59,694 bases of DNA from an uncultured euryarchaeote (lineage in GTDB: Archaea; Thermoplasmatota; Poseidoniia; Poseidoniales; Poseidoniaceae). Below are positions 1-59,694 of this stretch, piece by piece. Under the pieces are notes generated by a model, which saw nothing but the letters and a program-made list of their open reading frames with translations, had not been told where the DNA came from and did not search any database. The stretch covers positions 1 through 59,694 of the forward strand of contig CAXGZM010000001.1 in the NCBI GenBank assembly GCA_964014165.1. The letters run 5' to 3'. How positions within the stretch are numbered: position 1 is the stretch's first letter; the number at the start of each line of letters is the position of its first letter. Both the position numbers and the translations under genes were made by a program.

Positions 1-5
1 CGTTC

Positions 6-2333
6 TTGGCCTGTCTCGATTCAGACGATGATCAGCATCGGCAAACCTTGCTCGGTCTTGCAAAAAGCGAGCCTCAACGCATTGATCTCGAGGCCTTGAG
101 CCTCGCTCACGAAGCCGATTATCAAGGTGCACTGGCTTACCTCAACGAGCAGCTCAAATCCCATCCGGAAGAGATTCCAATGCTGATGAGAAAGGCGAAT
201 CTGCAACGTCGGTGCGGGATGAATGAGGAAGCGATTCTCACCTGCGAGCAGGTCCTGAAAATTCAACCGACACACCAAGGGGCAGCCATGCTGCGAACCG
301 ATGTTGGCACCAAAGTTTGGCCCGAGGAAAAAGCGCTGAAGGAATATGAGTTGATGGTCGAGCAGTTCCCTCACGTTGCAAAGTTTCACCACCAACTCCT
401 GAACTACGTATATTCTGCTGCCGCGGACATGAAGTGGGCTCAATCAGTGGTCAGGCGCGGGTTGAATCACCACCCAAGGAGCATTCGATTGCAAATGTAC
501 GATGCGTTGATCGCAGCACAACTGGGGGATCATGAAATCGCAACAGAGAAGATCGCTTCGCTTCGGCAAATGCACCCTGATCATTACGAGGTACTGATGG
601 CTTCGGCCCAAATTGAGAAAATAGCAGGCAGACCGAGACAACAACTTGGCTTCATCAACCGCTACCTTGCTCGTACAGGGTATGCAAAAATTCAATCCAG
701 TTCGAGGCACAGGATTTCACCTGAATTCTTGAAGTGTCCCCTGTCAAAGAGTCAGGCATCGCACGGTATGGTATCCGTGATCATGACGACATACAAACGA
801 GATCCTCTCCTTGACGTTGCAATTTCGAGCATTCTCAACCAGACCTATCCTGAGATTGAACTGATCGTTGTCGACGATGCATCGCCCGACGATAATTTCG
901 AACGCCTCCAAGAAAAAGCCGAGGCAGACCCTCGAATTCGTCCGTTTCGAATGCAGCAGAACGGTGGGACCTACCTCGCAAAAAATTACGGCCTCCAGCA
1001 AGCGAAGGGGAAGTTCATTTCGTTCATGGACAGCGATGATTTTGCACATCCACAAAAACTCGAACGGCAGGTCGCCCAGTTTGTGACAAACAAGCAACTC
1101 CAGGGCGTTATTCACCAGTGCATTCGAATCGACGAAGATTCCAACATTGAGTTTCGCGGGGTGGGCTCGTTCAGAATGTCATGCATCTCCTTGATGATCC
1201 GAGCCAGCGTTATTGAGAAAATGGGTTACTTTGATTCATTGCGCGTTGGTGCTGATACGGAATTCATCGAGCGGATTGAAGCCGTCTTTGGTCCCAAATC
1301 GTTCCTTGAATTGCCTGATTTGACGCTGTTCATGATGCGCCATTCGACCTCGCTCACCGGCGGTGGGCCGTTCCACATTTCCTGGCGATCCATCGCAGGT
1401 CATAGACTGAAACATCACGTGAATTTTCGGCAATGGCACGAATCCATTCGCCGAGGGCAGTCGGACGGTTATTTGCCCGCTCATCTCGTAGAGCGGCCGT
1501 TTGAGGTCAGCGATTTGCAAATGTCAACCCACCACCAATGGAACGAGGGCACTCCGTTGTTTTCTGACTTGATCAAGTCGAGAAAGGAGAACTGGTGGAC
1601 GAAGGGCAAGGACATGTGGCAGAAGTCGCTCAGTTCAAAATTGGGCGGAAGGGAGTACGTGAAACAACTCGGCTACAAAGTTCCCGTCCTGTATTGGCGG
1701 GGAGAGGACCCGAACGACATCCCCGCCCTCGATTCACTTCCCGAACGCTTCGTCCTCAAGCCCGCAGAGGGATGGAGTTCCAACCACGTGTACTGCGTCG
1801 TTAACGGACACGACCTTTTGACTCACAAGCCCGTCACAAAAGAAGCGATTCTGAGCGAACTTGAGAAGGATGAATTCCAATCCACAAAAAAACCAGAAAT
1901 CATGATCGAGGAGTTGCTTGAACCAGAGAGGGTCGATGTGGAGTCGAACATTCCGCGTGATTACAAGTTCTATTGTTTCGGCGGACAGGTCGTGATGGTC
2001 CATGTATGCCTCAGGGTATCAGAGGTTGATGCAACGAAGAATGTTCATCACTACCTCGATGCAAACTTCAAACCCATGCCCTTCCAGGTGTTCAAAGGCC
2101 GCCCGCTACCGAAGAAACTGCCACCAAAACCCGACTGTTGGAATGAAATGATGGAAGTGGTTCAGTCCATTGGTCGGGAACTCAACATCTTCATGCGAAT
2201 TGATTTCTTCCCAACCCGTCGTGGTGCGGTGTTTGGGGAATTCACCCCCACGCCTCATGGCGGAAATGGCTACCTCGAGGAGGCTGACCGATACCTCGGT
2301 ACCTTCTGGATTGGTGAGGAGGGGGTGGCGTGA
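6..2333 (+). CDS. TPR-repeat / family-2 glycosyltransferase / TupA-like ATP-grasp three-domain fusion protein (5' end may lie upstream of the window)
   Basis: Single 775-codon ORF with the frame open to base 1; the first in-window start is TTG at 6. aa 1-230 are TPR-like helical repeats. aa ~255-470 form a GT2 core (VSVIMTTYKRDPLL, IELIVVDDASPDD, FMDSDD). aa ~525-775 match my recollection of the TupA-like ATP-grasp signature (RDYKFYCFGGQVVMVHV ... MRIDFF). Stop TGA 2331-2333 overlaps the next ATG. Confidence 0.7.
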   Translation: MACLDSDDDQHRQTLLGLAKSEPQRIDLEALSLAHEADYQGALAYLNEQLKSHPEEIPMLMRKANLQRRCGMNEEAILTCEQVLKIQPTHQGAAMLRTDVGTKVWPEEKALKEYELMVEQFPHVAKFHHQLLNYVYSAAADMKWAQSVVRRGLNHHPRSIRLQMYDALIAAQLGDHEIATEKIASLRQMHPDHYEVLMASAQIEKIAGRPRQQLGFINRYLARTGYAKIQSSSRHRISPEFLKCPLSKSQASHGMVSVIMTTYKRDPLLDVAISSILNQTYPEIELIVVDDASPDDNFERLQEKAEADPRIRPFRMQQNGGTYLAKNYGLQQAKGKFISFMDSDDFAHPQKLERQVAQFVTNKQLQGVIHQCIRIDEDSNIEFRGVGSFRMSCISLMIRASVIEKMGYFDSLRVGADTEFIERIEAVFGPKSFLELPDLTLFMMRHSTSLTGGGPFHISWRSIAGHRLKHHVNFRQWHESIRRGQSDGYLPAHLVERPFEVSDLQMSTHHQWNEGTPLFSDLIKSRKENWWTKGKDMWQKSLSSKLGGREYVKQLGYKVPVLYWRGEDPNDIPALDSLPERFVLKPAEGWSSNHVYCVVNGHDLLTHKPVTKEAILSELEKDEFQSTKKPEIMIEELLEPERVDVESNIPRDYKFYCFGGQVVMVHVCLRVSEVDATKNVHHYLDANFKPMPFQVFKGRPLPKKLPPKPDCWNEMMEVVQSIGRELNIFMRIDFFPTRRGAVFGEFTPTPHGGNGYLEEADRYLGTFWIGEEGVA

Positions 2334-3706
2334 TGGACATTGACGACATTGACGCCAACACGTCCTTCCATGAAGAGGCCTCCCTCCCGAGTTCCGCTCT
2401 CCAACCGAGTACCATGGCGCTCCAACACGAAAGGTACCTCAGGGAAAACCGCCGATTGCGAAATTCTGCTTCCTTTCGATTAGGCCTCTTGCTGACCAGA
2501 GCAGTGTCTCGGCCGTGGCGTATGGTACTCTTTCCGTTTCAGGTACTCCATCTCGGTTATTCTTTGATTTTGGAGCGTTTAGGCCATCGTCCCAAGCCCT
2601 ACTCGCTCTCCAGTGAAAGCGACCGATCGGTTACCTACGTTCCTCCACAGAAAGACTGCGTCGTCCTGTTTCCAACCAACGGTGTTGGTTTTGGCCACTT
2701 CACTCGGATGTATGCTTTTGCGAAGCGAATACAAAGACAGCAACCGAACACAGAGATCGTTTTCTTCACCACCATGCCGACCCTCCACTTGTTGTACAGC
2801 GAAGGATTTCCAACCTACCATGTGGCCGGTAGGAAGATGCACAAGGATCTCTCGGCGGCAGCATGGAACGCACTGGTAGAGGAACAGCTGAACTTGGTGT
2901 TCAATCTTCACCGTCCGAAAATGTTCGTGTTTGACGGGGCCTATCCCTACCGAGGTATGTTGAATGCGCTCCAGGGCCGTTCGTACCTCAACAAGGTATG
3001 GATGAGGCGCGGAGCGTTCAAAACCGGGAGTAACATTCCTGTTGACAGCATCCAGCATTTTGATTTGATCGTCAGGCCGGAAGACAGCGTTGCTGCGACT
3101 TCGAATGAACTTGAGCACACCGTCCCGGTTGAACTCATTCCTCCCATCGTGCTTTTGGAAGCCGATGAGTTGTTGCCTCGAAATTCAGCAAGAGCCCGTC
3201 TCAGACTTCCGAAGGACGCCAAGGTTGTCTACGTACAGCTCGGAGCCGGGAAAATCAACGACATTCAATCGGAGGTTCGCCTCACCGTTGATGCTCTGCT
3301 TGCCAATGAGGATGTCGTGGTGGTGCTGGGTGAGAGCATGCTCGGTGGCCGCCTGGACTTGGATGTTGATCGTTTGGTTGTGATTCGAGATTATCCTAAT
3401 TCCATGTACTTCAATGCCTTCGATGCAACCGTTCAAGCCGGTGGTTACAACTCCTATCATGAAGTTCGTAAGTTCGGTATGCCAACCGTGTTCTACCCGA
3501 ACATGTCCACCGGAATGGACGACCAGCTCGCACGCTGTTTGGCCGCAGAGGACGAGGGGTGGGGGCTTGTCGTGCGCGAACGAACCGCACAACATATCGC
3601 AGCGGCAATCGACCGGCTTCTTCACATGGAGCGTCGACCGATCGTAGAGGAAGATGATGGCGCGACTTCATTGACCAAGCAGATGATTCAGAGGGGATGG
3701 CTTTGA
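2333..3706 (+). CDS. GT-B fold glycosyltransferase (GT1/GT28 MurG-like C-terminal domain)
   Basis: ATG 2333 overlaps the upstream stop (TGATG), with GAGGAGG about 10 nt upstream. Glycine loop FPTNGVGFGHFTRM. The C-terminal AGGYNSYHEVRKFGMPTVFYPN...DDQ resembles GT28-type nucleotide-sugar binding domains. The N-terminal segment SFRLGLLLT..PWRMVLFPF is shared with the paralog at 5372-6538. Confidence 0.55.
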   Translation: MDIDDIDANTSFHEEASLPSSALQPSTMALQHERYLRENRRLRNSASFRLGLLLTRAVSRPWRMVLFPFQVLHLGYSLILERLGHRPKPYSLSSESDRSVTYVPPQKDCVVLFPTNGVGFGHFTRMYAFAKRIQRQQPNTEIVFFTTMPTLHLLYSEGFPTYHVAGRKMHKDLSAAAWNALVEEQLNLVFNLHRPKMFVFDGAYPYRGMLNALQGRSYLNKVWMRRGAFKTGSNIPVDSIQHFDLIVRPEDSVAATSNELEHTVPVELIPPIVLLEADELLPRNSARARLRLPKDAKVVYVQLGAGKINDIQSEVRLTVDALLANEDVVVVLGESMLGGRLDLDVDRLVVIRDYPNSMYFNAFDATVQAGGYNSYHEVRKFGMPTVFYPNMSTGMDDQLARCLAAEDEGWGLVVRERTAQHIAAAIDRLLHMERRPIVEEDDGATSLTKQMIQRGWL

Positions 3707-4227
3707 GTTCGTATTGGATGCTTCCTCGCATCGCCTTTGATTGGATTGAAAGCACCATACCAAAAGGCGCCGTCGTGCTTGAATTTGGGAGCGGTGAAGG
3801 AAGCATCAGCCTCGCTCAGGACTACGACTTAATCTCGGTTGAGCACGACGAGGGTTGGGTCGGCCATGCAAAAAATTCCACGTATCACTTTGCCCCCATC
3901 GCTCACAACAGTGTTTCAGAGCAGCACGGCGACGTTGGTTGGTATGAACCGGCATTTTTTGATGCCCTCCCTTCGTTTGTGTCCCTCATTCTCATCGATG
4001 GGCCGCCGGGGAGAATTGGCCGAGCAGGAATGTTGGCACATCTCGAACGCCTTCCCGAGTGGCGGTACATGCTTGTTGATGACACAGATCGAAAAGCAGA
4101 GGCCAATCTCTCAAGAAAACTCCAAGATTACTTTGATTGTGAACGCCAACGTGTTGAAACCTCGGAAAAGAAATTTGACGGGTCAATACGAATGTTTGAT
4201 GTGCTCAGCAGGAGGATGGTACCATGA
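3697..4227 (+). CDS. small SAM-dependent methyltransferase-like protein (DUF579 / polysaccharide methyltransferase-like motif order)
   Basis: The ATG lies inside the last 10 nt of the upstream gene. Motifs VVLEFGSGEGS (G-loop), LILIDGPPGRIGRAG and MLVDDTDRKAE occur in the same order as I remember for the DUF579 family. Assignment is from motif memory only. Confidence 0.4.
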   Translation: MALSSYWMLPRIAFDWIESTIPKGAVVLEFGSGEGSISLAQDYDLISVEHDEGWVGHAKNSTYHFAPIAHNSVSEQHGDVGWYEPAFFDALPSFVSLILIDGPPGRIGRAGMLAHLERLPEWRYMLVDDTDRKAEANLSRKLQDYFDCERQRVETSEKKFDGSIRMFDVLSRRMVP

Positions 4228-5375
4228 CGAAGGGGGTCGAAGATATCTCGGCGCATTCCACAACTTCATCGCAGCCTTATCTGCATCGAAAATTCTGGAT
4301 GGAAGCTGGCAACACCTTGGTGTTCAGTTGGAACAACATCGAGGTATTTTTTGAAATGCCCGAGGACTGGGTGTACTCAGAAACGCACACTGATTTGTTC
4401 CAACTGGCGCATCATCTCCTCGTGGAACCTTGGGACAAATCCGTCATGGATCAATGGCAACCAACAAGACAGCCCGGATGGCGTCCCGGATTGGCATTTT
4501 CCGGTGGCGTTGATTCGGCAGCAGCGCTCTGCTTAATGCCGGACAGCACCGTGTTGTTGTACCATGAACGTTGTGCGCTGAGCGGAAAACTCAGTCATGC
4601 AAACGCCCACCGTTTTTTTGAACACATTGAATCAACCACCGGTCGCAGGGTTCACCGCATTCGTTCAAACCACGAGAAAATTCGACAGACGCAAGGTCAA
4701 TCAATCGGATTCTCAACGGATTATGCCTGTGCTGTGCACGCTGTACTTCTCGCTGATTATTTTTCTCTGGACAGCATTGCGACCGGCATGCCCTTGGAAA
4801 ATTCATACCTCTTCCACGGGCACCAATATCGCGATTTCGCCTCATCTCGATTTTGGAACCATTATTCCAAGATGTTCGCTGATGTGGGATTGCCGCTCTA
4901 CCAGCCCGTGGCAGGCTGTTCGGAGGTGGTGAATTTGGCCATCGTTCAGCATCACGGTTGGGACGGTTGGGCACAATCCTGTCTCCGTTCACCGACACCC
5001 GGGAAAGTGTGTGGCTCGTGTTGGAAATGCTTCCGGAAAAACACATTGCAGGGGGACGACTACACCATGAGCAGCGAAATTTCAACGTTTTTGAAAAAGA
5101 AACCGTTGAAGCAAGCCGTAAGCACCCTGTACTCCATCCAGCGAGGGAAACTGCTGGAACAACATCGGAATTTCAAAAAGGATTTTGAGCACTTGGCAAC
5201 TTTTCTGCAAGAGGATTGGTCCTACCTTGAACGGTACTTGCCGGATGCCCTTGGCTTAATTCCATCCAAGTACAAGACCTTCACCGAATCTCGGTTGAAT
5301 CAGTCGGTGGCTGTGATGCAAGTCGACGATGTGTCAAGATTGCAAATGACAAATCTCTATCCCGAGCTGACCTAG
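4224..5375 (+). CDS. PP-loop ATP pyrophosphatase superfamily protein (QueC-like / sugar-amidotransferase-like)
   Basis: ATGA overlap with the upstream stop and AGGAGG 10 nt upstream. PP-loop LAFSGGVDSAAALCLMP. The C-terminal Cys cluster SCLRS..GKVCGSCWKCFRK resembles the QueC Zn site. At 383 aa it is similar in size to WbpG/WbuX-type amidotransferases. Confidence 0.55.
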   Translation: MTKGVEDISAHSTTSSQPYLHRKFWMEAGNTLVFSWNNIEVFFEMPEDWVYSETHTDLFQLAHHLLVEPWDKSVMDQWQPTRQPGWRPGLAFSGGVDSAAALCLMPDSTVLLYHERCALSGKLSHANAHRFFEHIESTTGRRVHRIRSNHEKIRQTQGQSIGFSTDYACAVHAVLLADYFSLDSIATGMPLENSYLFHGHQYRDFASSRFWNHYSKMFADVGLPLYQPVAGCSEVVNLAIVQHHGWDGWAQSCLRSPTPGKVCGSCWKCFRKNTLQGDDYTMSSEISTFLKKKPLKQAVSTLYSIQRGKLLEQHRNFKKDFEHLATFLQEDWSYLERYLPDALGLIPSKYKTFTESRLNQSVAVMQVDDVSRLQMTNLYPELT

Positions 5376-6538
5376 TTGACGATCTGGTCAATCCACGGCT
5401 TGATTGCGATGCGATTTGTTAGAGGCACGCCTCCAGGAAGGTGTGAGTAGACGGTTGAAAGACACAATCGAATTTCAACAGGGTCATCAGCACTCGCAAA
5501 CATCACAAAGAAGCGTTCGGTTGCCCTTCGTATTTTGTGGAGCACATCGAGCCTGGTCCCCGGAGGAATCAAACAAACCACGGGGAGGTTTGCAGCAAGG
5601 GCTGTAGCGATGAGTTCGGAGGACGGTGGAAGAATGGCTGCTCCATAGGAAGCCATGGATTGTGGACAAAGGATGCCCGAAGCGTTGGTTGATTGTCGAA
5701 CGCGTGCGCTGGTGAATTCAACGAGTTCGAGAGGCGGGTCGAAGGATTTCAACAGCGCCTGGAGGTTGACTTGAGGCGACGATGCTCCGGTGTAGCGGGT
5801 ACCGTCCAAAACCACCGAGGGAGGATCCTTGCGAAGTTGTGTGTCTCCGGGTTCCAGCAAACGATAGGCTGACGGGCTTTCAAACGAAAATTCCAGCACT
5901 TTGTCAAACAAATGTGCACGTTCCGTGGCGCTTCGGTCTTCGATGCCGTCCACCCTCAGCCAATACCACTGTGAATCCTTCCTGGTCTTCATGTTGGCAA
6001 TCATGCCTGCGTAAGGGAAAGGGCCATCAAAAATGATGTATTTCGGGCGGTGAGTTGCCAAAACGAGCGTAAGGAGTTGATTCCACTCAGCGTTCAAGAC
6101 CGCTGCACCGATGGAGGCGTTGTGCTTTTTGCTCGAGACCGGGTAGGTGATGATGCCACGCTCTTGTTGTTCGTTTTGCACGTTTCGAGGAAGAATTTGA
6201 ATGAATTTACGTGAGGGTGAATTTCTCCACTCACCTGCCATTTTTTGACATCTGTGAAACGAACTATCTCCCTCTTCATCCGTGCAGATGAACAGCAAGC
6301 ATTGTTCATCCATGGGGGGGCGTGCCTCTGCGCTCGGTTGCGATGATAATCGATTTGAAAAGAACTGGATGTTCATTTGGATGAACAGAAAAGGAAACAC
6401 GATGATTTTCCAAGGTTTTCGAAAGAACACCTCTGTCAACAGCACCCCCAACTGGAATGAATACGTCGCTCTGATTCGAGTCAATTCAACGAGCAACTCC
6501 TGCTCTTTCTCGGTGGTAAACTCTTGGTGAGGAATCAA
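5372..6538 (-). CDS. GT-B glycosyltransferase paralog of 2333-3706, with a degenerate glycine loop
   Basis: The track ORF runs to 6637, but its first 33 codons overlap the ABC ATPase gene. TTG 6538-6536 overlaps that gene's TGA (ATTGA) and has AAGGAGG 7 nt upstream. The N-terminal YSFQLGVLLT..PWKIIVFPF motif and overall collinearity match 2333-3706. The G-loop position reads EEGDSSFHRC. Confidence 0.5.
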   Translation of the reverse strand: MIPHQEFTTEKEQELLVELTRIRATYSFQLGVLLTEVFFRKPWKIIVFPFLFIQMNIQFFSNRLSSQPSAEARPPMDEQCLLFICTDEEGDSSFHRCQKMAGEWRNSPSRKFIQILPRNVQNEQQERGIITYPVSSKKHNASIGAAVLNAEWNQLLTLVLATHRPKYIIFDGPFPYAGMIANMKTRKDSQWYWLRVDGIEDRSATERAHLFDKVLEFSFESPSAYRLLEPGDTQLRKDPPSVVLDGTRYTGASSPQVNLQALLKSFDPPLELVEFTSARVRQSTNASGILCPQSMASYGAAILPPSSELIATALAANLPVVCLIPPGTRLDVLHKIRRATERFFVMFASADDPVEIRLCLSTVYSHLPGGVPLTNRIAIKPWIDQIVN

Positions 6539-7263
6539 TTTGATGCCTCCTTCAGGGCGTAATAGGCCTTGATGGCGTCTTGAGGTTCGCCATCGTGGAC
6601 TACTTTTCCGTGATCGAGAAGAACGACCCGATCGCAAATATCTCTCATCAATCCGAAACTGTGAGAGACAATGACAACCGTGCTTGCGCCTTTGACCATG
6701 TCGAGAATTCTTTTCTTTGATTTTTCTCGAAAATTCGGGTCTCCAACACCCAGCACCTCATCGATCAACAGGATGTTTGGTTTAATCGCTGAAGCAACCG
6801 CCAATCCAAGACGTGCTTTCATGCCTGCAGAGTACGTTCGCAGTGGCTCATCAATGAAGGAGCCGAGCTCACTGAACTCAATGATTTCATCCAGTTTCCC
6901 CCTCATTTCGGCTTCATCGTGGCCGAGAATTGAGCCATAGAGCAGTGCGTTCTCTCGTCCTGTTTGATGCGCGGAGAATCCAGTTCCAAGTCCAGCAAGC
7001 AGCGAAATATCCCCGGCTGCGTGCACCGTACCTTCGTCGGGAGGGTAAATTCCTGAAATGACGCGAAGCAAGGTGGATTTCCCTGATCCGTTTGTGCCGA
7101 TGATACCGACCACGTCACCCTGGTTGATTTCCAAGTTGATGTCCGACAGAGCAGTGAACCGGCGCACTTTCTTCTTGAAGAAATCAGCAAGGATTCCAAA
7201 CATGTTCCGCTGCTTGGGAAAGTGCAACGTGATGCCTTCAAGGCGGATTGACGGTTCTGTCAT
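6535..7263 (-). CDS. polysaccharide/teichoic-acid-type ABC exporter ATP-binding protein (TagH/KpsT/Wzt-like, no C-terminal glycan-binding domain)
   Basis: Walker A GTNGSGKST, signature YSAGMKARL, Walker B ILLIDEV, H-loop VSHS. ATG 7263 overlaps the permease stop (ATGA). The longer track ORF (to 7431) adds only an Arg/Pro/Gly-rich overlap. Confidence 0.85.
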   Translation of the reverse strand: MTEPSIRLEGITLHFPKQRNMFGILADFFKKKVRRFTALSDINLEINQGDVVGIIGTNGSGKSTLLRVISGIYPPDEGTVHAAGDISLLAGLGTGFSAHQTGRENALLYGSILGHDEAEMRGKLDEIIEFSELGSFIDEPLRTYSAGMKARLGLAVASAIKPNILLIDEVLGVGDPNFREKSKKRILDMVKGASTVVIVSHSFGLMRDICDRVVLLDHGKVVHDGEPQDAIKAYYALKEASN

Positions 7264-8117
7264 AGGTACTTCACCGCCCCTCGCTCGTATTTTGAAAACA
7301 CCATTGTCCCAACCAAATAAACGAGAAGGGTGGCAACGACGCTCGAGAGGATGACTTCGGGCGGGAGGTCCACGGATTTGCCCTCCAGTCCGTGGCGCAC
7401 CATGGTGATGGGGAGCACCATCGGGTTCCACAACGCAGCCTCACCCCAAGCCCCTCGCTCAAGAGCCATCTCAGCAGTCCACATGACCGGCGAGAGAAAG
7501 AATCCCGCTCGGGTGATAAACCGAACGAGATGCTGGACGTCACGTTGTACGCAGTTCAGAGGGGCCATCAACATGCCAAAACCTAGGGCCATGAAGCCAG
7601 CCAACAAAATACCGACTGGAACCCAAAGAAGGTGAACGCTCAACGGTAGATCGTAAATGAAAAGGAGAGGAAAAACGATGAGACAACTCATCAACGTGAC
7701 CACAACATTCGCACCCACGCCCGATACAGGAAAAATTGAGCGAGGGAAATACACCAAATGCATGGTGCGGACGTTCCCCGTGAGGGAATTTGTCGCAGCG
7801 TTCAATGATTTTGAAAATGACCCCCAGACGATGACGCCCATCAACACCCACACGGCGTACATCTTGTCGGGATTTCCACTCAACATGATGAATAAAAACC
7901 AGTAAACAGAGGCCAGCAGTGCAGGTTCAATCACCGTCCAAGCATAACCAAGCGCAGCGTTCCTGTATCGGCCGCGAACTTCTCGCCGAATCAGGTTCCG
8001 TAGCAAAAAGCGATTTGTTCGAATTTCCGTTAAGGTATGGATGGGTGCGAAGAGCGGATTTGATTTCACTCCGATTTGGCGGAGAACAGGCGCGGCCGAA
8101 GCGTTCTCCTCCATCAT
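7260..8117 (-). CDS. ABC-2 type polysaccharide export permease (Wzm/TagG/KpsM-like)
   Basis: About 6 TM segments. The N-terminal RNLIRREVRGRYRNAALGYAWTVIEP signature is typical of ABC-2 glycan exporters. Translationally coupled to the ATPase. Confidence 0.8.
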   Translation of the reverse strand: MMEENASAAPVLRQIGVKSNPLFAPIHTLTEIRTNRFLLRNLIRREVRGRYRNAALGYAWTVIEPALLASVYWFLFIMLSGNPDKMYAVWVLMGVIVWGSFSKSLNAATNSLTGNVRTMHLVYFPRSIFPVSGVGANVVVTLMSCLIVFPLLFIYDLPLSVHLLWVPVGILLAGFMALGFGMLMAPLNCVQRDVQHLVRFITRAGFFLSPVMWTAEMALERGAWGEAALWNPMVLPITMVRHGLEGKSVDLPPEVILSSVVATLLVYLVGTMVFSKYERGAVKYL

Positions 8118-8135
8118 CGGCGCCTTGATTCATCC

Positions 8136-8143
8136 CTATATGA
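8136..8143 (-). promoter_or_regulatory. TATA-like element upstream of the ABC exporter operon
   Basis: CTATATGA on the plus strand, ~22 nt upstream of ATG 8117, in the 177-bp divergent region. Confidence 0.3.
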
Positions 8144-8294
8144 TTGAAGCGGACCAATCGTTCAATGATGCAGCATTCAGCGGGTGTTCGAATCAATGCA
8201 CCTGGAATTTATGGGTTGGGTTGAAGAGAAGAACGGATTTGGAAAGGCCATGGGATGGCATCAGCGCTTCGCCTCGCTGGCGTCAAATGCCGAC

Positions 8295-9605
8295 ATGACC
8301 GTCGGTATCATCGGCTTGGGCTACGTCGGCCTCCCGACTGCCATCGGTTTCCACGATGCTGGGTTTACGGTGTGGGGCGTGGACGTGTCTCAGCGCACCG
8401 TGGATGCGGTGAAAGCCGGGAAAAACCCAACAGGTGATCCGGACGTGGATGACATTGTCCCCCAACCGGGCACCGACCGCTGGCACATCACGACCTCAAC
8501 GGCCGAGGCGGTTCCAAATTGTGACATCGTCCTCGTCACGGTTCCGACGCCGGTCACGCACGACCTCAAGCCCGATCTTTCCTACGTTGAGGCAGCCGGA
8601 AGAGCGGTCTTCGAAGCGATTCCAAAAGGTTCCAACACCATCGTGGTGCTGGAGTCCACGGTGTATCCCGGGGTGACGGCTCATACGTGGTTGCCGCTGA
8701 TTGAAGGCTTGGGCATGACCATCGGCGTGGACGTTGAAATTGCTTATTGCCCGGAGCGCTTCAACCCCGGCGATGCTGCCCACGGCGTTCGTTCCGTGGC
8801 GCGAGTTATCGGTTGTTCCAATCCCGAGGTGGGTGAAGCGCTGGTCCAACTCTACAGTCAACTCACGAGCGAAGACGTCCGCTATGTGGGTAAGCTTGAG
8901 GTCGCTGAGGCGGCCAAGGTCATTGAGAACGTTCAGCGCGACATCAACATCGCCCTGGTCAACGAACTCGCTCGGATTTTCCCGGCCATGGACGTGGATG
9001 TTGAAGACGTGCTGTCGGCCGCAGCGACGAAGTGGAACTTCCATCGCTACACCCCTGGCGTCGGCGTGGGCGGCCATTGTATTCCCGTTGACCCGTATTA
9101 CATGATTCAGCGAGCAGCCGATGTCGGCGTGCCTGCCGGGCTCATTGCCGCCGCTCGTGCCGTGAACCGGTCCATGCCCAACCACGTGGCTCAAGTGCTC
9201 GTTGACATTCTGTGGAAGGCTGGTCTTTCGGCTGAATCCACCAAGGTGCTGTTCCTTGGTTGGTCCTACAAGGCCGAGGTCGGCGACCCTCGTGAAACGC
9301 CAGCAGAACCGCTGGCGGAGGCACTCCAGCAACGCGGCATCCACGTCAGTGTCTACGATCCGCACATCGATCCCGAGACCTTCCCTGATTCGGTGGACGT
9401 GATTCAAGACCTCTCTCTGGCCGAAGGCCATGACCTCGCCGTGTTGGTGACAGCCCACACGGCGTGTGTTGACCTTGACTGGTCGACCCTCGCCCGGCAA
9501 ATGGAGACACCACGCATTTACGACGGTCGCCGTGTGCTCGATTTGGAATCGCTGAAGGAAGCTGGCTGGCAGTGCTATGCCGTCGGACGCCCAATCCCTT
9601 CGTGA
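8295..9605 (+). CDS. nucleotide-sugar 6-dehydrogenase (WecC/WbpA/Cap5O-like UDP-N-acetylhexosamine dehydrogenase clade)
   Basis: Rossmann N-terminus MTVGIIGLGYVGLP, catalytic GGHCIPVDPYY, and a C-terminal UDP-binding domain. The track ORF starts at 8184. ATG 8295 gives the canonical N-terminus; 8250 is an alternative. Confidence 0.85.
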   Translation: MTVGIIGLGYVGLPTAIGFHDAGFTVWGVDVSQRTVDAVKAGKNPTGDPDVDDIVPQPGTDRWHITTSTAEAVPNCDIVLVTVPTPVTHDLKPDLSYVEAAGRAVFEAIPKGSNTIVVLESTVYPGVTAHTWLPLIEGLGMTIGVDVEIAYCPERFNPGDAAHGVRSVARVIGCSNPEVGEALVQLYSQLTSEDVRYVGKLEVAEAAKVIENVQRDINIALVNELARIFPAMDVDVEDVLSAAATKWNFHRYTPGVGVGGHCIPVDPYYMIQRAADVGVPAGLIAAARAVNRSMPNHVAQVLVDILWKAGLSAESTKVLFLGWSYKAEVGDPRETPAEPLAEALQQRGIHVSVYDPHIDPETFPDSVDVIQDLSLAEGHDLAVLVTAHTACVDLDWSTLARQMETPRIYDGRRVLDLESLKEAGWQCYAVGRPIPS

Positions 9606-9626
9606 ACCGGTTCACACGCTGTTTTT
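9602..9626 (+). terminator. perfect 14-nt palindrome overlapping the stop codon, followed by T5
   Basis: GTGAACCGGTTCAC at 9602-9615, then TTTTT at 9622-9626, just after the dehydrogenase gene. Confidence 0.3.
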
Positions 9627-9690
9627 CCGATGTTGTCGGTGATGCGCTGAGGAACGTTAAACTGCAACGGGCTCTCATTGCCATTGGTAG

Positions 9691-10806
9691 ATGGAACAAA
9701 AGGAGCCGGCCGCGCTGTCCATCGGGCAGTTTGCATTGAGCATGGGCGTTTTCCTCGTCGTGTTTTTGTTTCTTTCCGGTTCGGTTGTTCCGACCGTGGT
9801 GAACGACGGCCTGATTGAAGGGAACTTCATCCGAAGCGGCCGTTATGCTGTCACGCACCCAGCCATGGAATCCATCGCAGCCGAGGAAGGCGAGGCTGTT
9901 GTTGTGATCGGCTCCTCCATTCTTCAATATGCTACGGACGGCCTGTGCATCGGTCAACACTTGGATGATGACAACACCAAGGTCTACAATCTGGCCATAG
10001 GAGGTGCGAACCCCTACACGGAAATGATTCAGATTCCATCGTTAATCGACACGAAACCAAAAGCCGTCATCGTTGACCTTGGCCCGAATTCGTTGTGGAA
10101 TTTTTACGAATCCGACAGCCTTGATGAATACATTCAGTTTCGATTTACCATTCTAAGCCTGACGCTTGATTTGGGGAGAGAACCGGCTTGGAGCGACTTG
10201 ATTCGTGAACGGGACCAATCCTTCATTGCATCCAGTTTGGAAGAGCGAATTCACCTAACAGCATCGTACTCTCAGGTTGCTCTTGATAACGCGCTGGCAG
10301 CCGAATTTCATGATGAATTGGGCGTAGCATACATCGATCGGAACATGCCAGGCGTTGACGATGAAGGTTGGCTGGACTATCTGCAAAACCCCGGGTTTTT
10401 ACCTCCCTTGTTTGAGTTGAAAAATCAAACAGAAGTGGACGCATGGTTTGAGGAAAACATGCCGAAACGCGCGAAGTATGGCGTCTACAACCCGTTGCCC
10501 AACGGGACGCTCAATCATGCAGCGCTGGACTACACCGTTCGCTCCTTGACCGAAGCAGGTATCGAGGTGTTCATGCTCGCCATTCCACACCATCCACAGG
10601 TGTATGACTACCTTCAACCCAGCCAGATTGACGGGCATAACGTCACGCTGAACCGGTTTGAGCAGGAATACGGGGCCGTCCCTGTGAATTGGTTTTGGGA
10701 ATCATGGGACCAGGGGATGTTTCGAGACCGTAACCACCTAGGCGATCAAGGTCGAATCCATGCATGTGAGCGAATCGCTGACATGTTGAACGAACAATTG
10801 GGGTGA
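9691..10806 (+). CDS. membrane-anchored SGNH/DltD/AlgJ-like protein (probable partner of the MBOAT)
   Basis: N-terminal TM anchor, then VVVIGSSILQY (nucleophile-like Ser), NLAIGGANPY, and a C-terminal FRDRNHLGDQG (DxxH). Lies immediately upstream of the MBOAT gene. Confidence 0.45.
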   Translation: MEQKEPAALSIGQFALSMGVFLVVFLFLSGSVVPTVVNDGLIEGNFIRSGRYAVTHPAMESIAAEEGEAVVVIGSSILQYATDGLCIGQHLDDDNTKVYNLAIGGANPYTEMIQIPSLIDTKPKAVIVDLGPNSLWNFYESDSLDEYIQFRFTILSLTLDLGREPAWSDLIRERDQSFIASSLEERIHLTASYSQVALDNALAAEFHDELGVAYIDRNMPGVDDEGWLDYLQNPGFLPPLFELKNQTEVDAWFEENMPKRAKYGVYNPLPNGTLNHAALDYTVRSLTEAGIEVFMLAIPHHPQVYDYLQPSQIDGHNVTLNRFEQEYGAVPVNWFWESWDQGMFRDRNHLGDQGRIHACERIADMLNEQLG

Positions 10807-10810
10807 GCAC

Positions 10811-12265
10811 TTGGATTTCGTCACCCCTTCGTACTACCTCTATTTTCTCCCGCTGGTGGTTGTTCTCACGTTTGGCCTCGCCTCAAGGCAACGTCGCCGC
10901 CAAATTCTGATCCTTCTCGTGATGAGTTATGTGTTCTTCTGGCTCGCCTCGGGATGGCACCTCATTCTTCTCCTCGTGTCGACATGCATCGATTGGACCG
11001 CAGGGCGAAAAATGCACGAAACGGACGATACAAGCAGGCGAAAGCGATGGCTTCGAATCAGTTTAGTCACCAACCTTTCCCTGCTTGGCGTGTTCAAGTA
11101 CCTTGATTTCATCATCGAAAGTTGGAACCTTGTTTCCCTTCGCCTCACCGATGGTCTTGAGGTTGGTGCGTTGGGATTGGCCTTGCCGGTGGGGATCTCC
11201 TTCTACACCTTCCAGACCATGTCCTACACCATTGACGTTTATCGTCAGAAACAGAAGCCGTACGATTCATTCCTCGACTTTGCCTGCTACGCTGCGTTTT
11301 TCCCGCAACTTGTAGCCGGCCCCATCGTCCGAGCGGATCATTTCCGGGAGCAAATCAAGGAACCGTTGGCCCCGTCTGCATACCGATTTCGTCTTGGATT
11401 GACGCTCATCATTTACGGGATAAGCAAAAAACTCGTCATCGCCGATAACGTCGCCGTCCATGCCAACGAGGTTTTCGTTGAAGGCGAACATTTGGCCAAC
11501 ATCGGGTTGGTGTGGTGGGCCACCTTGTGTTTTGGTATCCAAATTTACTGTGATTTTTCCGCCTACACGGACATCGCCATCGGGTCTGCACATCTGATTG
11601 GCGTTGAATTACCAGAGAATTTCAAAACGCCCTACGCTGCCACTTCCCCCCAAGACTTCTGGCGCCGGTGGCACATTTCACTCTCGACGTGGTTGCGAGA
11701 TTACCTCTACATCCCGCTCGGCGGGTCGCGAAACGGTCGAAACCGCATGTTGTTTGCGTTGATGATGACGATGCTTCTTGGCGGCCTTTGGCACGGAGCT
11801 TCGTGGAACTTTGTGCTGTGGGGTTTTGTCCACGGCCTGCTGCTCATCGTCCATCGCTTTGGGAAAGAAATTGGTCCCGTCAAGCAATTTTTCACAGCTT
11901 CCGGCCGGGGGGGCGTCGTTCTCTCGTGGCTGATCACTCAATTTTTCGTGTTCTTTACTTGGCTGATTTTCCGAGTGGAAGACACGGCCGTCCTCGTCCC
12001 ATCGATGAAGACCTTCCTCGGTTGGGGTGGCCACTTTGACTGGATGGAGATGTACGAGTTTCTGCCCGACATCAAATTCCTCACGTTCGCCTTGGCAGGA
12101 TGTTTCATCCTTCTTCACGGTGTGAGTGGCTGGATGGGGGGAGGAAAAGCGTGGTTGGCCCGTCAACATTCGGTTGTTTGGGGTTCAGTTTGTGGATTCA
12201 TGCTGTGTTTGGCCTTTTACCTTCGTCCGGCGGAAACGATTGACTTCATTTATTTCCGATTCTGA
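10811..12265 (+). CDS. MBOAT family O-acyltransferase (AlgI/DltB/PatA-like)
   Basis: Polytopic membrane protein. The hallmark FWRRWHISLSTWLRDYLYIPLGGSR contains the catalytic His. TTG start lies 5 nt after the upstream stop. Confidence 0.85.
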   Translation: MDFVTPSYYLYFLPLVVVLTFGLASRQRRRQILILLVMSYVFFWLASGWHLILLLVSTCIDWTAGRKMHETDDTSRRKRWLRISLVTNLSLLGVFKYLDFIIESWNLVSLRLTDGLEVGALGLALPVGISFYTFQTMSYTIDVYRQKQKPYDSFLDFACYAAFFPQLVAGPIVRADHFREQIKEPLAPSAYRFRLGLTLIIYGISKKLVIADNVAVHANEVFVEGEHLANIGLVWWATLCFGIQIYCDFSAYTDIAIGSAHLIGVELPENFKTPYAATSPQDFWRRWHISLSTWLRDYLYIPLGGSRNGRNRMLFALMMTMLLGGLWHGASWNFVLWGFVHGLLLIVHRFGKEIGPVKQFFTASGRGGVVLSWLITQFFVFFTWLIFRVEDTAVLVPSMKTFLGWGGHFDWMEMYEFLPDIKFLTFALAGCFILLHGVSGWMGGGKAWLARQHSVVWGSVCGFMLCLAFYLRPAETIDFIYFRF

Positions 12266-12351
12266 AACGTGGAGGCTTCCCGTTTCTATTGACCAAGTGT
12301 TATACAACGGCTCCATGACGGAGGGGTGTAGCCAACCTGCACGGTGTAACA

Positions 12352-13599
12352 ATGAAGTATCAACTCAAGTGCTTGAAGACGGGCGATCTCATCGAGGACG
12401 CCTACACGCTCCACTACACGGACAACGCCCTCCTTCGAGCCGTCTACAGCGAACCCTTTGCGCTCCAGGAGAACGCCGAGGGCGTCTGGAAGTACCTCTC
12501 GTGGCTGCCCGTTTCGCAGGCCAACGACTACGTCGCCGGGACCGTGACCTACCGTGCTGAAGCACTGGGCGAAGCGATGGGCCTCTCCAACCTCTGGGTG
12601 ACCTACCACGGCTACTGGCCGGAGAGGGGCGGCCTCTGCCCCACCGGGAGTTTCAAGGACATGGAAGCGGTTCCAACTCTCCAACGTATGCACGACCACG
12701 GCTGCCAGGGCCTCATCTGCGCCAGCGCCGGCAACACGGCGCGTGCTTTCACCCACTTTTGCGGTCTCGACGGTACCCCGCTCATCGTCGTCGTGGGCAA
12801 GGACCACGGTCATCGCATCTGGGCGCGTCCCGAAAACAATGCAGAGAGCGTCCGTGTTGTCGTGGTTGAGGACGGCGATTACTACGACGCCAAGACCGTC
12901 GCCAAGGGCATCGCTGCACAACTTCCGGGCTGGCAAATGGAAGGCAGCGTTCACAACGTCGCTCGCCGTGACGGCATCGGTAGTCTGATGGTCGATGCCG
13001 CCTTCACCATCGGGAAATTGCCCGACCACTACTTCCAGGGAATCGGTGGCGGACCGGGTCCCATTGGCATTCACGAAATGGCGGAGCGGCTGATCGAAGC
13101 CGGTTTGTTTGAAGGGCCTGCACCCCGTCAGCACGTTTCTCAGAACGTTGAGCATCACCCCATTCACAACGCTTGGCAGGCGGGGCGCGACCACCTCGTC
13201 CCAGAGGATTTTCCCGCCGAGGAGGTCGAGGTGTACTCCGACTACCTGCTCAACAAAGGCCCGGCCTACGGTCAGGTCGGTGCGGTTTACGACATCCTCA
13301 AGGCTTCGAAGGGTCAAACCTACGTCGTTGAGCGAGCCGATGCCATCGCCGCCCGTGAAACGATCGAATCCATTGAGGGCATCGACATCATGACGCCCGG
13401 GGCCGTGGCCGCCGCCAGCCTGTTACAGGCAGTGGCGTCAGGCGAGGTCGACAAGGACGACTGCATTCTGTTGAACATCAGCGGTGGCGGCGTGGATCGG
13501 CTGAAGGCCGACCTTGAAACGCGGGTGGTTGAACCGTGGTTGCGTGTGTCCAAAGCCACTGGCGTCGATGCCATTCTCGAAAAACTCGCCAGCGAATGA
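12352..13599 (+). CDS. threonine synthase-like fold-type II PLP enzyme (cysteate-synthase-like subgroup possible)
   Basis: PLP-lysine motif CPTGSFKDMEA, then SAGNTARAF. At 415 aa, size and layout fit the ThrC/cysteate synthase group. The antisense 343-aa ORF is a GC shadow. Confidence 0.65.
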   Translation: MKYQLKCLKTGDLIEDAYTLHYTDNALLRAVYSEPFALQENAEGVWKYLSWLPVSQANDYVAGTVTYRAEALGEAMGLSNLWVTYHGYWPERGGLCPTGSFKDMEAVPTLQRMHDHGCQGLICASAGNTARAFTHFCGLDGTPLIVVVGKDHGHRIWARPENNAESVRVVVVEDGDYYDAKTVAKGIAAQLPGWQMEGSVHNVARRDGIGSLMVDAAFTIGKLPDHYFQGIGGGPGPIGIHEMAERLIEAGLFEGPAPRQHVSQNVEHHPIHNAWQAGRDHLVPEDFPAEEVEVYSDYLLNKGPAYGQVGAVYDILKASKGQTYVVERADAIAARETIESIEGIDIMTPGAVAAASLLQAVASGEVDKDDCILLNISGGGVDRLKADLETRVVEPWLRVSKATGVDAILEKLASE

Positions 13600-13662
13600 A
13601 TCACCTCCGTTCGGGCGCAGGTTCAAAGAAGGTGCTCCCTTAGGTTGGTTTGAGGCGTGGAC

Positions 13663-13980
13663 ATGGTTGAAGCGGCATGGGTTGAAGCAGAAGTGCTGAA
13701 AGCCGTCCCCGAAGCCACGGTTGAGGTCATTGATTTGCACGGCTCTGGCGACCACTTCCACGTGCGCGTCATCTCCGAGACCTTTGAGGGCGTCCGCCCC
13801 CTTCAGCGGCAAAAGCAGGTGTTGGCCGTCATGAAACAACACATCCCGCATCCCGTTCACGCACTTGACCTCAAGTGCATGACCCCTGCCCAAGCCGAAA
13901 CGGCTGGCGACACGGCCTTTGACCCGCACGGCGGCGGGCAAGGCATCCACATCCGCCGCATACAGAGAAACAAGGAGTGA
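13663..13980 (+). CDS. BolA family protein
   Basis: VIDLHGSGDHFHVRVISETFEGVRPLQRQKQV...VHALDLKCMTP matches the BolA core. ATG 13663 has GAGG 7 nt upstream. Confidence 0.75.
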   Translation: MVEAAWVEAEVLKAVPEATVEVIDLHGSGDHFHVRVISETFEGVRPLQRQKQVLAVMKQHIPHPVHALDLKCMTPAQAETAGDTAFDPHGGGQGIHIRRIQRNKE

Positions 13981-13985
13981 ACCCC

Positions 13986-14306
13986 ATGAACTGGACCCCA
14001 GAAGAACTGCAAAGCCTCGTCGACGACCACCCCCTCGTGCTCTTCATGAAGGGCAGCCCCAACCAGCCTCAGTGCGGGTTTTCCAACCGTGCAGCGCAGG
14101 TGCTCCAGAGCCTCGGTGAGGAATTCGCTTCGGTGAACGTCCTCAGCGACCCGCGCGCCATCCCTTCCATCTGCACGTGGTCGGACTTCCCCACCATGCC
14201 TCAGGTCTTCGTCCACGGCGAGCTCATCGGCGGGTCGGACATCGCCCTCGAGATGCTCCAAGACGGGAGCCTCCGCGAGATGTTTGACGCCGGCCGTCAG
14301 GCCTGA
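13986..14306 (+). CDS. monothiol (CGFS) glutaredoxin, Grx4/GrxD type
   Basis: VLFMKGSPNQPQCGFSNRA active site and FVHGELIGGSD. AAGGAG lies 8 nt upstream of ATG 13986, and the BolA stop is 5 nt upstream. Confidence 0.85.
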   Translation: MNWTPEELQSLVDDHPLVLFMKGSPNQPQCGFSNRAAQVLQSLGEEFASVNVLSDPRAIPSICTWSDFPTMPQVFVHGELIGGSDIALEMLQDGSLREMFDAGRQA

Positions 14307-14379
14307 GTGGAAACGCCATCTCAACCTCACCTGAATGGGTGCTTTTGTTAAGGGTCCGAGGCGTCGGAGGGTTGTTCCT

Positions 14380-14976
14380 ATGTCGGATTCACCCTCTCCA
14401 TCGCTGTTCCGCAAGTGGGCCATGCGTCAGTACTGGCGCATGCAACAATCGCAAGCCGTGGTCGGTTTGCTGCTCTGGGGCACGACCATCACCCTCCTGG
14501 TGTGGCCCTACGTTCGCTGGCGCTTCGAAGCCTCGTGTGCCGATGCTGTTTGTTTCAACGACACCATCGTCGGCATCCCGGCGACCTACTTTGGCCTCCT
14601 CACGATTTTCCTGACGGTCATGTTGGGCGTGCTGACCATCGGCTACCTCTACGACCAGGTGTTCTCCCTGTGGACGGAATGGCGCAGCGTTGACATGGAA
14701 CGAAACCCCTACGTCACCTACGCCTTGACGCCCAACTGGATGATGATCACGGCGCTACAGGCTGAAATGCTCCGACGTCAGTCCGAAGGCGACGAGGCCA
14801 TGCAGGCCCAAGCTGAATGGTTCCTCAAGTGGTGCAAGCAGTACGCTGACGGCGAGATGTTCGCCCGTGCCGTGCAGCAGTGGGACGCCGACATGGGCCC
14901 AACCCCGACGTTCTGGTTCACCGACGACGCTGCGATGCAGCGCGCACGGGACCTCAAGTTTGAGGACGAGGCCTGA
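14380..14976 (+). CDS. hypothetical membrane protein (2 predicted TM helices)
   Basis: ORF with GGAGGG 9 nt upstream of ATG 14380; the track start is 14335. Hydrophobic segments VVGLLLWGTTITLLVW and YFGLLTIFLTVMLGVLTIGYL. No recognisable motif. Confidence 0.4.
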   Translation: MSDSPSPSLFRKWAMRQYWRMQQSQAVVGLLLWGTTITLLVWPYVRWRFEASCADAVCFNDTIVGIPATYFGLLTIFLTVMLGVLTIGYLYDQVFSLWTEWRSVDMERNPYVTYALTPNWMMITALQAEMLRRQSEGDEAMQAQAEWFLKWCKQYADGEMFARAVQQWDADMGPTPTFWFTDDAAMQRARDLKFEDEA

Positions 14977-15011
14977 CAAATCTTCATCATCCGCTGGCCG
15001 GAATCGACCGC

Positions 15012-15296
15012 ATGGCTCGTCCTTCTCGCTGGAGTGAAGAGCGGAAAGCCAACCGTGAACAAGCGGAATGGATCGTCGGCTGGCTGCGCAAAAACGGACC
15101 GGCCACGACGCCTGAAATCATCGAGGCCCTCGAAGCCGAGGGCCGTGCTGTTCGGGCGCACATCTTGCAGCGTGCGCTCAGGAAGTCGCCGTTCGTTCAT
15201 CGCATCGGTTCAGCGGAAGGCGTGCGAGGAACGGTGAGTCGCTGGGCTTGGGGGCTGGATGAAGACGATGCAGCCGAGGCCGGCGGAAGTGATTGA
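15012..15296 (+). CDS. small hypothetical protein, possible winged-helix DNA-binding fold
   Basis: A 94-aa ORF that fills the gap. WIVGWLRKNGPATTPEIIEALEAEG looks wHTH-like. Weak evidence. Confidence 0.3.
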   Translation: MARPSRWSEERKANREQAEWIVGWLRKNGPATTPEIIEALEAEGRAVRAHILQRALRKSPFVHRIGSAEGVRGTVSRWAWGLDEDDAAEAGGSD

Positions 15297-15320
15297 AAGC
15301 CTGCTTCCCATGGACCGCTC

Positions 15321-16775
15321 ATGACCGAGACGCTGCCGCGTTCGCCCTCCAGCGGGCGCGACGCTTCGTGGCTGGTGGGTGCAGACCTGATGGCCGTGGC
15401 GCTGGCGTTCGTCGGCCAAATCATGCTCACTCACGCCCTGTTGGCCGAGCATTACGGTTGGATGGTTCTCGCGATTGACCTCTACGCTTCCTTGTTTTTG
15501 GTCATTGATTTGGGTCTACCGACCTTGCTTGCCCGCGACGGTACGCGTGCGCCCGCCCTGGTCCCTGCCGCCGTGTGGCGCACGTACCGGTTGCAGGCCA
15601 TGGCGACCCTCCCCTTCGTGGGATTGGCTCTGTTGCTCCGTCCCGAACAGTGGTTGAACGTGGATGCACCGACCGTGTTGCTGTTGCTGGCGGCCTTGGT
15701 TGCGCTCGTTCACGTCGCTTCGTACGCACCTCGCTCGGGTTTGCGGGTGCTGGGTGAAGCTCGACTCGAGGCCTTGACCAAGGTGGCTGAACGTGGCGTA
15801 ACGGTCGCTGCCTACGCCGTGCTGGTGTGGAACGGGTCAACCTCTGCAACGGCGTTCACAGCTGCCTTTCTCGGTGGGGCTATCACGGGCTGGGGGCTGG
15901 CATTGTGGTGGCTGCTCCGCGTGGCCCCTCCTGCGCCCGCCCGCCTTGAATGGATGCAAATGGGCGACGATTGGGCCTCGTTTCGTACACTCATGATGGC
16001 AGCGCTTCCCTTTGCCATCACTTTGGGCATTTTACCTTACGTCATTCGCATCGAGAAATTCATGGTTGCCGCTTCGGGCGATGCCACCCTCGGTGCGGTC
16101 TTTCACGTCGCACAACTGGCATGGCTGGCTGGTTTGGTGGTGCCTGCTGCCATTCGGTCTGCCCTCTTGCCCGTCCTCGGTGCTGCACGGGATCGGCCCG
16201 AACGGCATCGGCGAGAGATGAATCAGGCTGCAGACATGTGTTTTGGCTTGCTGCCGTTCGGATTGTTTGGCGGCTACCTCATCATGAGGATCTTTGCACC
16301 GTTGGCGTTTCCATCCGAGTACCTCGACGGCACTTACGGTGCTTCGGCGGTGGACGTGTTCACCGTCTTGCTGGCAGGTTGGGCGCTCACGTTGTTGGCG
16401 ACGCCGACCTACACCAGCCTCATGGCAGGACCTCGTCCTTGGCGCTTCACGCTGTTCATCGTTCTCGTGTTGCTGGCCGCCGTGGCCTTTGGTTACGGAT
16501 TGGTGATGGAAGGGCCGGCAGATCCCGGACGGAAATTGTACGCTGCTGCGCTGGCAAGTTGCCTTTCTGCAGGCGTTTTGCTGGTGCTCTCGTGGCACAT
16601 GAGCGATGCGTGGGCGTGGGTTCGCACCCGCCAAGACGACTGGTCCTTGGCGATGCTCGGCAGTGCATTTGCGGTGATTGGGCTTGTCTCAACCACCTTT
16701 TGGTGGGTCCTCGGATTACCGCTCTTTTTGTTCACGAAACGAGGCTGGCGAGCAGTTCGCTCCACGCTTGACTGA
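15321..16775 (+). CDS. polytopic membrane protein, oligosaccharide flippase (MOP/Wzx)-like
   Basis: About 12-14 hydrophobic helices across 484 aa, next to a GT4 gene. Composition and length fit polysaccharide-biosynthesis flippases. No sharp motif. Confidence 0.5.
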   Translation: MTETLPRSPSSGRDASWLVGADLMAVALAFVGQIMLTHALLAEHYGWMVLAIDLYASLFLVIDLGLPTLLARDGTRAPALVPAAVWRTYRLQAMATLPFVGLALLLRPEQWLNVDAPTVLLLLAALVALVHVASYAPRSGLRVLGEARLEALTKVAERGVTVAAYAVLVWNGSTSATAFTAAFLGGAITGWGLALWWLLRVAPPAPARLEWMQMGDDWASFRTLMMAALPFAITLGILPYVIRIEKFMVAASGDATLGAVFHVAQLAWLAGLVVPAAIRSALLPVLGAARDRPERHRREMNQAADMCFGLLPFGLFGGYLIMRIFAPLAFPSEYLDGTYGASAVDVFTVLLAGWALTLLATPTYTSLMAGPRPWRFTLFIVLVLLAAVAFGYGLVMEGPADPGRKLYAAALASCLSAGVLLVLSWHMSDAWAWVRTRQDDWSLAMLGSAFAVIGLVSTTFWWVLGLPLFLFTKRGWRAVRSTLD

Positions 16776-17793
16776 CAGCCCTCATCGAAGCGAATTCGAG
16801 CTGTTCGTCCACCGAGGTCGTTCCGGTCCATCCGGTGCGGAGGGCTGCTTCGATACCGTCAGCCAACGCTTCGGGGTCCTCATCGCACACCCACGCTTCG
16901 GGGAGGTATTCCTTCACTTCGCCCACGTCAACGCTGACCACGGGCGTTCCGCACAACAGCGATTCTCTCGCAACCAACGGGCCAGCTTCTCGCAGGGAGG
17001 TGATGAGCGTCACGTCAGCGGTGAGCATCCGGTCGTAGACGATGTCGCGGGGTTGGTGGCGCAACGAGGTGATGCCCACGATCCACCCGCGTTGTTCCAA
17101 TGCCTCCCCTGTCTGCAAGGCGAGCAAATGCCGCTTTTCGCGGCGGCGGGGGTCTGCGGGAAACAGGATGTCAATGGGTTCCTTCTTCCACGTTTTTTTC
17201 ATCGGGGCAACCGGGCGACGCCACTCGTTGTGGATGTCCGTCACACAGGGAACGGTCGCCGTGCGCTTCGGGGGTTCGGGAAGTTTCGAAGCGATGTTCG
17301 ACAAGCGTCCGGTGGCGCAAACCAACACGTCGCAGGACGATGCTGCCGTTCTGATGTGGTCTCCGACGCCCTTGAGGTTGAGACCGACATCCAGGTCGTA
17401 GCCGTGGACGACGCCGACCCAGGGAACGCTCCAGCGCTCAGCGAGTCGTTGTGCGAGGTGAGCGACGGGCCAGAGGGTGTGACAAACGATCACGTCCGGT
17501 CGCCAATCGCCGAGTTGTTTTTCCACCCATCCAGCTTTCCGACGAACGCTGGAAACCGTGAGTTTTGGGTAAGGGTGGTCGGGCAGCGCAAAAAATCGGG
17601 GAACAAAGGTTTCGATGCCGTTGTGCAGCCACCGCTTCGGGGCCTTCGCTACGCCCATCATGGTGGAGCGACGAGCTTCGGCGTAGCGGGGCATGCGGGG
17701 AAGAGGGTTCACCACTTTCACGTCGTGTCCCATGGCCTTCAACAGGTGAACGTGGTCCTCCACGAAGATCCCGCGTGTTGGGTTACGCGGCAC
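16732..17793 (-). CDS. family 4 (GT-B) glycosyltransferase; the true start is probably upstream of the first canonical start codon
   Basis: PRNPTRGIFVEDHVHLLKAMGHDVKVV, and an EX7E-type region SLREAGPLVARESLLCGTPVV. The conserved first beta strand (IQILVVSLLYP) is encoded at 17826-17794, upstream of GTG 17793 (see findings). Confidence 0.75.
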   Translation of the reverse strand: MPRNPTRGIFVEDHVHLLKAMGHDVKVVNPLPRMPRYAEARRSTMMGVAKAPKRWLHNGIETFVPRFFALPDHPYPKLTVSSVRRKAGWVEKQLGDWRPDVIVCHTLWPVAHLAQRLAERWSVPWVGVVHGYDLDVGLNLKGVGDHIRTAASSCDVLVCATGRLSNIASKLPEPPKRTATVPCVTDIHNEWRRPVAPMKKTWKKEPIDILFPADPRRREKRHLLALQTGEALEQRGWIVGITSLRHQPRDIVYDRMLTADVTLITSLREAGPLVARESLLCGTPVVSVDVGEVKEYLPEAWVCDEDPEALADGIEAALRTGWTGTTSVDEQLEFASMRAVSQAWSELLASLVS

Positions 17794-17838
17794 GGGGTAG
17801 AGCAGAGAGACGACGAGGATCTGGATGGACAGCCCTCC

Positions 17839-18510
17839 TCAGTTGAGCGCTTGATGAATTTCGGCGAGGTTGTCAACCACGCTGGCTCGGTCGTTGAACA
17901 GACCCGAGCCAACGACACAGTTCGTGACGCCCCAGTCGCGCAGCATGGCGATGTTGTGGGCTTTCACGCCGCCGTCAACTTGGATCTGTACGGGGCGTCC
18001 ACCGGCGGCAACTTGCGCCTCAATCGCTTCAGAGAGCCGCCGAATTTTACTCTCAACGTTGGGAATGAACGACTGTCCCCCAAACCCGGGGTTCACGCTC
18101 ATGATGAGCACGAGGTCGACTTCAGTCAACACTTCCAACGCTGCTTCGACGGGCGTGGCTGGGTTCAACACGACCCCGGCCGTAGCGCCGCCTTGGCGGA
18201 TGGCACCGAGCAGGCGGTGGAGGTGCTTGACGGCTTCAACGTGCACCGAGAGGTGGTTACAACCCGCATCGATGTAGTCTTGAAAGCAGGCTTCTGCGTT
18301 TTCGATCATCAGGTGAGCGTCAAAGACGGCGTCCGGTCCGAGCGCTTTTCGAAGGCTGCGAATCACGGGCGGGCCGAACGTCAGGTTCGGGACGAAGTTG
18401 CCGTCCATCACGTCGAGGTGCAGCCAGGTGAGGCCTGCATCAATGGCTTCGTTACAGTCGTTGGCCAAGTCTGCGAGGTCGGCGGTGAGGACACTGGGTG
18501 CAATGATCAT
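17839..18510 (-). CDS. rpe: ribulose-phosphate 3-epimerase
   Basis: MIIAPSVLTADLADL...LHLDVMDGNFVPNLTFGP...SVNPGFGGQSF...VDGG. ATG 18510 gives the canonical N-terminus; the track ORF starts at 18600. Confidence 0.85.
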   Translation of the reverse strand: MIIAPSVLTADLADLANDCNEAIDAGLTWLHLDVMDGNFVPNLTFGPPVIRSLRKALGPDAVFDAHLMIENAEACFQDYIDAGCNHLSVHVEAVKHLHRLLGAIRQGGATAGVVLNPATPVEAALEVLTEVDLVLIMSVNPGFGGQSFIPNVESKIRRLSEAIEAQVAAGGRPVQIQVDGGVKAHNIAMLRDWGVTNCVVGSGLFNDRASVVDNLAEIHQALN

Positions 18511-18627
18511 GTCATCCCTCAACCTCACCCAGCCATCGCCATTTGAAGAGACTTGCCATCTTGAGCACCATTCATTTTGGCGCAAATGCCTATAGTGCAT
18601 CCCTGTTAGGCCGATTTAGGTGAAGGC

Positions 18628-18957
18628 ATGGGTGAAGTAAGGAACGTCAGCGACAGCGAATTCAACGACACCGTCAACAGCACCGAATGGGTCATCGTTG
18701 ACTTTTGGGCACCGTGGTGTGCGCCCTGCAAAGCCATCGGACCTGTCCTTGAGTCCGTCGCACAGGAACGAGAAATCCTCGTGGCGAAGGTTGACACCGA
18801 GCAGAACACGTCGACGGCTGCCCAGTTGGGGGTTCGCAGCATTCCAGCTCTGTTCATGTACCGCAACGGATCCATCGTTTCTCAGAAGACCGGCAGCATG
18901 CCCAAGGCCAAACTCCTCTCGTGGATTGACGAGGTCATGACAGCCGACGATTTCTGA
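18628..18957 (+). CDS. trxA: thioredoxin
   Basis: VDFWAPWCAPCK active site, 109 aa, AGGTGA 5 nt upstream of the ATG. Confidence 0.85.
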   Translation: MGEVRNVSDSEFNDTVNSTEWVIVDFWAPWCAPCKAIGPVLESVAQEREILVAKVDTEQNTSTAAQLGVRSIPALFMYRNGSIVSQKTGSMPKAKLLSWIDEVMTADDF

Positions 18958-18959
18958 AG

Positions 18960-20531
18960 TCAGGCCAAGCGGTTCTTCCGCTCTTCATGTTGCTCACCCA
19001 CGTCGCGGAGCAACCGCTCACGCAACGCCTCGTGGAGCCACATGCCCTCTTCCAGTTCCAGCAACAAGCCGTGCTTGAGCAAATTTTCCGGTGGCGTCCC
19101 GTTCCAACCGACGCCGGTCGCCAACGTCTCCCAAGCCACGGGTGCGTCAGCAACGGCCAGCGTTGCCAGCAGTTCTTTCTCTTGCTCGGGCAATCGGAGG
19201 AGGATTTCTTCATCAAGGAAGCGAAGCCAGTCTTTGTGAGTGGGTTGACCGTACAACTCCAGCAATTCCATCGCCAACGGGTGACCGCCGGTCGCTGCGT
19301 GAACGTCTTCGGCCGCTGGCGCATGGCCTCCGTCAAGGTTGGACAGCCACGCCTCGGTGGCCTCAAGGCTGAGTCCCTTCAGCGGAAGTTCGCGAACCGT
19401 GTCCCGAATGTGCACGTCCCGTCGGTCGTAGACGGTGAGTTCCGTTCGCGAGACCAGCAGAACGCGCAACGGCCCCTTTTGCGCGAGTTGCAAGAGCGAG
19501 CCGAGCAGGTGTCGAGCTTTCTCGCTGATGTGGTGCACATCATCCAAGACGATGAGCCAGTACGGGGGCGGGCCGCCAACGCTGTCCTTGAACCGCTCTC
19601 GGATGGTGTTGGCGTCGGTCATGTAGGCCATCAGACGGCGTCGCCAAGCATCCACGTCCATGTCGGCGCCAGGTGTCAGCGGCAACGTTTCGATGATGCG
19701 ATAGGGGTCGTGCGTTTCGTCGATTCCAAACCGATGAAGCAGGCTGGTTGCCAGCCCAAGTGCTCGGTCCCATGGCTGACACGTGTACCAGCACACCGAA
19801 AGATGCGGGTCGGTTTCCATGTGTTGTTGAAGCCAGTGAGCGATCAGCGTTGATTTCCCAATGCCAGCAATGCCGTGAACGACCATGCAGGGGTGCCGGT
19901 CAGCGAACCACGTGTGCAGGGTGTCCAACTCAGCGTCCCGTCCATAGACCGGTCGCGTCGGTGGAGGTTGGTTTGCATAGGTGGCGTGGACGCCCACGAG
20001 CGGTGTTAGTCGACCGGGCTGAGGCATGCCGTTGTCCTGTGTTTTTCGAATGCTGCCAAAGCGTATGTCGCCGTACGTCAGCACCCCCTCGTGCTGGGCG
20101 TGGAGAAGAATTTGCAGGAGCGTCAGGTCGGTTTCAAGCAAGTCCGGGGCTTCGGCGGCTTTCACCTCCAACAACTCCCCTTCCATGTTGCGCACCAGCA
20201 CCTTTGTTCCGTCCAACGCCACCTGACGCTGGCGTGCTCGAAGGCGCCCTTCTTCGGTCAGCTGCCACGTTTTTTGTCGTCGCTCATCGCCTTGAACCGC
20301 TCGGGTGTGTTCCTCAACGAGAAGGTCCTTGAGCAGGTCTCGCATCGTTCGGCTGACGTTGGGTGGATGTTGGGCACAAGCCTCAGCAATACCGGGGCGC
20401 GTGAGGGCCGGCGGAACCATGTAGCGGTCCGCCCATTCATCGTTGGCCAGTAGATGAAGCAGCACCCTGTCCTTGGCTGCGACGTTCACCTTGGGGATGT
20501 CGCCCGCCATGTTTCCGGCTGTCTTCCACAT
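18960..20531 (-). CDS. N-terminal winged-helix + NB-ARC-type STAND P-loop NTPase (putative signal-transducing regulator)
   Basis: A wHTH-like region at aa 20-100. Walker A HGIAGIGKSTL, Walker B WLIVLDDVHH, LLVSRT (sensor-like), and GGHPLAMELL, which resembles the GLPL motif of NB-ARC/AP-ATPases. Short helical C-terminus. Confidence 0.6.
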   Translation of the reverse strand: MWKTAGNMAGDIPKVNVAAKDRVLLHLLANDEWADRYMVPPALTRPGIAEACAQHPPNVSRTMRDLLKDLLVEEHTRAVQGDERRQKTWQLTEEGRLRARQRQVALDGTKVLVRNMEGELLEVKAAEAPDLLETDLTLLQILLHAQHEGVLTYGDIRFGSIRKTQDNGMPQPGRLTPLVGVHATYANQPPPTRPVYGRDAELDTLHTWFADRHPCMVVHGIAGIGKSTLIAHWLQQHMETDPHLSVCWYTCQPWDRALGLATSLLHRFGIDETHDPYRIIETLPLTPGADMDVDAWRRRLMAYMTDANTIRERFKDSVGGPPPYWLIVLDDVHHISEKARHLLGSLLQLAQKGPLRVLLVSRTELTVYDRRDVHIRDTVRELPLKGLSLEATEAWLSNLDGGHAPAAEDVHAATGGHPLAMELLELYGQPTHKDWLRFLDEEILLRLPEQEKELLATLAVADAPVAWETLATGVGWNGTPPENLLKHGLLLELEEGMWLHEALRERLLRDVGEQHEERKNRLA

Positions 20532-20596
20532 GTGTTCAAGACTTTGTTCATTTGGTGTGGCGGCACGTTTTGTTTGAGCATTTTTGCAAAAAGCAC

Positions 20597-20604
20597 TTTA
20601 TATT
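20597..20604 (+). promoter_or_regulatory. archaeal TATA-box candidate for the WD40/TSP3 gene (near-leaderless)
   Basis: TTTATATT followed by an A8 run, centred ~23 nt upstream of ATG 20623 in a 91-bp divergent intergenic region. Confidence 0.45.
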
Positions 20605-20622
20605 GAAAAAAAAGCCAACAGC

Positions 20623-23600
20623 ATGGCTTATTCCGGCGCCTCGCTTTCGACTCGAAAACATCGAGCAGTTCTGCTGGCTTTCCTCTTCCTTCTGTCGCTC
20701 ACCAGCCTTGCGAGTCAGGCTGCGGATTCGGATGGCGATGGCGTTGATGACAACGTGGACGATTGCCCGTGGGCAGCTGGCACCTCCACCGTTGACAAAG
20801 ACGGCTGCCCGGACCGAGACGGCGACGGTACGTCGGACTTCAACGACGTGTGGGTGATCGGCAACCCGAACTTCCAAAACGAATTCACCATCACCTCCAG
20901 CAGCGACTACTACGGCGTTGATTACCATCCAACGGGCGAATTCATTGTGACCGGCGCAGAGGATGGATTTGTCCGAATTTGGAACGCCAGCACCTGGACC
21001 ATCGTCCGCTCAGCGAACACCAACACCGACGTGTTTGGCGTTGATTTCTCCCCCGACGGCATGTACGTGGCGGCCGCCCTCAACGATGACACCATCAACA
21101 TCTACCACGCCAGTAACTTGACCTCAATCCACGGCGCCATCAGCGTGGACGTCGGCAGCGGTGACCAGGTCAACAACGTGGAGTTCTCACCCGACAGTTC
21201 GACCGTTGCTGTGGCCATTGGCCGCTCAGGAAACGGAGGCACCAACGGGGAAGTTGCCGTGATCGACGTTCAAACCGGTACCGAGCTCTACGCCGTTAAT
21301 CCCAACGGCGAGGATCGGTTCTATGACGTAGCACACTCGCCGGATGGCCAACACATGGCGCTGGCCGGCAACAGTGAAATCTACATTGTCAACACGACGT
21401 CGAGAGCGACAACATGGACGTTCACCAACCCACCTGCGGCCGTCAACGCCGTGGCTTGGTCGCCTGACGGAAACTACATTTCGATGTGCGGCGGTTGGGA
21501 AGGACAATCCGCCAGCTTTGACATGTACCAGTACGCCAGCGGTTCATGGAATCGCATTTGGCAGAAAACCATCTCGACATCCTGCGCGTCAACCACGTTC
21601 TCTGCTGACGGTTCTCAGGTGGTCGCCGGCATGTACTGGTACCAATCGGACGGCAACACGGCTCGGGTGTATGAATCCGATACCGGCACACAGATCGACT
21701 CGTTCAGCGGACCGCGTCCCGGCAGTTGCACCTCGGGAAGCAACAACCAGTGCGGCATCATGTACGGCGTTGCATGGAGCCCCGACTCCACCCACATCGT
21801 CACGGCCAACGGACGAAACGACGAGGGCGTCTACTTCTGGTTCGCCGACATCGACGAGGACAACGACGGCTACAACACAACGGATCAGGGCGACGGCATC
21901 GTCGATGCCTTCCCAACCGACGGAACGCAGTGGAACGACACCGATGCTGACGGCTTCGGCGACAACCCCGCACCAGCCAACGAGCCCGACGCATGTCCCA
22001 ACACACCGGGGGCCTCGACCCAAGATCGCTTTGGATGCCCTGACAGCGATGGCGACGGTTGGTCGGACGAAGGCGACTGGGCTCCGGCCGATCCGCTCCA
22101 GTGGGCGGATGCCGACGAGGACGGCTACGGCGATAACTATCGGTTTGAACTCAACGAATACCAAATCCACGTGAACCAAACCGGTGATGCTTTCCCCAAC
22201 GATCCAACGCAGTGGAACGACACCGACGGCGATGGCTTTGGCGACAACTACGACAACGCCTCGTGGAATTCCTACCGTCCATCAACGTGGCCCGGTCTCT
22301 TGCTTCCTGCTGCCAACCAGCCCGATGCTTTCCCGCTCGATCGCACCCAGCACATGGACTCCGACGGAGACTGGATTGGCGACAACCCCAACAGTGATCG
22401 TGCTGACGCTTGCCCTTACGAATACGGCGACTCGCAGTACGATCGACTCGGATGCCCCGACACCGATGGCGACGGCTATTCCGACCCCAGTGCTTCGTGG
22501 CCCAGCACCACGGACTGCTACGGCGCAGACGCTTTCCCTGACGACCCCACGCAGTGGTGCGATGAAGACAACGATGGATTCGGCAGCAACCCTGACGGGA
22601 ACAACCCCGATGACTGCCCGAACAACGCCGGCAGCTCCACCATCGACCGCGCAGGCTGCGTTGACCGAGACGGCGACGGGTATTCCAACGCCGGAGACCC
22701 CTTCCCCGACGACGCAACCCAATGGTCGGACCGAGACGGTGACAACCGAGGCGACAACGCGTCGGGCAACAACCCGGACGCCTTCCCTGACGACACGAGC
22801 CAGTGGAAGGACAGCGACGGCGACGGCTACGGCGACAACCCCGGAGGCAACAACGGGGATTTGTTCCCGACCGACCCCACGCAGTGGAGCGATGAGGACG
22901 GCGACGGCTACGGCGACAACACGGACGGCAACAACGGCGACCTTTGCCCGCTTGACTACGGTGAATCCCAGGCTGAACTCAGCCGTGGCTGTCCAGATTC
23001 CGACCTTGACGGCGTGACCGACCCGCTTGATGCCTTCCCTGACGATCCGTTCCAGTGGGCCGACACCGACGGTGATGGCTACGGTGACAACACGAACGTT
23101 CCCAGCGGAGACGACTGTGTGGATGTCTTTGGCAAGTCGTTTGAAGAAGGCCGTTTGGGATGCCCGGATGCCGACTTGGATGGCTACGCTGACGTTGACG
23201 ACGTCTTCCCCAACGATCAGGAACAATGGGAAGACTTTGACGGCGACGGCTACGGCGACAACTACTACTGGGAGAATTCCACGGTCGCTGATGAGGAAAA
23301 TCCAGGCATGTTCCTGACCCTGCGGGAGCAACGCGGGGACGCCTTCCCACAAATCGCCAGCCAGTGGTCCGACATGGATGGCGACGGTTGGGGCGACAAT
23401 CAGAGCAGTTCCAATCGCGTTGACAACTTCCCGCTTCGAGCGAGCCAGTGGCTGGACTTTGATGGCGACGGCTACGGCGACAATGCAACCGGCTACCAGT
23501 TCGACGCTTGCTACAAGGTGCCGGGAACGTCCACCACCGGGGACTACGAGGAGTACTTCGGATGCCCGGACGCAGACGGGGACGGAACAGCCGATGAATA

Positions 23601-24051
23601 CGATCCTTGCCCTTGGGACCCCGAGGTTTCACAGGGCTCTCGCAGCACGGCTGTCTGTGGCATCAAGGAAGACCCAAGCCTCGCCTCCAACGACGACGGT
23701 GGGGCTGGATCGCTCCTGAGCGGCAACGGTTCGACGCTCCAAATCATGGGTGGTGTCATCATCTTCTTGCTTGCACTCATCGTTGTTGCGCAAGTCGCCA
23801 AGACCGCTGGCCGTCGAAAGGCTGTGGCCTCCAAGCGGGACGACCAACTCGCTCAAGCGTCGGTCGCAGAGGAAGAAGAACGACGTCAAGCATGGATTCA
23901 ACACTACATCGCCGAAGGGAATTACGCAGAAGCTCGAGCGCTTGGTTGGGAGGGAACCGAAGGGTTGCCCGAATGGAAACAATACGAAATGCAGCAACAG
24001 GCTGCACAGGACGCAGCCATTCCAACCATGATGGACCTCGAAAACCTCTGA
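20623..24051 (+). CDS. giant surface protein: signal peptide, TSP3 repeats, 7-blade-like WD40 propeller, ~590-aa TSP3-like Ca-binding array, C-terminal TM anchor and ~80-aa cytoplasmic tail
   Basis: Signal peptide MAYSGASLSTRKHRAVLLAFLFLLSLTSLASQA. WD-like blades include GAEDGFVRIWN, FSPDGMYVAAA, WSPDGNYISMCGG and WSPDSTHIVTANG. There are dozens of DxDxDGxGD units. TM segment IMGGVIIFLLALIVVAQVA. Confidence 0.7.
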   Translation: MAYSGASLSTRKHRAVLLAFLFLLSLTSLASQAADSDGDGVDDNVDDCPWAAGTSTVDKDGCPDRDGDGTSDFNDVWVIGNPNFQNEFTITSSSDYYGVDYHPTGEFIVTGAEDGFVRIWNASTWTIVRSANTNTDVFGVDFSPDGMYVAAALNDDTINIYHASNLTSIHGAISVDVGSGDQVNNVEFSPDSSTVAVAIGRSGNGGTNGEVAVIDVQTGTELYAVNPNGEDRFYDVAHSPDGQHMALAGNSEIYIVNTTSRATTWTFTNPPAAVNAVAWSPDGNYISMCGGWEGQSASFDMYQYASGSWNRIWQKTISTSCASTTFSADGSQVVAGMYWYQSDGNTARVYESDTGTQIDSFSGPRPGSCTSGSNNQCGIMYGVAWSPDSTHIVTANGRNDEGVYFWFADIDEDNDGYNTTDQGDGIVDAFPTDGTQWNDTDADGFGDNPAPANEPDACPNTPGASTQDRFGCPDSDGDGWSDEGDWAPADPLQWADADEDGYGDNYRFELNEYQIHVNQTGDAFPNDPTQWNDTDGDGFGDNYDNASWNSYRPSTWPGLLLPAANQPDAFPLDRTQHMDSDGDWIGDNPNSDRADACPYEYGDSQYDRLGCPDTDGDGYSDPSASWPSTTDCYGADAFPDDPTQWCDEDNDGFGSNPDGNNPDDCPNNAGSSTIDRAGCVDRDGDGYSNAGDPFPDDATQWSDRDGDNRGDNASGNNPDAFPDDTSQWKDSDGDGYGDNPGGNNGDLFPTDPTQWSDEDGDGYGDNTDGNNGDLCPLDYGESQAELSRGCPDSDLDGVTDPLDAFPDDPFQWADTDGDGYGDNTNVPSGDDCVDVFGKSFEEGRLGCPDADLDGYADVDDVFPNDQEQWEDFDGDGYGDNYYWENSTVADEENPGMFLTLREQRGDAFPQIASQWSDMDGDGWGDNQSSSNRVDNFPLRASQWLDFDGDGYGDNATGYQFDACYKVPGTSTTGDYEEYFGCPDADGDGTADEYDPCPWDPEVSQGSRSTAVCGIKEDPSLASNDDGGAGSLLSGNGSTLQIMGGVIIFLLALIVVAQVAKTAGRRKAVASKRDDQLAQASVAEEEERRQAWIQHYIAEGNYAEARALGWEGTEGLPEWKQYEMQQQAAQDAAIPTMMDLENL
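20725..20848 (+). repeat. N-terminal thrombospondin-type-3-like Ca-binding repeats (coding)
   Basis: DSDGDGVDDNVDDCP ... DKDGCPDRDGDGTSDFND. Confidence 0.6.
21841..23620 (+). repeat. degenerate coding array of ~30 TSP3-like DxDxDG(Y/F/W)GDN units
   Basis: GAC/GGC-rich periodic DNA. Every reading frame on both strands stays open for 200-350 codons here, a by-product of the repeat. Confidence 0.7.
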
Positions 24052-24109
24052 CGTACCACACACCGATTGCACCGCTGACCTTTCAAAGGAGAACGGGCCA
24101 TGTTTTCAC

Positions 24110-26662
24110 ATGGGCGAGAAGCCGGCAGGCCGATTGTTGATGTTAGCGGGGTTGCTGTTGACCTCGTTGTTCATCGGCATGGTCTCGGCCGATGAGGGCG
24201 ACGTGGTCCTTGCAGCGAGCGTGGTGAACCCGCCCGACCATCCATGGTACGACCCCGCCCATCCGCTCATTCTTGAGCCCCGCTTGACCAACAATGGCCC
24301 CGACGTGTCCCTCTTGATGAATCCGGCGTGCCCCGTGGTCCTGAACGTCTACAACGCGAGTGATGTAATGGTGGTTGACGGCTCATCCGAATGTCCTCAA
24401 CGCGAACAGGGCCTCGATCTTTTTGCGGGTGAGCAGATCGCCCTTGAAGCCGTCTCATGGTCGATGAAAGACAACGCGGGTGGCTGGCTTGAGAGCGGAA
24501 CCTACACCGTTGAACTTCTCCATTCCGTCGGGGCATCGTTCGCCACGGAGGTGACGATCCAGACACCGTTTTCCCTTCCGCAGGAATTGACGTACGCCGT
24601 ACAGACCGCTCAGCGAGGCGATGACGGCCAACTTGTCCACCTCGTGAGTTTGTACAACCCCACGGCAGAAAGCGTCTCGCTTGCAGACATGACGGCATGC
24701 TGGCTCGAGATTTCGGTCAACGATGCTCACCGCCTGGGAGCACCCTGCACCGGTGGCGTGAGCAACTTGATGCCCGGCGAAGTCATGCTGGTGGACCAAG
24801 TCTCGGCTGCTTTGACATCCAAGGTCTCGATTTCAACGCCCGGTGATTCGTTTGTGTTCAACAGCGCCGAAGCGTCGGCGACCACCACGGCCTCGCCCAC
24901 GCTCGAGATGGAACTCGCACTCAGCGGCAACGAACTGCCCGCGTACAGCCCGAGCGAAGTGCTGGTCAGCGAAGTGCTGTTGCGCTCATCCTCTTCCGAA
25001 GCCGTCCAGGTGGAATTCACCGATTCGTGCAAGGCCGAACTTTGGGTGGTGGACGACCTTGGCCATGTGGTTTATGACAGCCGCTCGGGCAAAGTCTGCA
25101 CACCGATCGATCTCGAAGTCGTGGTTGAATCAGATGCCCCGGAACAACTCACGTTGCCACAATGGAATTTCTACGACAGCGAGGGGTGCATGGTTCAACC
25201 AGGGACCTACACCGTGGTTGCTGAAGTACCTGAACACGACCTGATCACCAGCAAGACCGTTGAATTCCTCTCGGTGGAAGCCAACCCGTGCACTTCGCCG
25301 GACGCCGCATCACTCACCGCATCGCTGACGTGGCAGGACGACCGCACCGTTCGCCTCAACGCCGAGGCCTTCACCAACCAAGCCGACCATCTTCGAATGG
25401 CCCAACCGTGCACCTTTGAAGTCGCTTTCCTCGACGAGGAAGACAACACCGTCCACCTCTTCCAAACCCTGTGCGATGCCTACGACGGCCGCAAAATCCT
25501 CCTGCCGGACGCATCCCAATCCCTCAAATTCGATGCGGTCGACATCAGCATGGTTCAGGACGGCTCACCGCTCCTCCCGGATGGCTTCTACACCCTCAGC
25601 CTCACGATGTTGTCAACCTCTTCCTCCACGACCACCCTCCCGTTGGCGTGGCCGGCTGATTTTGGCGAACAGGAAACGGATGAGGCGGTGGCAGAACCAC
25701 CCGAGACGTTCGAACTAACGGGCAGTTGGACCGGGTTGCTCACGGACGAGGGGACGTGTTACGTCATGGACTCGGACGGCGAGACTTACCTGTTGTCCAA
25801 CGCTCGTACGCTTCCATCGTGGCAACCGAGCGCCTTGAACCAAGGCGTCTACGTCGTTGTCGAAACCGTGCCTTCTCCCGCTTGCAGCGACTATCTGGCG
25901 CCATCGGTTGAAGTGGTCGAGGTCCGCATGGAACAACCCCTCGTCAGCGAAGAAACCGCAAGCGTTGAAGTCAACGAGGAGCCAACCACTGCTGTTGCTG
26001 AATCCAACACCGTCGTCACGGCCGTGAGCGTGGTCGTGACCGCCTCCGTCCTCTCGATGTTTGTCGTGGTCGCCGCCACCAACGAAGGATTGCGATTGCC
26101 GGCCACTGCTGCCGGCTTGTGGTTCCTCGGCCTCGTCGGCAAAACCCATGAAACCACGGACGGACGATACCAGCGCGGTCGACTGATGGGCTACCTCACG
26201 GCCAATCCGGGATGCCACTTCAGGGCCCTCATGAGCGCCCTTGACATGAGCAACGGGCAGATCACGCATCACCTTCGTATTCTTGAGGCTGAAGAACACG
26301 TCTGGCGAAAGGGCGACGGCCGCCTGGTCCGATTTTATCCACTCACCAACAAACTCAATCCCAACACCAGCGAAGAAGATCTTCCCGTTCCACCGCTTTC
26401 TCCTGACCCGAACAGCCTGCAAGGAAAGATCCTGAACTTGCTGGACCAAGGCGGGGATTTGGGGCAATTCCCTACGCAGGCCGAACTCGCAAAGCGCCTT
26501 GAAAAAAGTCAACAGTTGATCTCTCATCACCTGCGGACCTTGCAAAAATACGGGTTGGTCGAGCGTCGGAAGATGGGAGTCAAGAACCGCTACAAACTCA
26601 CTCGGGAAGCGGTCTTCCTGTTGGAGACGAGTGACGACTTTGCCCACGACGACCTCCTCTGA
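24110..26662 (+). CDS. membrane-tethered protein: signal/TM, four Cys-pair Ig-like (BsuPI-like) ectodomain repeats, 2 TM segments, two C-terminal ArsR-type wHTH domains
   Basis: N-terminal LLMLAGLLLTSLFIGMVSA. Repeated C-x(15-22)-C ... (S/P/D)G(T/F)YT(V/L) modules. TM VVTAVSVVVTASVLSMFVVVAAT. wHTH 1 is CHFRALMSALDMSNGQITHHLRILEAEEHVWRK. wHTH 2 is QAELAKRLEKSQQLISHHLRTLQKYGLVERR. Confidence 0.55.
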   Translation: MGEKPAGRLLMLAGLLLTSLFIGMVSADEGDVVLAASVVNPPDHPWYDPAHPLILEPRLTNNGPDVSLLMNPACPVVLNVYNASDVMVVDGSSECPQREQGLDLFAGEQIALEAVSWSMKDNAGGWLESGTYTVELLHSVGASFATEVTIQTPFSLPQELTYAVQTAQRGDDGQLVHLVSLYNPTAESVSLADMTACWLEISVNDAHRLGAPCTGGVSNLMPGEVMLVDQVSAALTSKVSISTPGDSFVFNSAEASATTTASPTLEMELALSGNELPAYSPSEVLVSEVLLRSSSSEAVQVEFTDSCKAELWVVDDLGHVVYDSRSGKVCTPIDLEVVVESDAPEQLTLPQWNFYDSEGCMVQPGTYTVVAEVPEHDLITSKTVEFLSVEANPCTSPDAASLTASLTWQDDRTVRLNAEAFTNQADHLRMAQPCTFEVAFLDEEDNTVHLFQTLCDAYDGRKILLPDASQSLKFDAVDISMVQDGSPLLPDGFYTLSLTMLSTSSSTTTLPLAWPADFGEQETDEAVAEPPETFELTGSWTGLLTDEGTCYVMDSDGETYLLSNARTLPSWQPSALNQGVYVVVETVPSPACSDYLAPSVEVVEVRMEQPLVSEETASVEVNEEPTTAVAESNTVVTAVSVVVTASVLSMFVVVAATNEGLRLPATAAGLWFLGLVGKTHETTDGRYQRGRLMGYLTANPGCHFRALMSALDMSNGQITHHLRILEAEEHVWRKGDGRLVRFYPLTNKLNPNTSEEDLPVPPLSPDPNSLQGKILNLLDQGGDLGQFPTQAELAKRLEKSQQLISHHLRTLQKYGLVERRKMGVKNRYKLTREAVFLLETSDDFAHDDLL
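24272..25624 (+). repeat. four divergent ~75-100-aa Ig-like modules (protein-level repeat)
   Basis: Each module has a Cys pair: C74/C95, C197/C213, C307/C330, C434/C455. Modules 1, 3 and 4 end in a G(T/F)YT(V/L) strand. Confidence 0.45.
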
Positions 26663-26749
26663 TGTTGGTGCCGTACCGGCTGAAGCGAGGCGTGGATTTC
26701 ATAGCGTGCTGCTCAGTGGCCACGGATGTCCAGTGGGCGGTGATTGAGC

Positions 26750-29575
26750 ATGTCAGCCGAAGCAGAACCTGTGGACGAAGTTGGGTGGCAGCAACAATGG
26801 GACGATGCCGGCCTGTTTCACGCTGACATTCACAGCGACCGCCCCAAGTTCTACTGCCTTGAGATGTACCCCTACCCGTCGGGAAAAATGCACATGGGAC
26901 ACGTCCGAAATTACTCCATTGGCGACGCTGTGGCCCGTTTCAAGCGTTTGATGGGGTATGATGTGCTCTACCCCATGGGCTTCGACTCCTTTGGTATGCC
27001 AGCAGAGAACGCTGCGATCTCCGAGGGCGGTCACCCTCACGACATCACGGAACGCAACATGGCTTCCATCACCCAACAGATCAAGCGGATGGGATTTTCC
27101 TATGACTGGCGTCGAACCCTCAAGAGTCACGACCCACGCTACTACAAATGGAATCAGTGGTTCTTCACGAAGTTCATGGAAATCGGCCTTGCGACGCGTG
27201 AATTCTCTCCGGTTAACTGGTGCACGTCCTGCAACACGGTGCTGGCCAATGAACAGGTGAAAGCTGGCCGATGCTGGCGTTGCAACGGCCCCGTGAGCCA
27301 GAAAGAGATGAACCAGTGGTTCCTTGATCTCCCTTCCTACGGCCAGGAACTTGAAGACGGCCTCGATACCATCGGTTTCCCCGAGCACGTCAAATCGCTC
27401 CAGCGCGACTGGTTGGGCCGGTCCGAGGGTGCGAACATCCGCTTTGGAATCGTTGATGATGACCGTGATATCGAAGTGTTCACCACTCGGCCTGACACGC
27501 TGTTTGGTTCAACGTTCGTCACCCTCGCTCCCGAACATCCTCTTGCGGAATCGTTGGTCGCTGGAGGCGAGCACGAGGCTGCCTGGAAAGCCCTGTACGA
27601 TGAGGTGGCGTCGATGGCAGAGTTTGATCGGATCAAGAACATGAACAAGAAGAAGGGCGTGTTTTCCGGACGCTACGCCATCCACCCCTTGACGGGTGAA
27701 CATGTCCCGATTTGGATCGGGAACTTTGTCATCGCTACCTACGGTACAGGGGCCGTCATGGCCGTGCCCGCCCATGACGAGCGGGACCACGACTTTGCCA
27801 AGCAATACGGCATTCCCATCAAGCGTGTCTTGGTGATGGAAGAAGGCGGCAACCCGGATGCACCGGTTGACAGCGCCGAAGTTGACCTTGGTTGGATGGT
27901 GAACAGCCCACTGGATGGTTTCGATGGCCTGCACGGCTCGGAGGCCAAGCAAGCCGTCTGCGATGCTCTCGAGAAGGTCGGACGCGGTTCGCAAACCATC
28001 AACTGGAAGATTCGGCCGTGGCTCATCTCCCGACAGCGGTACTGGGGGACGCCCATTCCCGTCATTCACTGCGACGATTGCGGCCCGGTCCCGGTTCCCG
28101 AAGAGGACCTCCCGGTGGAACTCCCACGGGACGTGGTGTTCGGTCAAGGCAACCCGCTGACGACGTCCGAGTCGTTCCTGAACGTGGACTGTCCCAGCTG
28201 CGGCAAACCTGCTCGCAGAGAGACCGACACCATGGACACGTTCATCGATTCCTCGTGGTACTTCCTCCGCTACACGGATGCGCTTAACGACGAGCAACCG
28301 TTTGAAAAGGCGATTGCCAACCACTGGATGAACGTTGATTTCTACTGCGGCGGCATCGAGCACGCTCAAATGCACCTCATCTACGCTCGATTCATGACCA
28401 AAGCGCTTCGCGATCTTGGTTTGGTGGACGTTGATGAACCGTTCAACGAGCTTCTCTGTCAGGGCATGGTCAACAAGGCTGCCCCGTTCTGTCAGCCTTG
28501 CGGCGTCACCCTCCCGACCGTCTACGAGGGGCAATCCTGCCCGCATTGTGATAGTGAACTTGGTTCACGCTCTGCGAAAATGAGCAAATCGCTGGGCAAC
28601 ACTGTCTCGCCCGAGGACATGATTGACCGCTACGGTGCCGATACCGTCCGCTTGTTCATTCTCTTTGCAGCAAACCCGACGGCCGGCATGGACTGGTCCG
28701 ATGCGGCGCTGGACGCCAATCACCGCGTCATGGTGCAAATGCGCAGCATGCCCGAGCAGTTGATGGCTTGGCCCGAGATTGCCTCACCGCTGGACGGTTG
28801 GTTGGAAGCCCGCTTCGCACAACGAGTGCACGAATTCTCCCAGGCCATGGACGCGTATGACCTGCGACGTGCGGTGGAAATCTCGCACTACGAGATCATC
28901 AAAGACATCAACTGGTACACGCGACGCGGCGGGCAAAACGTGGACGTTGCACGCCGTTGGCTTCCCACCTGGGCCCAGATGGTTTCCGTTTCAACGCCTC
29001 ACCTTGCTGAAGAATGGTGGGCGGCGATGGAAGGCACGAGCGGCCTTGTCGCAGGCAGCACCATGACGGTCCCCAACCAACTCTCCGACGACCAGCAAAC
29101 CTTGCTCGATGGCGAGCAATACATCCGTGACGTGTTGGAGCAGGCCCGAAAGGTTCGTGTCGTTGCCGAGCGCCATTTGGGTCAGCCAGCCAGCGAGGCT
29201 ACGTTCGTGGTCTCACCGTCATGGAAACGAACCATGGCTCAAGCAGCCTTGTCGTTCATTCAGGACGGCGGGCACCCGAAACAGTTCATTCCAATCCTGC
29301 AAGCGCTTCCAATGGCGCAGGGCGAGCGAAAAGGCGAGATGATCGGTTTCTGGGGCAAGAAAATGCTGCCACAGGTGTTCAAATGGGACGATGCCTCGAA
29401 GGGCGTGATCGCTTCAACGCTTGACGAGGTCGCTGTTCTTGCTGCAGCTCGAGCGTTCATCGCAGATGAACTTCAACTCGCCTCCGTTCACGTGGTGCTC
29501 GGTGAAGGTGATGATGACGACACCGGGCGTGCAGGCTCGGCCATGCCGCTTTCACCGGCGGTCGTTTACGCTTGA
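26750..29575 (+). CDS. leuS: leucyl-tRNA synthetase, bacterial-type
   Basis: YPYPSGKMHMGHVRNYSIGD (HIGH), RDWLGRSEG, TTRPDTLFG, GTGAVMAVPAHDERD, WLISRQRYWGTPIP and KMSKSLGN. Collinear with E. coli LeuRS as I remember it. ATG 26750; the track TTG is at 26744. Confidence 0.9.
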   Translation: MSAEAEPVDEVGWQQQWDDAGLFHADIHSDRPKFYCLEMYPYPSGKMHMGHVRNYSIGDAVARFKRLMGYDVLYPMGFDSFGMPAENAAISEGGHPHDITERNMASITQQIKRMGFSYDWRRTLKSHDPRYYKWNQWFFTKFMEIGLATREFSPVNWCTSCNTVLANEQVKAGRCWRCNGPVSQKEMNQWFLDLPSYGQELEDGLDTIGFPEHVKSLQRDWLGRSEGANIRFGIVDDDRDIEVFTTRPDTLFGSTFVTLAPEHPLAESLVAGGEHEAAWKALYDEVASMAEFDRIKNMNKKKGVFSGRYAIHPLTGEHVPIWIGNFVIATYGTGAVMAVPAHDERDHDFAKQYGIPIKRVLVMEEGGNPDAPVDSAEVDLGWMVNSPLDGFDGLHGSEAKQAVCDALEKVGRGSQTINWKIRPWLISRQRYWGTPIPVIHCDDCGPVPVPEEDLPVELPRDVVFGQGNPLTTSESFLNVDCPSCGKPARRETDTMDTFIDSSWYFLRYTDALNDEQPFEKAIANHWMNVDFYCGGIEHAQMHLIYARFMTKALRDLGLVDVDEPFNELLCQGMVNKAAPFCQPCGVTLPTVYEGQSCPHCDSELGSRSAKMSKSLGNTVSPEDMIDRYGADTVRLFILFAANPTAGMDWSDAALDANHRVMVQMRSMPEQLMAWPEIASPLDGWLEARFAQRVHEFSQAMDAYDLRRAVEISHYEIIKDINWYTRRGGQNVDVARRWLPTWAQMVSVSTPHLAEEWWAAMEGTSGLVAGSTMTVPNQLSDDQQTLLDGEQYIRDVLEQARKVRVVAERHLGQPASEATFVVSPSWKRTMAQAALSFIQDGGHPKQFIPILQALPMAQGERKGEMIGFWGKKMLPQVFKWDDASKGVIASTLDEVAVLAAARAFIADELQLASVHVVLGEGDDDDTGRAGSAMPLSPAVVYA

Positions 29576-32275
29576 TCACGCCTCTTCGTCCATGGATGGA
29601 CGTGGAGGTGGCATGTCGTTCATCATCGGGACCTTCGGCAGCGGAGGACCGGGCCGTTTCGCGTTGGTGTACACGGCGTAAACGATGACGGCGCCTGCAA
29701 GGAGGAAGATGACCGTCGAGGCGCTCAAGCCGTCATCGTCGGTTTCACCTGCGGGGTCGAGAACAGTCGCTTCGCAGCCTCGCTCGTCAACCACCGCATT
29801 CACCGGTGAGTTTCCACAGAAATCGTAAGCGTTCACGACGCCGTCGCTGTCATCGTCGAGCTGGTACTGACTGCAACCGTTGGAGGAAACGGTTTCCTCG
29901 CTGTTGGTGTTCGGGCAGCGGTCCAGTGGATCGAGCACACCGTCCTGATCGTCATCGTCGTCTTCAACGGCGTCAATGCAGCCGTCCCCGTCGTTGTCTT
30001 GTCCGGGTTGAGCGGGGCCGATCAAGCCTCGTGGGCAGCGGTCCATCGGGTCTTTGATACCGTCCTGATCGTCGTCGGCGTCTTCGAGGTCGTCATGGCA
30101 TCCATCGCCGTCGTTGTCCAACATGGAGGCGTTATCGCCCCAGTTTTTCTCTCCCATGGGGCAGGCATCGTTGATGTCCAACACCGAATCGTCGTCGTCG
30201 TCCTCATCCGTTGTTTCGTCGAGGCAACCGTCCCCGTCGTAATCGTTCCACGTGAAGGAGATCCACGATTGAATGTCGTTGGGACAATTGTCGTCGGGGA
30301 CAGCGATACCGTCGCCGTCTTTGTCAGCGTCGCAGGCATCCCCAATACCGTCGTTGTCAAGGTCGGCTTGAGTTGGGTTGGCCGCAGCGGGGCAATTGTC
30401 CGCCTGGTCAACGAAGCCGTCGTCGTCGTTGTCCTCATCGGAGCAACCGTCGGATTCGATGTCGTTCTCATCGGTTGAAACCCACCCAACGGGTCCCTTT
30501 GGACACACATCATATTCGTCAAAAATGCCGTCTTCGTCGTCGTCCAAGTCCTCGGTAATGTCTCGGCAACCGTCGCTGTCGTGGTCGGACAGCGCGTTGG
30601 CCGCCCAACCGACGTCACCCGTGGGGCAATCATCGTTCACGTCCAGCACCCCATCACCGTCCACGTCCTCGTCGCATGCATCGCCGTAGGCATCACCGTC
30701 GAGGTTGGCTTGGTCGTTGTTGGCGACACCGGGGCAGTTGTCGAGTCCGTCCAGCACTCCGTCGAGGTCAAGATCGGTTTCGTACAGCCACACGCCCATG
30801 TCGTACTGGTCTCGCTGGTCGAACGGATGGGCCCCGTAGGCTCCGTTCCCGTTGGAGATGAACGAAATGACAGGCGAGCCGGTAGCACTCATGCTGAGCG
30901 TGTCCGGGAGGTCATCACCTTGCCCGCCGGCAGCGATGGCCCAGTCCCACGTGCTGTTCGCTTGGCGTCGGCCGAGGAAGATGTCGTGATGGTTGCCATC
31001 GTTCAGTCCGTCGATGTCCGTGAGGGTGTAATCACCCAGCACCAACGTCCCCGTTGTTTTTCCAAGGATGAGCGAATCGCCCTGTTCGGTGAGGTGGATG
31101 GCAACGGCATGGTCGGCAGCCCCACCGCCAAAACCGGTGGCGTGCAACCATTCACCCTGCGACGAGACGTGGGCTTCGTAGAAATCAACCCAGACCGACG
31201 GAGCGAGTTCAATCTCCCCAAAGGTCATGTTTTGCAGGTAATCGCCCACGACGGCCACACCACCGTCGTAGCGACCGTCGCAATCGGCTGCCGTTGAGTC
31301 CCCTGTGCCGCCCGCACCGGTGGCCCATAACCAACCGCCCGAGTTGTATTTGGCGACCGCCACGTGTGCGGACCCTTCGCTGGTGAGCTCGTTTTCACCA
31401 AAACTTACGAGTTCAAGGAACGAGGTCGTGAAGTAGGTCTCTCCGTTGTAATCAGCGCACAGAGCGCCGTTGTTCTCGAGGTTCTGGCTGGAAAAAACCG
31501 TGTGCATGTGGCGGTGATTGCCCGTGCTGTCCATCACCAGAATCGCGATGGAGTCTTCGGAAAGGCTGCCGGGAGCGAGGTCGTCGCCGGCCGTCAAGGA
31601 GTCCCGATGGAGCAGCGCCAGGTGAACTTCATCGTTCGGGCCGACCATCATATCGATCACGGAAAGTTGGTACGGGTTGGAGAAACTTGTTGCCCACATC
31701 CACTCGCCCATCGATGTCATGCCTGCGACAAACACGGCGTTTTCGTGTTCATCAGCGGATTTGTTGATCGGTTCAAGTTCTCCAAGGGTCATGTTGCATG
31801 CATCGCCTTTCGTCATGTCGCAGTATGTTCCGGCGATGATGATGGTTCCGTCACTTAAGCGGTCCATGGCATTGATACCGTCGAGTCCGCTGCTGGTGCC
31901 CGCAACGGTTTCGGTCCACGTGCCGTTTTCATCGATCCAGGCGAGGAAAAAATCAATTCCAAAATTCGAATCTTCACTGGAAAAGCCGATGACGTCACCG
32001 TGGAATTCAACGGTCTGTTCAAACATTCCACCCACGAGCATGCTGCCGTTGGGTAACGGAACCATGCCGCGCACCCGCTCATAATTTGCACCTCCAGCAC
32101 TGGCCAACCAGCCGCTGGTGTTGTCGGCTGAGGAAAGACTGGGACTTGGGACGTTCAACAAGGGCTCGTCCACCTCCGTGCCGGTCAACGAGAGGGGTGC
32201 GAGCAGCATCATGCTCACGACCAAGAGAGGAAGGAGGGCGTTGAATCTCACACAACTTCCAGCCTGCCTTTGCAT
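29576..32275 (-). CDS. giant surface protein: signal peptide, beta-rich (propeller-like) domain, canonical TSP3 repeat array, C-terminal TM anchor and Pro-rich tail
   Basis: ATG 32275 gives the signal peptide MQRQAGSCVRFNALLPLLVVSMMLLAPLSLTG. Repeats of the type DNCPGVANNDQANLDGDAYGDACDEDVDGDGVLD. TM VIFLLAGAVIVYAVYT. Tail KRPGPPLPKVPMMNDMPPPRP. Confidence 0.65.
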   Translation of the reverse strand: MQRQAGSCVRFNALLPLLVVSMMLLAPLSLTGTEVDEPLLNVPSPSLSSADNTSGWLASAGGANYERVRGMVPLPNGSMLVGGMFEQTVEFHGDVIGFSSEDSNFGIDFFLAWIDENGTWTETVAGTSSGLDGINAMDRLSDGTIIIAGTYCDMTKGDACNMTLGELEPINKSADEHENAVFVAGMTSMGEWMWATSFSNPYQLSVIDMMVGPNDEVHLALLHRDSLTAGDDLAPGSLSEDSIAILVMDSTGNHRHMHTVFSSQNLENNGALCADYNGETYFTTSFLELVSFGENELTSEGSAHVAVAKYNSGGWLWATGAGGTGDSTAADCDGRYDGGVAVVGDYLQNMTFGEIELAPSVWVDFYEAHVSSQGEWLHATGFGGGAADHAVAIHLTEQGDSLILGKTTGTLVLGDYTLTDIDGLNDGNHHDIFLGRRQANSTWDWAIAAGGQGDDLPDTLSMSATGSPVISFISNGNGAYGAHPFDQRDQYDMGVWLYETDLDLDGVLDGLDNCPGVANNDQANLDGDAYGDACDEDVDGDGVLDVNDDCPTGDVGWAANALSDHDSDGCRDITEDLDDDEDGIFDEYDVCPKGPVGWVSTDENDIESDGCSDEDNDDDGFVDQADNCPAAANPTQADLDNDGIGDACDADKDGDGIAVPDDNCPNDIQSWISFTWNDYDGDGCLDETTDEDDDDDSVLDINDACPMGEKNWGDNASMLDNDGDGCHDDLEDADDDQDGIKDPMDRCPRGLIGPAQPGQDNDGDGCIDAVEDDDDDQDGVLDPLDRCPNTNSEETVSSNGCSQYQLDDDSDGVVNAYDFCGNSPVNAVVDERGCEATVLDPAGETDDDGLSASTVIFLLAGAVIVYAVYTNAKRPGPPLPKVPMMNDMPPPRPSMDEEA
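29773..30748 (-). repeat. canonical TSP3 repeat array (coding)
   Basis: Repeated D.D.DG..D..D.CP units, for example DSDGCRDITEDLDDDEDGIFDEYDVCP. Confidence 0.7.
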
Positions 32276-32347
32276 AAGAACCCCTCGTGCTGAGGACCGC
32301 TCGGGTAGGGGGGAGCCTTCATTGAGTGTCGCCGGAGAGGGGCGACC

Positions 32348-33391
32348 ATGAGTGATGGTTCCCGACCGCGCCGGCGACAGCAACAGCGGCGGAACTCATC
32401 CTCAAAGCGTCGCTACGGCGGGCCCAAGCGCTCGCAGCAATTGGAGCGGTTTGCGGCCGATGTTGCTTCGATGAACGCCGAGGCAGAGGCCCGCTTTGAC
32501 CGGACACCTGCACCCATGGCCTTCCCAGAGGACATGGAACCTCCTCGCACCTTTCGTCTCTCGTGGACGCCTGAACCCGTCCCGCTGAAAGCTGAAGAGC
32601 GCGTGGCCAGCATGGTGGTCAAGCGGGGCGATTTCGGGTGGCTCACCGATGAGCGCGTTGACGCCATTGCTTCTCAAGTCGCATCGGAAAACATGACGTT
32701 GGAGCAAGCGCTTTCGCTTCGATCGGCCCTGCTCCAGCAAAAAACGGTGTATTCCCATCATCGCTTGAAGTCAAAAGCCCGTGAACTTGCACGCCTGTAT
32801 CGGGAGGGAACGTCCGTCGTTGAGCTCTCCAAAAAGTACGATTTCCCCCCGGTGAACATCTTTCGCGTTGTACTTGAAGCGATGGGATGGTCGAAGAAAC
32901 GCATCAAGGAAAGCCTGCGCAATCCTTCCTCCATGAAACAACGGGAACGGGATGAATTCGAAGCGGCGGAAGCCGTGGATCGCGTCTCCAGCGTGGACCA
33001 GTCCGAGACCCAGGTCAAAGCCGATCTCTTTGAGGACATCCTCGCCGACTGGTTTGAAGAACAGGGCATTCGTTTGCGTCGACAACCGGAGATGGTCAAA
33101 GAGCAGTCTGAACGATTGGGTCGGCCCGTGCGGACCCCTGACCTGCTGTTTTTGGATCACGTTTACATCAACGACCAACCCGTCGCTTGGATTGATGCGA
33201 AGCACTTCTACGGTGCTGACGTTGAGTTCCAGCGCAAGAAGATGAAGAAGCAGATGAACCGGTACATCGAGGAGTGGGGCAGCGGAGCGATCATGTTCCG
33301 TCACGGGTTTTCAGAAAACCTGTTTCTGCCCGGTGTGTTGATGCTTGACGCCAGCCCAATCGACCTCTCACGCCTCAATCCTGATGATTGA
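32348..33391 (+). CDS. CDIN1/C15orf41-like (TPD-motif) PD-(D/E)xK nuclease-fold protein with basic N-terminal tail and HTH-like middle region
   Basis: The C-terminus RTPDLLFLDHVYINDQPVAWIDAKHFYG...QMNRYIEEWGSGAIMFRHGF matches the TPD ... WIESKA.FG ... fGpG.v.yw.GF pattern I recall for the eukaryotic TPD family. Arg-rich N-terminus. Confidence 0.5.
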   Translation: MSDGSRPRRRQQQRRNSSSKRRYGGPKRSQQLERFAADVASMNAEAEARFDRTPAPMAFPEDMEPPRTFRLSWTPEPVPLKAEERVASMVVKRGDFGWLTDERVDAIASQVASENMTLEQALSLRSALLQQKTVYSHHRLKSKARELARLYREGTSVVELSKKYDFPPVNIFRVVLEAMGWSKKRIKESLRNPSSMKQRERDEFEAAEAVDRVSSVDQSETQVKADLFEDILADWFEEQGIRLRRQPEMVKEQSERLGRPVRTPDLLFLDHVYINDQPVAWIDAKHFYGADVEFQRKKMKKQMNRYIEEWGSGAIMFRHGFSENLFLPGVLMLDASPIDLSRLNPDD

Positions 33392-34403
33392 CCGGTGAAA
33401 TGCTGGTGATGAGGCATTGAAAGCCTCGTTGACGTACGTGTTCACTCAGCGTTTCCAGCGACTCTGTTTCCAGTCCACCGTCCAGCGAGCGAGGAAGAAC
33501 CGCCACCGAACTGCCCAGCATGCAAAGACGAACCGCCATGGTCGACTGCCATCCACCGTCTTGTACGGCCTCGAGGACATGGCGATGAATGCGGGCGCGC
33601 TCCGCTTCATCCAGCATACCCGATGCAGTTGCGAAGGTTCTTGACGCCAACAGGAGGTCAGGCCAACGCCTGACAGACCACGGTTCGGCAGCAAGGGACG
33701 AAACGCCGGCTTCCCCGGCGACGGTAATGGATCGCTGCCATTCCGGGTCATCGATGTACGTCGATGTGTGCCGTTCTTCGAGAGGGTCCCACGCCAGCAG
33801 CACCGGTACGTCGGCCTCGAAGGAGGCGGCTTGACCGGGCCATCCCGGTGCGCCCGGTGCCAACCTCAATTCAACGCCTCCCACCGAAGCTCCAAGCACG
33901 TCCCCGAGTCCCGCTCCGTGAGCACGCTCGATGCGATGCGCGATTTTCAGGTACTGGGTCAACCGCCCGCGCCCCGTTAGTGCGTGAACCAGTCGCCCCG
34001 CAGCGATAAGGCCGGCTGCCGACATCCCAAACCCTTGGCTGGTTGGGCATTCAAGGATGACGTTCATTTCGACCCGCTCGTCTTCGCGCAAGAGCGTCGC
34101 ATCATAGCAAGCCTCAATGAAATCAAGGTAGAGATCGATATGTTCCACGTGTTCGCCGTGCATGTTAGCGACCGAAACGACGGGTGGTTCCGGTGCTTGT
34201 TTTTCGACTCGCTGATCAGGGGTAATGCCCGCATTGTAAACGCCGGCGGAATCGGTCCGATGGAGGGTTCCAGAAATTTCGACACCATGGTGGATGGAGA
34301 ATCCGGCGCCTTTGCTGCCTTGGCTACGCATCAACGCCGTGGATTTGTCGACGGTGAACAGAAGCGTGATGTGGCCACCGCATCGTTGGGTTGTGGTGGT
34401 CAT
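33375..34403 (-). CDS. GHMP-kinase family protein, archaeal pantoate-kinase-like
   Basis: GGHITLLFTV near the N-terminus, GSKGAGFSI, and the GHMP motif TSQGFGMSAAGLIAAG. ATG 34403 avoids overlap with the rpoD stop. Confidence 0.45.
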   Translation of the reverse strand: MTTTTQRCGGHITLLFTVDKSTALMRSQGSKGAGFSIHHGVEISGTLHRTDSAGVYNAGITPDQRVEKQAPEPPVVSVANMHGEHVEHIDLYLDFIEACYDATLLREDERVEMNVILECPTSQGFGMSAAGLIAAGRLVHALTGRGRLTQYLKIAHRIERAHGAGLGDVLGASVGGVELRLAPGAPGWPGQAASFEADVPVLLAWDPLEERHTSTYIDDPEWQRSITVAGEAGVSSLAAEPWSVRRWPDLLLASRTFATASGMLDEAERARIHRHVLEAVQDGGWQSTMAVRLCMLGSSVAVLPRSLDGGLETESLETLSEHVRQRGFQCLITSISPVNHQD

Positions 34404-34446
34404 CCCTTCGTGCGAAGGGGTGCTGGCTGATGAATGCCGCGATGGT

Positions 34447-35379
34447 TCAAGCAAGAGCGGACGCCAGCTCTTCGCTCAGGTTGTTGAAGCGATGCTTGAG
34501 TTCCTCAAGAGCAGCGTTGAACGCAACCTTGGGATCGAGGCTGCCGTCGGTCTCGTAGGAAAACACGTAGGAACCTTCGACGGGTTCGAGGGTGATGGCA
34601 TCGTCAAACGCCGCTTCACGACCGGTTCCCTCGCCCACTTGGTGGAGGGCCTTCTCGAGGTCCATCACGTGGTTGACATCGGTCAATTTCTTGTCTTTTC
34701 CGAAGAGCTTGGCGTTGATGGCCGTGCCGTCGGTGGTGGTCAATCCGAGGTCGAAGAGAACACTGGCCTTCTTTGGCTTGTTGAGAACGGCAATGCGGTG
34801 CGGGCGGAAGCCCACTGCAGCCACAGGCGACCACTTGGCGTGGTCTCGTCCTCGACCGACCACTGCGAAGGCGTAGAATTCGAGGAATTGACCCTTTGCA
34901 AGAACGGTGAGTGGAATCGACTTGTGTTCGTCGCGAATGTCGTAGAAGGGGTCGGAGATGGTCGTAATATCGCCGGCGTAAACGGTCTTGTACTCCTCTT
35001 CAGAGTCAGCCGAGGGGCCTCGGGCAGAGAGGGTGTAGAGCACTTGGCACATCGGGCAACCCCTGTCTCGCTCAACGACATCCTTGCAGTTCGGGCACTG
35101 GTCGGGTGCATACAGCGGCTCCTCGAGGTTGGTGGGAATGGGAATCATGGCCAAACGGTGAGCCAGCACTTCGTCGGGAAGGACGTTCACCGATTCAACG
35201 ACTTCGCCCTTGTTGTCCTGAGTGACGCCTTGGGAGAAGTCCACGCGAGTGATGGCGAGTTTGGGGACGTCGGCGATCAGGGCTCGGCGGATGGCGTTGA
35301 CCTGGGAGGCGTTGGTCTCGCTGATCAGGATTCGAATTTCGTGACCCTGTGGCCAACCTTCAACAATCTCGGTCTTCAT
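34447..35379 (-). CDS. rpoD: DNA-directed RNA polymerase subunit D (Rpo3)
   Basis: NASQVNAIRRALIADVPKLAITRVDF, EVLAHRLAMIPIP, and a Cys cluster CPNCKDV...GCPMCQ. Position after S13-S4-S11 is as in archaeal operons. Confidence 0.85.
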   Translation of the reverse strand: MKTEIVEGWPQGHEIRILISETNASQVNAIRRALIADVPKLAITRVDFSQGVTQDNKGEVVESVNVLPDEVLAHRLAMIPIPTNLEEPLYAPDQCPNCKDVVERDRGCPMCQVLYTLSARGPSADSEEEYKTVYAGDITTISDPFYDIRDEHKSIPLTVLAKGQFLEFYAFAVVGRGRDHAKWSPVAAVGFRPHRIAVLNKPKKASVLFDLGLTTTDGTAINAKLFGKDKKLTDVNHVMDLEKALHQVGEGTGREAAFDDAITLEPVEGSYVFSYETDGSLDPKVAFNAALEELKHRFNNLSEELASALA

Positions 35380-35397
35380 CTCTGTTCAACTCCTTCA

Positions 35398-35784
35398 TCA
35401 GACACGGCGGCCACGTCGGCCACCCTTTTTCTTGGTACCATCGTGGGCGATGGGGGTGACGTCTTCGATTCGGGTGATGGTCATGCCTGCACGAGTCAGT
35501 GCACGAATGGCGGCTTGAGCGCCAGGACCGGTGTTGTTGGACAGGTTGCCACCGGGAGCACGGTACTTGACGATGAGTTCGGTGAACTCCTTGTCCTTCA
35601 GTGCGTCAGCCATGCGTTCGGCGGAACGGGTTGCGGCGAATTGGCCACCCTTGTCCTTGCCGGCCTTCACCACTTCACCGCCGTTGCAGGTGGTGATGGT
35701 TTCGGCACCGGTCAAATCCGTGGCCGTCATGAGGATGTTGTTGTAGGAGCTGAAGATGTTGACAATGGCTTTGCGGGACATCAC
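35398..35784 (-). CDS. rps11: 30S ribosomal protein S11 (uS11)
   Basis: IVNIFSSYNNILMTATD, GPGAQAAIRALTRAGM, DVTPIAHDGTKKKGGRRGRRV. Confidence 0.9.
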   Translation of the reverse strand: MMSRKAIVNIFSSYNNILMTATDLTGAETITTCNGGEVVKAGKDKGGQFAATRSAERMADALKDKEFTELIVKYRAPGGNLSNNTGPGAQAAIRALTRAGMTITRIEDVTPIAHDGTKKKGGRRGRRV

Positions 35785-36431
35785 TCGCCACCTCCTTCAA
35801 TGGCTTCTGTCGAGGCTTCGGCGGCCTCCTTGACTTCTTCTGCGAACTCCGGCGTGGCTTCTGGACTGACGTCCTCGTCTTCGTAGTTGGCAGCCTCGCG
35901 AACACCCTCAATGGCCTTGCGGATGGGGTGGTTGGGGTCGTTGAGCGGGGAGGCGGGATGATAGCGGAGTTCGCCTTCTTCGTCCCGGCTCACGGCGTAG
36001 GAAGGAATGGTGATCTTCTGGTCGCCGATGCAAATTTGTCCGTGCGTGACCAGCTGTCGGGCTTGCTTCATGGTGCAGGCGAGGCCCTTGTAGTACACTT
36101 GCGCTTGGAGGCGGCGGTTCAACACGTCTTCCGTGCTGAGCGAGAGAATGTCGCCAAGGTCGGCATCGGATTCGATGAGTCCTTTGTGGTGAAGCGAGCG
36201 GAGCAGGTCTTCACGCTCTCGCTTACCGTGGCCTTCGGTGGTGTCGATGTTTCCGATCAGGCGCATGGCTTGGCGTCGGTGTCGGCGAAGTTGGGACTTG
36301 GCCTTCCAGATCTCTTTCATGTTCTTGAGACCGTGGTTGCCTTGGATGGCGTGCTCCTCTTCGATTCGGTCAGCCTTCCAGGGGTGAGAAGGCGTGTCGT
36401 ACTTGGGTCGTGAAAACTTTGGCTCTCCCAT
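35781..36431 (-). CDS. rps4: 30S ribosomal protein S4 (uS4) with acidic C-terminal extension
   Basis: MGEPKFSRPKYDTPSHPW, HGLKNMKEIWKA, and an S4 RNA-binding domain. 4-nt overlap with S11. Confidence 0.9.
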   Translation of the reverse strand: MGEPKFSRPKYDTPSHPWKADRIEEEHAIQGNHGLKNMKEIWKAKSQLRRHRRQAMRLIGNIDTTEGHGKREREDLLRSLHHKGLIESDADLGDILSLSTEDVLNRRLQAQVYYKGLACTMKQARQLVTHGQICIGDQKITIPSYAVSRDEEGELRYHPASPLNDPNHPIRKAIEGVREAANYEDEDVSPEATPEFAEEVKEAAEASTEAIEGGGE

Positions 36432-36446
36432 CTTGATTCCTCCTCA

Positions 36447-36923
36447 TCACTTCTTTCGGCTGACACCCAGGGTCAGGCCGCCACGGCCGTTGGAGCGACC
36501 ACGCTGGCCGCGAACTTTGTTGCCGGAGGCGTGTCGGACACCGCGGTAGCACTTCATGGTGCGAAGGCGGTTGATGTCGTCTTGGAGCGTGAATCGGACT
36601 TGTTGTCCGGTGAGGTGAATCTCGTTGCCCGTCTCGAGATCACGCTGCCGGTTGAGCATCCAGAGGGGGACGCTGTCGGCGTACGATTCGATGGCGACTC
36701 GGAGTTGCTCTTGCTGGTCGGTGTCGAGGAAACCGGCGAGGGCGTAGGGGTCGAACCCGGTGTTCTTGCAGATTTGAACGGCGGTACGTGCACCGACGCC
36801 CTTGACGGACGTCAAGGCGGTTGCCAGCGGCTTCAAGCCGTCCATGTCCGTATCTGCCATTCGCAGAATGTAAGAAAAGTCATCACCAAGGTCCTCATCC
36901 TTAGGTCGTGCCATGTCGTTCAC
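36447..36923 (-). CDS. rps13: 30S ribosomal protein S13 (uS13)
   Basis: ILRMADTDMDGLKPLATALTSVKGVGARTA, YRGVRHASGNKVRGQRGRSNGR. GAGGTGA lies 6 nt upstream of the ATG. Confidence 0.9.
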   Translation of the reverse strand: MNDMARPKDEDLGDDFSYILRMADTDMDGLKPLATALTSVKGVGARTAVQICKNTGFDPYALAGFLDTDQQEQLRVAIESYADSVPLWMLNRQRDLETGNEIHLTGQQVRFTLQDDINRLRTMKCYRGVRHASGNKVRGQRGRSNGRGGLTLGVSRKK

Positions 36924-36969
36924 CTCAACGTTAACACCACAGTGTCAAGCATCCCTCCGACCAACCTCC

Positions 36970-36978
36970 CATATATCA
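36970..36978 (-). promoter_or_regulatory. TATA-like element upstream of the S13-S4-S11-rpoD operon
   Basis: The minus strand reads TTGATATATGG ~48 nt upstream of the ATG. The leader contains GAGGTGA. Confidence 0.3.
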
Positions 36979-37022
36979 AGACCGCGATGATGAGATTCGC
37001 GCCACTGAGCCGCGAAACGGGG

Positions 37023-38315
37023 CTAAATTGGGACCGTTTCATCCGACGTGTTGGGAGAAACACAGAGCAAGAGGACCTTGCCGTGAGGGTGGCGAGCAAC
37101 AAAACCGGCTCTGTCCCCGTGCCGCCGCTTGAGTTGTCGGTCGAGCGAGCCCTGCAGTTTTGGCTGAAGCGCCGGGTCCAAATCAAACCGCAGTTTGACC
37201 GAAGAAAGCCGATGTTCGAGAGCGATGGTGACCAGTCGGTCAACCGTGGTCTCGTCCAGCGGAAACGTGAGCAGTTCAACCACCCTTCCCGTGGCTTGAA
37301 CGAGCCGCTTGTCGCTTGGTTTCAATCGAAGCGGTTCATCGTGATGGAGCTGAGGTCGTCGCCCTTCAAGCGTGGCCCAACGGCCTGCATCATCCGGTGT
37401 GACGACCGCTAACCAGTCGGCCATCAATCCACTTTCAAGCAGCGCAGCGTCCAAGATGCTGACGTGTTCGTTCCTCTTGGGAGGGTGATGGCGTTCCTCA
37501 AGGTCGCTGGTGGCTGCGGTTGACCTCAGCACCACGGGCGCCTCGGCCATCGAGGGGGGGACGCGTACGAACCGCCGAGCAGCCTTCGGGTCCGCTACGC
37601 CGCCCAGCCACAAGGCCAACCTGTCAACGCGTCCCCGTCCGCGGGACGTCCATTCCCAGGTTCTTGCAATGCCCGGCCACGTGGCGTCAACCATCGCTTC
37701 CACCTCCGCTCGTTGCGAGGCGGTCAACCGTGGGGACAGGTCGAGCAGGACCGCAGGCCCTGCGTCGGTTTCGGTGAAATGAGGCGCCCAGGCGGTCAGC
37801 ACGCTGTGCAGCGGAGGTTGCATTTCTTCGAGGGCATGCGTGCGACTGTTTCTTGGTCGTGCGGGATCAAGGTGAAGAAACGCCACGGTGGTCAACGGTC
37901 CTTCCAGGGATTGCAGAACACCCTCGGCATCCGTCCCATCCCCGCTGACGATGCGGCTGGTGAGGTACCAATCCTCACTGCCCGCACGGCTGTGTTCAGC
38001 CATTGAACGCACGTTGACCGCACTCGCTCTCGCACGTTCCTCAGCCAGTTCCACCCCGAGAACCGGCCGTTTGAGGGCCGTGCCGTACGCAGCCAGTTGA
38101 ATGCCACTTCCACAGGCGCAGTCCAGCACCCACCCGTCCGGCAGTCCGCTTTGAGCAACCATCCTCGCACGAAGCGCTGCGACCTGCCAGGGCGTCGCCA
38201 GTGGCCGCCCTTCGTTCGCATGATAGAACACCAAGCCCTCCGGAGCAGTGCTGTCTTGAGCGCGTTCAACCAGCCCTTCGGTGGTGGTTTCGCTCGGTGT
38301 CATGCTCCGGTGCAA
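37023..38315 (-). CDS. class I SAM-dependent methyltransferase with large C-terminal extension
   Basis: VLDCACGSGIQLAAYG (motif I), GVELAEERA, FLHLDPARP (motif IV-like). The C-terminal ~230 aa are unassigned; a THUMP-like domain is possible. Confidence 0.5.
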   Translation of the reverse strand: MHRSMTPSETTTEGLVERAQDSTAPEGLVFYHANEGRPLATPWQVAALRARMVAQSGLPDGWVLDCACGSGIQLAAYGTALKRPVLGVELAEERARASAVNVRSMAEHSRAGSEDWYLTSRIVSGDGTDAEGVLQSLEGPLTTVAFLHLDPARPRNSRTHALEEMQPPLHSVLTAWAPHFTETDAGPAVLLDLSPRLTASQRAEVEAMVDATWPGIARTWEWTSRGRGRVDRLALWLGGVADPKAARRFVRVPPSMAEAPVVLRSTAATSDLEERHHPPKRNEHVSILDAALLESGLMADWLAVVTPDDAGRWATLEGRRPQLHHDEPLRLKPSDKRLVQATGRVVELLTFPLDETTVDRLVTIALEHRLSSVKLRFDLDPALQPKLQGSLDRQLKRRHGDRAGFVARHPHGKVLLLCVSPNTSDETVPI

Positions 38316-38324
38316 GGGTTCACC

Positions 38325-38945
38325 TCACAACGCCACGATGTCGGACCGTGTCAGCAGCGATTCAAAGGGGATGCCTGCTTCTGCAAAGGCGGCCTCGGCC
38401 CCTTCTTCCCGGTCAAGGATGCTGATGACGCCGACCACACGGCAGTTCGTGTCTTGATGAATGCGCTCCACGGCAACGATGGACGACCCGCCGGTGGTGG
38501 TCACGTCCTCGACGATCACCACGTCCCCGCCGGTTTCCAAGGAAGTCCCCTCAATCCCGGGTGGGTTGTTCGTTTTTCGCCCCCCTCGGCCTTTCGGGTT
38601 CTTTCGGACCATGAAGCCGCGCAGATCGCTTGGGGCGTGAACCGACGTGACCACGATGGCGGTCAAGGGCACGGCACCCAATTCAAGACCGCCGACGAGG
38701 CTGGCGCCCATCGCTTGAATGCGAAGGTTGAGCAATTCGCCCATGATGCCGGCTGCTTCGGGGTGCATCATGACCGGCTTCGTGTCGAAGAACCAGCGAG
38801 ACTCACGTCCACTGGCAAGGGTGAACGCTGCGTCGTGCCCACCGTCAAGGAAAGCCAATTCGTGGACCAGTTCGGCCAACCTCGGCCAGCGATGATGCTT
38901 GCGAACGGTACCGTGAACGCCCATGCAGGGTTCCTTGGTGGACAC
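38325..38945 (-). CDS. pyrE: orotate phosphoribosyltransferase
   Basis: FTLASGRESRWFFDTK and the PRPP motif VVIVEDVTTTGGS. ATG 38924 is an alternative start. Confidence 0.8.
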   Translation of the reverse strand: MSTKEPCMGVHGTVRKHHRWPRLAELVHELAFLDGGHDAAFTLASGRESRWFFDTKPVMMHPEAAGIMGELLNLRIQAMGASLVGGLELGAVPLTAIVVTSVHAPSDLRGFMVRKNPKGRGGRKTNNPPGIEGTSLETGGDVVIVEDVTTTGGSSIVAVERIHQDTNCRVVGVISILDREEGAEAAFAEAGIPFESLLTRSDIVAL

Positions 38946-39009
38946 GACATGAACTTTCCTTCTTGACTAACGCCATCCCTCGCCACCGAGTTGATGATAA
39001 AGGGTCGGC

Positions 39010-42000
39010 ATGAACTCCTCCCGAGCGACCATGAGCGAGACGGACCAAGGCGTGAGTTTGGGGGCAAAAAACCCCCTCATCGGCGTCGACGTTGAGCGTT
39101 TGGAACAAGAGATGCACACCTATCATCAGTGGCTTGACGAACGGGCCGATGATGCATACAGGGTCGCAGAACAGGCGCGCCAGCAAGGCCTGGACCACAA
39201 GGACAGGGTTGAGATTCCTCGAGCCTCCGATTTGGCAGGTCGAACCGAGAAACTCCTCATCGAACATCTCGAGGGCTACGAAGTCGCCGACGATATTCGC
39301 AACCTGCTGAACGAACACGACCGCGAAACCACGTCCATCATCATCGCCCAGTCGGTTGCTCGCGGATTCCGAGACACGGGATACGACTTGGAGAAATCCA
39401 TCGATGTCGGCCTTCGCGTCGGTCTGGCCGTGTTGACCGAGGCGGTTCTTGTGGCGCCTCTGGAGGGCATCAGTGAGGTTCGCTTGCTCAACAACATCGA
39501 TGGCTCCCAGTTCGTTTCCGTCCATTTTGCAGGTCCAATTCGGGCTGCAGGTGGAACCGCCCAAGCCCTGGCCGTCCTCATCGCCGACATGATTCGCCGG
39601 GAGCTCAACATCGGCCACTACCAGCCCACCGACCCCGAAGTCGAGCGTGTCAAGGAAGAATTTGGCCTCTACCGCGGCAACCTCCAATACCGACCATCGC
39701 CTCAAGAAATCGACGAAATCGTCCGGGCATGCCCGGTGATGATCAACGGTGAATCCACCGAGCGCATTGAATGTGCAGGCTACGGCAACGTTCGAAACAT
39801 CGACGAAGCGCGCATTCGAGGAGGCGTGTTGCTGGTGATCGGCGAAGGCATGTGCTTGAAGGCGCCGAAGATTCAGAAACACACGGAACGACTGAGCGTG
39901 CCAGGTTGGGATTTTGTTGCTCAATTTGCAGCCCGAGGCAAGGAAGTCGATGACCCCGGGAAAGCCACGTTCAAGAGTCAACAAATTCAGCCGATTACCA
40001 AGTTCATGAAGGACATCATCGCCGGGCGACCGGTCTTCGGTGCGCCGCTTCAACCCGGAGGCTTTCGACTTCGCTACGGTCGTGCACGACCGTCAGGTTT
40101 GGCTGCGGCATCGACCAACACCGCTTCGATGCTTGCTCTGGATGATTTCATCACCATCGGGACACAGATGAAAATTGAGCGCCCGGGGAAGGCCTGCGCC
40201 ATCACGCCCTGCGACGAGGCAGAAGGCCCGTGGGTTGTCTTGGAGGACGGACGATTCTTGCGCGTTGACGAACCTTCAGCCTACGCCGGTCTTCGCCATC
40301 GGGTCAAACAGGTGTGGGACAACGGAGAGTTGGTCATCGGGTACGGTGAATTCATGGAGAACAACAAGCGTCTCGTGCCGGCCGGCTACACGATGGACTG
40401 GTGGGCCAGCGACATGCTCGAAAACCTTCTGGGCGAGGAGGAGATCAATGCTTTCCTCGACGTGCTGGGTGAAACCAGGTCCGATTGGCCTTCGGGCATC
40501 CCTGGTTTGCCACCCGCTGAAGCCGAGGACGGACGAACCCAATTCTGGGTTCGATGCGACTGGCACGAGCGTTTGCGCCGGTGCGATTTGACATGGTCGC
40601 AGGCTCAACGTTTTGCTCGTCGCTTTGCGACCTCGCTCCCGCCCCCCCACAACCCGTGGTTCAAGGACCTCCCCATCGAGTGGCTCCCCGCTTTTTTGAC
40701 TCAGATTGAATTGGCCGTCATTGAAACTCAATCGGCTGACGAACACGCACCCAACGGCGCTCGTCCGCCGCCCGGCGAACGTCGTCTGCGAATGCCCGGT
40801 GGAGCGCGAGATTGGACCGCAGCGATGATGGACGAACTTGAGCCAGAAACGCTTCCATCGCTCGACACCGTACAGCTCCCGGGACCTCACGGTGAACCCG
40901 AAGCGCCGATCATGTCCAGTGCACTGCCTGAAGGCTGGACCCTTCACCAGCACGGCTTGGTCAAGGGCGCCATGATGTTGCTTGGCTTGCCTCATCATCA
41001 TGAGGGTGATGACTTGGTCGTGAGCGCAGGATGGGAAGCACTGCTGGAGGGGCTCGGGTTCTCCTTCGAGGGGGACCGCCCGCTGCGGACAAAAAACGCT
41101 CAGCATGTCGCAGCAGAGCGAATCCATGCGTTGCGCCAAGCCAAGGAGGTGTTGGACGAGGAGCGCGCTCGAAAGGGAGTCCTGGAAAAAGAGCGCGCCA
41201 CCGTTCGTATCGCAGCGGAAACCGGTGCTCGCCAACGCGGTTTGGGCATTGCAGAAACCGACCAGGTGGGTCGAGATGCCGCAGCCTCGGTCCCCGACGA
41301 GGGTCCACGCGACCCTGCTGCGTACCTTGCAGCCCAACGCCTTGAGGACGAGCACGCTGTTGAGGGCATCATGGTGCTGGTTCGTTCCCTCTCAGACCTT
41401 CGATGGGAACACAGTGCGCCCGTCCGCGTCGGCTGCAGAATGGGGCGTCCTGAGAAGGCAGCCCCGCGGGTCATGAACCCCATGACCCATTCGCTGTTCC
41501 CCATCGAATTGAACGGCGGGAACCAGCGTCTGCTCAACAACGCCATCGACAAACGAACCATCCGGGTTCAACTCGGTCGACGTACGTGCACGGTCTGCGG
41601 CAAAGAATCCCCTTACCTGCGTTGTCACCACCGTGCCGTTGACGATCACGGCGAGAGCAAAGCAGGTGAAACCTGTGGCGGCCTCACCACGGCCAATCCT
41701 TCGAAATCCAACGCTTATCGGCGCGGTGAAGTCCAATCGGTGCGCATGGATGAGATGGTGGAGGACGCCCGCATTCGTCTCGGAATTGACCGTCTGCCGG
41801 CACAGGTCAAGTGCGTGAAGAAACTCAACAGCCGGGATCAAACACCCGAGGCCATCGAAAAGGGCATTCTTCGTGCAAAACACGAGCTGCCGGTCTTCAG
41901 GGACGGCACGGTTCGCTACGACATGAGTGACGTGCCGACCACCCATTTCACGCCGCGAGAGGTTGGCGTGCCGTGGAAGACCTTGCACGGGCTGGGCTAC

Positions 42001-43128
42001 ACCCACGACTACCGAGGTACGCCGCTGACGGACGATGAACAGATGCTCGAACTGTTCCCTCAAGATTTCATCGTCGCCAAAGGCGCAGCGGATTTCCTTC
42101 TTCGAACGGCGAACTACATCGATGAACTGCTGGTTCGTTTTTACAACATGGAACCCTACTACAACGCTGACAAACCCGACGACTTGGTCGGCCACCTCAT
42201 CTGTGCGTTGGCCCCTCACACCAGCGGTGGCGTGTTGTCCCGAATCATCGGTTGGGCGGATTGCTCAGGCGGTTATGCTCACCCGCTGTTCCACGCAGCC
42301 AAACGTCGAAATTGCGACGGCGATGAGGACGCCATCATGCTGCTGATGGACGGCTTGCTGAATTTTAGCCGTGACATCCTTCCCGCCAACCGTGGCGGTC
42401 AAATGGATGCACCGCTCGTTCTCACGACACGACTGAACCCTACAGAAGTGGACAAAGAGGCTCTCAACGTGGATTCAGCGTGGTTCTACGAGCGCGATTT
42501 CTACGAGGCGACCTTGAGCCAACCCCACCCCAAGGACATCCAAGGCCGGATGGATTTCGTTGAACGCCGGCTTGGAAGCGTGGCGGCCGTTCGGGGATAC
42601 GGGTACACGCATGACTGCCACGCCATCGACCGGGGGCCTGCCCTCTCGGCCTACAAGACCCTCGAGACGATGATCGACAAGATGAACGGGCAGTTGGCCC
42701 TTGGTCACCGCCTCCGCGGCGTAAACGTGCGGCAGGTGGCATCAAGCGTTGTGCGCTCGCATTTCCTCCCTGACCTTCGCGGCAACCTCAACGCCTACGG
42801 TCGTCAGAAAGTTCGTTGCCTCAAATGCGGTCACTCCTATCGAAGAATGCCAATCTCTGGAAAGTGCATACAACCCAAGAAAGAGACCGGGAGAGGGTTG
42901 TCCCGAATGGGCGTTGCGAAATCGGAGGGCGGCCTGTGTAACGGCAATTTGGCTCTCACCGTATCCGAGGGGGCCGTCCGAAAATACATCGAAGTGATGC
43001 GGTTTGTCATGGATCACTACGGCGTGGATTTGTACACGCGACAAAACGCAGAATGGTTGGCCTCAAGCGCTGATTCGCTGTTTAACAACGACCGTGCGAA
43101 GCAGCTTTCGCTCTCCGATTTCTTGTGA
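39010..43128 (+). CDS. polC: DNA polymerase II (PolD) large subunit DP2
   Basis: 1372 aa. N-terminal Y..WLDERADDAYRVAEQARQQGLD...VEIPRASDLAGRTE. The C-terminal Zn modules (CTVCGKES..LRCHH, KCLKCGHSYRRMPISGKC) and KRRNCDGDEDA are typical of DP2. Confidence 0.9.
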   Translation: MNSSRATMSETDQGVSLGAKNPLIGVDVERLEQEMHTYHQWLDERADDAYRVAEQARQQGLDHKDRVEIPRASDLAGRTEKLLIEHLEGYEVADDIRNLLNEHDRETTSIIIAQSVARGFRDTGYDLEKSIDVGLRVGLAVLTEAVLVAPLEGISEVRLLNNIDGSQFVSVHFAGPIRAAGGTAQALAVLIADMIRRELNIGHYQPTDPEVERVKEEFGLYRGNLQYRPSPQEIDEIVRACPVMINGESTERIECAGYGNVRNIDEARIRGGVLLVIGEGMCLKAPKIQKHTERLSVPGWDFVAQFAARGKEVDDPGKATFKSQQIQPITKFMKDIIAGRPVFGAPLQPGGFRLRYGRARPSGLAAASTNTASMLALDDFITIGTQMKIERPGKACAITPCDEAEGPWVVLEDGRFLRVDEPSAYAGLRHRVKQVWDNGELVIGYGEFMENNKRLVPAGYTMDWWASDMLENLLGEEEINAFLDVLGETRSDWPSGIPGLPPAEAEDGRTQFWVRCDWHERLRRCDLTWSQAQRFARRFATSLPPPHNPWFKDLPIEWLPAFLTQIELAVIETQSADEHAPNGARPPPGERRLRMPGGARDWTAAMMDELEPETLPSLDTVQLPGPHGEPEAPIMSSALPEGWTLHQHGLVKGAMMLLGLPHHHEGDDLVVSAGWEALLEGLGFSFEGDRPLRTKNAQHVAAERIHALRQAKEVLDEERARKGVLEKERATVRIAAETGARQRGLGIAETDQVGRDAAASVPDEGPRDPAAYLAAQRLEDEHAVEGIMVLVRSLSDLRWEHSAPVRVGCRMGRPEKAAPRVMNPMTHSLFPIELNGGNQRLLNNAIDKRTIRVQLGRRTCTVCGKESPYLRCHHRAVDDHGESKAGETCGGLTTANPSKSNAYRRGEVQSVRMDEMVEDARIRLGIDRLPAQVKCVKKLNSRDQTPEAIEKGILRAKHELPVFRDGTVRYDMSDVPTTHFTPREVGVPWKTLHGLGYTHDYRGTPLTDDEQMLELFPQDFIVAKGAADFLLRTANYIDELLVRFYNMEPYYNADKPDDLVGHLICALAPHTSGGVLSRIIGWADCSGGYAHPLFHAAKRRNCDGDEDAIMLLMDGLLNFSRDILPANRGGQMDAPLVLTTRLNPTEVDKEALNVDSAWFYERDFYEATLSQPHPKDIQGRMDFVERRLGSVAAVRGYGYTHDCHAIDRGPALSAYKTLETMIDKMNGQLALGHRLRGVNVRQVASSVVRSHFLPDLRGNLNAYGRQKVRCLKCGHSYRRMPISGKCIQPKKETGRGLSRMGVAKSEGGLCNGNLALTVSEGAVRKYIEVMRFVMDHYGVDLYTRQNAEWLASSADSLFNNDRAKQLSLSDFL

Positions 43129-43749
43129 TCAGCGCAAGGGTTCTCTCCACGGGGAATCTGCCTCTTCCCACCTCAGAGCATCTTCATCTTCGGTGTATCC
43201 AACGGCCTTGAAGGGTGATGTTTCGGTTGGTACCGTGGGTTTGGAGGCTGCGCGTCGACTCAACAGGAAACGCACACCCTGTTCGCCCCACGCCAAAAGA
43301 ATCAGCAACGCAGAGAGGACGACATGACCGAGGGTCTGAACAGCCGCAAGGGGCGTCAGATCAAGCTGTTGTTGAACCAGGACGCCATCTTCGATGATCG
43401 TTTCGACCGTGTAGGTGCCCGGTTCAAGTTCGCCGTTCCAAACGGGCACCTGGTCGGTGAGTTGTCCCGCCCACGCGTGAATCAGGGTTTCGTTCTCGAG
43501 TTTGATGGAATAGCTGACGTTCGCCTCGTCCAGGGAGTTGCTGGAAAAGACGGCTTCGAACGATGCCGGAATGGGCGCTGAAGAGCCAAAAACTGGCGAG
43601 ATGTCGACCTCTCGATAGGTTTGGAACTTGTCTTCCGCGTTGATTTCGTTGGGTGCAGATTGCCCTGCAACGTTCAGCCAAAGTGCGTTGATGAGCAGGA
43701 CAGCCACCGTCCAGAGGAGTACGGTTTGCCACGACCATGCTCGCTCCAT
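43129..43749 (-). CDS. hypothetical bitopic membrane protein with one Ig-like domain related to the repeats of 24110-26662
   Basis: N-terminal TM TVLLWTVAVLLINALWL, ectodomain with GELEPGTYTVETII, C-terminal TM VVLSALLILLAW. Confidence 0.4.
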   Translation of the reverse strand: MERAWSWQTVLLWTVAVLLINALWLNVAGQSAPNEINAEDKFQTYREVDISPVFGSSAPIPASFEAVFSSNSLDEANVSYSIKLENETLIHAWAGQLTDQVPVWNGELEPGTYTVETIIEDGVLVQQQLDLTPLAAVQTLGHVVLSALLILLAWGEQGVRFLLSRRAASKPTVPTETSPFKAVGYTEDEDALRWEEADSPWREPLR

Positions 43750-43803
43750 GGCCTTGTGGTGATGGGTTTCCTCTTAGGCTTATGTTCTTGTTACGCACGG
43801 GAT

Positions 43804-44538
43804 TCATGACCGGTTTCGCCGGGTCCAATGCGGGTCAAGGAGGTCCAAAACGCGCGCCATCCACGTGAGTTTTGCGAGTTTCCGTTCGGGGTTGGTGGTG
43901 CCGGACCACGGCCCCACCTTGTCGGTGGAGTAGCCCAAAAACGAAACGCGTTCGTGAGGAATGCCCAAGGCCAGCAGGAAACATGCCGCTCGATCGCCGT
44001 CTGTGAACCCGCCGACATTGAACGCATCATCGTACACGTCATCGCACTGGTGCGTGAGGACCAAAGGGACACCACCGGAGGCCGACCATCGTTGAAGGCA
44101 AGTTTGCCAGGTTGCAGTGTTGTCGCCGTGAGCGTGGACGACCAGCGGAACGTTGCTCTCAACCGCCTTCGACAGGTGCGGCTCACCGTCGAGGTCGGTT
44201 ACCACACAGACAACGTCAACACGACCAAGACACGCTCCCACGGCTCCATCAGCGGCCACGAACACGGTCCCCTCTTCCCAGGGCTGTTCGATGTCATTCT
44301 CGGTGACACCGGCGCCGACGAGAACGATGTGTCGTGCTTGCATCAACGCGTCATGGATGCGTTCCAGCGTTTGTGCACGAGCTGCAGGCGTCCAACCGGA
44401 GGCCTCAGCCCGCGGGTGTTTATTGCAGGCCAAGCGCAGCATCGATGCACTCTGCTGGTCGGCTTGGTAGCTCCACCCAAAGTGGGCTCGCACGTCGTGC
44501 TGGAGCGCCACCAACGGTGTGGGAGCAACCAGCCTCAT
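43804..44538 (-). CDS. MptE-like 6-hydroxymethyl-7,8-dihydropterin pyrophosphokinase family protein (DUF115)
   Basis: VLVGAGVT, VAADGA, VVTDLDG, VHAHGDN, GGFTDGDRA. The start is uncertain: ATG 44538 gives 244 aa, while track start 44628 would overlap priL. Confidence 0.55.
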   Translation of the reverse strand: MRLVAPTPLVALQHDVRAHFGWSYQADQQSASMLRLACNKHPRAEASGWTPAARAQTLERIHDALMQARHIVLVGAGVTENDIEQPWEEGTVFVAADGAVGACLGRVDVVCVVTDLDGEPHLSKAVESNVPLVVHAHGDNTATWQTCLQRWSASGGVPLVLTHQCDDVYDDAFNVGGFTDGDRAACFLLALGIPHERVSFLGYSTDKVGPWSGTTNPERKLAKLTWMARVLDLLDPHWTRRNRS

Positions 44539-44586
44539 GAACCGACTGGAGCGGCTGCAGGTCAAGAACTCCACCCAATGTGGAAC

Positions 44587-44594
44587 TTCATAAT
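44587..44594 (+). promoter_or_regulatory. TATA-like element upstream of priL
   Basis: TTCATAAT centred ~26 nt upstream of ATG 44616. Confidence 0.3.
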
Positions 44595-44615
44595 CCGTGG
44601 CTCCTTCGTACCTCC

Positions 44616-45830
44616 ATGCCCGTCCCATCCTCTCCGCCTTCCATCGCGGACGAGGTCACGCTTGCTCGCTATCCGTTCCTGCCTCAGGCAGCGGACTGGA
44701 TCCGTAACATGGCGGTTCGACACAGCATCGACCTGAACGAACTGCTCGAAGGAACGTGGATGGAACAGGCGCGTCAGCGGGCACGCATCCGCCTCATTGA
44801 CTCGGTACAATCCAAGGAGGGGGTACAGGTCGTTGGCGGCGACATTCACACCGAAGAAGGGCGCCTCATCGAGGCCTTCTCGTTCTACTACGCGCGACTG
44901 GTGATGTGCGCGAGTGAGGACGAGCGTCTCATTGCACGCTGGGCCCAAGCTGAGGCTGCAAGAGCAGAGCAGCTGCTGATTCAAGATGCCACCAACCTAC
45001 CGGCGGTGGCCAACACGTACCTTTCGCAAGTGGAATCCGTGAGCGGGCTCCCCTCTTCCTCGCCGGCCGTGTCGGGCATGTCCATGCATCAACTTCGACA
45101 GTCGCCATCGCAGGAGTGGCGCGTTGGCCTGGCTGACTTTATCGAGGTCTGCCCGAAGATCACCGGAAATCGATGGCGTCTGCCAAACGTGGACGTTGAG
45201 CACGGCTGGGTAAAACTCCACAACGAGCGCCAATATGCGTCCTCTGCAAAACTCGCAAGGTTACTTCGTGAGCGAATCAAAGCTGGCATTGAAGCGGAGG
45301 CACTCGAAAAGATGGCGGAGGTCACCACCGACCTCGCCGTCCGTCTTGCAGAACCGGTGGGCATGGTTCGGAACCTCATGGCCAACAAAGCCAGTGAGGC
45401 CATCGCTCTGGTCGGCGCAGAAGAGAGTGACTGGCCTCCTTGCATGCAGAAAATCATTGCCGACCTCGCCGGCGGCGTGAACGTCAATCACTTTGGACGG
45501 CTGTTTTTGGCGTCCATGTCGGCCACGCTCGCTCTGCCACAGGAGTCCTGCGTGGGCTTCTTCCGGGGCGCGCCGGATTTCAGTGAAGCGACCACGTCGT
45601 ACCAGGTTCAACACGTCTATCAGCACGAATACACGCCGGCAGGGTGCGGGAAACTCAAGGTGAACCACAACTGTCCCGTGTTGCCGGGGGACAACAGAAC
45701 GTGCGATCAATCGTGGATGGACCACCCTCTGAAGTACATCCGCGCAACACAACGCTGGAAACGCTTGACGGAACGACCCGCTCCGAGCGAAGCACCTGCA
45801 GGCGACAACAACACCAATTCCGAAGGTTGA
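44616..45830 (+). CDS. priL: DNA primase large subunit PriL
   Basis: ARYPFLPQAADWI, WPPCMQKIIADL, NHFGRLFLASM, PDFSEATTSYQVQHVY..YTPAGC..NHNCPV (Fe-S Cys ligands), HPLKY. Confidence 0.8.
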   Translation: MPVPSSPPSIADEVTLARYPFLPQAADWIRNMAVRHSIDLNELLEGTWMEQARQRARIRLIDSVQSKEGVQVVGGDIHTEEGRLIEAFSFYYARLVMCASEDERLIARWAQAEAARAEQLLIQDATNLPAVANTYLSQVESVSGLPSSSPAVSGMSMHQLRQSPSQEWRVGLADFIEVCPKITGNRWRLPNVDVEHGWVKLHNERQYASSAKLARLLRERIKAGIEAEALEKMAEVTTDLAVRLAEPVGMVRNLMANKASEAIALVGAEESDWPPCMQKIIADLAGGVNVNHFGRLFLASMSATLALPQESCVGFFRGAPDFSEATTSYQVQHVYQHEYTPAGCGKLKVNHNCPVLPGDNRTCDQSWMDHPLKYIRATQRWKRLTERPAPSEAPAGDNNTNSEG

Positions 45831-45879
45831 TTCCCACTGGAGGGGTGTTCTTGAAATCAAATGATGAGGAGGTTGAGCC

Positions 45880-47478
45880 ATGGAGCGAGGTGCAGGGTCC
45901 CGTGCAGCACCCTCCAAACCTCCCGTGTCGTACAGAATTGTTCGGCGGTTCTACCGTTTTCTCACCGGTGTGTGGTTCCGTGAGGTCAACGTCGTGGATG
46001 ACGAGCATCTCCCTCCAGAAGGTGGGCGTTTGTACATCACATGGCACCCCAGCGGATTGATCGACCCGATGCTGATGACCGCTGTGCTTCCGGGCCAACT
46101 CATCACCGTTGCCAAACACACCTTGTTCCGGGTCCCCTTGCTTGGTCGCTTGCTGAGTTTCTCAGGCGTGGTTCCCGTTGAGCGTGCCAACGACACCAAC
46201 GACCCCGAAGGTGCGCGCCAGCGAAATGCAAGCCGCCTTGCGACCCTTGCGTCCAACCTGGCTCAAGGAAAGGACGTGTTGATTTTCCCTGAGGGCTCAA
46301 CGCACAGCGGTTCCGATGTTCGTCGCGTTCGGTCCGGGGCGGCACGAATCCTGCTGGCAGCTGTTCGAGAAGCCGACTCGGCGGGACACCCTCGTCCCAG
46401 CGTTATTCCGGTTGGCCTCCACTATTCCGAAACCCAACGTTTTCGGGAGCGAGCGGCCGTCGTTATCGAGCGAACGATGCCGTTTCCCGCTCCCCCCGTG
46501 CTTGGTGATGACCTCGCTGAGCAGGACCGCCTCGACCGCATGTGGGTGGATGAGGTCACCGCCTTGTTCGCAGCTGAGCTCCAACGGGTGAATCACGCCA
46601 AAACATCCTGGGCCGAGCGGACCTTGATCTGGCGAGGCCGAAGCTTGGTTTACGCCGAAAAACAACGACTCGCGGGGGACGATCTCACCAAACCGTCGTT
46701 TTCTGCCTCGGTGATGGCCGCACGCCGGCTGCGGGCCGGTTGGGAATTCATGGCAGAACATCGACCGGAGGAAACGCATCGTTTAGCCGAGCGGTGCCGC
46801 CATCACTTTGCAGAATTGGAGGATCGCGGCATCACGCCGTACGACGTGGATGCTCGTCCTGAGCGCCTGTCTCCCGTGGCGTACACGAAATTCTTCCTCC
46901 AGTGGCTTTGGGCGTTTTCGTGGATGTTTGGACTGGTCACATGGAGCGCCATTGCGGGGAATTTTGCGCCCTACAAAGTCAACGGATGGTTTAGCAAGAG
47001 CATGAAACGGCGCGCTGTCGATTCTTCCGCCATCGGGAGCATGAAGGTGCTTTCCGCCATCGTTTTCTTCCCCGTTTGGTGGGTGGTTTCTTCGGCGTTC
47101 ATCACGTGGTCCCTGCTCAGTGCCGCCAGCCCGCTCAATGCCCTGCTTCTCTCGCACTGGCTGCTCCTCAGCATCACGAAACTGCCTGCCATCGGCGTCT
47201 TCCTGGTGTTCATGCTGTGGTGGCCAATTTCAGCGAGGTTGCATCTCAAACTGTACGCACGCTTGGTCGTCGCTGCTCAAAATTTGAAACGCTGGAGCCG
47301 ATGGAAGGACGACTCCAAGGATTGGGCAGCGCTGGTCAGTGAGCAGCGTCAACTGTCGGCTGAACTGGTGAATCTCGGGACCGAACTGGTCCTCCCTGGC
47401 GACCCGGATTGGAACGACCCGCTCCCTGGCCGTGATGACGCCGATGCCGTTCGCTTCCGCTCCGTGCAAGCCGTTTGA
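45880..47478 (+). CDS. PlsC-superfamily (lysophospholipid/glycerol-phosphate) acyltransferase with C-terminal multi-TM domain
   Basis: YITWHPSGLIDPM (HX4-5D-like motif I), VLIFPEGSTHSG (motif III), VIPVGLHY (motif IV). The C-terminal ~200 aa contain 4-5 hydrophobic helices. GAGGAGG lies 9 nt upstream. Confidence 0.6.
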   Translation: MERGAGSRAAPSKPPVSYRIVRRFYRFLTGVWFREVNVVDDEHLPPEGGRLYITWHPSGLIDPMLMTAVLPGQLITVAKHTLFRVPLLGRLLSFSGVVPVERANDTNDPEGARQRNASRLATLASNLAQGKDVLIFPEGSTHSGSDVRRVRSGAARILLAAVREADSAGHPRPSVIPVGLHYSETQRFRERAAVVIERTMPFPAPPVLGDDLAEQDRLDRMWVDEVTALFAAELQRVNHAKTSWAERTLIWRGRSLVYAEKQRLAGDDLTKPSFSASVMAARRLRAGWEFMAEHRPEETHRLAERCRHHFAELEDRGITPYDVDARPERLSPVAYTKFFLQWLWAFSWMFGLVTWSAIAGNFAPYKVNGWFSKSMKRRAVDSSAIGSMKVLSAIVFFPVWWVVSSAFITWSLLSAASPLNALLLSHWLLLSITKLPAIGVFLVFMLWWPISARLHLKLYARLVVAAQNLKRWSRWKDDSKDWAALVSEQRQLSAELVNLGTELVLPGDPDWNDPLPGRDDADAVRFRSVQAV

Positions 47479-47495
47479 GGGCGATGCTCGGGGCG

Positions 47496-47501
47496 TTTTT
47501 T
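47496..47501 (+). terminator. oligo-T tract (T6) after the acyltransferase gene
   Basis: GGGGCGTTTTTTCAC lies 18 nt after stop 47478. Archaeal termination typically uses oligo-T. Confidence 0.3.
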
Positions 47502-47556
47502 CACAAGGTTTGAATGAAAGGACCGCGGTGGAGTTACCAAACGGGGGTGCACACGA

Positions 47557-48678
47557 ATGACGAGAACGTTGGTCATCACGGTTGACCGAGACAACGATCT
47601 TGGGTTGAAAACCTCCATTCGCGGCCCCGTCGTCGGCCGTCGAAACGTTCTGACAGCGGCGCTTAAACTTGGCATCGCCGATCCCGAGGAAAGTGACACC
47701 AACGCCATCCTTGGGGCCCTTTCCGTCAACGACAAACTCGTGGACGCCAAGACCGAGGAAGACGAGATCGAGGTTGCGATTCTGACCGGTGATGAAAAGG
47801 TCGGGGTTCGCTCCGACCGTGCCATCGCTGCACAACTCGACGAAGTGGTATCGGCGTTCCAACCCGACCAGGCGATTCTGGTCACCGACGGTGCCGAGGA
47901 CGAGAGCGTTCTTCCCATCATCACCTCGCAGGTTCGCATCGACCATGTTGAGAAAATTATCGTGCGACAGTCGAAGGGCATTGAAGGCACCTATTACTAC
48001 ATCGTCAAGGCGCTTGAGGATCCCAAGTGGCGCTCGCGCTTCATGATCCCGTTGGGAGCCATCTTGGCCATCTTCGGTTTGGGCATCATGCTCCCGAATG
48101 AAATCGGTGGTGTGGTGATCGGTGCTTTGCCGCTCGTGCTCGGTTTGTACATCTTCAGCAAAGGTGCTGGCATTGAATCAACGGTCAACCGTGTCATTCA
48201 GGAAATGCGAGAAAACGCTGACGCGGCCATGTTTTCTTCGCTGTTGTGGACGGCTACCCTCTTCAGCGCCATCTTTGCCGTCGCAGAAGGGTGGCGCGCA
48301 TTCGGACTGGCAGAAGGAACGGCCGACTCTCAATCGGTGTTGTGGCTCAGCGTGATCCACTCGTCGCTGGCGTGGACCGTGATTGCGTTCTTGACCTCGA
48401 CGGCCGGGTTCATGCTTTTGCGCCTCAAGCGAGGCTCGTTCTCTGGCAGTCTTATCGTCCTGAGCGTGTTCGGTATGGTGGTCTATTCCTTCCTCAACGC
48501 TGCACTTGACATCGCCATTCGGGTGCTCAGCGGGACGTCTTACGAATTCAGCGTTGAGATGATTCTCGACGATTTGACGACGCCCATCATCTGGGTGGTC
48601 GTGTTGTGGATGGTCACCACCGTGGTTCGCACCTTGCAGACCCGCCAAGCCCAAGCCGAGCGCTACTGGGGCATCTGA
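47557..48678 (+). CDS. DUF373-family archaeal integral membrane protein
   Basis: The N-terminal soluble domain LVITVDRDNDLG.K...GPVVGR..N..AALKLGIADPEESDTNA is followed by ~6 TM helices, as I recall for DUF373. Confidence 0.5.
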   Translation: MTRTLVITVDRDNDLGLKTSIRGPVVGRRNVLTAALKLGIADPEESDTNAILGALSVNDKLVDAKTEEDEIEVAILTGDEKVGVRSDRAIAAQLDEVVSAFQPDQAILVTDGAEDESVLPIITSQVRIDHVEKIIVRQSKGIEGTYYYIVKALEDPKWRSRFMIPLGAILAIFGLGIMLPNEIGGVVIGALPLVLGLYIFSKGAGIESTVNRVIQEMRENADAAMFSSLLWTATLFSAIFAVAEGWRAFGLAEGTADSQSVLWLSVIHSSLAWTVIAFLTSTAGFMLLRLKRGSFSGSLIVLSVFGMVVYSFLNAALDIAIRVLSGTSYEFSVEMILDDLTTPIIWVVVLWMVTTVVRTLQTRQAQAERYWGI

Positions 48679-49143
48679 TCAGAGCAAGAACCTCGGCAAG
48701 ACCTTCGCTACCGTGTTGTGGCCAACCACGCCAATGAGCGTACCTTCGTCATCGACCACGCCGATTTGATTGAAATCGTGGGTCAACATCAAGGCACCCG
48801 CCTTCAGCAGCGGTGTGCTCGCTCGTACGGTCAGTGGCGGGTGCGTCAACACCTGTTGCGCCGGAATGGAATGCATCCAAGCGATATCACGATTCACGGT
48901 TTTCTTCGCCACCATCTTCAGCAGGTCAACCGCATGAATGCGACCCATGGGCGCCCCGTCGTCATCGACGATGAAAATGTGGTCCCACTCGTGCTTGGTC
49001 AGCACGTCGAGCACGGTCGCCATTGAGTCGCTTGCGAGAAGGGCGTGGGCGTGTTGCATGACGTCACCGCACATCACGCTGCGCACGCCCTTACGGGAAG
49101 CGGGCGTTTTGTTCGCCTTACGAGAAAAGGGTCGAGATGCCAT
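48679..49143 (-). CDS. CBS-pair domain protein
   Basis: Two CBS motifs: HIFIVDDDGAPMGRIHAVDLL and QIGVVDDEGTLIGVVGHNTV. Confidence 0.75.
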   Translation of the reverse strand: MASRPFSRKANKTPASRKGVRSVMCGDVMQHAHALLASDSMATVLDVLTKHEWDHIFIVDDDGAPMGRIHAVDLLKMVAKKTVNRDIAWMHSIPAQQVLTHPPLTVRASTPLLKAGALMLTHDFNQIGVVDDEGTLIGVVGHNTVAKVLPRFLL

Positions 49144-49288
49144 GGTGTTTCAAGCGCCCCCGTCAGACGACCTCTTTTGAACCCTTCCGAAAAACCCCCT
49201 CTGGTTTCATGAATCCGGAAAATAAAACCGGTCCAGGCCGATGCTTTGACCCTCAAGGAATAAAACGCAGTGGGGATGACAAGTGTCC

Positions 49289-49720
49289 ATGCCACCGGTT
49301 CCTGAACACGAACTGGCCGCCGTCAAAGGCATGACGGGTTACGACCAGATGCTGGAAATCGATCGGTTGTGCAAAGCGTACGGGGTCGACCAAGCGACGC
49401 TGCAAGCTGCCATCGCCAGCGCAGAACCCGCCGCTTCGGGACCCCCGGGTACGCCCCAACCGCCATCGGCTGCTTGGGACACCACTCACAAGGACGTGCC
49501 CGGCTTTGAACAAGCCACCTCACCGACGGTGCCGAAGTTCGTTGACAAACAGCAACTCCATTTTGAGTACGACCCTTCCCGGGAAGCTGCTCAGCGCCGG
49601 GAACAAGTCAAGCAAGCCATTCTCTGCCCGGCATGCGGTGTTGCCTTGGGCATCCCGGACATACGCCCCATCAAAGTCACCTGCCCGGCATGCATGTTCG
49701 AAACCACCTACACGCACTGA
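49289..49720 (+). CDS. hypothetical protein with C-terminal CxxC...CxxC zinc ribbon
   Basis: CPACGVALGIPDIRPIKVTCPACMFET. Pro/Ala-rich linker. ATG 49289 (track GTG 49283). Confidence 0.35.
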   Translation: MPPVPEHELAAVKGMTGYDQMLEIDRLCKAYGVDQATLQAAIASAEPAASGPPGTPQPPSAAWDTTHKDVPGFEQATSPTVPKFVDKQQLHFEYDPSREAAQRREQVKQAILCPACGVALGIPDIRPIKVTCPACMFETTYTH

Positions 49721-49731
49721 AAGCGAGGTTC

Positions 49732-50574
49732 ATGTACGGGCCTCGAGCAGCGGCGTGTATGCACGAGGGCTCCCCGCGACAATGGCCGTACGCCTCAAAC
49801 AACTCACCTCTCCCACTGCCGGAACACCCAGTTCTCTTTACGAAAGAGGCGGTGATTCGCCTCAGCAAGTTCACCGGATCGATGACGCAGGAACCTCTCT
49901 CCGGCGAGACACTGGCCGCTTACGTGGGTGCTTACGGCACGGAAGATGCTACGCTGGACGAGTTGCTCAACCAAGCAAATGCTCCGCTTCTGAGCGATCG
50001 ACGCCCCATCCTGCTTCAGGGCGAACTTGCCAACCCCTACCGCCTCCAGGAGATGCGCATGGGCCCCCTGCCACTCCTTCCCGTTCGCCTGGAAGGCATC
50101 TGCAGAACATGGGCAGACGGGTTGGACCCGCGCGACGCTTACCCCGGAATCCACCACGTCACGCTGGCCAGAACACCCGGTTGGTGGGAGGTTAGCCACG
50201 TCGGTATGGCCTCCAGAGAGCAACTCAAGCTGATCCGTGACTGGCTTGACAACGGCGTCCGATCAACGTGGCGCCCGGTCAAGTTGGGAGAGGGCACGAT
50301 CCGGTTTGAGCACGACGCCATGCTCCAACCACCCACAGCCTCGGACGTGGAATGGGACGGCAGCACCGAACGTGTTTCCATTCCGCCGCCTGAACCGACC
50401 GGCCCACCGATTTCCTTGGAGGAACTGCTGGTGGTCGTTCACACCCGCCAAGGCTGCTACAATCATCGAGGACGGCTCTCACGCTGCGTTCACATGCACC
50501 AGCGGGCGTTCCACGAAGGCCTGTTTCGCAAAGGTTCGTCCCATCGCTGGGATGACATCCTCACGCTTCGATGA
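49732..50574 (+). CDS. hypothetical protein
   Basis: ATG 49732 has GAGG 4 nt upstream, directly after the Zn-ribbon gene. The longer track ORF (49633) overlaps that gene. No recognisable motif. Confidence 0.3.
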   Translation: MYGPRAAACMHEGSPRQWPYASNNSPLPLPEHPVLFTKEAVIRLSKFTGSMTQEPLSGETLAAYVGAYGTEDATLDELLNQANAPLLSDRRPILLQGELANPYRLQEMRMGPLPLLPVRLEGICRTWADGLDPRDAYPGIHHVTLARTPGWWEVSHVGMASREQLKLIRDWLDNGVRSTWRPVKLGEGTIRFEHDAMLQPPTASDVEWDGSTERVSIPPPEPTGPPISLEELLVVVHTRQGCYNHRGRLSRCVHMHQRAFHEGLFRKGSSHRWDDILTLR

Positions 50575-51676
50575 CGTTCCGAACATAATGTTCCACGCGC
50601 TCCTCGCCCCACACCAGTTCTTCTTGATTGGAAAGTCCTGCTTTCGCCAGCACGGCCGCATCGATCCCTGATGGGAACGGCGTGTGATGGACGGCGCCGC
50701 TGTGAATCAGGAACACCTCATCCACCAAGCCGGCTTCGAGGAACCGGTGCACGGTCGTTGGACCGCCTTCAATCAGCACGCGCTGGATGTCCCTGTCGGC
50801 GAGTTGGTGCAGCAAGGACGGGAGTCCCGTGAACGATTCCTGCATCAGCAACAACTCGCCCTCGTCGTGGAGCATCGTTGCGTTTGGGTTGATGCGTTGT
50901 TGCGGGTCAATGACCACGCGCAGCGGTTGACGCGTTGCAGGAACCAAACGGACGGTCAGTTGCGGGTCATCGCGGTTCACGGTCTCGACGCCAACCAGCA
51001 CCGCATCGCAGTCCCTTCGCAATTCGTGCACCTTTTCGAGGCAGCCCCGAGAGGTAAATCGCCGCGGCGCCTCTGAACGGTCATCCACCGAGCCGTTGAC
51101 GTCCAGCGCCATCTTGACGGTGATGAGTGGCCTTCGGTGTGTGCACCAGTGCATGAAGGCCCTCATCTGCTCGTGCGCCTCTGCTTCCATCAGGCCAACA
51201 CGTGTGGGGATTCCTGCTTCCTCAAGCACCCTGCACCCGTCACCACGAACGGTGGGGTTTGGGTCGTGATGAGCGATGATGACTTCACTGACCCCTGCCC
51301 ACATGAGGGCTTCCGTGCAGGGGGGTGTTCTGCCGAAGTGGTTGCACGGCTCGAGCGTCACATAGGCGGTTGCTCCGTTTGGAGAATGGCCTTTTTCTTC
51401 CGCATCGTGAATGGCCATCTGCTCTGCGTGCAATCCGCCCAGGTGGTCGTGCCAGCCTTCGGCTATCACGGCCCCGTCCTTGACGAGGACGCACCCCACC
51501 AGTGGATTCGGGCTGACTTTTCCGCGGCCGCGCTCGGCCACCAAGAGCGCGTGCTCCATGAACACACGATCGCTATCGGTCCAGTCAACGCTCACGCTTG
51601 GCCCACACACCTCATGTTCATCACTGCTTGCATCACCGCCTGAGCAGTCAAACCGAAGAACGGCCATTTTATTCAC
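50561..51676 (-). CDS. ribD: bifunctional riboflavin biosynthesis protein RibD (pyrimidine deaminase + reductase), bacterial-type fusion
   Basis: The deaminase has HAEQMAI and TLEPCNHFGRTPPC. The reductase C-terminal domain has LIEGGPTTV. Confidence 0.85.
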   Translation of the reverse strand: MNKMAVLRFDCSGGDASSDEHEVCGPSVSVDWTDSDRVFMEHALLVAERGRGKVSPNPLVGCVLVKDGAVIAEGWHDHLGGLHAEQMAIHDAEEKGHSPNGATAYVTLEPCNHFGRTPPCTEALMWAGVSEVIIAHHDPNPTVRGDGCRVLEEAGIPTRVGLMEAEAHEQMRAFMHWCTHRRPLITVKMALDVNGSVDDRSEAPRRFTSRGCLEKVHELRRDCDAVLVGVETVNRDDPQLTVRLVPATRQPLRVVIDPQQRINPNATMLHDEGELLLMQESFTGLPSLLHQLADRDIQRVLIEGGPTTVHRFLEAGLVDEVFLIHSGAVHHTPFPSGIDAAVLAKAGLSNQEELVWGEERVEHYVRNVIEA

Positions 51677-51680
51677 TCCG

Positions 51681-51708
51681 ATTAAAAAAATAATTGAATT
51701 GAATAAAG
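51681..51708. promoter_or_regulatory. AT-rich divergent promoter region between ribD and the lipid kinase gene
   Basis: ATTAAAAAAATAATTGAATTGAATAAAG is the most AT-rich stretch in the window, 5-30 nt upstream of ribD ATG 51676. Confidence 0.35.
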
Positions 51709-51762
51709 TGCAACCTCCCGTGCTGGAGAAGCCTTCAAGGGGCCACGAAGGTTGTCAACATC

Positions 51763-52821
51763 ATGACGAACCCGTCCGGAGAGGGCCTCAGCGAGCCGCT
51801 TGAATTTGCGCCGGACCTGTCCTCGAAACGAAAGAAGGGCGTTCATCGGCCGGTGTTCGCCGATGTGTTCACCGAGGATGGTGAACGCCCCTCAATGCCA
51901 ACGAAAGTGCATTTGCTCGTGAACCCCTTTGCGGGAAAAAAACGAGGACGGGCGGTAGCGACCGAGGTCATCGAACACCTGAAACAGGCAGGCGTCGAGG
52001 TTTCAGCGACCTATTCTGCCTACAGCGGCCACCTGGTCACACTGGCCGCTGCTCTGGCGGTTAACGAGGGTGAGCTGATTGCAGTGGTGGGTGGCGATGG
52101 CTCCCTCTCCGAAGTGATCACCGGTCGGATGGGAACAAACACCAAACAGCGCGACACGTTCGCCATTGTTCCAGCAGGAACGGGGAATTCACAAGCACAC
52201 GACCTCGGTCTTACTTCGCTTGAGGATGCCGTTGAAGCCATGTTGCGAGGGCGACGTCAAGCACTTGACTTGGCGAGGGTTGAGTTGACCGAGGGTTTGC
52301 CTGGATCAACAGGGGAGCCGATGGTGCGGTATTCTCACAACCTGGTCACGTGGGGCTTGGGGGTTGATTCGACCATTCAGGCTGAAAAAATGCGTTGGAT
52401 GGGTCCGATCCGATACGACGTTGGTATCGTGTTGGCCATTCTTGCCGCACGTCGAAGAACGGCGACCTTGCGCCTGGACGACCGTCTCATCACCGATGAT
52501 TTTACGCTGTTTCTGGTTCAAAACAGCCAAACAGGCGGCTCGCAACTTCCCCTCGCCCCGGGCGCTTCGATGGACGACGGCCTGATGGACATCGGCATTC
52601 TGAAAAAAATGACCCGAAGGGACGTGTTCAAGGCCTTTGGGATGCTGAAGAGCGAGGGCAGACACGTGTACCACCCGCGGGTCGATTATCATCGATTTAC
52701 GACGCTGTCCATTGAAACCGATCACCCAACGGCCATCAACATCGACGGGGAAAACATCGGTTCAACGCCTTTGAGCATGGAAGTTATGAAACAGGCCACC
52801 TATATTATGCGTCCTGCATAG
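51763..52821 (+). CDS. diacylglycerol-kinase catalytic-domain lipid kinase (YegS/BmrU-like)
   Basis: HLLVNPFAGKKRG, VVGGDGSLSEV, IVPAGTGNSQAHDLG. Confidence 0.75.
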   Translation: MTNPSGEGLSEPLEFAPDLSSKRKKGVHRPVFADVFTEDGERPSMPTKVHLLVNPFAGKKRGRAVATEVIEHLKQAGVEVSATYSAYSGHLVTLAAALAVNEGELIAVVGGDGSLSEVITGRMGTNTKQRDTFAIVPAGTGNSQAHDLGLTSLEDAVEAMLRGRRQALDLARVELTEGLPGSTGEPMVRYSHNLVTWGLGVDSTIQAEKMRWMGPIRYDVGIVLAILAARRRTATLRLDDRLITDDFTLFLVQNSQTGGSQLPLAPGASMDDGLMDIGILKKMTRRDVFKAFGMLKSEGRHVYHPRVDYHRFTTLSIETDHPTAINIDGENIGSTPLSMEVMKQATYIMRPA

Positions 52822-52838
52822 TGTACATTCATTATGAA

Positions 52839-54314
52839 TCAGAAGGAGAAGTCAGAAAATTCTTCTTCATCATCGTAGGTAGCCGCTGGCGCTTCATCGA
52901 CGGTTTCCGGCTCGGGTGCGGCAGATCTGGCTTTTTTCACCGCTTTTCGACGTCGGACCGTTGGTTGCTTCTCGGTCTCTTGGGCGGGTTGCCCCACGTT
53001 GGAGGTGCTCGGTGGTGAACTGCGTCGCTGTTGACCGATGGAGGCAGGGAGCGAGGAGGTCGGTGCCTCTTGGGCGCTCATGCGGTCCATTTCCTGTGCA
53101 GCGTCGGTGGCCACAACGGAGCTCTTTCTTCCACCTGGCCCGGCACCGCCAGGCCCAGAGGTGCCGGTTGATGTGGATGCGAGAACGCTGTCAAGGTCAA
53201 ACCCGCCGAGGGCATCCTCGTCCTTGGTTTTCTTTTCTTCCTTCTTGGGAGGGCTGCGCTGTTTTGCCTCCTCTTTCGCAGCAGCTTTCCGTTCACGGTC
53301 CATGCGTCGTTGTCGTTCTTCTGGTGATTCCATTCCGGCTTTTCTTGCTGCTTTTGCATCGGACTTCACGCTGGCGGCCTTCTTCATCCCCTCGGCGCCG
53401 ATCAGCGTAGCCATGGACTGTTTCGCCGATTTCATCATCATCTGCTTGGATGTGATGAACAGACCGGCCGAGCCTCCAAGGCCGACAACGAGGAAGAACA
53501 AGATGAAACCACCACGGCCGAGGAAGGGGACATCGCCTTGCACCCATTCGTCGTCAGCCTCGCCGCTGGCCGACACCGTTGCATCCTCGAGCGTAATCTT
53601 GCTCACAAACACCAACGCATCTTCACGGTTGCTGGTGCCCACGGTCATCGCACACCCGTTGTCGGCCTTGTGCCACGTGGCTTGGTAGCCGTACTGGTTG
53701 TTGCTTGAATTGCCGGCGGCGACCAGGTAGCCGTGGATGACCACCGGTTGGTGCCACTCGTTCAAGGCCGTCATGCCGGCAAGAACATGCTCGGTCGTTG
53801 GAATGAGCCCGAGAATGAACCAGTCGGTGCTGGATTCCGAATCGACCTCGTCGAGGTCAACGCTTCCAGCGCCGGTTTCAGGTTGCAAAGGCAGCGACCA
53901 CTGCTTCACATCGATACGCGCACCATCGCCGTCCACCACGGCAGCGGCTTGGTCAAACGACATCGATTGGATGGCCACTGCCGTGGTCACACCCAGTTCG
54001 AGGCCCTTTGCGCCCATGACCGTGTCGTGGGCGTCGTAGAACTGGCTGGAAGCCAAGTAGCCGGTGAAGGTGATCGGCTCACCTTGTCCAGCCGCCAGGG
54101 TGCCGCCGTCCGTTCCCGGTGTGCAGCCCACCGGCTGCAAGTCGCTGATGGTCCTTGTCTCGCCAGAGAGCGTTGTTTTTACCGTTGTGCTCTCCATGGA
54201 GAAGTCGACATCAACGGCGCCATCACCGCTCCCCCATCCCGCCGTTGAAGGACCTAGGCAACCGGCGAGGGCCATGCTGGCGATGAGGCAAATGGCGAGC
54301 AGGGCTCTGCGCAT
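52839..54314 (-). CDS. putative lipoprotein with ectodomain, one TM helix and ~210-aa Lys/Glu/Ser-rich disordered cytoplasmic tail
   Basis: ATG 54314 gives MRRALLAICLIASMALAGC (lipobox-like LAGC). TM GGFILFFLVVGLGGSAGLFI. The longer track ORF would run into the tRNA gene. Confidence 0.45.
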   Translation of the reverse strand: MRRALLAICLIASMALAGCLGPSTAGWGSGDGAVDVDFSMESTTVKTTLSGETRTISDLQPVGCTPGTDGGTLAAGQGEPITFTGYLASSQFYDAHDTVMGAKGLELGVTTAVAIQSMSFDQAAAVVDGDGARIDVKQWSLPLQPETGAGSVDLDEVDSESSTDWFILGLIPTTEHVLAGMTALNEWHQPVVIHGYLVAAGNSSNNQYGYQATWHKADNGCAMTVGTSNREDALVFVSKITLEDATVSASGEADDEWVQGDVPFLGRGGFILFFLVVGLGGSAGLFITSKQMMMKSAKQSMATLIGAEGMKKAASVKSDAKAARKAGMESPEERQRRMDRERKAAAKEEAKQRSPPKKEEKKTKDEDALGGFDLDSVLASTSTGTSGPGGAGPGGRKSSVVATDAAQEMDRMSAQEAPTSSLPASIGQQRRSSPPSTSNVGQPAQETEKQPTVRRRKAVKKARSAAPEPETVDEAPAATYDDEEEFSDFSF

Positions 54315-54375
54315 GGCTTGATGAGGGCGGGTGGAGTTTGAGAAGTCTTCCCTGCGGAAAGGCACGTCGTGGTGG

Positions 54376-54461
54376 TGGCGCAGTCGGAGAGATTTGAACT
54401 CCCGAGTCACGGGGACACCGGATTTCAAATCCGGCGCAATACCAGGCTATGCGACGACTGC
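54376..54461 (-). tRNA. tRNA-Ser (anticodon UGA), class II, CCA encoded
   Basis: Folded by hand. Acceptor GCAGTCG/CGACTGC; D-arm GCA-TAGCCTGGTAT-TGC; anticodon stem CCGGA/TCCGG with loop TTTGAAA. A 14-nt variable arm, T-arm GGGAG-TTCAAAT-CTCTC, discriminator G, then CCA. Confidence 0.8.
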
Positions 54462-54502
54462 TTTGCTCTTCGGGTGGCGCCCCGCTTTTTCTTCTTTCGC
54501 CC

Positions 54503-56056
54503 CTAGTCTTGGTCGTTGGACGAGCGCAGGAACCGAGAGGCCACGGTGGCCATCAAGAGCACGCCGACGACCAGCGTTGCGGGCATGAACGGCACCACCT
54601 CGGTTGTGTTCCCTCCGAGTTGCTCCTTTTCCAAGATTTCTCGCACGTCAGCCGTGAAATCCTCAGCGCGCCAGTTGTCGCCGGTCCATGCAACCGTGGG
54701 CTCAAGATCATCGTTGAGGATGTAGGTGATGGTGGAATGACCCACGTTGTAATCTTCCGTGGTTTCGGACACACAACTCAGCTGATCGCCCTCCGCCCAC
54801 GTGTACCCTTCGTCGCACATGCAATGCTTCGAGGCTCCGCTGCCCATTTCCCAACCGTTGCCGTTGCAGACCGTTTCGTTGGCGTTTTCTCCGGCCATCG
54901 GTGAGGGAATGGTGGAGGCGTTCACGTAGGACGGTGCCCATGCGATGTGCTCCGGTTCAAGGAAGTCGTCCATACCGACGTTGGACGATTCCCATGCTGT
55001 TTGGTTGTCATTCCAAGCGTAGAGGTTCCACCACCAACTGTAATCTTCAGGAGCATCGTGGTCGGCAAGGCTGCTCAAGAAGTGACCGTAAGACGAATCC
55101 TCAATGGTGCGGTTCACCGATGCAGCCGTTAGTGCACCTTCGGTCAGGTGGTAGGCGTTGAACGTGGTGAGTCCTTGGTGTGCCGTGGTTCCGTTCGGCC
55201 ACAGAACGCTGACACTGGACGCTTCACTTGCGTTGGGTTGTGGGAGGTCGGAACGGTTGCTCGTTGACGGCATCCATGCCAAATGGGGGTACTCGGTGGC
55301 ATCCAAATCGTCCATGCCGACGTTGGAGGCTTCCCACGTGGCGTTGGTGTCGTTCCACAGATTGAGTTCCCAGTACCACGACCAGTCTGAGGGTGAATCA
55401 ACACCGTTGATGCCGTGAAGCATTCGCCCCCATTCGCTGACCGACGTGTTGAGGGTCCAGTTCGCTTCTTCCGCCATCAAATTGGTCGCCGTCCACCCCG
55501 ACCATGCGAACATGTGTTGGGAAGAATCGTTGGTGGCGTCGACCACGGTCACGGACGCTTCACCGGGCTGGTAGTCGGCAACGTGCATGTCGATGACGTT
55601 CTGTTGGACGACGACGGCGAAGGTGGCCCAAACGTCTTCCAGCTCTTCTGCGCTTCCCGTGAGGTGCGGCCACGAAGCACCCATGCGCTCGCTGTATTCC
55701 TTGAGCACCTCGGGCGTGTCATGATCGGGATCGACACTGATCGAAACAAAGGTGACATCCTCTCGCTCTTCTTCGGTCAACGAGTTCTCAACCTCAATGA
55801 GCGATTGGGTAAGGACCGGGCACACGTCCGGGCAGCGCGTAAAGATGAACGACACCACCACGACACCTTCGGCATCCGTGTTGAACAGGTACTGATCGCC
55901 GTTCTGGTCGGTCAGCGGGCCGATGTCGATGGCTTCTCGGGCGAGTTGCTTGCCGTTGTATGCAGTGGCTGTACCTGCAAGGAGCAAGGCGACCATCAAG
56001 AAGGCAAGGATGTTTTTTTGTTTCATGTTGATACTCAACTCCGTGACGAAGTCCAA
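54503..56056 (-). CDS. SCO1/SenC copper chaperone with ~270-aa nested insertion (two Trp-rich DUF4430-like modules + EGF-like Cys knot) and C-terminal TM anchor
   Basis: N-terminal TM segment. SFIFTRCPDVCP (CxxxC), VSISVDPDHDTP, HLTGS. The canonical EDYNVGHSTITYILNDD His motif appears only at aa 435-450. C-terminal TM ATLVVGVLLMATVA. ATG 56026 is an alternative start. Confidence 0.65.
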   Translation of the reverse strand: MDFVTELSINMKQKNILAFLMVALLLAGTATAYNGKQLAREAIDIGPLTDQNGDQYLFNTDAEGVVVVSFIFTRCPDVCPVLTQSLIEVENSLTEEEREDVTFVSISVDPDHDTPEVLKEYSERMGASWPHLTGSAEELEDVWATFAVVVQQNVIDMHVADYQPGEASVTVVDATNDSSQHMFAWSGWTATNLMAEEANWTLNTSVSEWGRMLHGINGVDSPSDWSWYWELNLWNDTNATWEASNVGMDDLDATEYPHLAWMPSTSNRSDLPQPNASEASSVSVLWPNGTTAHQGLTTFNAYHLTEGALTAASVNRTIEDSSYGHFLSSLADHDAPEDYSWWWNLYAWNDNQTAWESSNVGMDDFLEPEHIAWAPSYVNASTIPSPMAGENANETVCNGNGWEMGSGASKHCMCDEGYTWAEGDQLSCVSETTEDYNVGHSTITYILNDDLEPTVAWTGDNWRAEDFTADVREILEKEQLGGNTTEVVPFMPATLVVGVLLMATVASRFLRSSNDQD

Positions 56057-56108
56057 TGGGGATTAAACCTCTCATGGAGTGGCTTATCTTTTTTTGTCTT
56101 CTCTCGGT

Positions 56109-56504
56109 TCAACGTTCCATGGCGAAGTCCCAGTTGGGCGTGCACCACTCTGGAAGTGCCTGAACGGACCCAGGGTTGGAGAGACCGATGCCCCAGAGCA
56201 TCAAGAGCACGAAGAGCACCGGGAACAGGGCTGTTCGGGTGTAGATTCGCGGATCGCCTTTCAAGTGCATGAAATAGGCTGCGATGCCGTAGCCCTTGAT
56301 GACGCCCACGCCAATGAGGATGGCCCACACGGCGTAGAGCGTGATGTGGATGTCCGTACCGGGGATTTTCTCAAAGAAGACGGCCGCCACTTCGAACAGT
56401 GTGAAAAACATCAGCACGACGAAGTTCCAGAAGTAAATGTCAAAGTTGCCGGGCAACTTGTCCACGATCGATTCAAAGATTCCAGTTGTTTCGTGTTCTC
56501 CCAT
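56109..56504 (-). CDS. small 3-4 TM protein, prokaryotic cytochrome oxidase subunit IV-like
   Basis: Sits between subunit III and SCO1. GVGVIKGYGIAAYFMHLKGDP resembles the COX4_pro motif. Confidence 0.5.
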   Translation of the reverse strand: MGEHETTGIFESIVDKLPGNFDIYFWNFVVLMFFTLFEVAAVFFEKIPGTDIHITLYAVWAILIGVGVIKGYGIAAYFMHLKGDPRIYTRTALFPVLFVLLMLWGIGLSNPGSVQALPEWCTPNWDFAMER

Positions 56505-56513
56505 AGTCTCACC

Positions 56514-58103
56514 TCAATACAGATAGAAGGCTGGGAAGATGACCACCCAAGCCAAGTCAACAAAGTGCCAGTACAGGCCGAAGTACTCGATGCCCTGTGC
56601 GTTCTTTTCATCGTAGCCGACGGTGTCGGCCTTGAAGATCAAGTAGAGCATCACCAACAGGCCGACGAACACGTGAACGCCGTGGGCGCCGGTTGAGATG
56701 TAGAAGATGGAGGCTGCCTGACCGGTGTAGTCGATGACGCCTTCTGCTGGCTGGACGCCGATGGAGAAGCCTTCTGCCACCAAGTGGCTCCACTCAACGA
56801 GTTTGAGGACGATGAACATTGAACCGAGCAAGAAGGTGGCGAAGAGGTAGTTGCGGACCGCAGATTTCTGGTCCGGCATGAGTTTGCCCATCAGGCCTTC
56901 TGGTGCCGTCCAATCCTTCTGCTTGGCCGTCTTGAGTGCCAGCACGATGGTGTAGGACGAGATGATGAGAGCAAAGGTGTTGATGGCACCGGGCAAGATG
57001 GTCATGAAATCACCGTGGCCGCCAACGCCGTTGAGCGTACCGCCGTTGGGTCGAAGGAAGTCGGAGGCGGTCAGCACGTTGACCGAGTCGCAGTTTCCTG
57101 CGGAGTACTGCCAGTCCGTGCACCATTCCGTACGCATGCGAAGGTAGGACGAGAAGAACGTGGCGAAGACCATGACTTCGGACATGATGAACACCCAGAT
57201 GCCCGCCTTGCGAATGTGCTGGCCCTCGAAGGGGTCCGAGGTGGCGATTTGCTCGTGGTTGCCGATAAATGGCAAGTCCTCGCGCCACCAGTTGGCGACA
57301 CCTGCGGTGACGACTGTCAAGCCGAGCATGCTCAATCCAAGGTCGCCAATGTTAGCGTCTACGCCGCTCAGCATGTTGCTGAGGGTGTTGGCGAACATCG
57401 GGAAGCCCATGAGGAACAGGAGAATACCGAGGGAGAACACGATGGGCGAACCCGAGCCGTGGTGCTCATGGTCGTCGCCACCATAACCGTGGTCGTCATG
57501 GCCCTGGTCTTCCGGGTAAATTGAATTCATGAAGCCGCCAAGACCGATGAACGCCATGTACGTGACGCACATCAGCAGGATGGTGATGCCGGCCGTCCGC
57601 CACGTCAGGTAGGAAAGATGGGCGTCGACCTTGTCCATTTTCGCGTCGTACTTCTCGTCGGAGAGTTGGAGTTTGATCTGTTTCTTCTCCTCCTTGTCCG
57701 CTCTAAGTGGCTCTTTGGCATCGGCGAGTTGATCTTTGATTTGTTTCTTCTCTTCCTTGTCCGCTCTGAGGGCCTCAAGTTGTTCGCTGGTCGTATTGCT
57801 GTCGTCTGCAGCCTCGGTGTAGTTTGCATTGGCCTGGTTGTAGGTCGCGTTGGCTTGGTTGTAGGTCTCGTTGGCTTGGTTGTAGGTCTCGTTGGCTTGG
57901 GTATAGTTGGCCGTTGCTTCGGTGTACCGCTCCGTGACCCTTTCGTAGTCCAGTTTCTTTTCGTCCCAGTCAGCATGCTTGACGTTGGCAACACCCACGC
58001 TCATGGTGGCGAAGGCCAGGATACCGACGGCGAGGAACACGCCACCGTAAAGCACGGCGCGCATCCAAATGCTGTTTTTTACGTCCGCTTCTCCGCCGCT
58101 CAT
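56514..58103 (-). CDS. ctaE: heme-copper oxidase subunit III with ~225-aa N-terminal extension (TM, repeat-containing coiled segment, TM, His/Asp-rich loop)
   Basis: The C-terminal ~300 aa hold the subunit III motifs: WVFIMSEVMVFATFF, STGAHGVHVFVG, YWHFVDLAWVVIF. ATGA overlap with the subunit I stop. Confidence 0.8.
   Translation of the reverse strand: MSGGEADVKNSIWMRAVLYGGVFLAVGILAFATMSVGVANVKHADWDEKKLDYERVTERYTEATANYTQANETYNQANETYNQANATYNQANANYTEAADDSNTTSEQLEALRADKEEKKQIKDQLADAKEPLRADKEEKKQIKLQLSDEKYDAKMDKVDAHLSYLTWRTAGITILLMCVTYMAFIGLGGFMNSIYPEDQGHDDHGYGGDDHEHHGSGSPIVFSLGILLFLMGFPMFANTLSNMLSGVDANIGDLGLSMLGLTVVTAGVANWWREDLPFIGNHEQIATSDPFEGQHIRKAGIWVFIMSEVMVFATFFSSYLRMRTEWCTDWQYSAGNCDSVNVLTASDFLRPNGGTLNGVGGHGDFMTILPGAINTFALIISSYTIVLALKTAKQKDWTAPEGLMGKLMPDQKSAVRNYLFATFLLGSMFIVLKLVEWSHLVAEGFSIGVQPAEGVIDYTGQAASIFYISTGAHGVHVFVGLLVMLYLIFKADTVGYDEKNAQGIEYFGLYWHFVDLAWVVIFPAFYLY
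57663..57788 (-). repeat. 63-bp direct repeat, 2 copies, coding LRADKEEKKQIK.QL
   Basis: The copies start at 57663 and 57726. Roughly the first 48 nt are near-identical. Confidence 0.7.
57819..57923 (-). repeat. 21-bp tandem repeat, about 5 copies (3 near-perfect), coding heptads YNQANET
   Basis: gtaggtctcgttggcttggtt at 57861 and 57882. 57840 differs at 1 position. The flanking copies are degenerate. Confidence 0.8.
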
Positions 58104-59694
58104 TCTTCCGCCCCCTTGGCTTCAGCAGACCACAGTTTCTCCTTGAGGGACGGTCCGTCGTGCTTGTGATGCCCGAACTCTTCGTTCTTGTCGTGCTGCG
58201 TTGGAATGTCGTGGAACGACGGGGTGGGTGGAGGTGAGGTGGTGGACCACTCGAGCGACCATCCGCCCCACGGGTCCTTGCCAACGGGCTCGCCTCGACG
58301 GGCCGAGTAGAGGATGTTCCACACCAGCAGGAGCTGGCTGATACCGAAGATGAAGGCAAAGGTGGACACCGCCATGTTGTACTCGGCGAAGCCGGACTCG
58401 ATGGTGTAGGTGTGGGTTCGTCGAGGCATCCCCATGATACCAAGGGCGTGCATGGGCCAGAAGGCTGCGTTGTAGGAGGCAAAGCCGATGAGGAAGTGCC
58501 AGAGGCCGAGGGTTTCGTTCAACTTTCGGCCGGTGGCCTTGGGGTACCAGTAGTAAACGGCGGAGAACAGTGCAAAGACGGTACCGCCGATGAACACGTA
58601 GTGGAAGTGCGCCACCACGAAGTACGAATCGTGGAAGTGGATGTCAAGACCGGCCACGGGGAAGAACATGCCCGAGATACCGCCGAGGGTAAAGGTGACC
58701 AGGAAGCCCAGCGACCACAAAGTGTGGGTCTTCATGACGAGCGAACCGCCCCAAAGGGTGGCCAGCCAGTTGAAGATCTTCGCACCGGTCGGGATGGCGA
58801 CGAGCATGGTCATGATCATGAACAGCGCACGCCAGAACGGATCCATGCCGGAAGTCAGCATGTGGTGGCCCCAGACGATGAAGCCGACGATGCCGATACC
58901 GGCCATGGCGAACACCATGGACTTGTAGCCGAAGATGGAACGTCGAGCCGAGGTGGCAAGCACTTCGGAAACGATACCGAAGGCTGGAACGATGACCACG
59001 TAGACTTCGGGGTGGCCGAAGAACCAGAACAGGTGTTGGAAGAGCAACGGGTCGCCGCCAGCCACGAAGAACTGCGTTCCAATGGTGTGGTCGAACAGCA
59101 GGAAGGCTACGCCGATGATGAGGGCAGGCAGGGACATGAAGAGCATGAACACGCTGATGAAGACCGACCAAGTGAACAAGGGCATCTTCATCCAGGTGAC
59201 ACCGGGCGCACGCATCGTGAACACGGTGGTGATGAAGTTCACGCCACCCAAGGTCGAGGACGCACCGAGCATGAGCATGCCCGAGATGAACGCCGTTGTA
59301 CCGGGGTTGGAACCGTAATCGGCGAGGGTGGAGCCCAGGTTGGCCTCGTTGAGCGAGGAGTAGGGCGGGTACATGACCCACGTGATGTCAGCGCCTTCAC
59401 CCGAAAAGACGCCGGTGAAGATGAGCGGTGCGGAGAAGACGAGCAGCCACAGGCCCATGGCGTTGATGCGGGGGAAGGCCAGGTCTTTGGCACCGATTTG
59501 AAGCGGGAGGACGTAGTTCATGAAGCCAGCAATCATCGGCATGGCAGCCAAGAAAATCATCGTCGTGCCGTGGAGCGTGAAGAAGGAGTTGTACTCGTCG
59601 TAGGTCAAGAAGTCGTTCTCCGGCAGGGCCAGTTGAATGCGGAACAGCAAGGCCAACAATCCACCAACGAGGAAGAAGAAGAACCCGAACAGGA
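58100..59694 (-). CDS. ctaD: heme-copper oxidase subunit I (5' end beyond the window)
   Basis: HGTTMIFL, WFFGHPEVY, HHMLT, VAHFHYV. The frame stays open to the window edge (LFGFFFFLVGGLLALLFRIQLA), so the track Met at 59659 is not the start. Confidence 0.9.
   Translation of the reverse strand, partial: LFGFFFFLVGGLLALLFRIQLALPENDFLTYDEYNSFFTLHGTTMIFLAAMPMIAGFMNYVLPLQIGAKDLAFPRINAMGLWLLVFSAPLIFTGVFSGEGADITWVMYPPYSSLNEANLGSTLADYGSNPGTTAFISGMLMLGASSTLGGVNFITTVFTMRAPGVTWMKMPLFTWSVFISVFMLFMSLPALIIGVAFLLFDHTIGTQFFVAGGDPLLFQHLFWFFGHPEVYVVIVPAFGIVSEVLATSARRSIFGYKSMVFAMAGIGIVGFIVWGHHMLTSGMDPFWRALFMIMTMLVAIPTGAKIFNWLATLWGGSLVMKTHTLWSLGFLVTFTLGGISGMFFPVAGLDIHFHDSYFVVAHFHYVFIGGTVFALFSAVYYWYPKATGRKLNETLGLWHFLIGFASYNAAFWPMHALGIMGMPRRTHTYTIESGFAEYNMAVSTFAFIFGISQLLLVWNILYSARRGEPVGKDPWGGWSLEWSTTSPPPTPSFHDIPTQHDKNEEFGHHKHDGPSLKEKLWSAEAKGAEE

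Follow-up and report, generated by a model that had tools for sequence, protein, structure and literature searches.

Gene content and conservation of a DUF6395-containing cluster point to an ABC-transporter-dependent surface glycan pathway in Poseidoniales

Marine group II archaea (Poseidoniales) are abundant and uncultured, and positions 1–12265 of the 59.7-kb stretch of DNA analysed here (the window) raise the question of whether such organisms carry an undescribed surface-glycan system, as the original prediction proposed for a unit of ten genes (g1–g10). Re-reading of the sequence recovered all ten open reading frames on the strands and at the positions given there, together with their overlapping junctions. 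The archaeal host proposed with them is supported by PolD DP2, an archaeal primase and DUF373 in the window, and a g4 fragment with 98% identity is labelled ‘Candidatus Thermoplasmatota archaeon’ by NCBI.

The ten-gene boundary, however, is an artefact of the window, since g1 (1–2333, plus strand) is truncated at its edge and glycan genes continue upstream. The frame of g1 is open through nucleotides 1–3, and the window holds the 3′ 775 codons of a protein that is 1102 aa at full length in contig L001 (99.5% identical to the window across 15.4 kb), where four further genes, for a membrane GT2, a GT1/GT4, a GT4 and a GalE/TviC-like epimerase, lie directly upstream. At least 14 genes thus make up the cluster, of which positions 1–12265 cover the right-hand two-thirds. 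On the plus strand, g1 and g2 (2333–3706) meet at TGATG (2331–2335), the ATG of g3 (3697–4227) at 3697 creates a 10-nt overlap with the g2 stop (3704–3706), a start favoured because residues upstream of the alternative Met are kept in homologues, and g3 and g4 (4224–5375) share ATGA at 4224–4227. Convergent with g4, and overlapping it by 4 nt (5372–5375), is g5 (5372–6538), the last of three minus-strand genes: g7 (7260–8117) and g6 (6535–7263) share ATGA at 7260–7263, where the start codon of g6 (ATG at 7263) overlaps the stop of g7, and g6 joins g5 at TTGA (6535–6538), with GGAGG preceding the TTG start of g5. The plus strand resumes with g8 (8295–9605, its start lying anywhere from 8184 to 8295), g9 (9691–10806), g10 (10811–12265) and the right-hand neighbour n1 (12352–13599). 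A second flippase gene, this one Wzx-like, follows 3 kb downstream (15321–16775).

This arrangement recurs among relatives. We recovered 75 loci, almost all from Poseidoniales MAGs and including the original MG-II genome CM001443.1, and the gene order, for which the original prediction had suggested a conservation check, is repeated in dozens of independent Poseidoniales genomes, which places it beyond chance. It commonly runs GT2-GT1-GT4-epimerase-[DUF6395]-g2-g3-[GT2-GT2-DUF6395]-g5, followed by ABC-ABC-dehydrogenase-(SGNH-MBOAT)-cysteate synthase. Counted over 20 independent loci, each 15 kb or longer, DUF6395 (the family of g4) and g2 are present in all 20, the ABC exporter in 18, the dehydrogenase in 17, MBOAT plus SGNH in four and ATP-grasp in two. 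The core consists of DUF6395, g2, the ABC exporter and the dehydrogenase; ATP-grasp and MBOAT/SGNH, put forward earlier as hallmarks, are rare accessory cassettes.

The cluster is also uneven in composition and divergence. GC content is 0.50–0.53 in g1–g7 and g9–g10 and 0.60–0.61 in g8, n1 and u1–u3, with a genome value of 0.59. Identity to the proteins of L014, named as the closest relative, is high for g6 (84%), g7 (83%), g8 (89%) and n1 (88%) and low for the TPR part of g1 (31%), g5 (30%), g3 (51%), g2 (61%) and g4 (63%). By these comparisons the export and precursor genes evolve as fast as the core genome, and g1–g5 and the accessory cassettes form a divergent, low-GC part resembling a serotype-determining region. 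The GC offset might suggest recent transfer of a cluster already characterised in bacteria (O-antigen, capsule or teichuronopeptide), a case that the original prediction had itself raised; the closest named models are bacterial (TuaG, Wzt/TagH, DltB), and an ‘ATP-grasp fold amidoligase [Microvirga]’ shows 41% identity. Yet no characterised bacterial cluster of high identity or synteny was seen, the close relatives of g4 are all Poseidoniales with the same order and chromosomal neighbours, matches to bacterial equivalog models all fall far under their cut-offs, and no match to a characterised family was obtained for g2, g3, g4, g5 and g9. As the 83–89% identity of g6, g7 and g8 between MGII species further indicates vertical inheritance, recent transfer is effectively refuted, and only the ATP-grasp domain and the MBOAT/SGNH cassettes look, plausibly, like older imports.

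What the core would do is suggested by its export and precursor genes. The 242-aa g6 matches ABC_tran (E = 1.8e-23) and, among NCBIfam models, scores 196.6 bits with Wzt/RfbE and 168.8 bits with TagH, under the equivalog cut-off in each case; it is a nucleotide-binding domain alone, without the C-terminal carbohydrate-binding (cap-reading) domain. Its partner g7 (285 aa) matches ABC2_membrane (E = 1.2e-15; 58 bits, cut-off 26.9) and is Wzm/RfbD-like at 55 bits, and these profiles bear out the anticipated pairing of an ABC-2 permease with a Wzt/TagH-like ATPase. All three UDPG_MGDP_dh domains and the GGHCIPVDPYY motif are found in g8, which scores 382 bits with TIGR03026 (cut-off 190) and reaches no equivalog cut-off in NCBIfam. 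The solved structures closest to it are 4r16, a UDP-ManNAcA dehydrogenase (209 bits), and Cap5O (198 bits), against only ~120–130 bits for UDP-glucose dehydrogenase structures. Profiles and structural relatives together confirm its predicted identity as an N-acetylhexosamine-type NDP-sugar 6-dehydrogenase (UDP-N-acetylhexosamine clade) of the WecC/WbpA/Cap5O type.

We interpret the cluster as probably the Poseidoniales route to an acidic cell-surface glycan, made in a bacterial style that depends on an ABC transporter; it can be likened to bacterial capsule and O-antigen clusters, from which it differs by its DUF6395 core. In this route g8 would oxidise a UDP-N-acetylhexosamine to a hexosaminuronic acid, which the upstream GalE/TviC-like enzyme may epimerise. 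The chain would be built on a putative polyprenyl/dolichyl carrier at the inner membrane face by cytoplasmic glycosyltransferases (those encoded upstream, GT2, GT1 and GT4, together with g1 through its GT2 domain, the MurG-like g2 and perhaps g5), and g7/g6 would export the lipid-linked glycan. Against this route, a search of the 59.7-kb window found no initiating phosphoglycosyltransferase, AglB/STT3 or ligase. The predicted topology fits the sequence of cytoplasmic assembly and extracytoplasmic acylation foreseen in the original prediction: g2, g3, g4, g6 and g8 have no membrane segments, g7 (with multiple hydrophobic segments) and g10 are polytopic, g9 has one N-terminal transmembrane segment and g5 a single weak hydrophobic segment near the C-terminus (306–324, score 1.65).

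The ABC-2 pair could instead serve as the flippase for a short dolichol-linked oligosaccharide used in N-glycosylation of S-layer or surface proteins, with AglB encoded elsewhere as the transferase, in place of a long capsule or teichuronic polymer. The predicted decorations match those on archaeal N-glycans (PMC11407970), transferases number just about five or six, and there is neither a chain-length regulator nor a cap-reading Wzt domain in the 242-aa g6. We see this as possible and somewhat unlikely, for the GT2-GT2-DUF6395 fusions (~1100–1200 aa) resemble the polymerising transferases of ABC-dependent polysaccharides, and no AglB was found in the window. MBOAT/SGNH pairs are known to O-acylate polymers (alginate, peptidoglycan and teichoic acids) and are not known to do so with N-glycans.

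The signature gene of the acidic-glycan route is DUF6395 (g4, 383 aa; Pfam E = 2.5e-25), an uncharacterised ATP-using family. Its invariant residues, S93/G95/S98 (SGGxDS) and C253/C263/C266/C269 (a QueC-like Cys4), belong to motifs retained throughout the family, and the AlphaFold2 model (pLDDT 91.3, with a helical domain at the C-terminus) is matched in Foldseek by Cap9 (QueC-like; best, E = 6.8e-4), TilS, NcsA, TtuA, GMP synthase and LarE, with weak E-values and low global TM scores against these PP-loop enzymes. Motifs and model thus confirm the earlier assignment of g4, at the level of predicted fold, as a PP-loop ATP pyrophosphatase that carries a QueC-like Cys4 site. For g3 (176 aa; model pLDDT 90.1), Foldseek returned COMT (E = 1e-6, TM 0.63–0.66) and other SAM methyltransferases as best matches, with 188 at E ≤ 1e-3, and the family conserves ExGSGxG, SVEHD, DGPPG and DDxxR motifs. 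The foreseen methyltransferase is confirmed on the modelled class I fold as of COMT/cation-dependent O-methyltransferase type; its specific placement in DUF579/GXM, which one of 27 family members matches (E = 0.042), is not supported.

We envision that the growing chain is modified by ATP-dependent enzymes physically coupled to transferases. Relatives carry GT2-GT2-DUF6395, DUF6395-GT2 and GT4-DUF6395 fusions, as well as g3-g4 fusions of ~630 aa. On an unrelated contig (GC 55%) a DUF6395-GT2 fusion adjoins an ABC-2 permease/ATPase pair, on another DUF6395 adjoins GT2s and an Acyl_transf_3-SGNH acyltransferase, and the family also occurs in phage-like contigs. In our scheme g4 would adenylate a hexosaminuronic oxygen, most likely that of the C-6 carboxylate to give an amide, and g3 would methylate the same or an adjacent residue. 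QueC, which g4 most resembles in fold and Cys4 pattern, begins with a carboxylate, and a dehydrogenase accompanies 17 of the 20 MGII loci. Alternatively, within the same system, g4 may adenylate the carbonyl oxygen of the N-acetyl group and introduce ammonia, forming an acetamidine in the mode of WbuX/WbpG-type PP-loop amidotransferases, with g3 N- or O-methylating nearby. We consider this unlikely, as g4 has no NCBIfam match at E ≤ 0.01, the WbuX-type model included, and no HisH/HisF-like ammonia-delivering partner was found in the cluster; what speaks for it is the phage-like contig L086, where genes for a dehydratase/epimerase, a DegT aminotransferase and a GNAT acetyltransferase precede DUF6395, an acetamido-sugar pathway whose lack of a sugar dehydrogenase points to an acetamidine product rather than an amidated carboxylate. 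The fold and sequence matches also include argininosuccinate synthase and GMP synthase, which adenylate carbonyl or ureido oxygens, and acetamidino-mannuronic acid occurs in the M. maripaludis N-glycan (PMC11407970).

The other gene found in every locus, g2 (457 aa, cytoplasmic), gave no above-threshold match in Pfam. Among 26 family members, Glyco_tran_28_C matches 11 (best E = 4e-4) and EryCIII-like_C 12, a sterol 3-beta-glucosyltransferase is matched in the PDB (E = 0.006), the FPTNGVGFGH loop is invariant and g2 bears an amphipathic motif at its N-terminus; the g2 and g9 family profiles found no matches among PDB sequences. We class g2 as a putative MurG/GT1-like GT-B glycosyltransferase. 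Its proposed paralogy with g5 (388 aa) is upheld for the N-terminal half (BLASTP, 29% identity across 197 aa, E = 1e-23), and the GT-B label given to both is weakened by the sub-threshold g2 matches and the missing Gly-rich loop of g5. The g5 family is fast-evolving (14–30% identity, just seven invariant residues), and g5 may be non-catalytic; relatives keep it in the same place, flanked by g4 and the ABC ATPase.

The accessory parts would add further decoration in this variant. Pfam places TPR_14, Glycos_transf_2 (E = 2.4e-28; ~nt 774–1139) and, after a linker, ATPgrasp_TupA (E = 1.1e-26; 94 bits, cut-off 25; ~nt 1635–2303) in g1, as the original prediction had it. The GT2 domain is closest to heparosan synthase B and to residues 375–505 of chondroitin synthase K4CP, and homologues of the ATP-grasp domain carry the name ‘ATP-grasp fold amidoligase family protein’. 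The same architecture is seen in Campylobacter Cj1438, a GT2 with a TupA-like ATP-grasp whose C-domain amidates the C-6 carboxylate of GlcA with ATP, a precedent for transferase-coupled amidation (PMC11800379); by analogy, g1 would join an amine or amino acid to the uronic carboxylate.

Profile evidence sustains g10 (484 aa) as an MBOAT (E = 9.5e-34; 117.6 bits, cut-off 27) with the WHISLSTWLRDYLY motif, an AlgI/PatA/DltB-like membrane O-acyltransferase that scores 164 bits with the DltB model, under its cut-off of 375. The DltD-like assignment of g9 (371 aa) is weaker, with DltD at 21.2 bits and Lipase_GDSL_2 at 24.1 bits both under cut-off; family invariants G74-S75-S76, N100 and D346-x-x-H349 leave it a sub-threshold candidate (DltD/AlgJ/PatB-like) for the extracytoplasmic SGNH-like partner of g10, which stands alongside it in all four loci that have g9. 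Membrane-anchored g9 and g10 would O-acylate the glycan outside the cell, probably by O-acetylation. Wherever the two genes occur, they lie within the cluster or at its margin, adjoining dehydrogenase or ABC genes, over MGII lineages and orientations (L006, L015, L019, L025, L027, L029 and L070), and a distant DUF6395 gene also adjoins an acyltransferase-SGNH gene. This makes it quite unlikely that g9–g10, and perhaps g1, are independent modules for another surface polymer at a recombination hot spot beside the cluster, although g9–g10 form a low-GC insert (0.52 in g10) between native-GC g8 (0.60) and n1, occur in only four of 20 loci, are absent from L014 and lie close to the downstream Wzx-like gene. 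The cysteate synthase n1 (TIGR03844, 418.9 bits over a cut-off of 324.9) has native GC (0.61), shares 88% identity with its orthologue in L014 and lies next to the cluster in nine or more loci; its membership in the glycan system is doubtful.

Hexosaminuronic C-6 amides, amino-acid amides, acetamidino and O-methyl groups are already known from archaeal N-glycans (PMC11407970), so the novelty claimed at the outset stands for the enzymes and the export route and falls away for the kinds of decoration. Taken together, the gene content observed across Poseidoniales defines an archaeal variant, so far undescribed, of the ABC-transporter-dependent glycan pathway, in which the chemistry would follow the steps proposed above.

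The ten ORFs assigned to the cluster (window 1-12265) and their overlap-chained junctions were borne out by direct reading of the sequence. On the plus strand, g1 (a TPR-GT2-ATP-grasp fusion) runs into the GT-B-like g2 at TGATG (2331-2335), g2 overlaps the methyltransferase-like g3 by 10 nt (3697-3706), and g3 meets g4, the PP-loop/DUF6395 gene, at ATGA (4224-4227). On the minus strand, the ABC ATPase g6 and the ABC-2 permease g7 are joined at ATGA (7260-7263), and g5, a paralogue of g2, is joined to g6 at TTGA (6535-6538), its start being the TTG at 6538 with GGAGG ahead of it. g4 and g5 are convergent with a 4-nt overlap. The proposed extent of ten genes, on the other hand, did not hold. g1 has no start codon within the window, its frame staying open up to the first bases, and a search for identical g4 proteins turned up five metagenome contigs from this population, which are 99.5-99.8% identical to the window. 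Contig L001 reaches 5.8 kb further left; here the full g1 encodes 1102 aa, with a ~570-aa TPR arm, and four further glycan genes lie upstream of it, namely a GalE/TviC-like epimerase (319 aa), a GT4 (361 aa), a GT1/GT4 (327 aa) and a membrane GT2 (408 aa; PgaC-like, 69 bits). The ten-gene boundary is therefore an artefact of the window edge. No initiating transferase, AglB or ligase was found in the 59.7-kb window, and tRNA and Rfam scans gave nothing relevant in the locus. The window also encodes the PolD large subunit (39010-43128), the archaeal primase large subunit, DUF373 and an HVO_0163-type HTH protein, and the host is therefore archaeal; COX1, COX3 and SCO1 are encoded as well, and the organism is therefore aerobic.

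We scanned one genome per GTDB species with family-specific peptide patterns, a design biased toward close relatives, and obtained 75 loci with g4 relatives, nearly all in MAGs of Poseidoniales (marine group II, MGII), CM001443.1 included; the few bacterial-labelled contigs among them are short MAG contigs, possibly mis-binned. When the window proteins were searched against six-frame ORFs of all 75 loci, gene order proved to be conserved in related archaeal genomes, as GT2-GT1-GT4-epimerase-[DUF6395 ~500 aa]-g2-g3-[GT2-GT2-DUF6395]-g5-ABC ATPase-permease-dehydrogenase-(SGNH-MBOAT)-cysteate synthase. Among 20 independent loci with a length of 15 kb or more, g2 is present in every one (20/20), followed by the ABC genes (18/20), the dehydrogenase (17/20), the GT4 (15/20), the epimerase and the GT2 (14/20 each) and g3 (12/20); two DUF6395 copies occur in 11, the MBOAT and SGNH genes in four, and the ATP-grasp in two. 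Amino-acid identity to the closest species, represented by locus L014, is high for the sugar 6-dehydrogenase g8 (89%), the right-hand neighbour n1 (88%), g6 (84%) and g7 (83%), lower for g4 (63%), g2 (61%) and g3 (51%), and lowest for the g1 TPR arm (31%) and g5 (30%). GC content is 0.50-0.53 in g1-g7 and 0.51-0.52 in the SGNH-like g9 and the MBOAT g10, 0.60 in g8, and 0.60-0.61 in n1 and the upstream genes u1-u3. Nucleotide alignment to the closest species survives in the n1-BolA-glutaredoxin flank alone, with 82% identity.

In L014, the g1 orthologue is complete and g9-g10 are absent; the L014 orthologue of g4 (7796-11095) is fused C-terminally to two GT2 domains in a GT2-GT2-DUF6395 protein of ~1100 aa, whereas g4 of the window (4224-5375) is free-standing, with 383 aa. 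The window variant has therefore lost, or never had, the two transferase domains, and has gained g9-g10. The overall pattern, a divergent biosynthetic region with exchangeable cassettes set among conserved genes for export and precursors, is also that of bacterial O-antigen and capsule loci. A recent transfer of a known bacterial cluster was rejected, as the relatives lie nearly exclusively in Poseidoniales/MGII MAGs, the gene order recurs among them, and g6, g7 and g8 are 83-89% identical to their L014 counterparts.

The ABC exporter of the original prediction was confirmed: g7 matches ABC2_membrane (58.1 bits against a cut-off of 26.9), g6 matches ABC_tran (84.1 against 25), and the ATGA overlap joins the two. 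No equivalog match to characterised exporters was reached by either protein (g6: galactan Wzt 196.6 against 400, TagH 168.8 against 320; g7: galactan Wzm 55.4 against 380, KpsM 19 against 300). The arrangement resembles the Wzm/Wzt and TagGH pathways for O-antigen, teichoic acid and galactan in that an ABC-2 permease and ATPase stand in an operon with cytoplasmic glycosyltransferases, and, as in Wzm/Wzt-type pathways, variable low-GC biosynthetic genes lie beside conserved export genes. It differs from these bacterial pathways in equivalog scores that are all far under cut-off, in a Wzt without the C-terminal cap-binding domain, in having no recognisable WbdD-like terminator, and in that no ligase is known. 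The archaeal carrier would be dolichyl phosphate, unlike in the bacterial pathways.

Membership of g8 in the UDP-glucose/GDP-mannose dehydrogenase family also stood, with significant N-terminal, central and C-terminal domains and 382 bits against 189.8 for TIGR03026. Its closest relatives are the UDP-ManNAcA dehydrogenase 4r16 (209 bits) and Cap5O (198 bits), UDP-glucose dehydrogenases scoring ~120-130 bits. The proposed WecC/WbpA type thus holds as far as the N-acetylhexosamine clade is concerned, but not at the level of a particular enzyme, since the equivalog cut-offs were missed (259 against 750, 253 for TviB against 592, and 218 against 459). The Salmonella Vi locus (TviB/TviC/TviD/TviE/VexBC) can be likened to the MGII cluster, as it pairs a glycosyltransferase with O-acetylation and exports an acidic HexNAcA polymer through an ABC system. 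The models for TviB (UDP-GlcNAc 6-dehydrogenase-type) and TviC (4-epimerase) reach 253 and 139 bits in the MGII cluster, far under the equivalog cut-offs. The Vi transferases and the type of acetyltransferase differ, and PP-loop, methyltransferase and ATP-grasp components are absent from Vi.

The PP-loop assignment of g4 is upheld by the motif FSGGVDSAAA at residues 92-101, in which S93, G95 and S98 are invariant in 25 sequences, and DUF6395 (PF19932) matches residues 215-374 with 89.9 bits against a cut-off of 25. In the family alignment, C253, C263, C266 and C269 are invariant and form a QueC-like Cys4 pattern. Foldseek searches with the AlphaFold2 model (pLDDT 91.3, pTM 0.90) placed only PP-loop enzymes among the top matches, all at weak E-values: Cap9 (QueC-like, E = 6.8e-4, the best), TilS, NcsA, TtuA, GMP synthase, LarE and NAD synthetase. 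A g4 profile aligned its PP-loop to that of argininosuccinate synthase at a sub-threshold E = 0.08, and single-sequence searches of g3 and g4 against PDB sequences gave nothing useful. The more specific identities suggested earlier were not supported by family models, with no match of g4 to QueC (PF06508) at E <= 0.01 (QueC Pfam matches in fused g4 homologues are weak, the best at 0.007), no match to any NCBIfam family at E <= 0.01, that of the WbuX/WbpG/AglX-type N-acetyl-sugar amidotransferases included, and no HisH/HisF-like partner among the cluster genes in the window and upstream. QueC and the CBASS protein Cap9 (PDB 9nto), the best structural match, are the closest relatives of g4 in fold and motif only: the SGGxDS PP-loop and a C-x9-C-x2-C-x2-C pattern after the nucleotide-binding domain are common to them, whereas g4 is extended by a beta domain at the N-terminus and by a helical domain of ~170 aa at the C-terminus (the DUF6395 model), and its genomic context is glycan synthesis rather than queuosine synthesis or defence.

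An exhaustive profile search of 1.84 billion clusters returned 764 DUF6395 representatives at E <= 1e-3. The Cys4 motif is found in 121 of 123 long members and the S[GA]GxDS PP-loop motif in 100 of these 123. The domain occurs in GT2-GT2-DUF6395, DUF6395-GT2(-GT2), GT4-DUF6395 and methyltransferase(g3-like)-SPOR-like-DUF6395 architectures. The last of these comprises ~630-aa g3-g4 fusions (P0023, P0030, P0024, P0038 and others) whose middle segment (alignment A2 columns ~330-420) has weak SPOR matches in five members, the best at E = 0.011; SPOR is a peptidoglycan-binding domain and would be unexpected in archaea without murein. Outside MGII, a DUF6395-GT2-GT2 gene adjoins a GT2 and an ABC-2 permease/ATPase pair on a contig of 55% GC, and a contig of 44% GC has the order GT2, DUF6395, Acyl_transf_3-SGNH, GT2. 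The phage-like contig L086 (GC 32%) carries a dehydratase, the aminotransferase DegT, a GNAT, DUF6395 (10001-11050) and glycosyltransferases, and two ~223-kb IMG/VR contigs (L081 and L082, GC 34%) carry GT2-DUF6395-epimerase, with DUF6395 at 7875-9068. DUF6395 is therefore robustly tied to glycan tailoring by its fusions and by its contexts in and outside MGII, and its position beside GT2, epimerase, DegT and GNAT genes on viral and phage-like contigs means that viruses may carry a glycan-tailoring enzyme. A literature search found no papers on DUF6395. We envision that g4 would catalyse an ATP-dependent amidation or amidination, for which a carboxylate is a plausible, if tentative, target and an acetamido group a rather unlikely one.

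For g3, the AlphaFold model (pLDDT 90.1) supports the predicted methyltransferase fold, with COMT as the top Foldseek match (E = 1e-6, probability 1.0) and COMT and other class I SAM methyltransferases leading 188 matches at E <= 1e-3. The family alignment reveals conserved E29-x-G-S-G-x-G, E49-H-D, D101-G-P-P and D128-D129 motifs, in keeping with a Rossmann-type fold that has a Gly-rich motif I and acidic residues after strands 2, 4 and 5. By comparison with COMT, these motifs would occupy the positions at which cation-dependent O-methyltransferases bind SAM and metal. Methyltransf_24 is matched by two of 27 family members (5.7e-5). The suggested kinship to DUF579/IRX15-GXM was not supported, the window protein having no match and a single member out of 27 matching IRX15_IRX15L_GXM at E = 0.042. 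g3 would act in methylation of the glycan. It was also considered that g3 and g4 together form a chain terminator like the kinase-methyltransferase WbdD; this was rejected as the main reading, given a Wzt without a cap-binding domain and the fusion of DUF6395 to tandem GT2 domains, which suggests modification of each repeat.

Both enzymatic domains proposed for g1 were recovered, ATPgrasp_TupA (PF14305) at 94.3 bits against 25 (model positions 20-238 of 241) and Glycos_transf_2 (PF00535) at 99.6 bits against 23.3 (residues 257-378). Homologues of g1 carry PF14305 and are named 'ATP-grasp fold amidoligase family protein' by NCBI. Nearest to the GT2 domain are heparosan synthase B and, in the chondroitin synthase K4CP, residues 375-505, regions which we take to be the glucuronyl-transferring domains of those enzymes. 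Among characterised proteins, Cj1438 is the nearest analogue of g1. Within the TupA-like family, ATP-dependent amide formation on a uronic-acid carboxylate is known only for Cj1438C (PMC11800379), and by analogy the g1 ATP-grasp would ligate an amine. Among the enzymes Cj1438/Cj1434 of the Campylobacter jejuni HS:2 capsule, which is exported by KpsMT, a GT2, a linker and a TupA-like ATP-grasp are joined on a single polypeptide, as in g1; the HS:2 ATP-grasp amidates the C-6 carboxylate of the uronic acid on the growing chain, a likeness that may extend to g1; and the two clusters have in common a UDP-sugar 6-dehydrogenase and ABC-transporter export (PMC11800379). g1 differs from Cj1438 in its extra ~570-aa TPR arm. 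Compared with HS:2, the MGII host is archaeal, the sugar is probably HexNAcA rather than GlcA, PLP enzymes and a HAD phosphatase for serinol-P/ethanolamine-P are absent from the cluster, and the ATP-grasp is an accessory (2/20 loci), the constant partner being an unrelated PP-loop enzyme.

g2 remains below threshold for Glyco_tran_28_C (13.3 bits against 22); within its family, 11 of 26 members match this model (best 4e-4) and 12 of 26 match EryCIII-like_C, all sub-threshold. Against the PDB, g2 matched a sterol glucosyltransferase at E = 0.006, and profiles of the g2 and g9 families found nothing among PDB sequences. The loop FPTNGVGFGH is invariant in the g2 family and is, in our estimation, reminiscent of the MurG Gly-rich loop. 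g5 is a very divergent paralogue of the N-terminal half of g2 (29% identity, E = 1e-23) that has lost this loop. Also of note, the N-termini of g2 (residues ~30-65, window 2420-2530) and g5 (residues ~10-45, 6440-6510) have the common motif R-x-R-N-[ST]-x-S-[FY]-R-L-G-x-x-L-T ... P-W, and a similar motif, NSWSYRIGRAVTLPLR, lies in the C-terminal extension of the g3-like protein P0132; the motif may represent a helix through which cluster proteins dock onto the membrane or a partner.

In the O-acylation cassette, g10 is an MBOAT (117.6 bits against 27) with the conserved His motif RRWHISLSTWLRDYLY. The DltD-like SGNH assignment of g9 was sustained in its conserved residues but not in its family scores, which fall short for DltD (21.2 against 22.7 bits) and Lipase_GDSL_2 (24.1 against 32.9): the Ser of block I (G74-S75-S76), the Asn of block III (N100) and the Asp-x-x-His of block V (D346/H349) are invariant in eight homologues. 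g9 has one predicted N-terminal transmembrane segment. The cassette resembles AlgI/AlgJ/AlgX, PatA/PatB and DltB/DltD in pairing an MBOAT bearing the His motif with an adjoining gene for a single-pass, membrane-anchored, extracytoplasmic SGNH-type partner, the MGII partner differing from that of DltB/DltD-type systems in being under threshold for the DltD and GDSL models. D-alanylation was weighed and rejected: no AMP-binding or PP-binding domain (DltA/DltC) is present in any cluster gene, and g10 scores 164 bits against 375 for the DltB model. Unlike in Dlt systems, these carrier genes are missing, and acetyl is therefore more likely than D-alanyl as the acyl group that g10 and g9 would transfer in an extracytoplasmic O-acylation. 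We know of no description of MBOAT and SGNH polymer O-acylation in archaea.

To the right, n1 (12352-13599, plus strand) encodes a genuine cysteate synthase, scoring 418.9 bits against 324.9 for TIGR03844, and does so in an archaeon that is aerobic and not a methanogen. The gene stands directly beside the cluster both in the window and in nine or more further loci of Poseidoniales, and its product could supply cysteate or taurine as the amine. Its membership of the system is kept only as a low-probability idea: it adjoins the cluster in no more than roughly half of the loci whose flanking sequence is long enough, and its native GC and high conservation (88% identity to L014) make it look like a conserved flank. 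Further along, a Wzx-like protein of 484 aa with 10-13 TM segments (15321-16775, plus strand) matches Polysacc_synt weakly (E = 4.8e-6, under cut-off) and is followed by an overlapping 622-aa ORF (16678-18546, plus strand) with no family match; several MGII loci have conserved the flippase-like gene on the downstream side of the cluster (50-75% identity), and it may belong to a second glycan route. Four large genes also lie nearby, encoding a 935-aa thrombospondin type-3 repeat protein (29576-32383, minus strand), a 1155-aa WD40 protein (20584-24051, plus), a STAND/AAA_16 NTPase (18960-20531, minus) and an 850-aa protein with a BsuPI-like domain and HTH domains of HVO_0163/ArsR type (24110-26662, plus). 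The leucyl-tRNA synthetase (26744-29575, plus) matches the editing-domain model PF13603 at 202 bits; we assume this model to be typical of bacterial-type enzymes, and the gene may be another bacterial-like one in the MGII genome.

Gene content, order, fusions, topology and conservation are directly shown, and from them we infer the steps of the mechanism: HexNAcA precursors would be synthesised, the glycan would be assembled in the cytoplasm on a lipid carrier, and ABC-2 export would follow. That this is a surface glycan cluster with ABC export is very probable; a HexNAcA-containing product is somewhat likely, and the chances are about even that it is a long polymer and not an N-glycan. To our knowledge, the enzymes for C-6 amidation of uronic acids in archaeal N-glycans are largely unassigned, and DUF6395 is a candidate; nor do we know of any link between the Methanococcus/Methanoculleus N-glycans and MBOAT. 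In these two genera, N-glycans contain N-acetylhexosaminuronic acids with C-6 amides, threonine amides, acetamidino and methyl groups (PMC11407970), so the decorations predicted for the MGII glycan are already known on archaeal N-glycans. The likeness drawn is one of sugars and decorations and does not rest on homology of the pathway enzymes to g3 or g4. The Methanococcus/Methanoculleus glycans are short N-linked oligosaccharides, and the review contains neither 'ABC transporter' nor 'flippase', and hence draws no connection from these N-glycans to an ABC-2 exporter (PMC11407970). A search for AglU/AglV gave no matches, and literature searches on MGII/Poseidoniales glycan islands, envelopes and glycosyltransferases found generic statements only and no description of the cluster. 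The cluster is an archaeal, DUF6395-centred variant of the ABC-transporter-dependent glycan pathway and not a categorically new system.

A bolder, joint reading is improbable on present evidence. DUF6395 would be a new class of glycan-tailoring PP-loop ligases that are carried by polymerising glycosyltransferases and turn carboxylates of uronic acids into amides on the nascent, ABC-exported archaeal surface polysaccharide, with the methyltransferase partner acting alongside; the amine might be unusual, for example cysteate from the conserved synthase next door, and 'glycotypes' would be set by the divergent g1-g5 region together with the accessory cassettes and be selected by MGII viruses, some with the same enzyme. 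If cysteate were indeed the amine, MGII archaea would have a sulfonated coat.

A glycan cluster as such is unsurprising, and its chemistry is all inferred, yet its organismal relevance is high. By its sequence, it appears to show that an archaeal lineage uses an ABC-2 export route of bacterial type, at times together with acylation by MBOAT/SGNH and amidoligation of the TupA type. A concrete, testable function is offered for DUF6395, a family of ~760 sequence clusters with repeated glycosyltransferase fusions that is also found on phage-like contigs, and a testable one for the small orphan methyltransferase g3. MGII are among the most abundant archaea of the surface ocean and, as far as we know, have never been cultured. 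Their coat is what viruses and grazers see, and no better handle on the cell covering of these archaea is available than the cluster, which occupies a fixed chromosomal site throughout the order.

Follow-up and report, generated by a model that had tools for sequence, protein, structure and literature searches.

In a Poseidonia (Marine Group II) genome of 1.74 Mb, a STAND NTPase gene, a giant surface-protein gene (SURF) and a membrane-receptor gene (P3) lie side by side. Comparison with relatives suggests, with a probability of roughly 0.6, that these are three separately transcribed genes, adjacent mainly because the Poseidoniales have long kept this gene order, and that they form no obligate three-part system. 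A preliminary description of the window (the whole 59,694-nucleotide stretch of DNA that was analysed) had given gene identities and architectures that hold with small corrections only, and had joined the trio into one functional module. The module is largely contradicted: some genomes have the STAND gene but neither SURF nor P3, SURF is found where P3 is missing, and the flanking housekeeping genes are equally syntenic. Judging from relatives, there is no good evidence that the trio works as one three-part system, and the sole surviving link is the association of P3 with SURF, a candidate functional link. Along the window, the features are:

18960-20510, minus strand: STAND gene, encoding a sensor-less STAND NTPase (Pfam AAA_16, PDB match, AF2/Foldseek)
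20534-20540, minus strand: promoter-like box CTTGAAC of the STAND gene, 23 nt upstream of start codon 20510
20586-20604, plus strand: BRE/TATA promoter of SURF, GCAAAAAGCA CTTTATATT (comparison of orthologous spacers)
20623-24051, plus strand: SURF, a type-I giant surface protein of 1142 aa (Pfam WD40/propeller families, motif count)
23743-23808, plus strand: single membrane helix of SURF
23800-24048, plus strand: cytoplasmic tail of SURF, 83 aa
24069-24089, plus strand: promoter-like element of P3, GCACCGCTGA CCTTTCAAAGG, centred about 26 nt before ATG 24110
24110-26662, plus strand: P3, a predicted type-I transmembrane transcription regulator of 850 aa (Pfam, NCBIfam, AF2)
from 26012, plus strand: membrane helix of P3, residues ~635-658 (hydrophobic; helix in AF2)
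26171-26344, plus strand: first winged helix of P3 (wHTH1), residues 688-745
26423-26614, plus strand: second winged helix of P3 (wHTH2), residues 772-835

Gene-order mapping finds STAND-SURF-P3 retained by 10 of the family's 12 genera, and by 3-4 in the sister family. The trio is part of some 20 kb of collinear sequence to which rpe, thioredoxin and leuS also belong, and 13 loci from both families read PALP...GT4-rpe-trx-STAND-SURF-(MBL)-P3-leuS-TSP3b-TPD-GHMP, where MBL is a metallo-beta-lactamase-fold gene. The gene rpe adjoins the STAND gene in 18 of 20 mapped loci, and P3 adjoins leuS in all 13, a pairing conserved to the same degree as that of SURF and P3. Because these housekeeping flanks are just as syntenic, adjacency carries little information here, and the gene order of this chromosome stretch would predate the split of the two Poseidoniales families. 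The preliminary description had rested its module on adjacency; the order is indeed kept in most genera, but the trio does not show co-occurrence and joint loss beyond the conservation of its unrelated flanks.

The STAND gene is independent of the other two. It is present in all 24 genomes of family f1 and in 15 of 16 of family f2, at 45-88% identity, and by this distribution it is a core gene of the order. Genus g5 and five sister-family genera have it without SURF and P3. In g5 it is flanked by the MBL gene and leuS, and in the small-genome f2 genera by genes for an S15 peptidase and an M32 carboxypeptidase.

The three genes also have separate, conserved promoters. The STAND gene and SURF do diverge, as first described, but the intervening region is rather 112 bp than 91 bp, counted from the STAND start ATG 20510. 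The longest STAND reading frame spans 18960-20531 on the minus strand (523 aa, with an alternative upstream start at 20531); orthologues and public gene calls start mostly at M8, giving the 516-aa form that is commonest in databases, so ATG 20510 is the likely start. On the SURF side, the TATA box reported earlier is present as CTTTATATT at 20596-20604, about 22 nt ahead of ATG 20623, a geometry compatible with a leaderless transcript. A BRE/TATA-like element related to ACCACAAnnCCTTTWWW occupies the same place in most of 12 orthologous spacers and is degenerate in some. This genome has few canonical A/T-only TATA heptamers, with 5 copies of CTTTATA in its 1.74 Mb and 16 of TTTATAT.

The other two promoters look ordinary for this organism. 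The CTTGAAC box stands consistently 22-23 nt from the start codon in all four orthologous spacers that were measured, with related forms in the other spacers compared, and TTGAAC is enriched 2.7-fold at -42..-15 of genes genome-wide, so the box is a general promoter element and no special operator. The P3 element is conserved upstream of 11 of 14 orthologues, including genera with an opposite-strand gene ahead of P3, and is unclear only in three sister-family loci. Since TTCAAA, TCAAAG and AAAGGG are among the most enriched k-mers at -42..-15 genome-wide, it fits the general promoter consensus; CCTTTNAAAGG occurs once in the window, within this element, against a chance expectation of 1.3. An operator common to the three genes was not found in the STAND-SURF spacers, the P3 upstream regions or the genome k-mers.

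Structurally, the STAND protein consists of a predicted MarR/ArsR-like winged helix (residues ~19-107), a small conserved linker domain (~110-160) and a nucleotide-binding NBD-HD-WHD core. The chain ends immediately past the WHD (residue 523), with no arm or sensor domain and no repeat family by Pfam. Pfam AAA_16 matches residues 194-357 (E 1.9e-15), and the invariant residues are Walker A GIGKST (223-228), Walker B DD (330-331), GHPLA (416-420) and WLH (498-500). Residues 19-107 adopt a winged-helix-like fold in the AF2 model (pLDDT 85-95 there, 76 for the model). Sequence searches give this N-terminal HTH little backing (SlyA at E 0.11; Pfam has no HTH match at E<=0.01), and precomputed Pfam annotation lists HTH_Crp_2 or MarR_2 for some orthologues.

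The closest known relative is PH0952 of Pyrococcus horikoshii, from the MalT clade of STAND ATPases (Lisa et al. 2019, PMC6468293; PDB 6mfv). It is the best match both by sequence (E 8e-11) and by fold (E 5e-12), with Apaf-1, CED-4 and MalT also among the leading Foldseek matches. The conserved features include Walker A and B, the GxP motif and the WHD histidine, and the window protein contains a complete NOD: a P-loop NBD with Walker A and B, a GxP helical domain and a winged-helix domain. PH0952 and MalT are kept at rest, and bind the inducer, through an arm and a TPR sensor; the window protein lacks an arm and any repeat sensor (TPR, WD40 or LRR) after the NOD. Found across the order as a core protein without a sensor, it would be related to the PH0952/MalT-type transcription switches and is most likely an ATP-dependent, oligomerising DNA-binding regulator whose function is probably independent of SURF. 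A role in Avs-like antiviral defence was set aside: the single PADLOC match is P-loop-only (E 0.008), there is no effector domain, and the gene sits at a fixed locus in 39 of 40 sampled genomes of the order.

An 845-aa paralogue with the full PH0952 layout is encoded elsewhere in the same genomes, and the alignment of the window protein with the TPR-bearing paralogue ends at paralogue residue 482 of 849. In 7 of 7 genomes, the gene immediately upstream of the TPR-bearing paralogue encodes another giant surface protein with a tail.

Several observations do weigh against a mere background of kept synteny. The trio retains its order in most genera of two families, regulators and their targets typically diverge from a short spacer such as that between STAND and SURF, the conserved SURF tail must bind something cytoplasmic, and the STAND paralogue is tightly paired with its own surface protein. 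By analogy with that pairing, coupling of STAND proteins to surface proteins may be a real theme in this order. Conserved order, conserved tail and the paralogue analogy together favour a three-part module in which STAND reads the SURF tail inside, P3 senses outside and both set adhesin expression, yet such a module is very improbable. Genomes that lack SURF and P3 retain STAND at 51-58% identity, similar to the 56-63% in sister-family genomes that keep both, and the protein lacks any arm or sensor domain that could bind a tail. Insertions part the genes in G059 and G064, including a four-gene glycosylation cassette between SURF and STAND in G059, a genome of the same genus, and each gene has a general-type promoter, no shared operator having been found.

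In SURF, a signal peptide and 2 DxDxDG units precede a WD40 beta-propeller (~75-410), which is followed by about 20 further DxDxDG units, a membrane helix and a tail. Described at first as a giant WD40/TSP3 protein, it keeps its propeller, but its DxDxDG motifs number 22 and not about 30, and Pfam TSP_3 gives no match at E<=0.01, whereas the neighbouring TSP3b matches at 5e-27. The 22 units were counted with the pattern DxDxD[G/N/W], 12 having the form [TS]QWxDxDGDGxGDN, and NCBIfam matches to TSP3-type proteins are weak. Thrombospondin-type surface proteins have been described as widespread in Marine Group II/Poseidoniales and linked to cell adhesion (Rinke et al. 2019, PMC6461757). SURF resembles them in being large, secreted or anchored, and furnished with many aspartate-rich calcium-binding units; it differs in adding an extracellular WD40 propeller and a conserved cytoplasmic tail. 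Other large surface proteins of similar build, TSP3b and a Big_7 protein, are encoded in the same genome.

The SURF tail, earlier put at about 80 aa and measured at 83, carries the motif EEEERRxxWIxHYxxxGxxxxAxxLGW...PxWKQ[HY]E...PTMxDLDxL, which is conserved in both families and unique in this genome. SURF occurs without P3 in genus g10, and genome G009 keeps STAND-SURF-MBL-leuS and an intact tail motif with P3 missing. The partner of the tail would not be P3 alone. Within one genus, propeller identity is 41% versus 84%, and on these alignments the propeller is a hypervariable or swapped cassette. SURF is probably a strongly promoted, calcium-stabilised, single-pass surface protein whose outer propeller would act as a fast-swapping exposed module, and may be an adhesin or envelope component. 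That it is a major structural, S-layer-like envelope protein and no adhesin, with both regulators as bystanders, is improbable. Its TATA box is among the few canonical strong ones of the genome, it has a C-terminal membrane anchor, and its outer module is hypervariable, as a dominant exposed antigen would be; but it was not found in five sister-family genera, in genus g5 a divergent copy replaces it elsewhere in the genome (a SURF-like gene of that genus lies between the genes for a 2-oxoacid dehydrogenase E1 and a uridine kinase), and the genome holds the similarly built proteins just named.

P3 starts 58 nt past the SURF stop codon and, as originally described, joins a large ectodomain through the membrane to two wHTH domains. 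A signal peptide is followed by five beta-sandwich domains (30-150, 160-250, 265-390, 400-515 and 534-610; six Cys pairs), one membrane helix and two winged helices. Acidic residues precede the membrane helix and K/R residues follow it, a charge pattern that places the C-terminus in the cytoplasm; an amphipathic, invariant juxtamembrane helix spans 663-676. Pfam reports HTH_HVO_0163_N (1.3e-13), ArsR-type HTH_5 (5.3e-11) and BsuPI (1.5e-6), and NCBIfam reports ArsR/SmtB (9e-15). In AF2, the ectodomain reaches pLDDT 85-90 and the cytoplasmic part stays below 50; Foldseek matches the ectodomain only to generic arrays of macroglobulin-type (MG) beta-sandwich domains. Orthologues share 49-91% identity in the cytoplasmic part and 21-47% in the ectodomain. 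The module of membrane helix plus double wHTH has 1858 representative homologues, nearly all with a single membrane helix immediately ahead of the first wHTH and an N-terminal ectodomain that varies. Among P3 relatives, one is fused to TSP_3 repeats (L054) and one neighbours a PKD surface protein (L050); other family members adjoin uvrA or fttA.

In the class sample, SURF and full-length P3 share one phyletic pattern, narrower than that of STAND, a weak sign of a link between them, and P3 was never found away from SURF. Three genomes with P3 and no SURF match also lack the universal STAND gene, which points to assembly gaps. The two genes probably form no operon, to judge from their arrangement across genera. 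In most genera an opposite-strand MBL-fold gene stands between them (g12, g11, g8, g2, g3, g9, g6, g10, g13, g19 and g14); this separation is, by comparison of loci, the ancestral state, and the 58-nt spacing here is derived. The 58-nt gap contains no terminator.

A two-gene unit, in which P3 is a dedicated outside sensor of the SURF ligand or SURF state and sets SURF transcription, with STAND unrelated, is a rather improbable reading, with some points in its favour. P3 orthologues were found solely beside SURF, genus g5 has lost both genes flanking a retained MBL gene, and relatives of P3 have the TSP_3 fusion (L054) or the PKD neighbour (L050) named above. Set against this are the intact-tailed SURF without P3 in G009, the ancestral gene between the two with their separate promoters, the equally conserved P3-leuS adjacency, the family members beside uvrA or fttA, and the P3 ectodomain, which does not co-vary with SURF propeller type.

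As one of three independently transcribed genes, P3 would still be a transmembrane transcription regulator. Its architecture suggests that an outside cue is bound by the Ig-like outer domains, which evolve rapidly, and that DNA is the substrate of the near-invariant juxtamembrane helix together with the two winged helices, either at the membrane or once proteolysis has released them. As P3 has been found solely next to SURF, the best candidate for its target or for the context in which it senses would be, as a guess, SURF.

Transmembrane transcription regulators (TTRs) were defined by Demey et al. 2023 (PMC10269533), with ToxR, TcpP and CadC as bacterial archetypes and single-pass proteins making up 56% of those catalogued. 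ArnR and ArnR1 of Sulfolobus acidocaldarius are archaeal cases (Bischof et al. 2019, PMC6396743, as cited in PMC13286277). P3 belongs to this class in that one polypeptide has at least one predicted transmembrane region and predicted DNA-binding domains, its regulation from the membrane being predicted. Like many TTRs it is single-pass, and its extracytoplasmic domain could receive a signal. It is not ToxR/CadC-like or ArnR-like, as it does not have their order of an N-terminal cytoplasmic HTH, one or more membrane helices and a C-terminal outer or sensor part: the topology is reversed, with a signal peptide, an N-terminal ectodomain, a helix and C-terminal cytoplasmic wHTHs. Its ectodomain of five Cys-paired beta-sandwich domains further sets it apart. 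In place of a single OmpR-type domain, P3 has tandem winged helices, one of HVO_0163-N type and one of ArsR type.

The three open reading frames that the preliminary description had placed side by side were confirmed at these positions in the window:

18960-20510, minus strand: STAND gene, encoding a wHTH-STAND NTPase without a sensor (alternative upstream start at 20531)
20623-24051, plus strand: SURF, encoding a giant surface protein of 1142 aa
24110-26662, plus strand: P3, encoding a membrane-anchored regulator of 850 aa

P3 lies on the same strand as SURF and starts 58 nt past its stop codon, and domain matches together with an AF2 model of the ectodomain bear out the reported order of repeat ectodomain, membrane helix and two wHTH domains. 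SURF, read from ATG 20623, has a signal peptide, a WD40 propeller and a single C-terminal membrane helix, followed by a cytoplasmic tail of 83 aa, close to the 80 aa claimed. Its naming as a WD40/TSP3 protein holds for the propeller and for 22 DxDxDG units, 12 of them of the form [TS]QWxDxDGDGxGDN, but Pfam TSP_3 gives no match at E<=0.01. A short divergent region does separate the STAND and SURF genes; its length is 112 bp rather than 91 bp when STAND starts at ATG 20510. This is probably the true start codon, since most STAND orthologues and public gene calls take the second methionine as their start (516 aa).

The larger proposal, that these genes form one regulator-adhesin-regulator module, draws solely on gene order, which proves to be of little informative value in this lineage. 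The STAND protein, P3 and the SURF propeller were searched against 61 family genomes and 81 class genomes, and 13 window genes were mapped onto 20 fetched loci. The whole block PALP...polysaccharide synthase-GT4-rpe-thioredoxin-STAND-SURF-P3-leuS-TSP3b-TPD-GHMP is collinear throughout the family (Poseidoniaceae) and into the sister family of Poseidoniales. Within it, 18 of the 20 mapped loci have rpe beside STAND and P3 adjoins leuS in 13 of 13, and SURF-P3 adjacency is conserved no better than either. Flanks as conserved as the trio mean that adjacency alone says little here, a warning against over-reading synteny in Poseidoniales.

Comparison with relatives lends the three-part module no support, since its members occur apart in them while the flanks are equally syntenic; the expectation that the trio would stay together largely fails. 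The STAND gene is a core gene of the order: in the class sample it is present in 24/24 genomes of the family and 15/16 of the sister family, with 45-88% identity, and absent from the other orders. Neither the SURF propeller nor full-length P3 was found in five small-genome sister-family genera; in all four of these examined at the locus, STAND sits beside rpe with SURF and P3 missing, and in three of the four it also adjoins S15 peptidase and M32 carboxypeptidase genes. Genus g5 has the order STAND, metallo-beta-lactamase-fold (MBL) gene, leuS, and carries a SURF-like protein (33% identical, with a different short tail) between 2-oxoacid dehydrogenase E1 and uridine kinase genes. Genus g10 reads STAND-SURF-MBL-leuS, with P3 cleanly missing and the SURF tail motif intact. 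Insertions also separate the members: four glycosylation genes between SURF and STAND in G059, a genome of the window's own genus, and a histidine kinase gene between SURF and P3 in G064.

The close spacing of SURF and P3 has its own history. An MBL-fold gene of about 250 aa with a THSHWDH motif lies on the opposite strand between them in at least 11 genera of both families (loci L026, L027, L029-L033, L037-L039 and L051). The window's genus and g4 have lost it; it is absent at window positions 24052-24109, and no orthologue was found elsewhere in the window's MAG (Marine Group II, Poseidoniaceae; 1.74 Mb, 80% complete). With the MBL gene as the ancestral occupant of the spacer, the 58-nt spacing is derived; judged from these gene orders, SURF and P3 are not an ancestral operon. 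A functional link between the two is possible but unproven, the two or three loss events observed being too few to support one. No full-length P3 turned up apart from SURF in the family and class genomes searched; three genomes gave a P3 match without a SURF match, but they are missing the universal STAND gene as well, a sign of contig breaks.

Three promoter-like elements precede the genes:

24069-24089, plus strand: P3 element, 21 nt, GCACCGCTGA CCTTTCAAAGG, centred about 26 nt before the start codon
20586-20604, plus strand: SURF BRE/TATA, with the same leaderless-type geometry as the P3 element
23 nt before the STAND start, minus strand: STAND CTTGAAC box, with the same leaderless-type geometry

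The position of the P3 element matches that of an archaeal promoter producing leaderless mRNA. Of 14 orthologous upstream regions, 11 conserve the element; it is unclear only in three sister-family loci. In k-mer counts over 557 upstream regions of the window's genome, TTCAAA, TCAAAG, AAAGGG and TTGAAC belong to the most strongly enriched words in the -42..-15 interval, and this lineage may accordingly have a non-canonical consensus for the TATA region. The P3 and STAND elements match these genome-wide words and are thus ordinary promoters, not operators; the palindrome CCTTTCAAAGG upstream of P3 was rejected as an operator on the same grounds. What sets the SURF TATA apart is solely its canonical form, which suggests that SURF is strongly expressed. 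A/T-only canonical TATA heptamers are very rare in this genome, with CTTTATA occurring 5 times and TTTATAT 16 times in its 1.74 Mb. The divergent spacer had been put forward as a place to look for operators, and comparison of orthologous spacers found no conserved motif beyond the two promoters. The single palindrome of this spacer, TTTTTGCAAAAA beside the SURF TATA, was dismissed because the window alone has it, apart from an imperfect copy in the nearest relative. A search for inverted repeats returned weak ones, none convincing; terminator-like sites occur at chance level without excess, and Rfam gave no RNA family match in 18000-27500.

Considered separately, the locus offers three testable parts, of which the core sensor-less STAND switch is one. 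The ORF 18960-20531 (minus strand) matches AAA_16 at E 1.9e-15, with further nSTAND and NB-ARC family matches, and its closest solved structure is the Pyrococcus STAND protein PH0952 (6mfv, E 8e-11). Invariant residues comprise Walker A GIGKST, Walker B DD, the GxP motif GHPLA and the WHD histidine in WLH; the AF2 model (pLDDT 76) finds PH0952, Apaf-1, CED-4 and MalT as best fold matches. PH0952 is built from an N-terminal ArsR-like effector, NOD, arm and TPR sensor, and its arm and sensor bind the inducer and keep the switch closed (PMC6468293). The window protein has the same layout cut off after the WHD, without arm and sensor. STAND identity is 51-58% where SURF has been lost versus 56-63% in SURF-keeping sister-family genomes, and by this measure its divergence is no faster after SURF loss. 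A defence role was rejected, with nothing meaningful from PADLOC and no defence signature.

The second part is SURF itself, which combines a swapping outer propeller with a conserved inner tail. The propeller (20860-21880) is 41% identical to that of the same-genus genome G059 versus 84% to that of G030; overall, in comparisons that took in G059, G045, G015 and G049, propeller identity is 40-41% in some same-genus genomes, 80-84% in others and 67-73% in other genera, whereas the rest of SURF tracks species relationship. For G059 and G030, identity is 80-85% in the SURF repeats, 75-83% in the tail and 83-88% in the STAND protein, all in keeping with how closely the species are related. The propeller thus behaves, at the level of sequence, as a swapped or hypervariable extracellular cassette. 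The tail motif EEEERRxxWIxHYxxxGxxxxAxxLGW...PTMxDLDxL is conserved across both families, and a whole-genome search found no second copy. Its retention where P3 is absent indicates that P3 is not the tail's only partner.

P3 represents the third part, a large putative subfamily of type-I membrane-anchored double winged-helix regulators that is open to testing. The protein has a signal peptide, five beta-sandwich domains with six Cys pairs (AF2 pLDDT 85-90) and one membrane helix, followed by an HVO_0163-N-type and an ArsR-type wHTH; NCBI labels an orthologue 'ArsR family transcriptional regulator [Poseidonia sp.]'. P3 shows both features that define the transmembrane transcription regulators surveyed by Demey et al. 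(PMC10269533), with a topology the reverse of that of ToxR and ArnR. The membrane helix and double wHTH module has 1858 representative homologues at E<=1e-3, generically named and drawn from Poseidoniales and Thermoplasmata. Fragments aside, nearly all of the best 150 place a single membrane helix immediately ahead of the first wHTH and terminate with the second; their N-terminal ectodomains are variable and span 100-1150 aa. Homologue ectodomains include FG-GAP plus CARDB, and TSP_3. One 699-aa relative in g5 (L054:8096-10195, G004) has a TSP_3 repeat ahead of the helix and double wHTH, so a single polypeptide can join the calcium-repeat part to the regulator part.

Across orthologues, the cytoplasmic part of P3 retains 49-91% identity versus 21-47% for the ectodomain, which even within the genus reaches only 47%, against 88% for the STAND protein. 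Ectodomain identity does not track the SURF propeller type (42% versus 47%), which counts against a specific propeller-P3 contact. The AF2 model of the cytoplasmic part is unusable (pLDDT <50), and Foldseek with the whole model returned only generic macroglobulin-type (MG) beta-sandwich arrays at a TM-score of about 0.12. An archaellum-regulator role was discarded, as genera g13 and g14 have SURF and P3 without archaellin and g20 has archaellin without either; so was a defence role, the PADLOC matches being of the HTH only, to Csa3/CasR.

A paralogous arrangement offers a different view of how such proteins could work together:

L055:1212-6448 (G030:C6; also L056-L061), co-directional: surface protein, then 849-aa STAND protein

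This paralogue has the full wHTH, NOD, arm and TPR layout; the window's STAND protein is collinear with its residues 18-482, after which the paralogue runs on into TPR repeats. Its gene immediately follows that of a 1410-1490-aa type-I surface protein in the same orientation, with -4 to 61 nt between them. This holds in 7/7 genomes checked, which span both families and include g5 as well as one small-genome representative of the sister family; the flanks of this pair are also largely collinear. The partner carries a Big_7 Ig domain and conserved tail motifs (FFFIEFEE, EDPYAWAK and HPGWLWDxxSNQWVPDP), and it is plausible that the TPR sensor would read this tail. Two pairs may then exist, the Big_7 protein with the co-directional TPR STAND and SURF with the divergent sensor-less STAND. 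The general scheme, in which giant surface proteins would be receptors whose conserved tails are read by wHTH-STAND ATPases in two paralogous pairs, with P3 as a second direct route, is improbable, at roughly one chance in ten. We know of no description in archaea of a route from a surface-protein tail through STAND to transcription, and if true it would be a new kind of archaeal transmembrane signalling. In the surface ocean, Marine Group II archaea belong to the most abundant microbes, and to our knowledge none is in culture. Separately, the Big_7 protein tail at L060:7365-11798 (G050, g5) ends in ...YVQQLITQGYDETSARAYAEQYRDRF, resembling the SURF tail motif WIQHYIAEGNYAEARALGW; the pattern is UBA-like, and the resemblance is seen in exactly the genus where SURF left the STAND locus.

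Two apparent genes near the locus proved to be shadows of real ones:

18628-18957, plus strand: thioredoxin, 109 aa, CAPC motif, convergent with STAND and ending 2 nt from its end
16732-17793 and 17839-18600, both minus strand: GT4 glycosyltransferase and rpe

The thioredoxin gene accounts for 'orf89' (18606-18957, minus strand, 89 aa, between rpe and STAND), an antisense shadow despite its tblastn conservation. GT4 and rpe are the real genes beneath 'orf622' (16678-18546, plus strand, 622 aa), for which tblastn still gives 'conserved' matches. On the other side of the locus, leuS (26744-29575) has a bacterial-type editing domain (PF13603, E 5e-60), though the genome is archaeal.

What the first reader, a model, noticed from the sequence alone, without database searches (positions are those of the whole stretch)
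32348..33391. Archaeal homolog of the eukaryotic CDIN1 (C15orf41) TPD-motif PD-(D/E)xK nuclease
The C-terminus reads RTPDLLFLDHVYINDQPVAWIDAKHFYGADVEF…QMNRYIEEWGSGAIMFRHGFSENL. As far as I recall, the eukaryotic TPD family containing human CDIN1 has TPD…, then WIESKA.FG, then …fGpG.viyW.GF. The D…(D/E).K arrangement fits a restriction-endonuclease-like fold. The middle region (LARLYREGTSVVELSKKYDFPPVNIFRVVLEAMGW) looks like the HTH part of CDIN1. An Arg-rich N-terminal tail (SRPRRRQQQRRNSSSKRRYGGPKR) is added. CDIN1 is mutated in congenital dyserythropoietic anaemia type I and its biochemical role is unclear. A prokaryotic ortholog would be a useful model and bears on the origin of the family.
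Basis: partly seen in the sequence, partly recalled or inferred. Interest (0 to 1): 0.6.

Follow-up and report, generated by a model that had tools for sequence, protein, structure and literature searches.

The report
Marine archaeal CDIN1-family nuclease, already annotated
This gene of a marine Group II archaeon (Poseidoniales) encodes a full-length relative of human CDIN1, the nuclease mutated in a hereditary anaemia, but archaeal members are already published and annotated, and this copy lies on a divergent branch shared with marine protists and giant viruses.

Summary
The ORF at 32348-33391 (+, 347 aa) is real and reads as quoted. It matches Pfam PF14811 (TPD, the CDIN1/C15orf41 family) at E 2.5e-19, 69.9 bits against a cut-off of 27. 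It aligns over residues 66-341 with eukaryotic proteins named CDAN1-interacting nuclease 1. Its AlphaFold2 model (pLDDT 89.7) matches giant-virus TPD/CDIN1 models (TM 0.75/0.86).

It is not new. Swickley 2020 and Roy & Babbs 2019 report archaeal orthologues, NCBI names an 88%-identical protein 'TPD domain-containing protein [Candidatus Poseidonia sp.]', and this scan reached the same verdict on other genomes.

What I add:
- The family splits in two. The human-like type (WIESKASFGD) occurs in Methanomassiliicoccales, Marine Group III and Methanosarcina, and scores E 3e-34 against human CDIN1.
- The Poseidoniales type (WIDAKHFYG) scores only E 2e-07 against human. It is 40% identical to a diatom nuclear gene and clusters with oomycete and giant-virus copies.
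- It is a single-copy core gene at a fixed locus beside the S13-S4-S11-RpoD operon.

The most likely function, by analogy with the 2026 human result, is a Mg-dependent RNA nuclease. Interest is low to moderate.

The parts
32348..33391 (+). Complete ORF, 347 aa plus stop: TPD/CDIN1-family PD-(D/E)xK nuclease
   Evidence: ORF list and translation. Pfam PF14811 E 2.5e-19. Homologues in 57/58 and 36/36 genomes sampled from the two Poseidoniales families.
32276..32347 (.). 72-bp divergent intergenic region between the TSP3-repeat gene (start codon read at 32275-32273 on the minus strand) and the TPD gene. A GGAGAGG lies 9-15 nt upstream of the ATG.
   Evidence: Read directly from the sequence. No promoter was tested.
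32348..32440 (+). Residues 1-31: polybasic, predicted disordered tail (11 R/K, 1 acidic) containing the RRYGGPKR motif
   Evidence: pLDDT 53-61. The RRYGGP+R motif is conserved among Poseidoniaceae homologues. tblastn alignments start at residues 4-11 in two Thalassarchaeaceae genomes. Composition.
32429..32497 (+). Residues 28-50: lineage-specific N-terminal helix ahead of the conserved core
   Evidence: DSSP on the AF2 model, pLDDT about 80. It lies outside the region aligned to non-Poseidoniales homologues, which start at about residues 60-70.
32543..32932 (+). Residues 66-195: mainly helical N-domain, the counterpart of the CDIN1 N-domain
   Evidence: AF2 model, pLDDT above 95. It aligns with full-length homologues.
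32777..32881 (+). Residues 144-178: helix-turn-helix-like three-helix unit (H144-152, H157-164, H168-178)
   Evidence: DSSP. It aligns to human residues 71-107. Only sub-threshold hits to HTH families were found: DUF742 E 0.0048, RcsB E 0.23, sigma70-ECF E 2.3.
32945..33367 (+). Residues 200-340: C-terminal alpha/beta PD-(D/E)xK nuclease domain (Pfam TPD hit covers 200-328)
   Evidence: The domain-only AF2 model has pLDDT 94.2. The best, non-significant, PDB neighbours are PD-(D/E)xK nuclease domains: DdmD, NucS, BbvCI, BamHI.
33032..33034 (+). E229, the first-helix glutamate (human E166)
   Evidence: Invariant in 50 diverse and 20 close homologues. Human numbering from PMC13463051.
33134..33142 (+). 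T263-P264-D265, the TPD motif (human T194-P195-D196)
   Evidence: P264 and D265 are invariant and T263 is at least 90% conserved.
33194..33202 (+). D283-A284-K285, the (D/E)xK motif (human E214-A215-K216)
   Evidence: K285 is invariant. D283 is invariant in the Poseidoniales set and is D or E across the family.
33251..33265 (+). Q302...Y306 on the helix after the catalytic strand (human Q232 and Y236, modelled RNA contacts)
   Evidence: Both are invariant. The human contacts come from AF3/MD modelling in PMC13463051.

Best explanation
The ORF encodes the Poseidoniales (Marine Group II archaea) member of the TPD/CDIN1 family. It has two domains: a helical N-domain with an HTH-like unit, and a C-terminal PD-(D/E)xK nuclease domain with an intact metal-binding site (E229, D265, D283, K285). 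It is a single-copy, vertically inherited housekeeping gene at a fixed chromosomal position, not a defence or mobile gene. By analogy with human CDIN1, it most likely acts as a Mg2+-dependent nuclease on RNA, trimming 3' ends of double-stranded RNA or of the RNA strand of RNA:DNA hybrids. [quoted passage not shown] No Codanin-1 was found in the genome. The lineage-specific N-terminal helix and polybasic disordered tail may supply in cis the positively charged substrate-holding surface that Codanin-1 supplies in trans in humans.

Shown: family membership, intact active site, architecture, core-gene status and synteny.
Inferred: metal-dependent catalysis, preference for RNA, and the role of the tail.
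For: Family and architecture:
- Pfam PF14811 at 69.9 bits against a cut-off of 27.
- Full-length homology to eukaryotic CDIN1-named proteins.
- AF2 model with pLDDT 89.7 and pTM 0.85, showing a helical N-domain and an alpha-beta-beta-beta-alpha-beta C-domain.
- BFVD matches to giant-virus TPD/CDIN1 models: E 1.4e-25 with TM 0.75/0.86, then E 9.5e-13 and 2.8e-09.

Active site:
- E229, D265, K285, Q302 and Y306 are invariant and D283 is D or E.
- Residue spacing matches human E166/D196/E214/K216/Q232/Y236 except for a 7-residue insert and one extra residue.

Core-gene status:
- One copy in the window's own genome.
- Present in 57/58 and 36/36 genomes sampled from the two Poseidoniales families.
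- The order LeuRS-(TSP3)-TPD, convergent with pantoate kinase-RpoD-S11-S4-S13, holds in 8 genomes of both families.
- No significant PADLOC hit.

[quoted passage not shown] The D196A/E214A mutant is inactive, and Codanin-1's basic coiled coil feeds the substrate (PMC13463051).

Partner and tail: no Codanin-1_C match in the genome. The tail motif RRYGGPKR is conserved.
Against: - No biochemical data exist for any archaeal member.
- This protein is only 21% identical to human CDIN1 (E 2e-07) and lies on the far branch of the family, so substrate preference may differ.
- Human activity without Codanin-1 was weak, needing more than 250 nM enzyme for a single cut, and earlier studies found no activity at all (PMC7261414).
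- The proposed role of the tail is conjecture. Part of the Thalassarchaeaceae lack an alignable tail: tblastn starts at residue 46 in L108 and L111.
- The Codanin-1 search had no positive control, and the genome is 80% complete.
Confidence: 0.6

Rival explanations
1. It is a structure-specific DNA nuclease, such as a Holliday-junction, flap or mismatch endonuclease, as first proposed for C15orf41 from its similarity to Hjc-type resolvases.
For: The PD-(D/E)xK fold is used mostly by DNA nucleases. The best, though non-significant, structural neighbours are DNA enzymes: the DdmD nuclease domain (E 0.03), Pyrococcus NucS (E 0.11), BbvCI, BamHI and BsaWI. The weak profile hit to T7 endonuclease I aligns the E and TPD motifs (E 0.092). 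Human CDIN1 binds DNA.
Against: Human CDIN1 did not cut any DNA substrate, including Holliday junctions and flaps (PMC7261414; PMC13463051). No Hjc family hit appeared at E up to 10, and no Hjc structure is among the 50 PDB matches listed.
Confidence: 0.2
2. It is mainly a nucleic-acid-binding or regulatory protein (an HTH transcription factor or RNA-binding scaffold) whose nuclease site is not used catalytically.
For: It has an HTH-like unit and weak hits to HTH families. It has a polybasic tail. Several laboratories failed for years to detect activity in human CDIN1.
Against: All four catalytic positions, plus Q302 and Y306, are invariant or conservatively D/E across more than 50 diverse homologues. 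That pattern is expected for an active enzyme. Human activity has now been shown and is lost in D196A/E214A.
Confidence: 0.08
3. It is an anti-virus defence nuclease or part of a mobile element acquired recently.
For: Homologues are common in giant viruses, and the branch is shared across domains of life.
Against: It is single-copy and occurs at the same locus in both Poseidoniales families, beside ribosomal-protein and RNA-polymerase genes. GC content matches its surroundings at about 0.59. There is no PADLOC hit below E 0.01. No integrase or repeats were seen, and it has no partner gene in an operon.
Confidence: 0.03

Closest known systems
[quoted passage not shown]
   Same: Same Pfam family. 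Same two-domain layout, with a helical HTH-containing N-domain and a PD-(D/E)xK C-domain. The same catalytic E / TPD / (D/E)xK set and the following Q...Y.
   Different: Only 21% identity, E 2e-07. The motifs are WIDAKHFYG and AIMFRHGF instead of WIESKASFGD and VIYWYGF. There is a 7-residue insert between the E and TPD motifs. An extra 65 N-terminal residues include a polybasic tail. No Codanin-1 partner was found. It matched 21 residue positions given in two papers but is 5 residues short of the published 281.
Human-like ('type A') archaeal TPD proteins of Methanomassiliicoccales, Methanomethylophilaceae, Marine Group III, Methanofastidiosia, Altiarchaeales and Methanosarcina acetivorans
   Same: Same family and architecture, and also archaeal. 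These are the orthologues reported by Swickley 2020. My comparison gave E 3e-34 against human, reproducing their value.
   Different: They are about 250-270 aa without a tail and carry WIESKASFGD / VVYWFG. They are only 27-28% identical to this protein. They sit at a different chromosomal locus. In the tree they are separated from this protein by a branch with 100/100 support and group with human.
Protist and giant-virus TPD proteins ('type B'): Chaetoceros neogracilis, an MMETSP transcript, Saprolegnia 'CDAN1-interacting nuclease 1', Mimivirus and Powai lake megavirus proteins, and GVMAG contigs
   Same: These are the closest non-Poseidoniales relatives: 40% identity and E 3e-73 to the diatom gene, 45% to the MMETSP transcript, and E 2.3e-51 to Saprolegnia. 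They share the WID.K.[FY]YG motif, the 7-residue insert and the extra N-terminal strand-helix. BFVD structural matches support this, and the same motifs occur in GVMAG contigs.
   Different: The eukaryotic copies carry long Cys-rich or zinc-finger N-terminal extensions in place of the short Arg-rich tail. The diatom gene lies among typical eukaryotic genes. According to Swickley 2020, diatoms and oomycetes have Codanin-1.
NucS/EndoMS, the DdmD nuclease domain and type II restriction endonucleases (generic PD-(D/E)xK fold)
   Same: Same core fold class and catalytic logic.
   Different: The resemblance is at fold level only: Foldseek E 0.03-1 and TM 0.3-0.42. There is no significant sequence similarity.

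Membership tests
TPD / CDIN1 family (Pfam PF14811) | Score above the curated Pfam gathering threshold | tested here: met
   69.9 bits against a cut-off of 27, E 2.5e-19, residues 200-328 on profile positions 5-127 of 138. Six-frame search of the genome gave 72.2 bits.
TPD / CDIN1 family (Pfam PF14811) | Catalytic set E ... (T)PD ... (D/E)xK | tested here: met
   E229, T263-P264-D265 and D283-x-K285 are present. E229, P264, D265 and K285 are invariant in 50 diverse homologues. D283 is invariant in the close set. Human equivalents are E166, D196, E214 and K216.
TPD / CDIN1 family (Pfam PF14811) | Conserved Q...Y on the helix after the catalytic strand (human Q232, Y236) | tested here: met
   Q302 and Y306 are invariant, with the same 4-residue spacing as in human.
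TPD / CDIN1 family (Pfam PF14811) | Two-domain architecture: helical N-domain with HTH-like unit plus alpha/beta/alpha nuclease C-domain | tested here: met
   AF2 model, pLDDT 89.7. Alignments to homologues cover residues 66-341. BFVD match over 292 columns with TM 0.75/0.86. No solved CDIN1 structure exists for comparison.
TPD / CDIN1 family (Pfam PF14811) | Orthology with vertebrate CDIN1 (closest archaeal relative of the human protein) | tested here: not met
   E 2e-07 and 21% identity to human, against E 3e-34 and 31% for a Methanomassiliicoccus copy. In the tree, human groups with the other archaeal type at 100/100 support. The protein is a family member but not the nearest archaeal counterpart. 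The human sequence was recalled from memory and checked at 21 positions.
TPD / CDIN1 family (Pfam PF14811) | Works with a Codanin-1 partner | tested here: inconclusive
   No PF15296 match in the 80%-complete genome, but the search matched no control genome either. Swickley 2020 found Codanin-1 only in eukaryotes.
TPD / CDIN1 family (Pfam PF14811) | Mg-dependent RNA nuclease activity | not testable with these tools
   Shown only for the human protein (PMC13463051).
Hjc-type archaeal Holliday junction resolvase | Profile or structural match to Hjc | tested here: not met
   No Hjc family among Pfam hits at E up to 10. No Hjc chain in the PDB sequence searches or among the 50 Foldseek matches listed for the nuclease domain.
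Anti-phage defence nucleases (PADLOC) | Match to a defence-system model, or location in a defence island | tested here: not met
   Only PDC-S02 at E 0.015. The neighbours are housekeeping genes.

The most novel reading that the evidence does not exclude
The Poseidoniales TPD nuclease is the archaeal end of an inter-domain gene exchange in the marine plankton. One possibility is that the Marine Group II ancestor replaced the human-like archaeal copy, still present in Marine Group III, with a version from a protist or giant virus. The other is that Marine Group II was the source of the version now found in diatoms, oomycetes and giant viruses. Animals carry the other, archaeal-like type. Together these suggest that CDIN1 crossed the archaea-eukaryote boundary more than once. 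A secondary idea is that the polybasic tail replaces Codanin-1's substrate-feeding surface in cis.
Probability: 0.45. Interest if true: 0.45.

Novelty: already known. Interest (0 to 1): 0.25.

Why it matters
CDIN1 is an essential human disease gene whose activity was demonstrated only in 2026, and it still has no experimental structure. A small, partner-free archaeal relative could help crystallography and mechanistic work. However, the Poseidoniales copy is uncultured, distant from the human protein, and already annotated. The human-like copies in Methanomassiliicoccales, or in the genetically tractable Methanosarcina acetivorans, are better models. The remaining point of interest is evolutionary. 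The family has two deep branches, each containing both archaea and eukaryotes, so the history of the gene is not a simple archaeal-to-eukaryotic inheritance.

Tried and rejected
- PDB sequence searches with the single protein and with a 50-sequence profile found no CDIN1 chain. The best hits were chance-level: eL19 at E 0.11 and T7 endonuclease I at E 0.092. The 2026 paper confirms that CDIN1 was not resolved in the cryo-EM maps.
- Foldseek against the PDB gave nothing at E <= 0.001, either with the whole model or with the nuclease domain alone. No solved structure could therefore serve as a yardstick.
- The search for related loci with the diverse alignment A1 failed because it had no conserved stretch. 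A narrower alignment, A3, worked but returned only the human-like archaeal type.
- A quick tree suggested that the diatom-type eukaryotic clade is nested inside Poseidoniales. This did not hold. The careful tree leaves those nodes unresolved. With the virus-like P0125 included, a single Poseidoniales clade fits better than the free tree (lnL +13, p-AU 0.72). The earlier rejection (p 0.0095) came from leaving out P0125, which nests in Thalassarchaeaceae. The direction of transfer is therefore not established.
- The lead from earlier scan notes that archaeal TPD genes pair with a membrane Cas4 nuclease did not apply here. The genome has no Cas4 family match, and the TPD gene has no operon partner.
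- PADLOC (E 0.015) and PHROGs (phrog_25288, E 5.6e-4, on the HTH region) gave nothing usable.
- The listing of cluster members gave no organism names for ten metagenomic representatives. I classed four of them as giant-virus-like from gene context instead.

Full report
**Observation.** The window holds an uninterrupted ORF at 32348..33391 on the + strand, 347 aa. The N-terminal 31 residues hold 11 Arg/Lys and one acidic residue. GC content (about 0.59) is the same as in the flanking 40 kb.

**Identity.**
- Pfam-A gives one significant hit: PF14811 'TPD', E 2.5e-19, 69.9 bits against a gathering cut-off of 27, over residues 200-328. NCBIfam has no model for it.
- The closest database proteins come from Candidatus Poseidoniales (Marine Group II archaea). 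NCBI already names one, 88% identical, 'TPD domain-containing protein [Candidatus Poseidonia sp.]'.
- An exhaustive phmmer search of 1.84 billion representatives found 1174 relatives. Alignments typically span residues 66-340, which is the whole length of the 260-300 aa relatives.
- One of these is the Saprolegnia protein that UniRef names 'CDAN1-interacting nuclease 1' (E 2.3e-51, residues 66-341).

**Structure.**
- An AlphaFold2 model built on 50 diverse homologues is confident (pLDDT 89.7, pTM 0.85). It shows a disordered tail (1-27), a lineage-specific helix (28-50), a helical N-domain with a three-helix HTH-like unit (144-178), and a C-terminal alpha/beta domain with PD-(D/E)xK topology.
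- Against predicted viral structures it matches an unnamed 303-aa protein (E 1.4e-25, TM 0.75/0.86), the Powai lake megavirus 'TPD domain-containing protein' (E 9.5e-13) and the Mimivirus 'CDAN1-interacting nuclease 1' (E 2.8e-09).
- Against the PDB nothing is significant, with the whole model or with the nuclease domain alone. The best neighbours are PD-(D/E)xK nucleases: BsaWI, DdmD, NucS, BbvCI and BamHI. No Hjc structure is among the listed matches.
- No CDIN1 chain is in the PDB by sequence. This agrees with the 2026 paper's statement that cryo-EM did not resolve CDIN1.

**Active site.** Across 50 diverse homologues E229, P264, D265, W281, K285, Q302, Y306, G311 and G313 are invariant. 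D283 is D or E. These correspond to human E166, D196, E214, K216, Q232 and Y236.

**What is already known.**
- Swickley et al. 2020 (PMC7092493) state that C15orf41 orthologues occur in Euryarchaeota, with BLAST E 1e-34 between the human and an archaeal protein, against 1e-12 for human against a choanoflagellate.
- Roy & Babbs 2019 (PMC6519365) mention archaea and viruses.
- Brolih et al. [quoted passage not shown] Codanin-1's basic coiled coil enhances this activity.
- This scan has reported the same gene in other Poseidoniales genomes with the same verdict.

**Distribution.**
- PF14811 is present in 226 of 401 genomes sampled from the phylum. That includes 57/58 and 36/36 genomes of the two Poseidoniales families, nearly always as one copy.
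- It is also present in Methanosarcina acetivorans among the control genomes.
- Named genomes carrying it include Methanomassiliicoccales, Methanomethylophilaceae, other Thermoplasmata, Methanofastidiosia and Altiarchaeales.

**Two subfamilies.**
- Non-Poseidoniales archaea, including the sister order in the same class (Marine Group III), score about 1e-40 against the Pfam model. They are about 250-270 aa and carry KTPDCLL...NWIESKASFGD...VVYWFG.
- Poseidoniales score about 1e-20. They are about 350 aa, carry TPDLLFLD...WIDAKHFYGA...AIMFRHGF, and have a 7-residue insert between the E and TPD motifs.
It matched all 21 residue positions cited in two papers but is 276 rather than 281 aa long. Treat the values that depend on it as approximate.
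- Pairwise comparisons:

| Comparison | Identity | E-value |
|---|---|---|
| Methanomassiliicoccus copy vs human | 31% | 3e-34 |
| This protein vs human | 21% | 2e-07 |
| This protein vs Methanomassiliicoccus copy | 28% | 7e-29 |
| This protein vs Marine Group III copy | 27% | 9e-28 |
| This protein vs Chaetoceros (diatom) protein | 40% | 3e-73 |

- The Methanomassiliicoccus-human value reproduces Swickley's number.
- The Chaetoceros gene lies among typical eukaryotic genes: WW, B9-C2, prefoldin and PI-PLC.
- Other near relatives lie on contigs with giant-virus gene content. These include RNA polymerase Rpb2 with an intein, a mitochondrial carrier, thymidine kinase, NAD-dependent ligase, XPG and photolyase. 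The Poseidoniales-type motifs also occur in GVMAG contigs of IMG/VR.

**Phylogeny.**
- A careful maximum-likelihood tree of 75 sequences puts human, Marine Group III and the other archaea on one side. Poseidoniales, protists and giant viruses are on the other side of a long branch with 100/100 support.
- A tree holding all archaea together is rejected (p-AU 4.5e-06).
- Poseidoniales form one clade once a virus-like sequence nested in Thalassarchaeaceae (P0125) is included. That constrained tree is 13 log-likelihood units better than the free tree (p-AU 0.72).
- Relations among the Poseidoniales, diatom-type, oomycete and viral clades are unresolved. An inter-domain transfer involving Poseidoniales is therefore likely, but its direction is open.

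**Genomic context.**
- The gene is monocistronic. A large secreted thrombospondin-type-3-repeat protein is transcribed divergently, 72 bp upstream.
- A pantoate-kinase-like gene converges on its 3' end with a 17-nt overlap. Behind that lie RpoD, S11, S4 and S13.
- The order LeuRS-(TSP3)-TPD, convergent with pantoate kinase-RpoD-S11-S4-S13, holds in eight genomes from both Poseidoniales families.
- None of these neighbours lies within 3 kb of the human-like TPD genes of other archaea. In Marine Group III the TPD gene is about 45 kb from RpoD.
- The genome has no Codanin-1_C match, though that search had no positive control. It has no Cas4 match and no defence-system match.

**Mechanism.**
- Established here: the protein is a core, single-copy, two-domain CDIN1-family protein with a complete metal-binding site.
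- Inferred from the human enzyme: it is a Mg-dependent nuclease acting on RNA 3' ends in duplex RNA or RNA:DNA hybrids, with the substrate in the inter-domain cleft.
- More speculative: the conserved polybasic tail and extra helix take over the substrate-holding role that Codanin-1 plays in trans. I put this at about 0.3.
- Rivals: a structure-specific DNA nuclease (0.2), a non-catalytic binder (0.08), and a defence or mobile nuclease (0.03).

**Verdict.** The finding is already on record in the literature, in NCBI annotation and in this scan. As a model for human CDIN1, this divergent, uncultured copy is inferior to the human-like archaeal copies. The two-branch structure of the family, with archaea and eukaryotes on both sides, is the only part that may be worth following up.

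Noticed in passing
window 1-12265: The first 12 kb has lower GC (0.51 against about 0.59). It encodes a surface-glycan cluster: a GT2 glycosyltransferase fused to a TupA-like ATP-grasp domain, DUF6395, an ABC-2 exporter pair, UDP-glucose dehydrogenase and MBOAT. It looks like a variable glycosylation island.
   Followed up: partly
window 29576-32275 (-): This gene encodes a secreted protein of about 900 aa with many thrombospondin type 3 repeats and a C-terminal membrane anchor. At this locus it is present in some Poseidoniales genomes (L104, L106, L107) and missing in others (L105, L108-L111). It appears to be a variable insert between LeuRS and the TPD gene.
   Followed up: partly
window 33375-34454 (-): A pantoate-kinase-like GHMP kinase. 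Its NCBIfam matches (E 4e-18 and 1e-15) fall well below the equivalog cut-offs, and it has no Pfam hit. Its stop end overlaps the TPD stop end by 17 nt in convergent orientation. This arrangement is conserved across the order.
   Followed up: partly
window 24110-26662 (+): An 850-aa protein that combines a BsuPI-like domain with two C-terminal winged-helix/HTH domains (HVO_0163-type and ArsR-type). It is conserved next to LeuRS in several Poseidoniales genomes.
   Followed up: no
L100 2140-3828: A 42-kb metagenomic contig made almost entirely of ORFans plus a RING-finger protein. It carries a Thalassarchaeaceae-type TPD gene fused to a 250-aa Cys-rich N-terminal region (P0125). In the tree it nests inside Marine Group IIb with 100/99 support. 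It may be a virus that captured the archaeal gene.
   Followed up: partly
L077, L079, L083: Human-gut bins labelled Acutalibacteraceae, Faecalibacterium and Eggerthellaceae carry human-like archaeal TPD genes. L077 groups with Methanomassiliicoccaceae/Methanomethylophilaceae sequences in the quick tree. These are probably archaeal contigs placed in the wrong bins rather than bacterial members of the family.
   Followed up: no
Family-wide (L014 vs human): Human CDIN1 groups with the Thermoplasmatota/methanogen type rather than with the protist type. This fits Swickley's remark that the human protein is closer to archaeal proteins (1e-34) than to the choanoflagellate one (1e-12). The animal gene may itself have an unusual origin.
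   Followed up: partly
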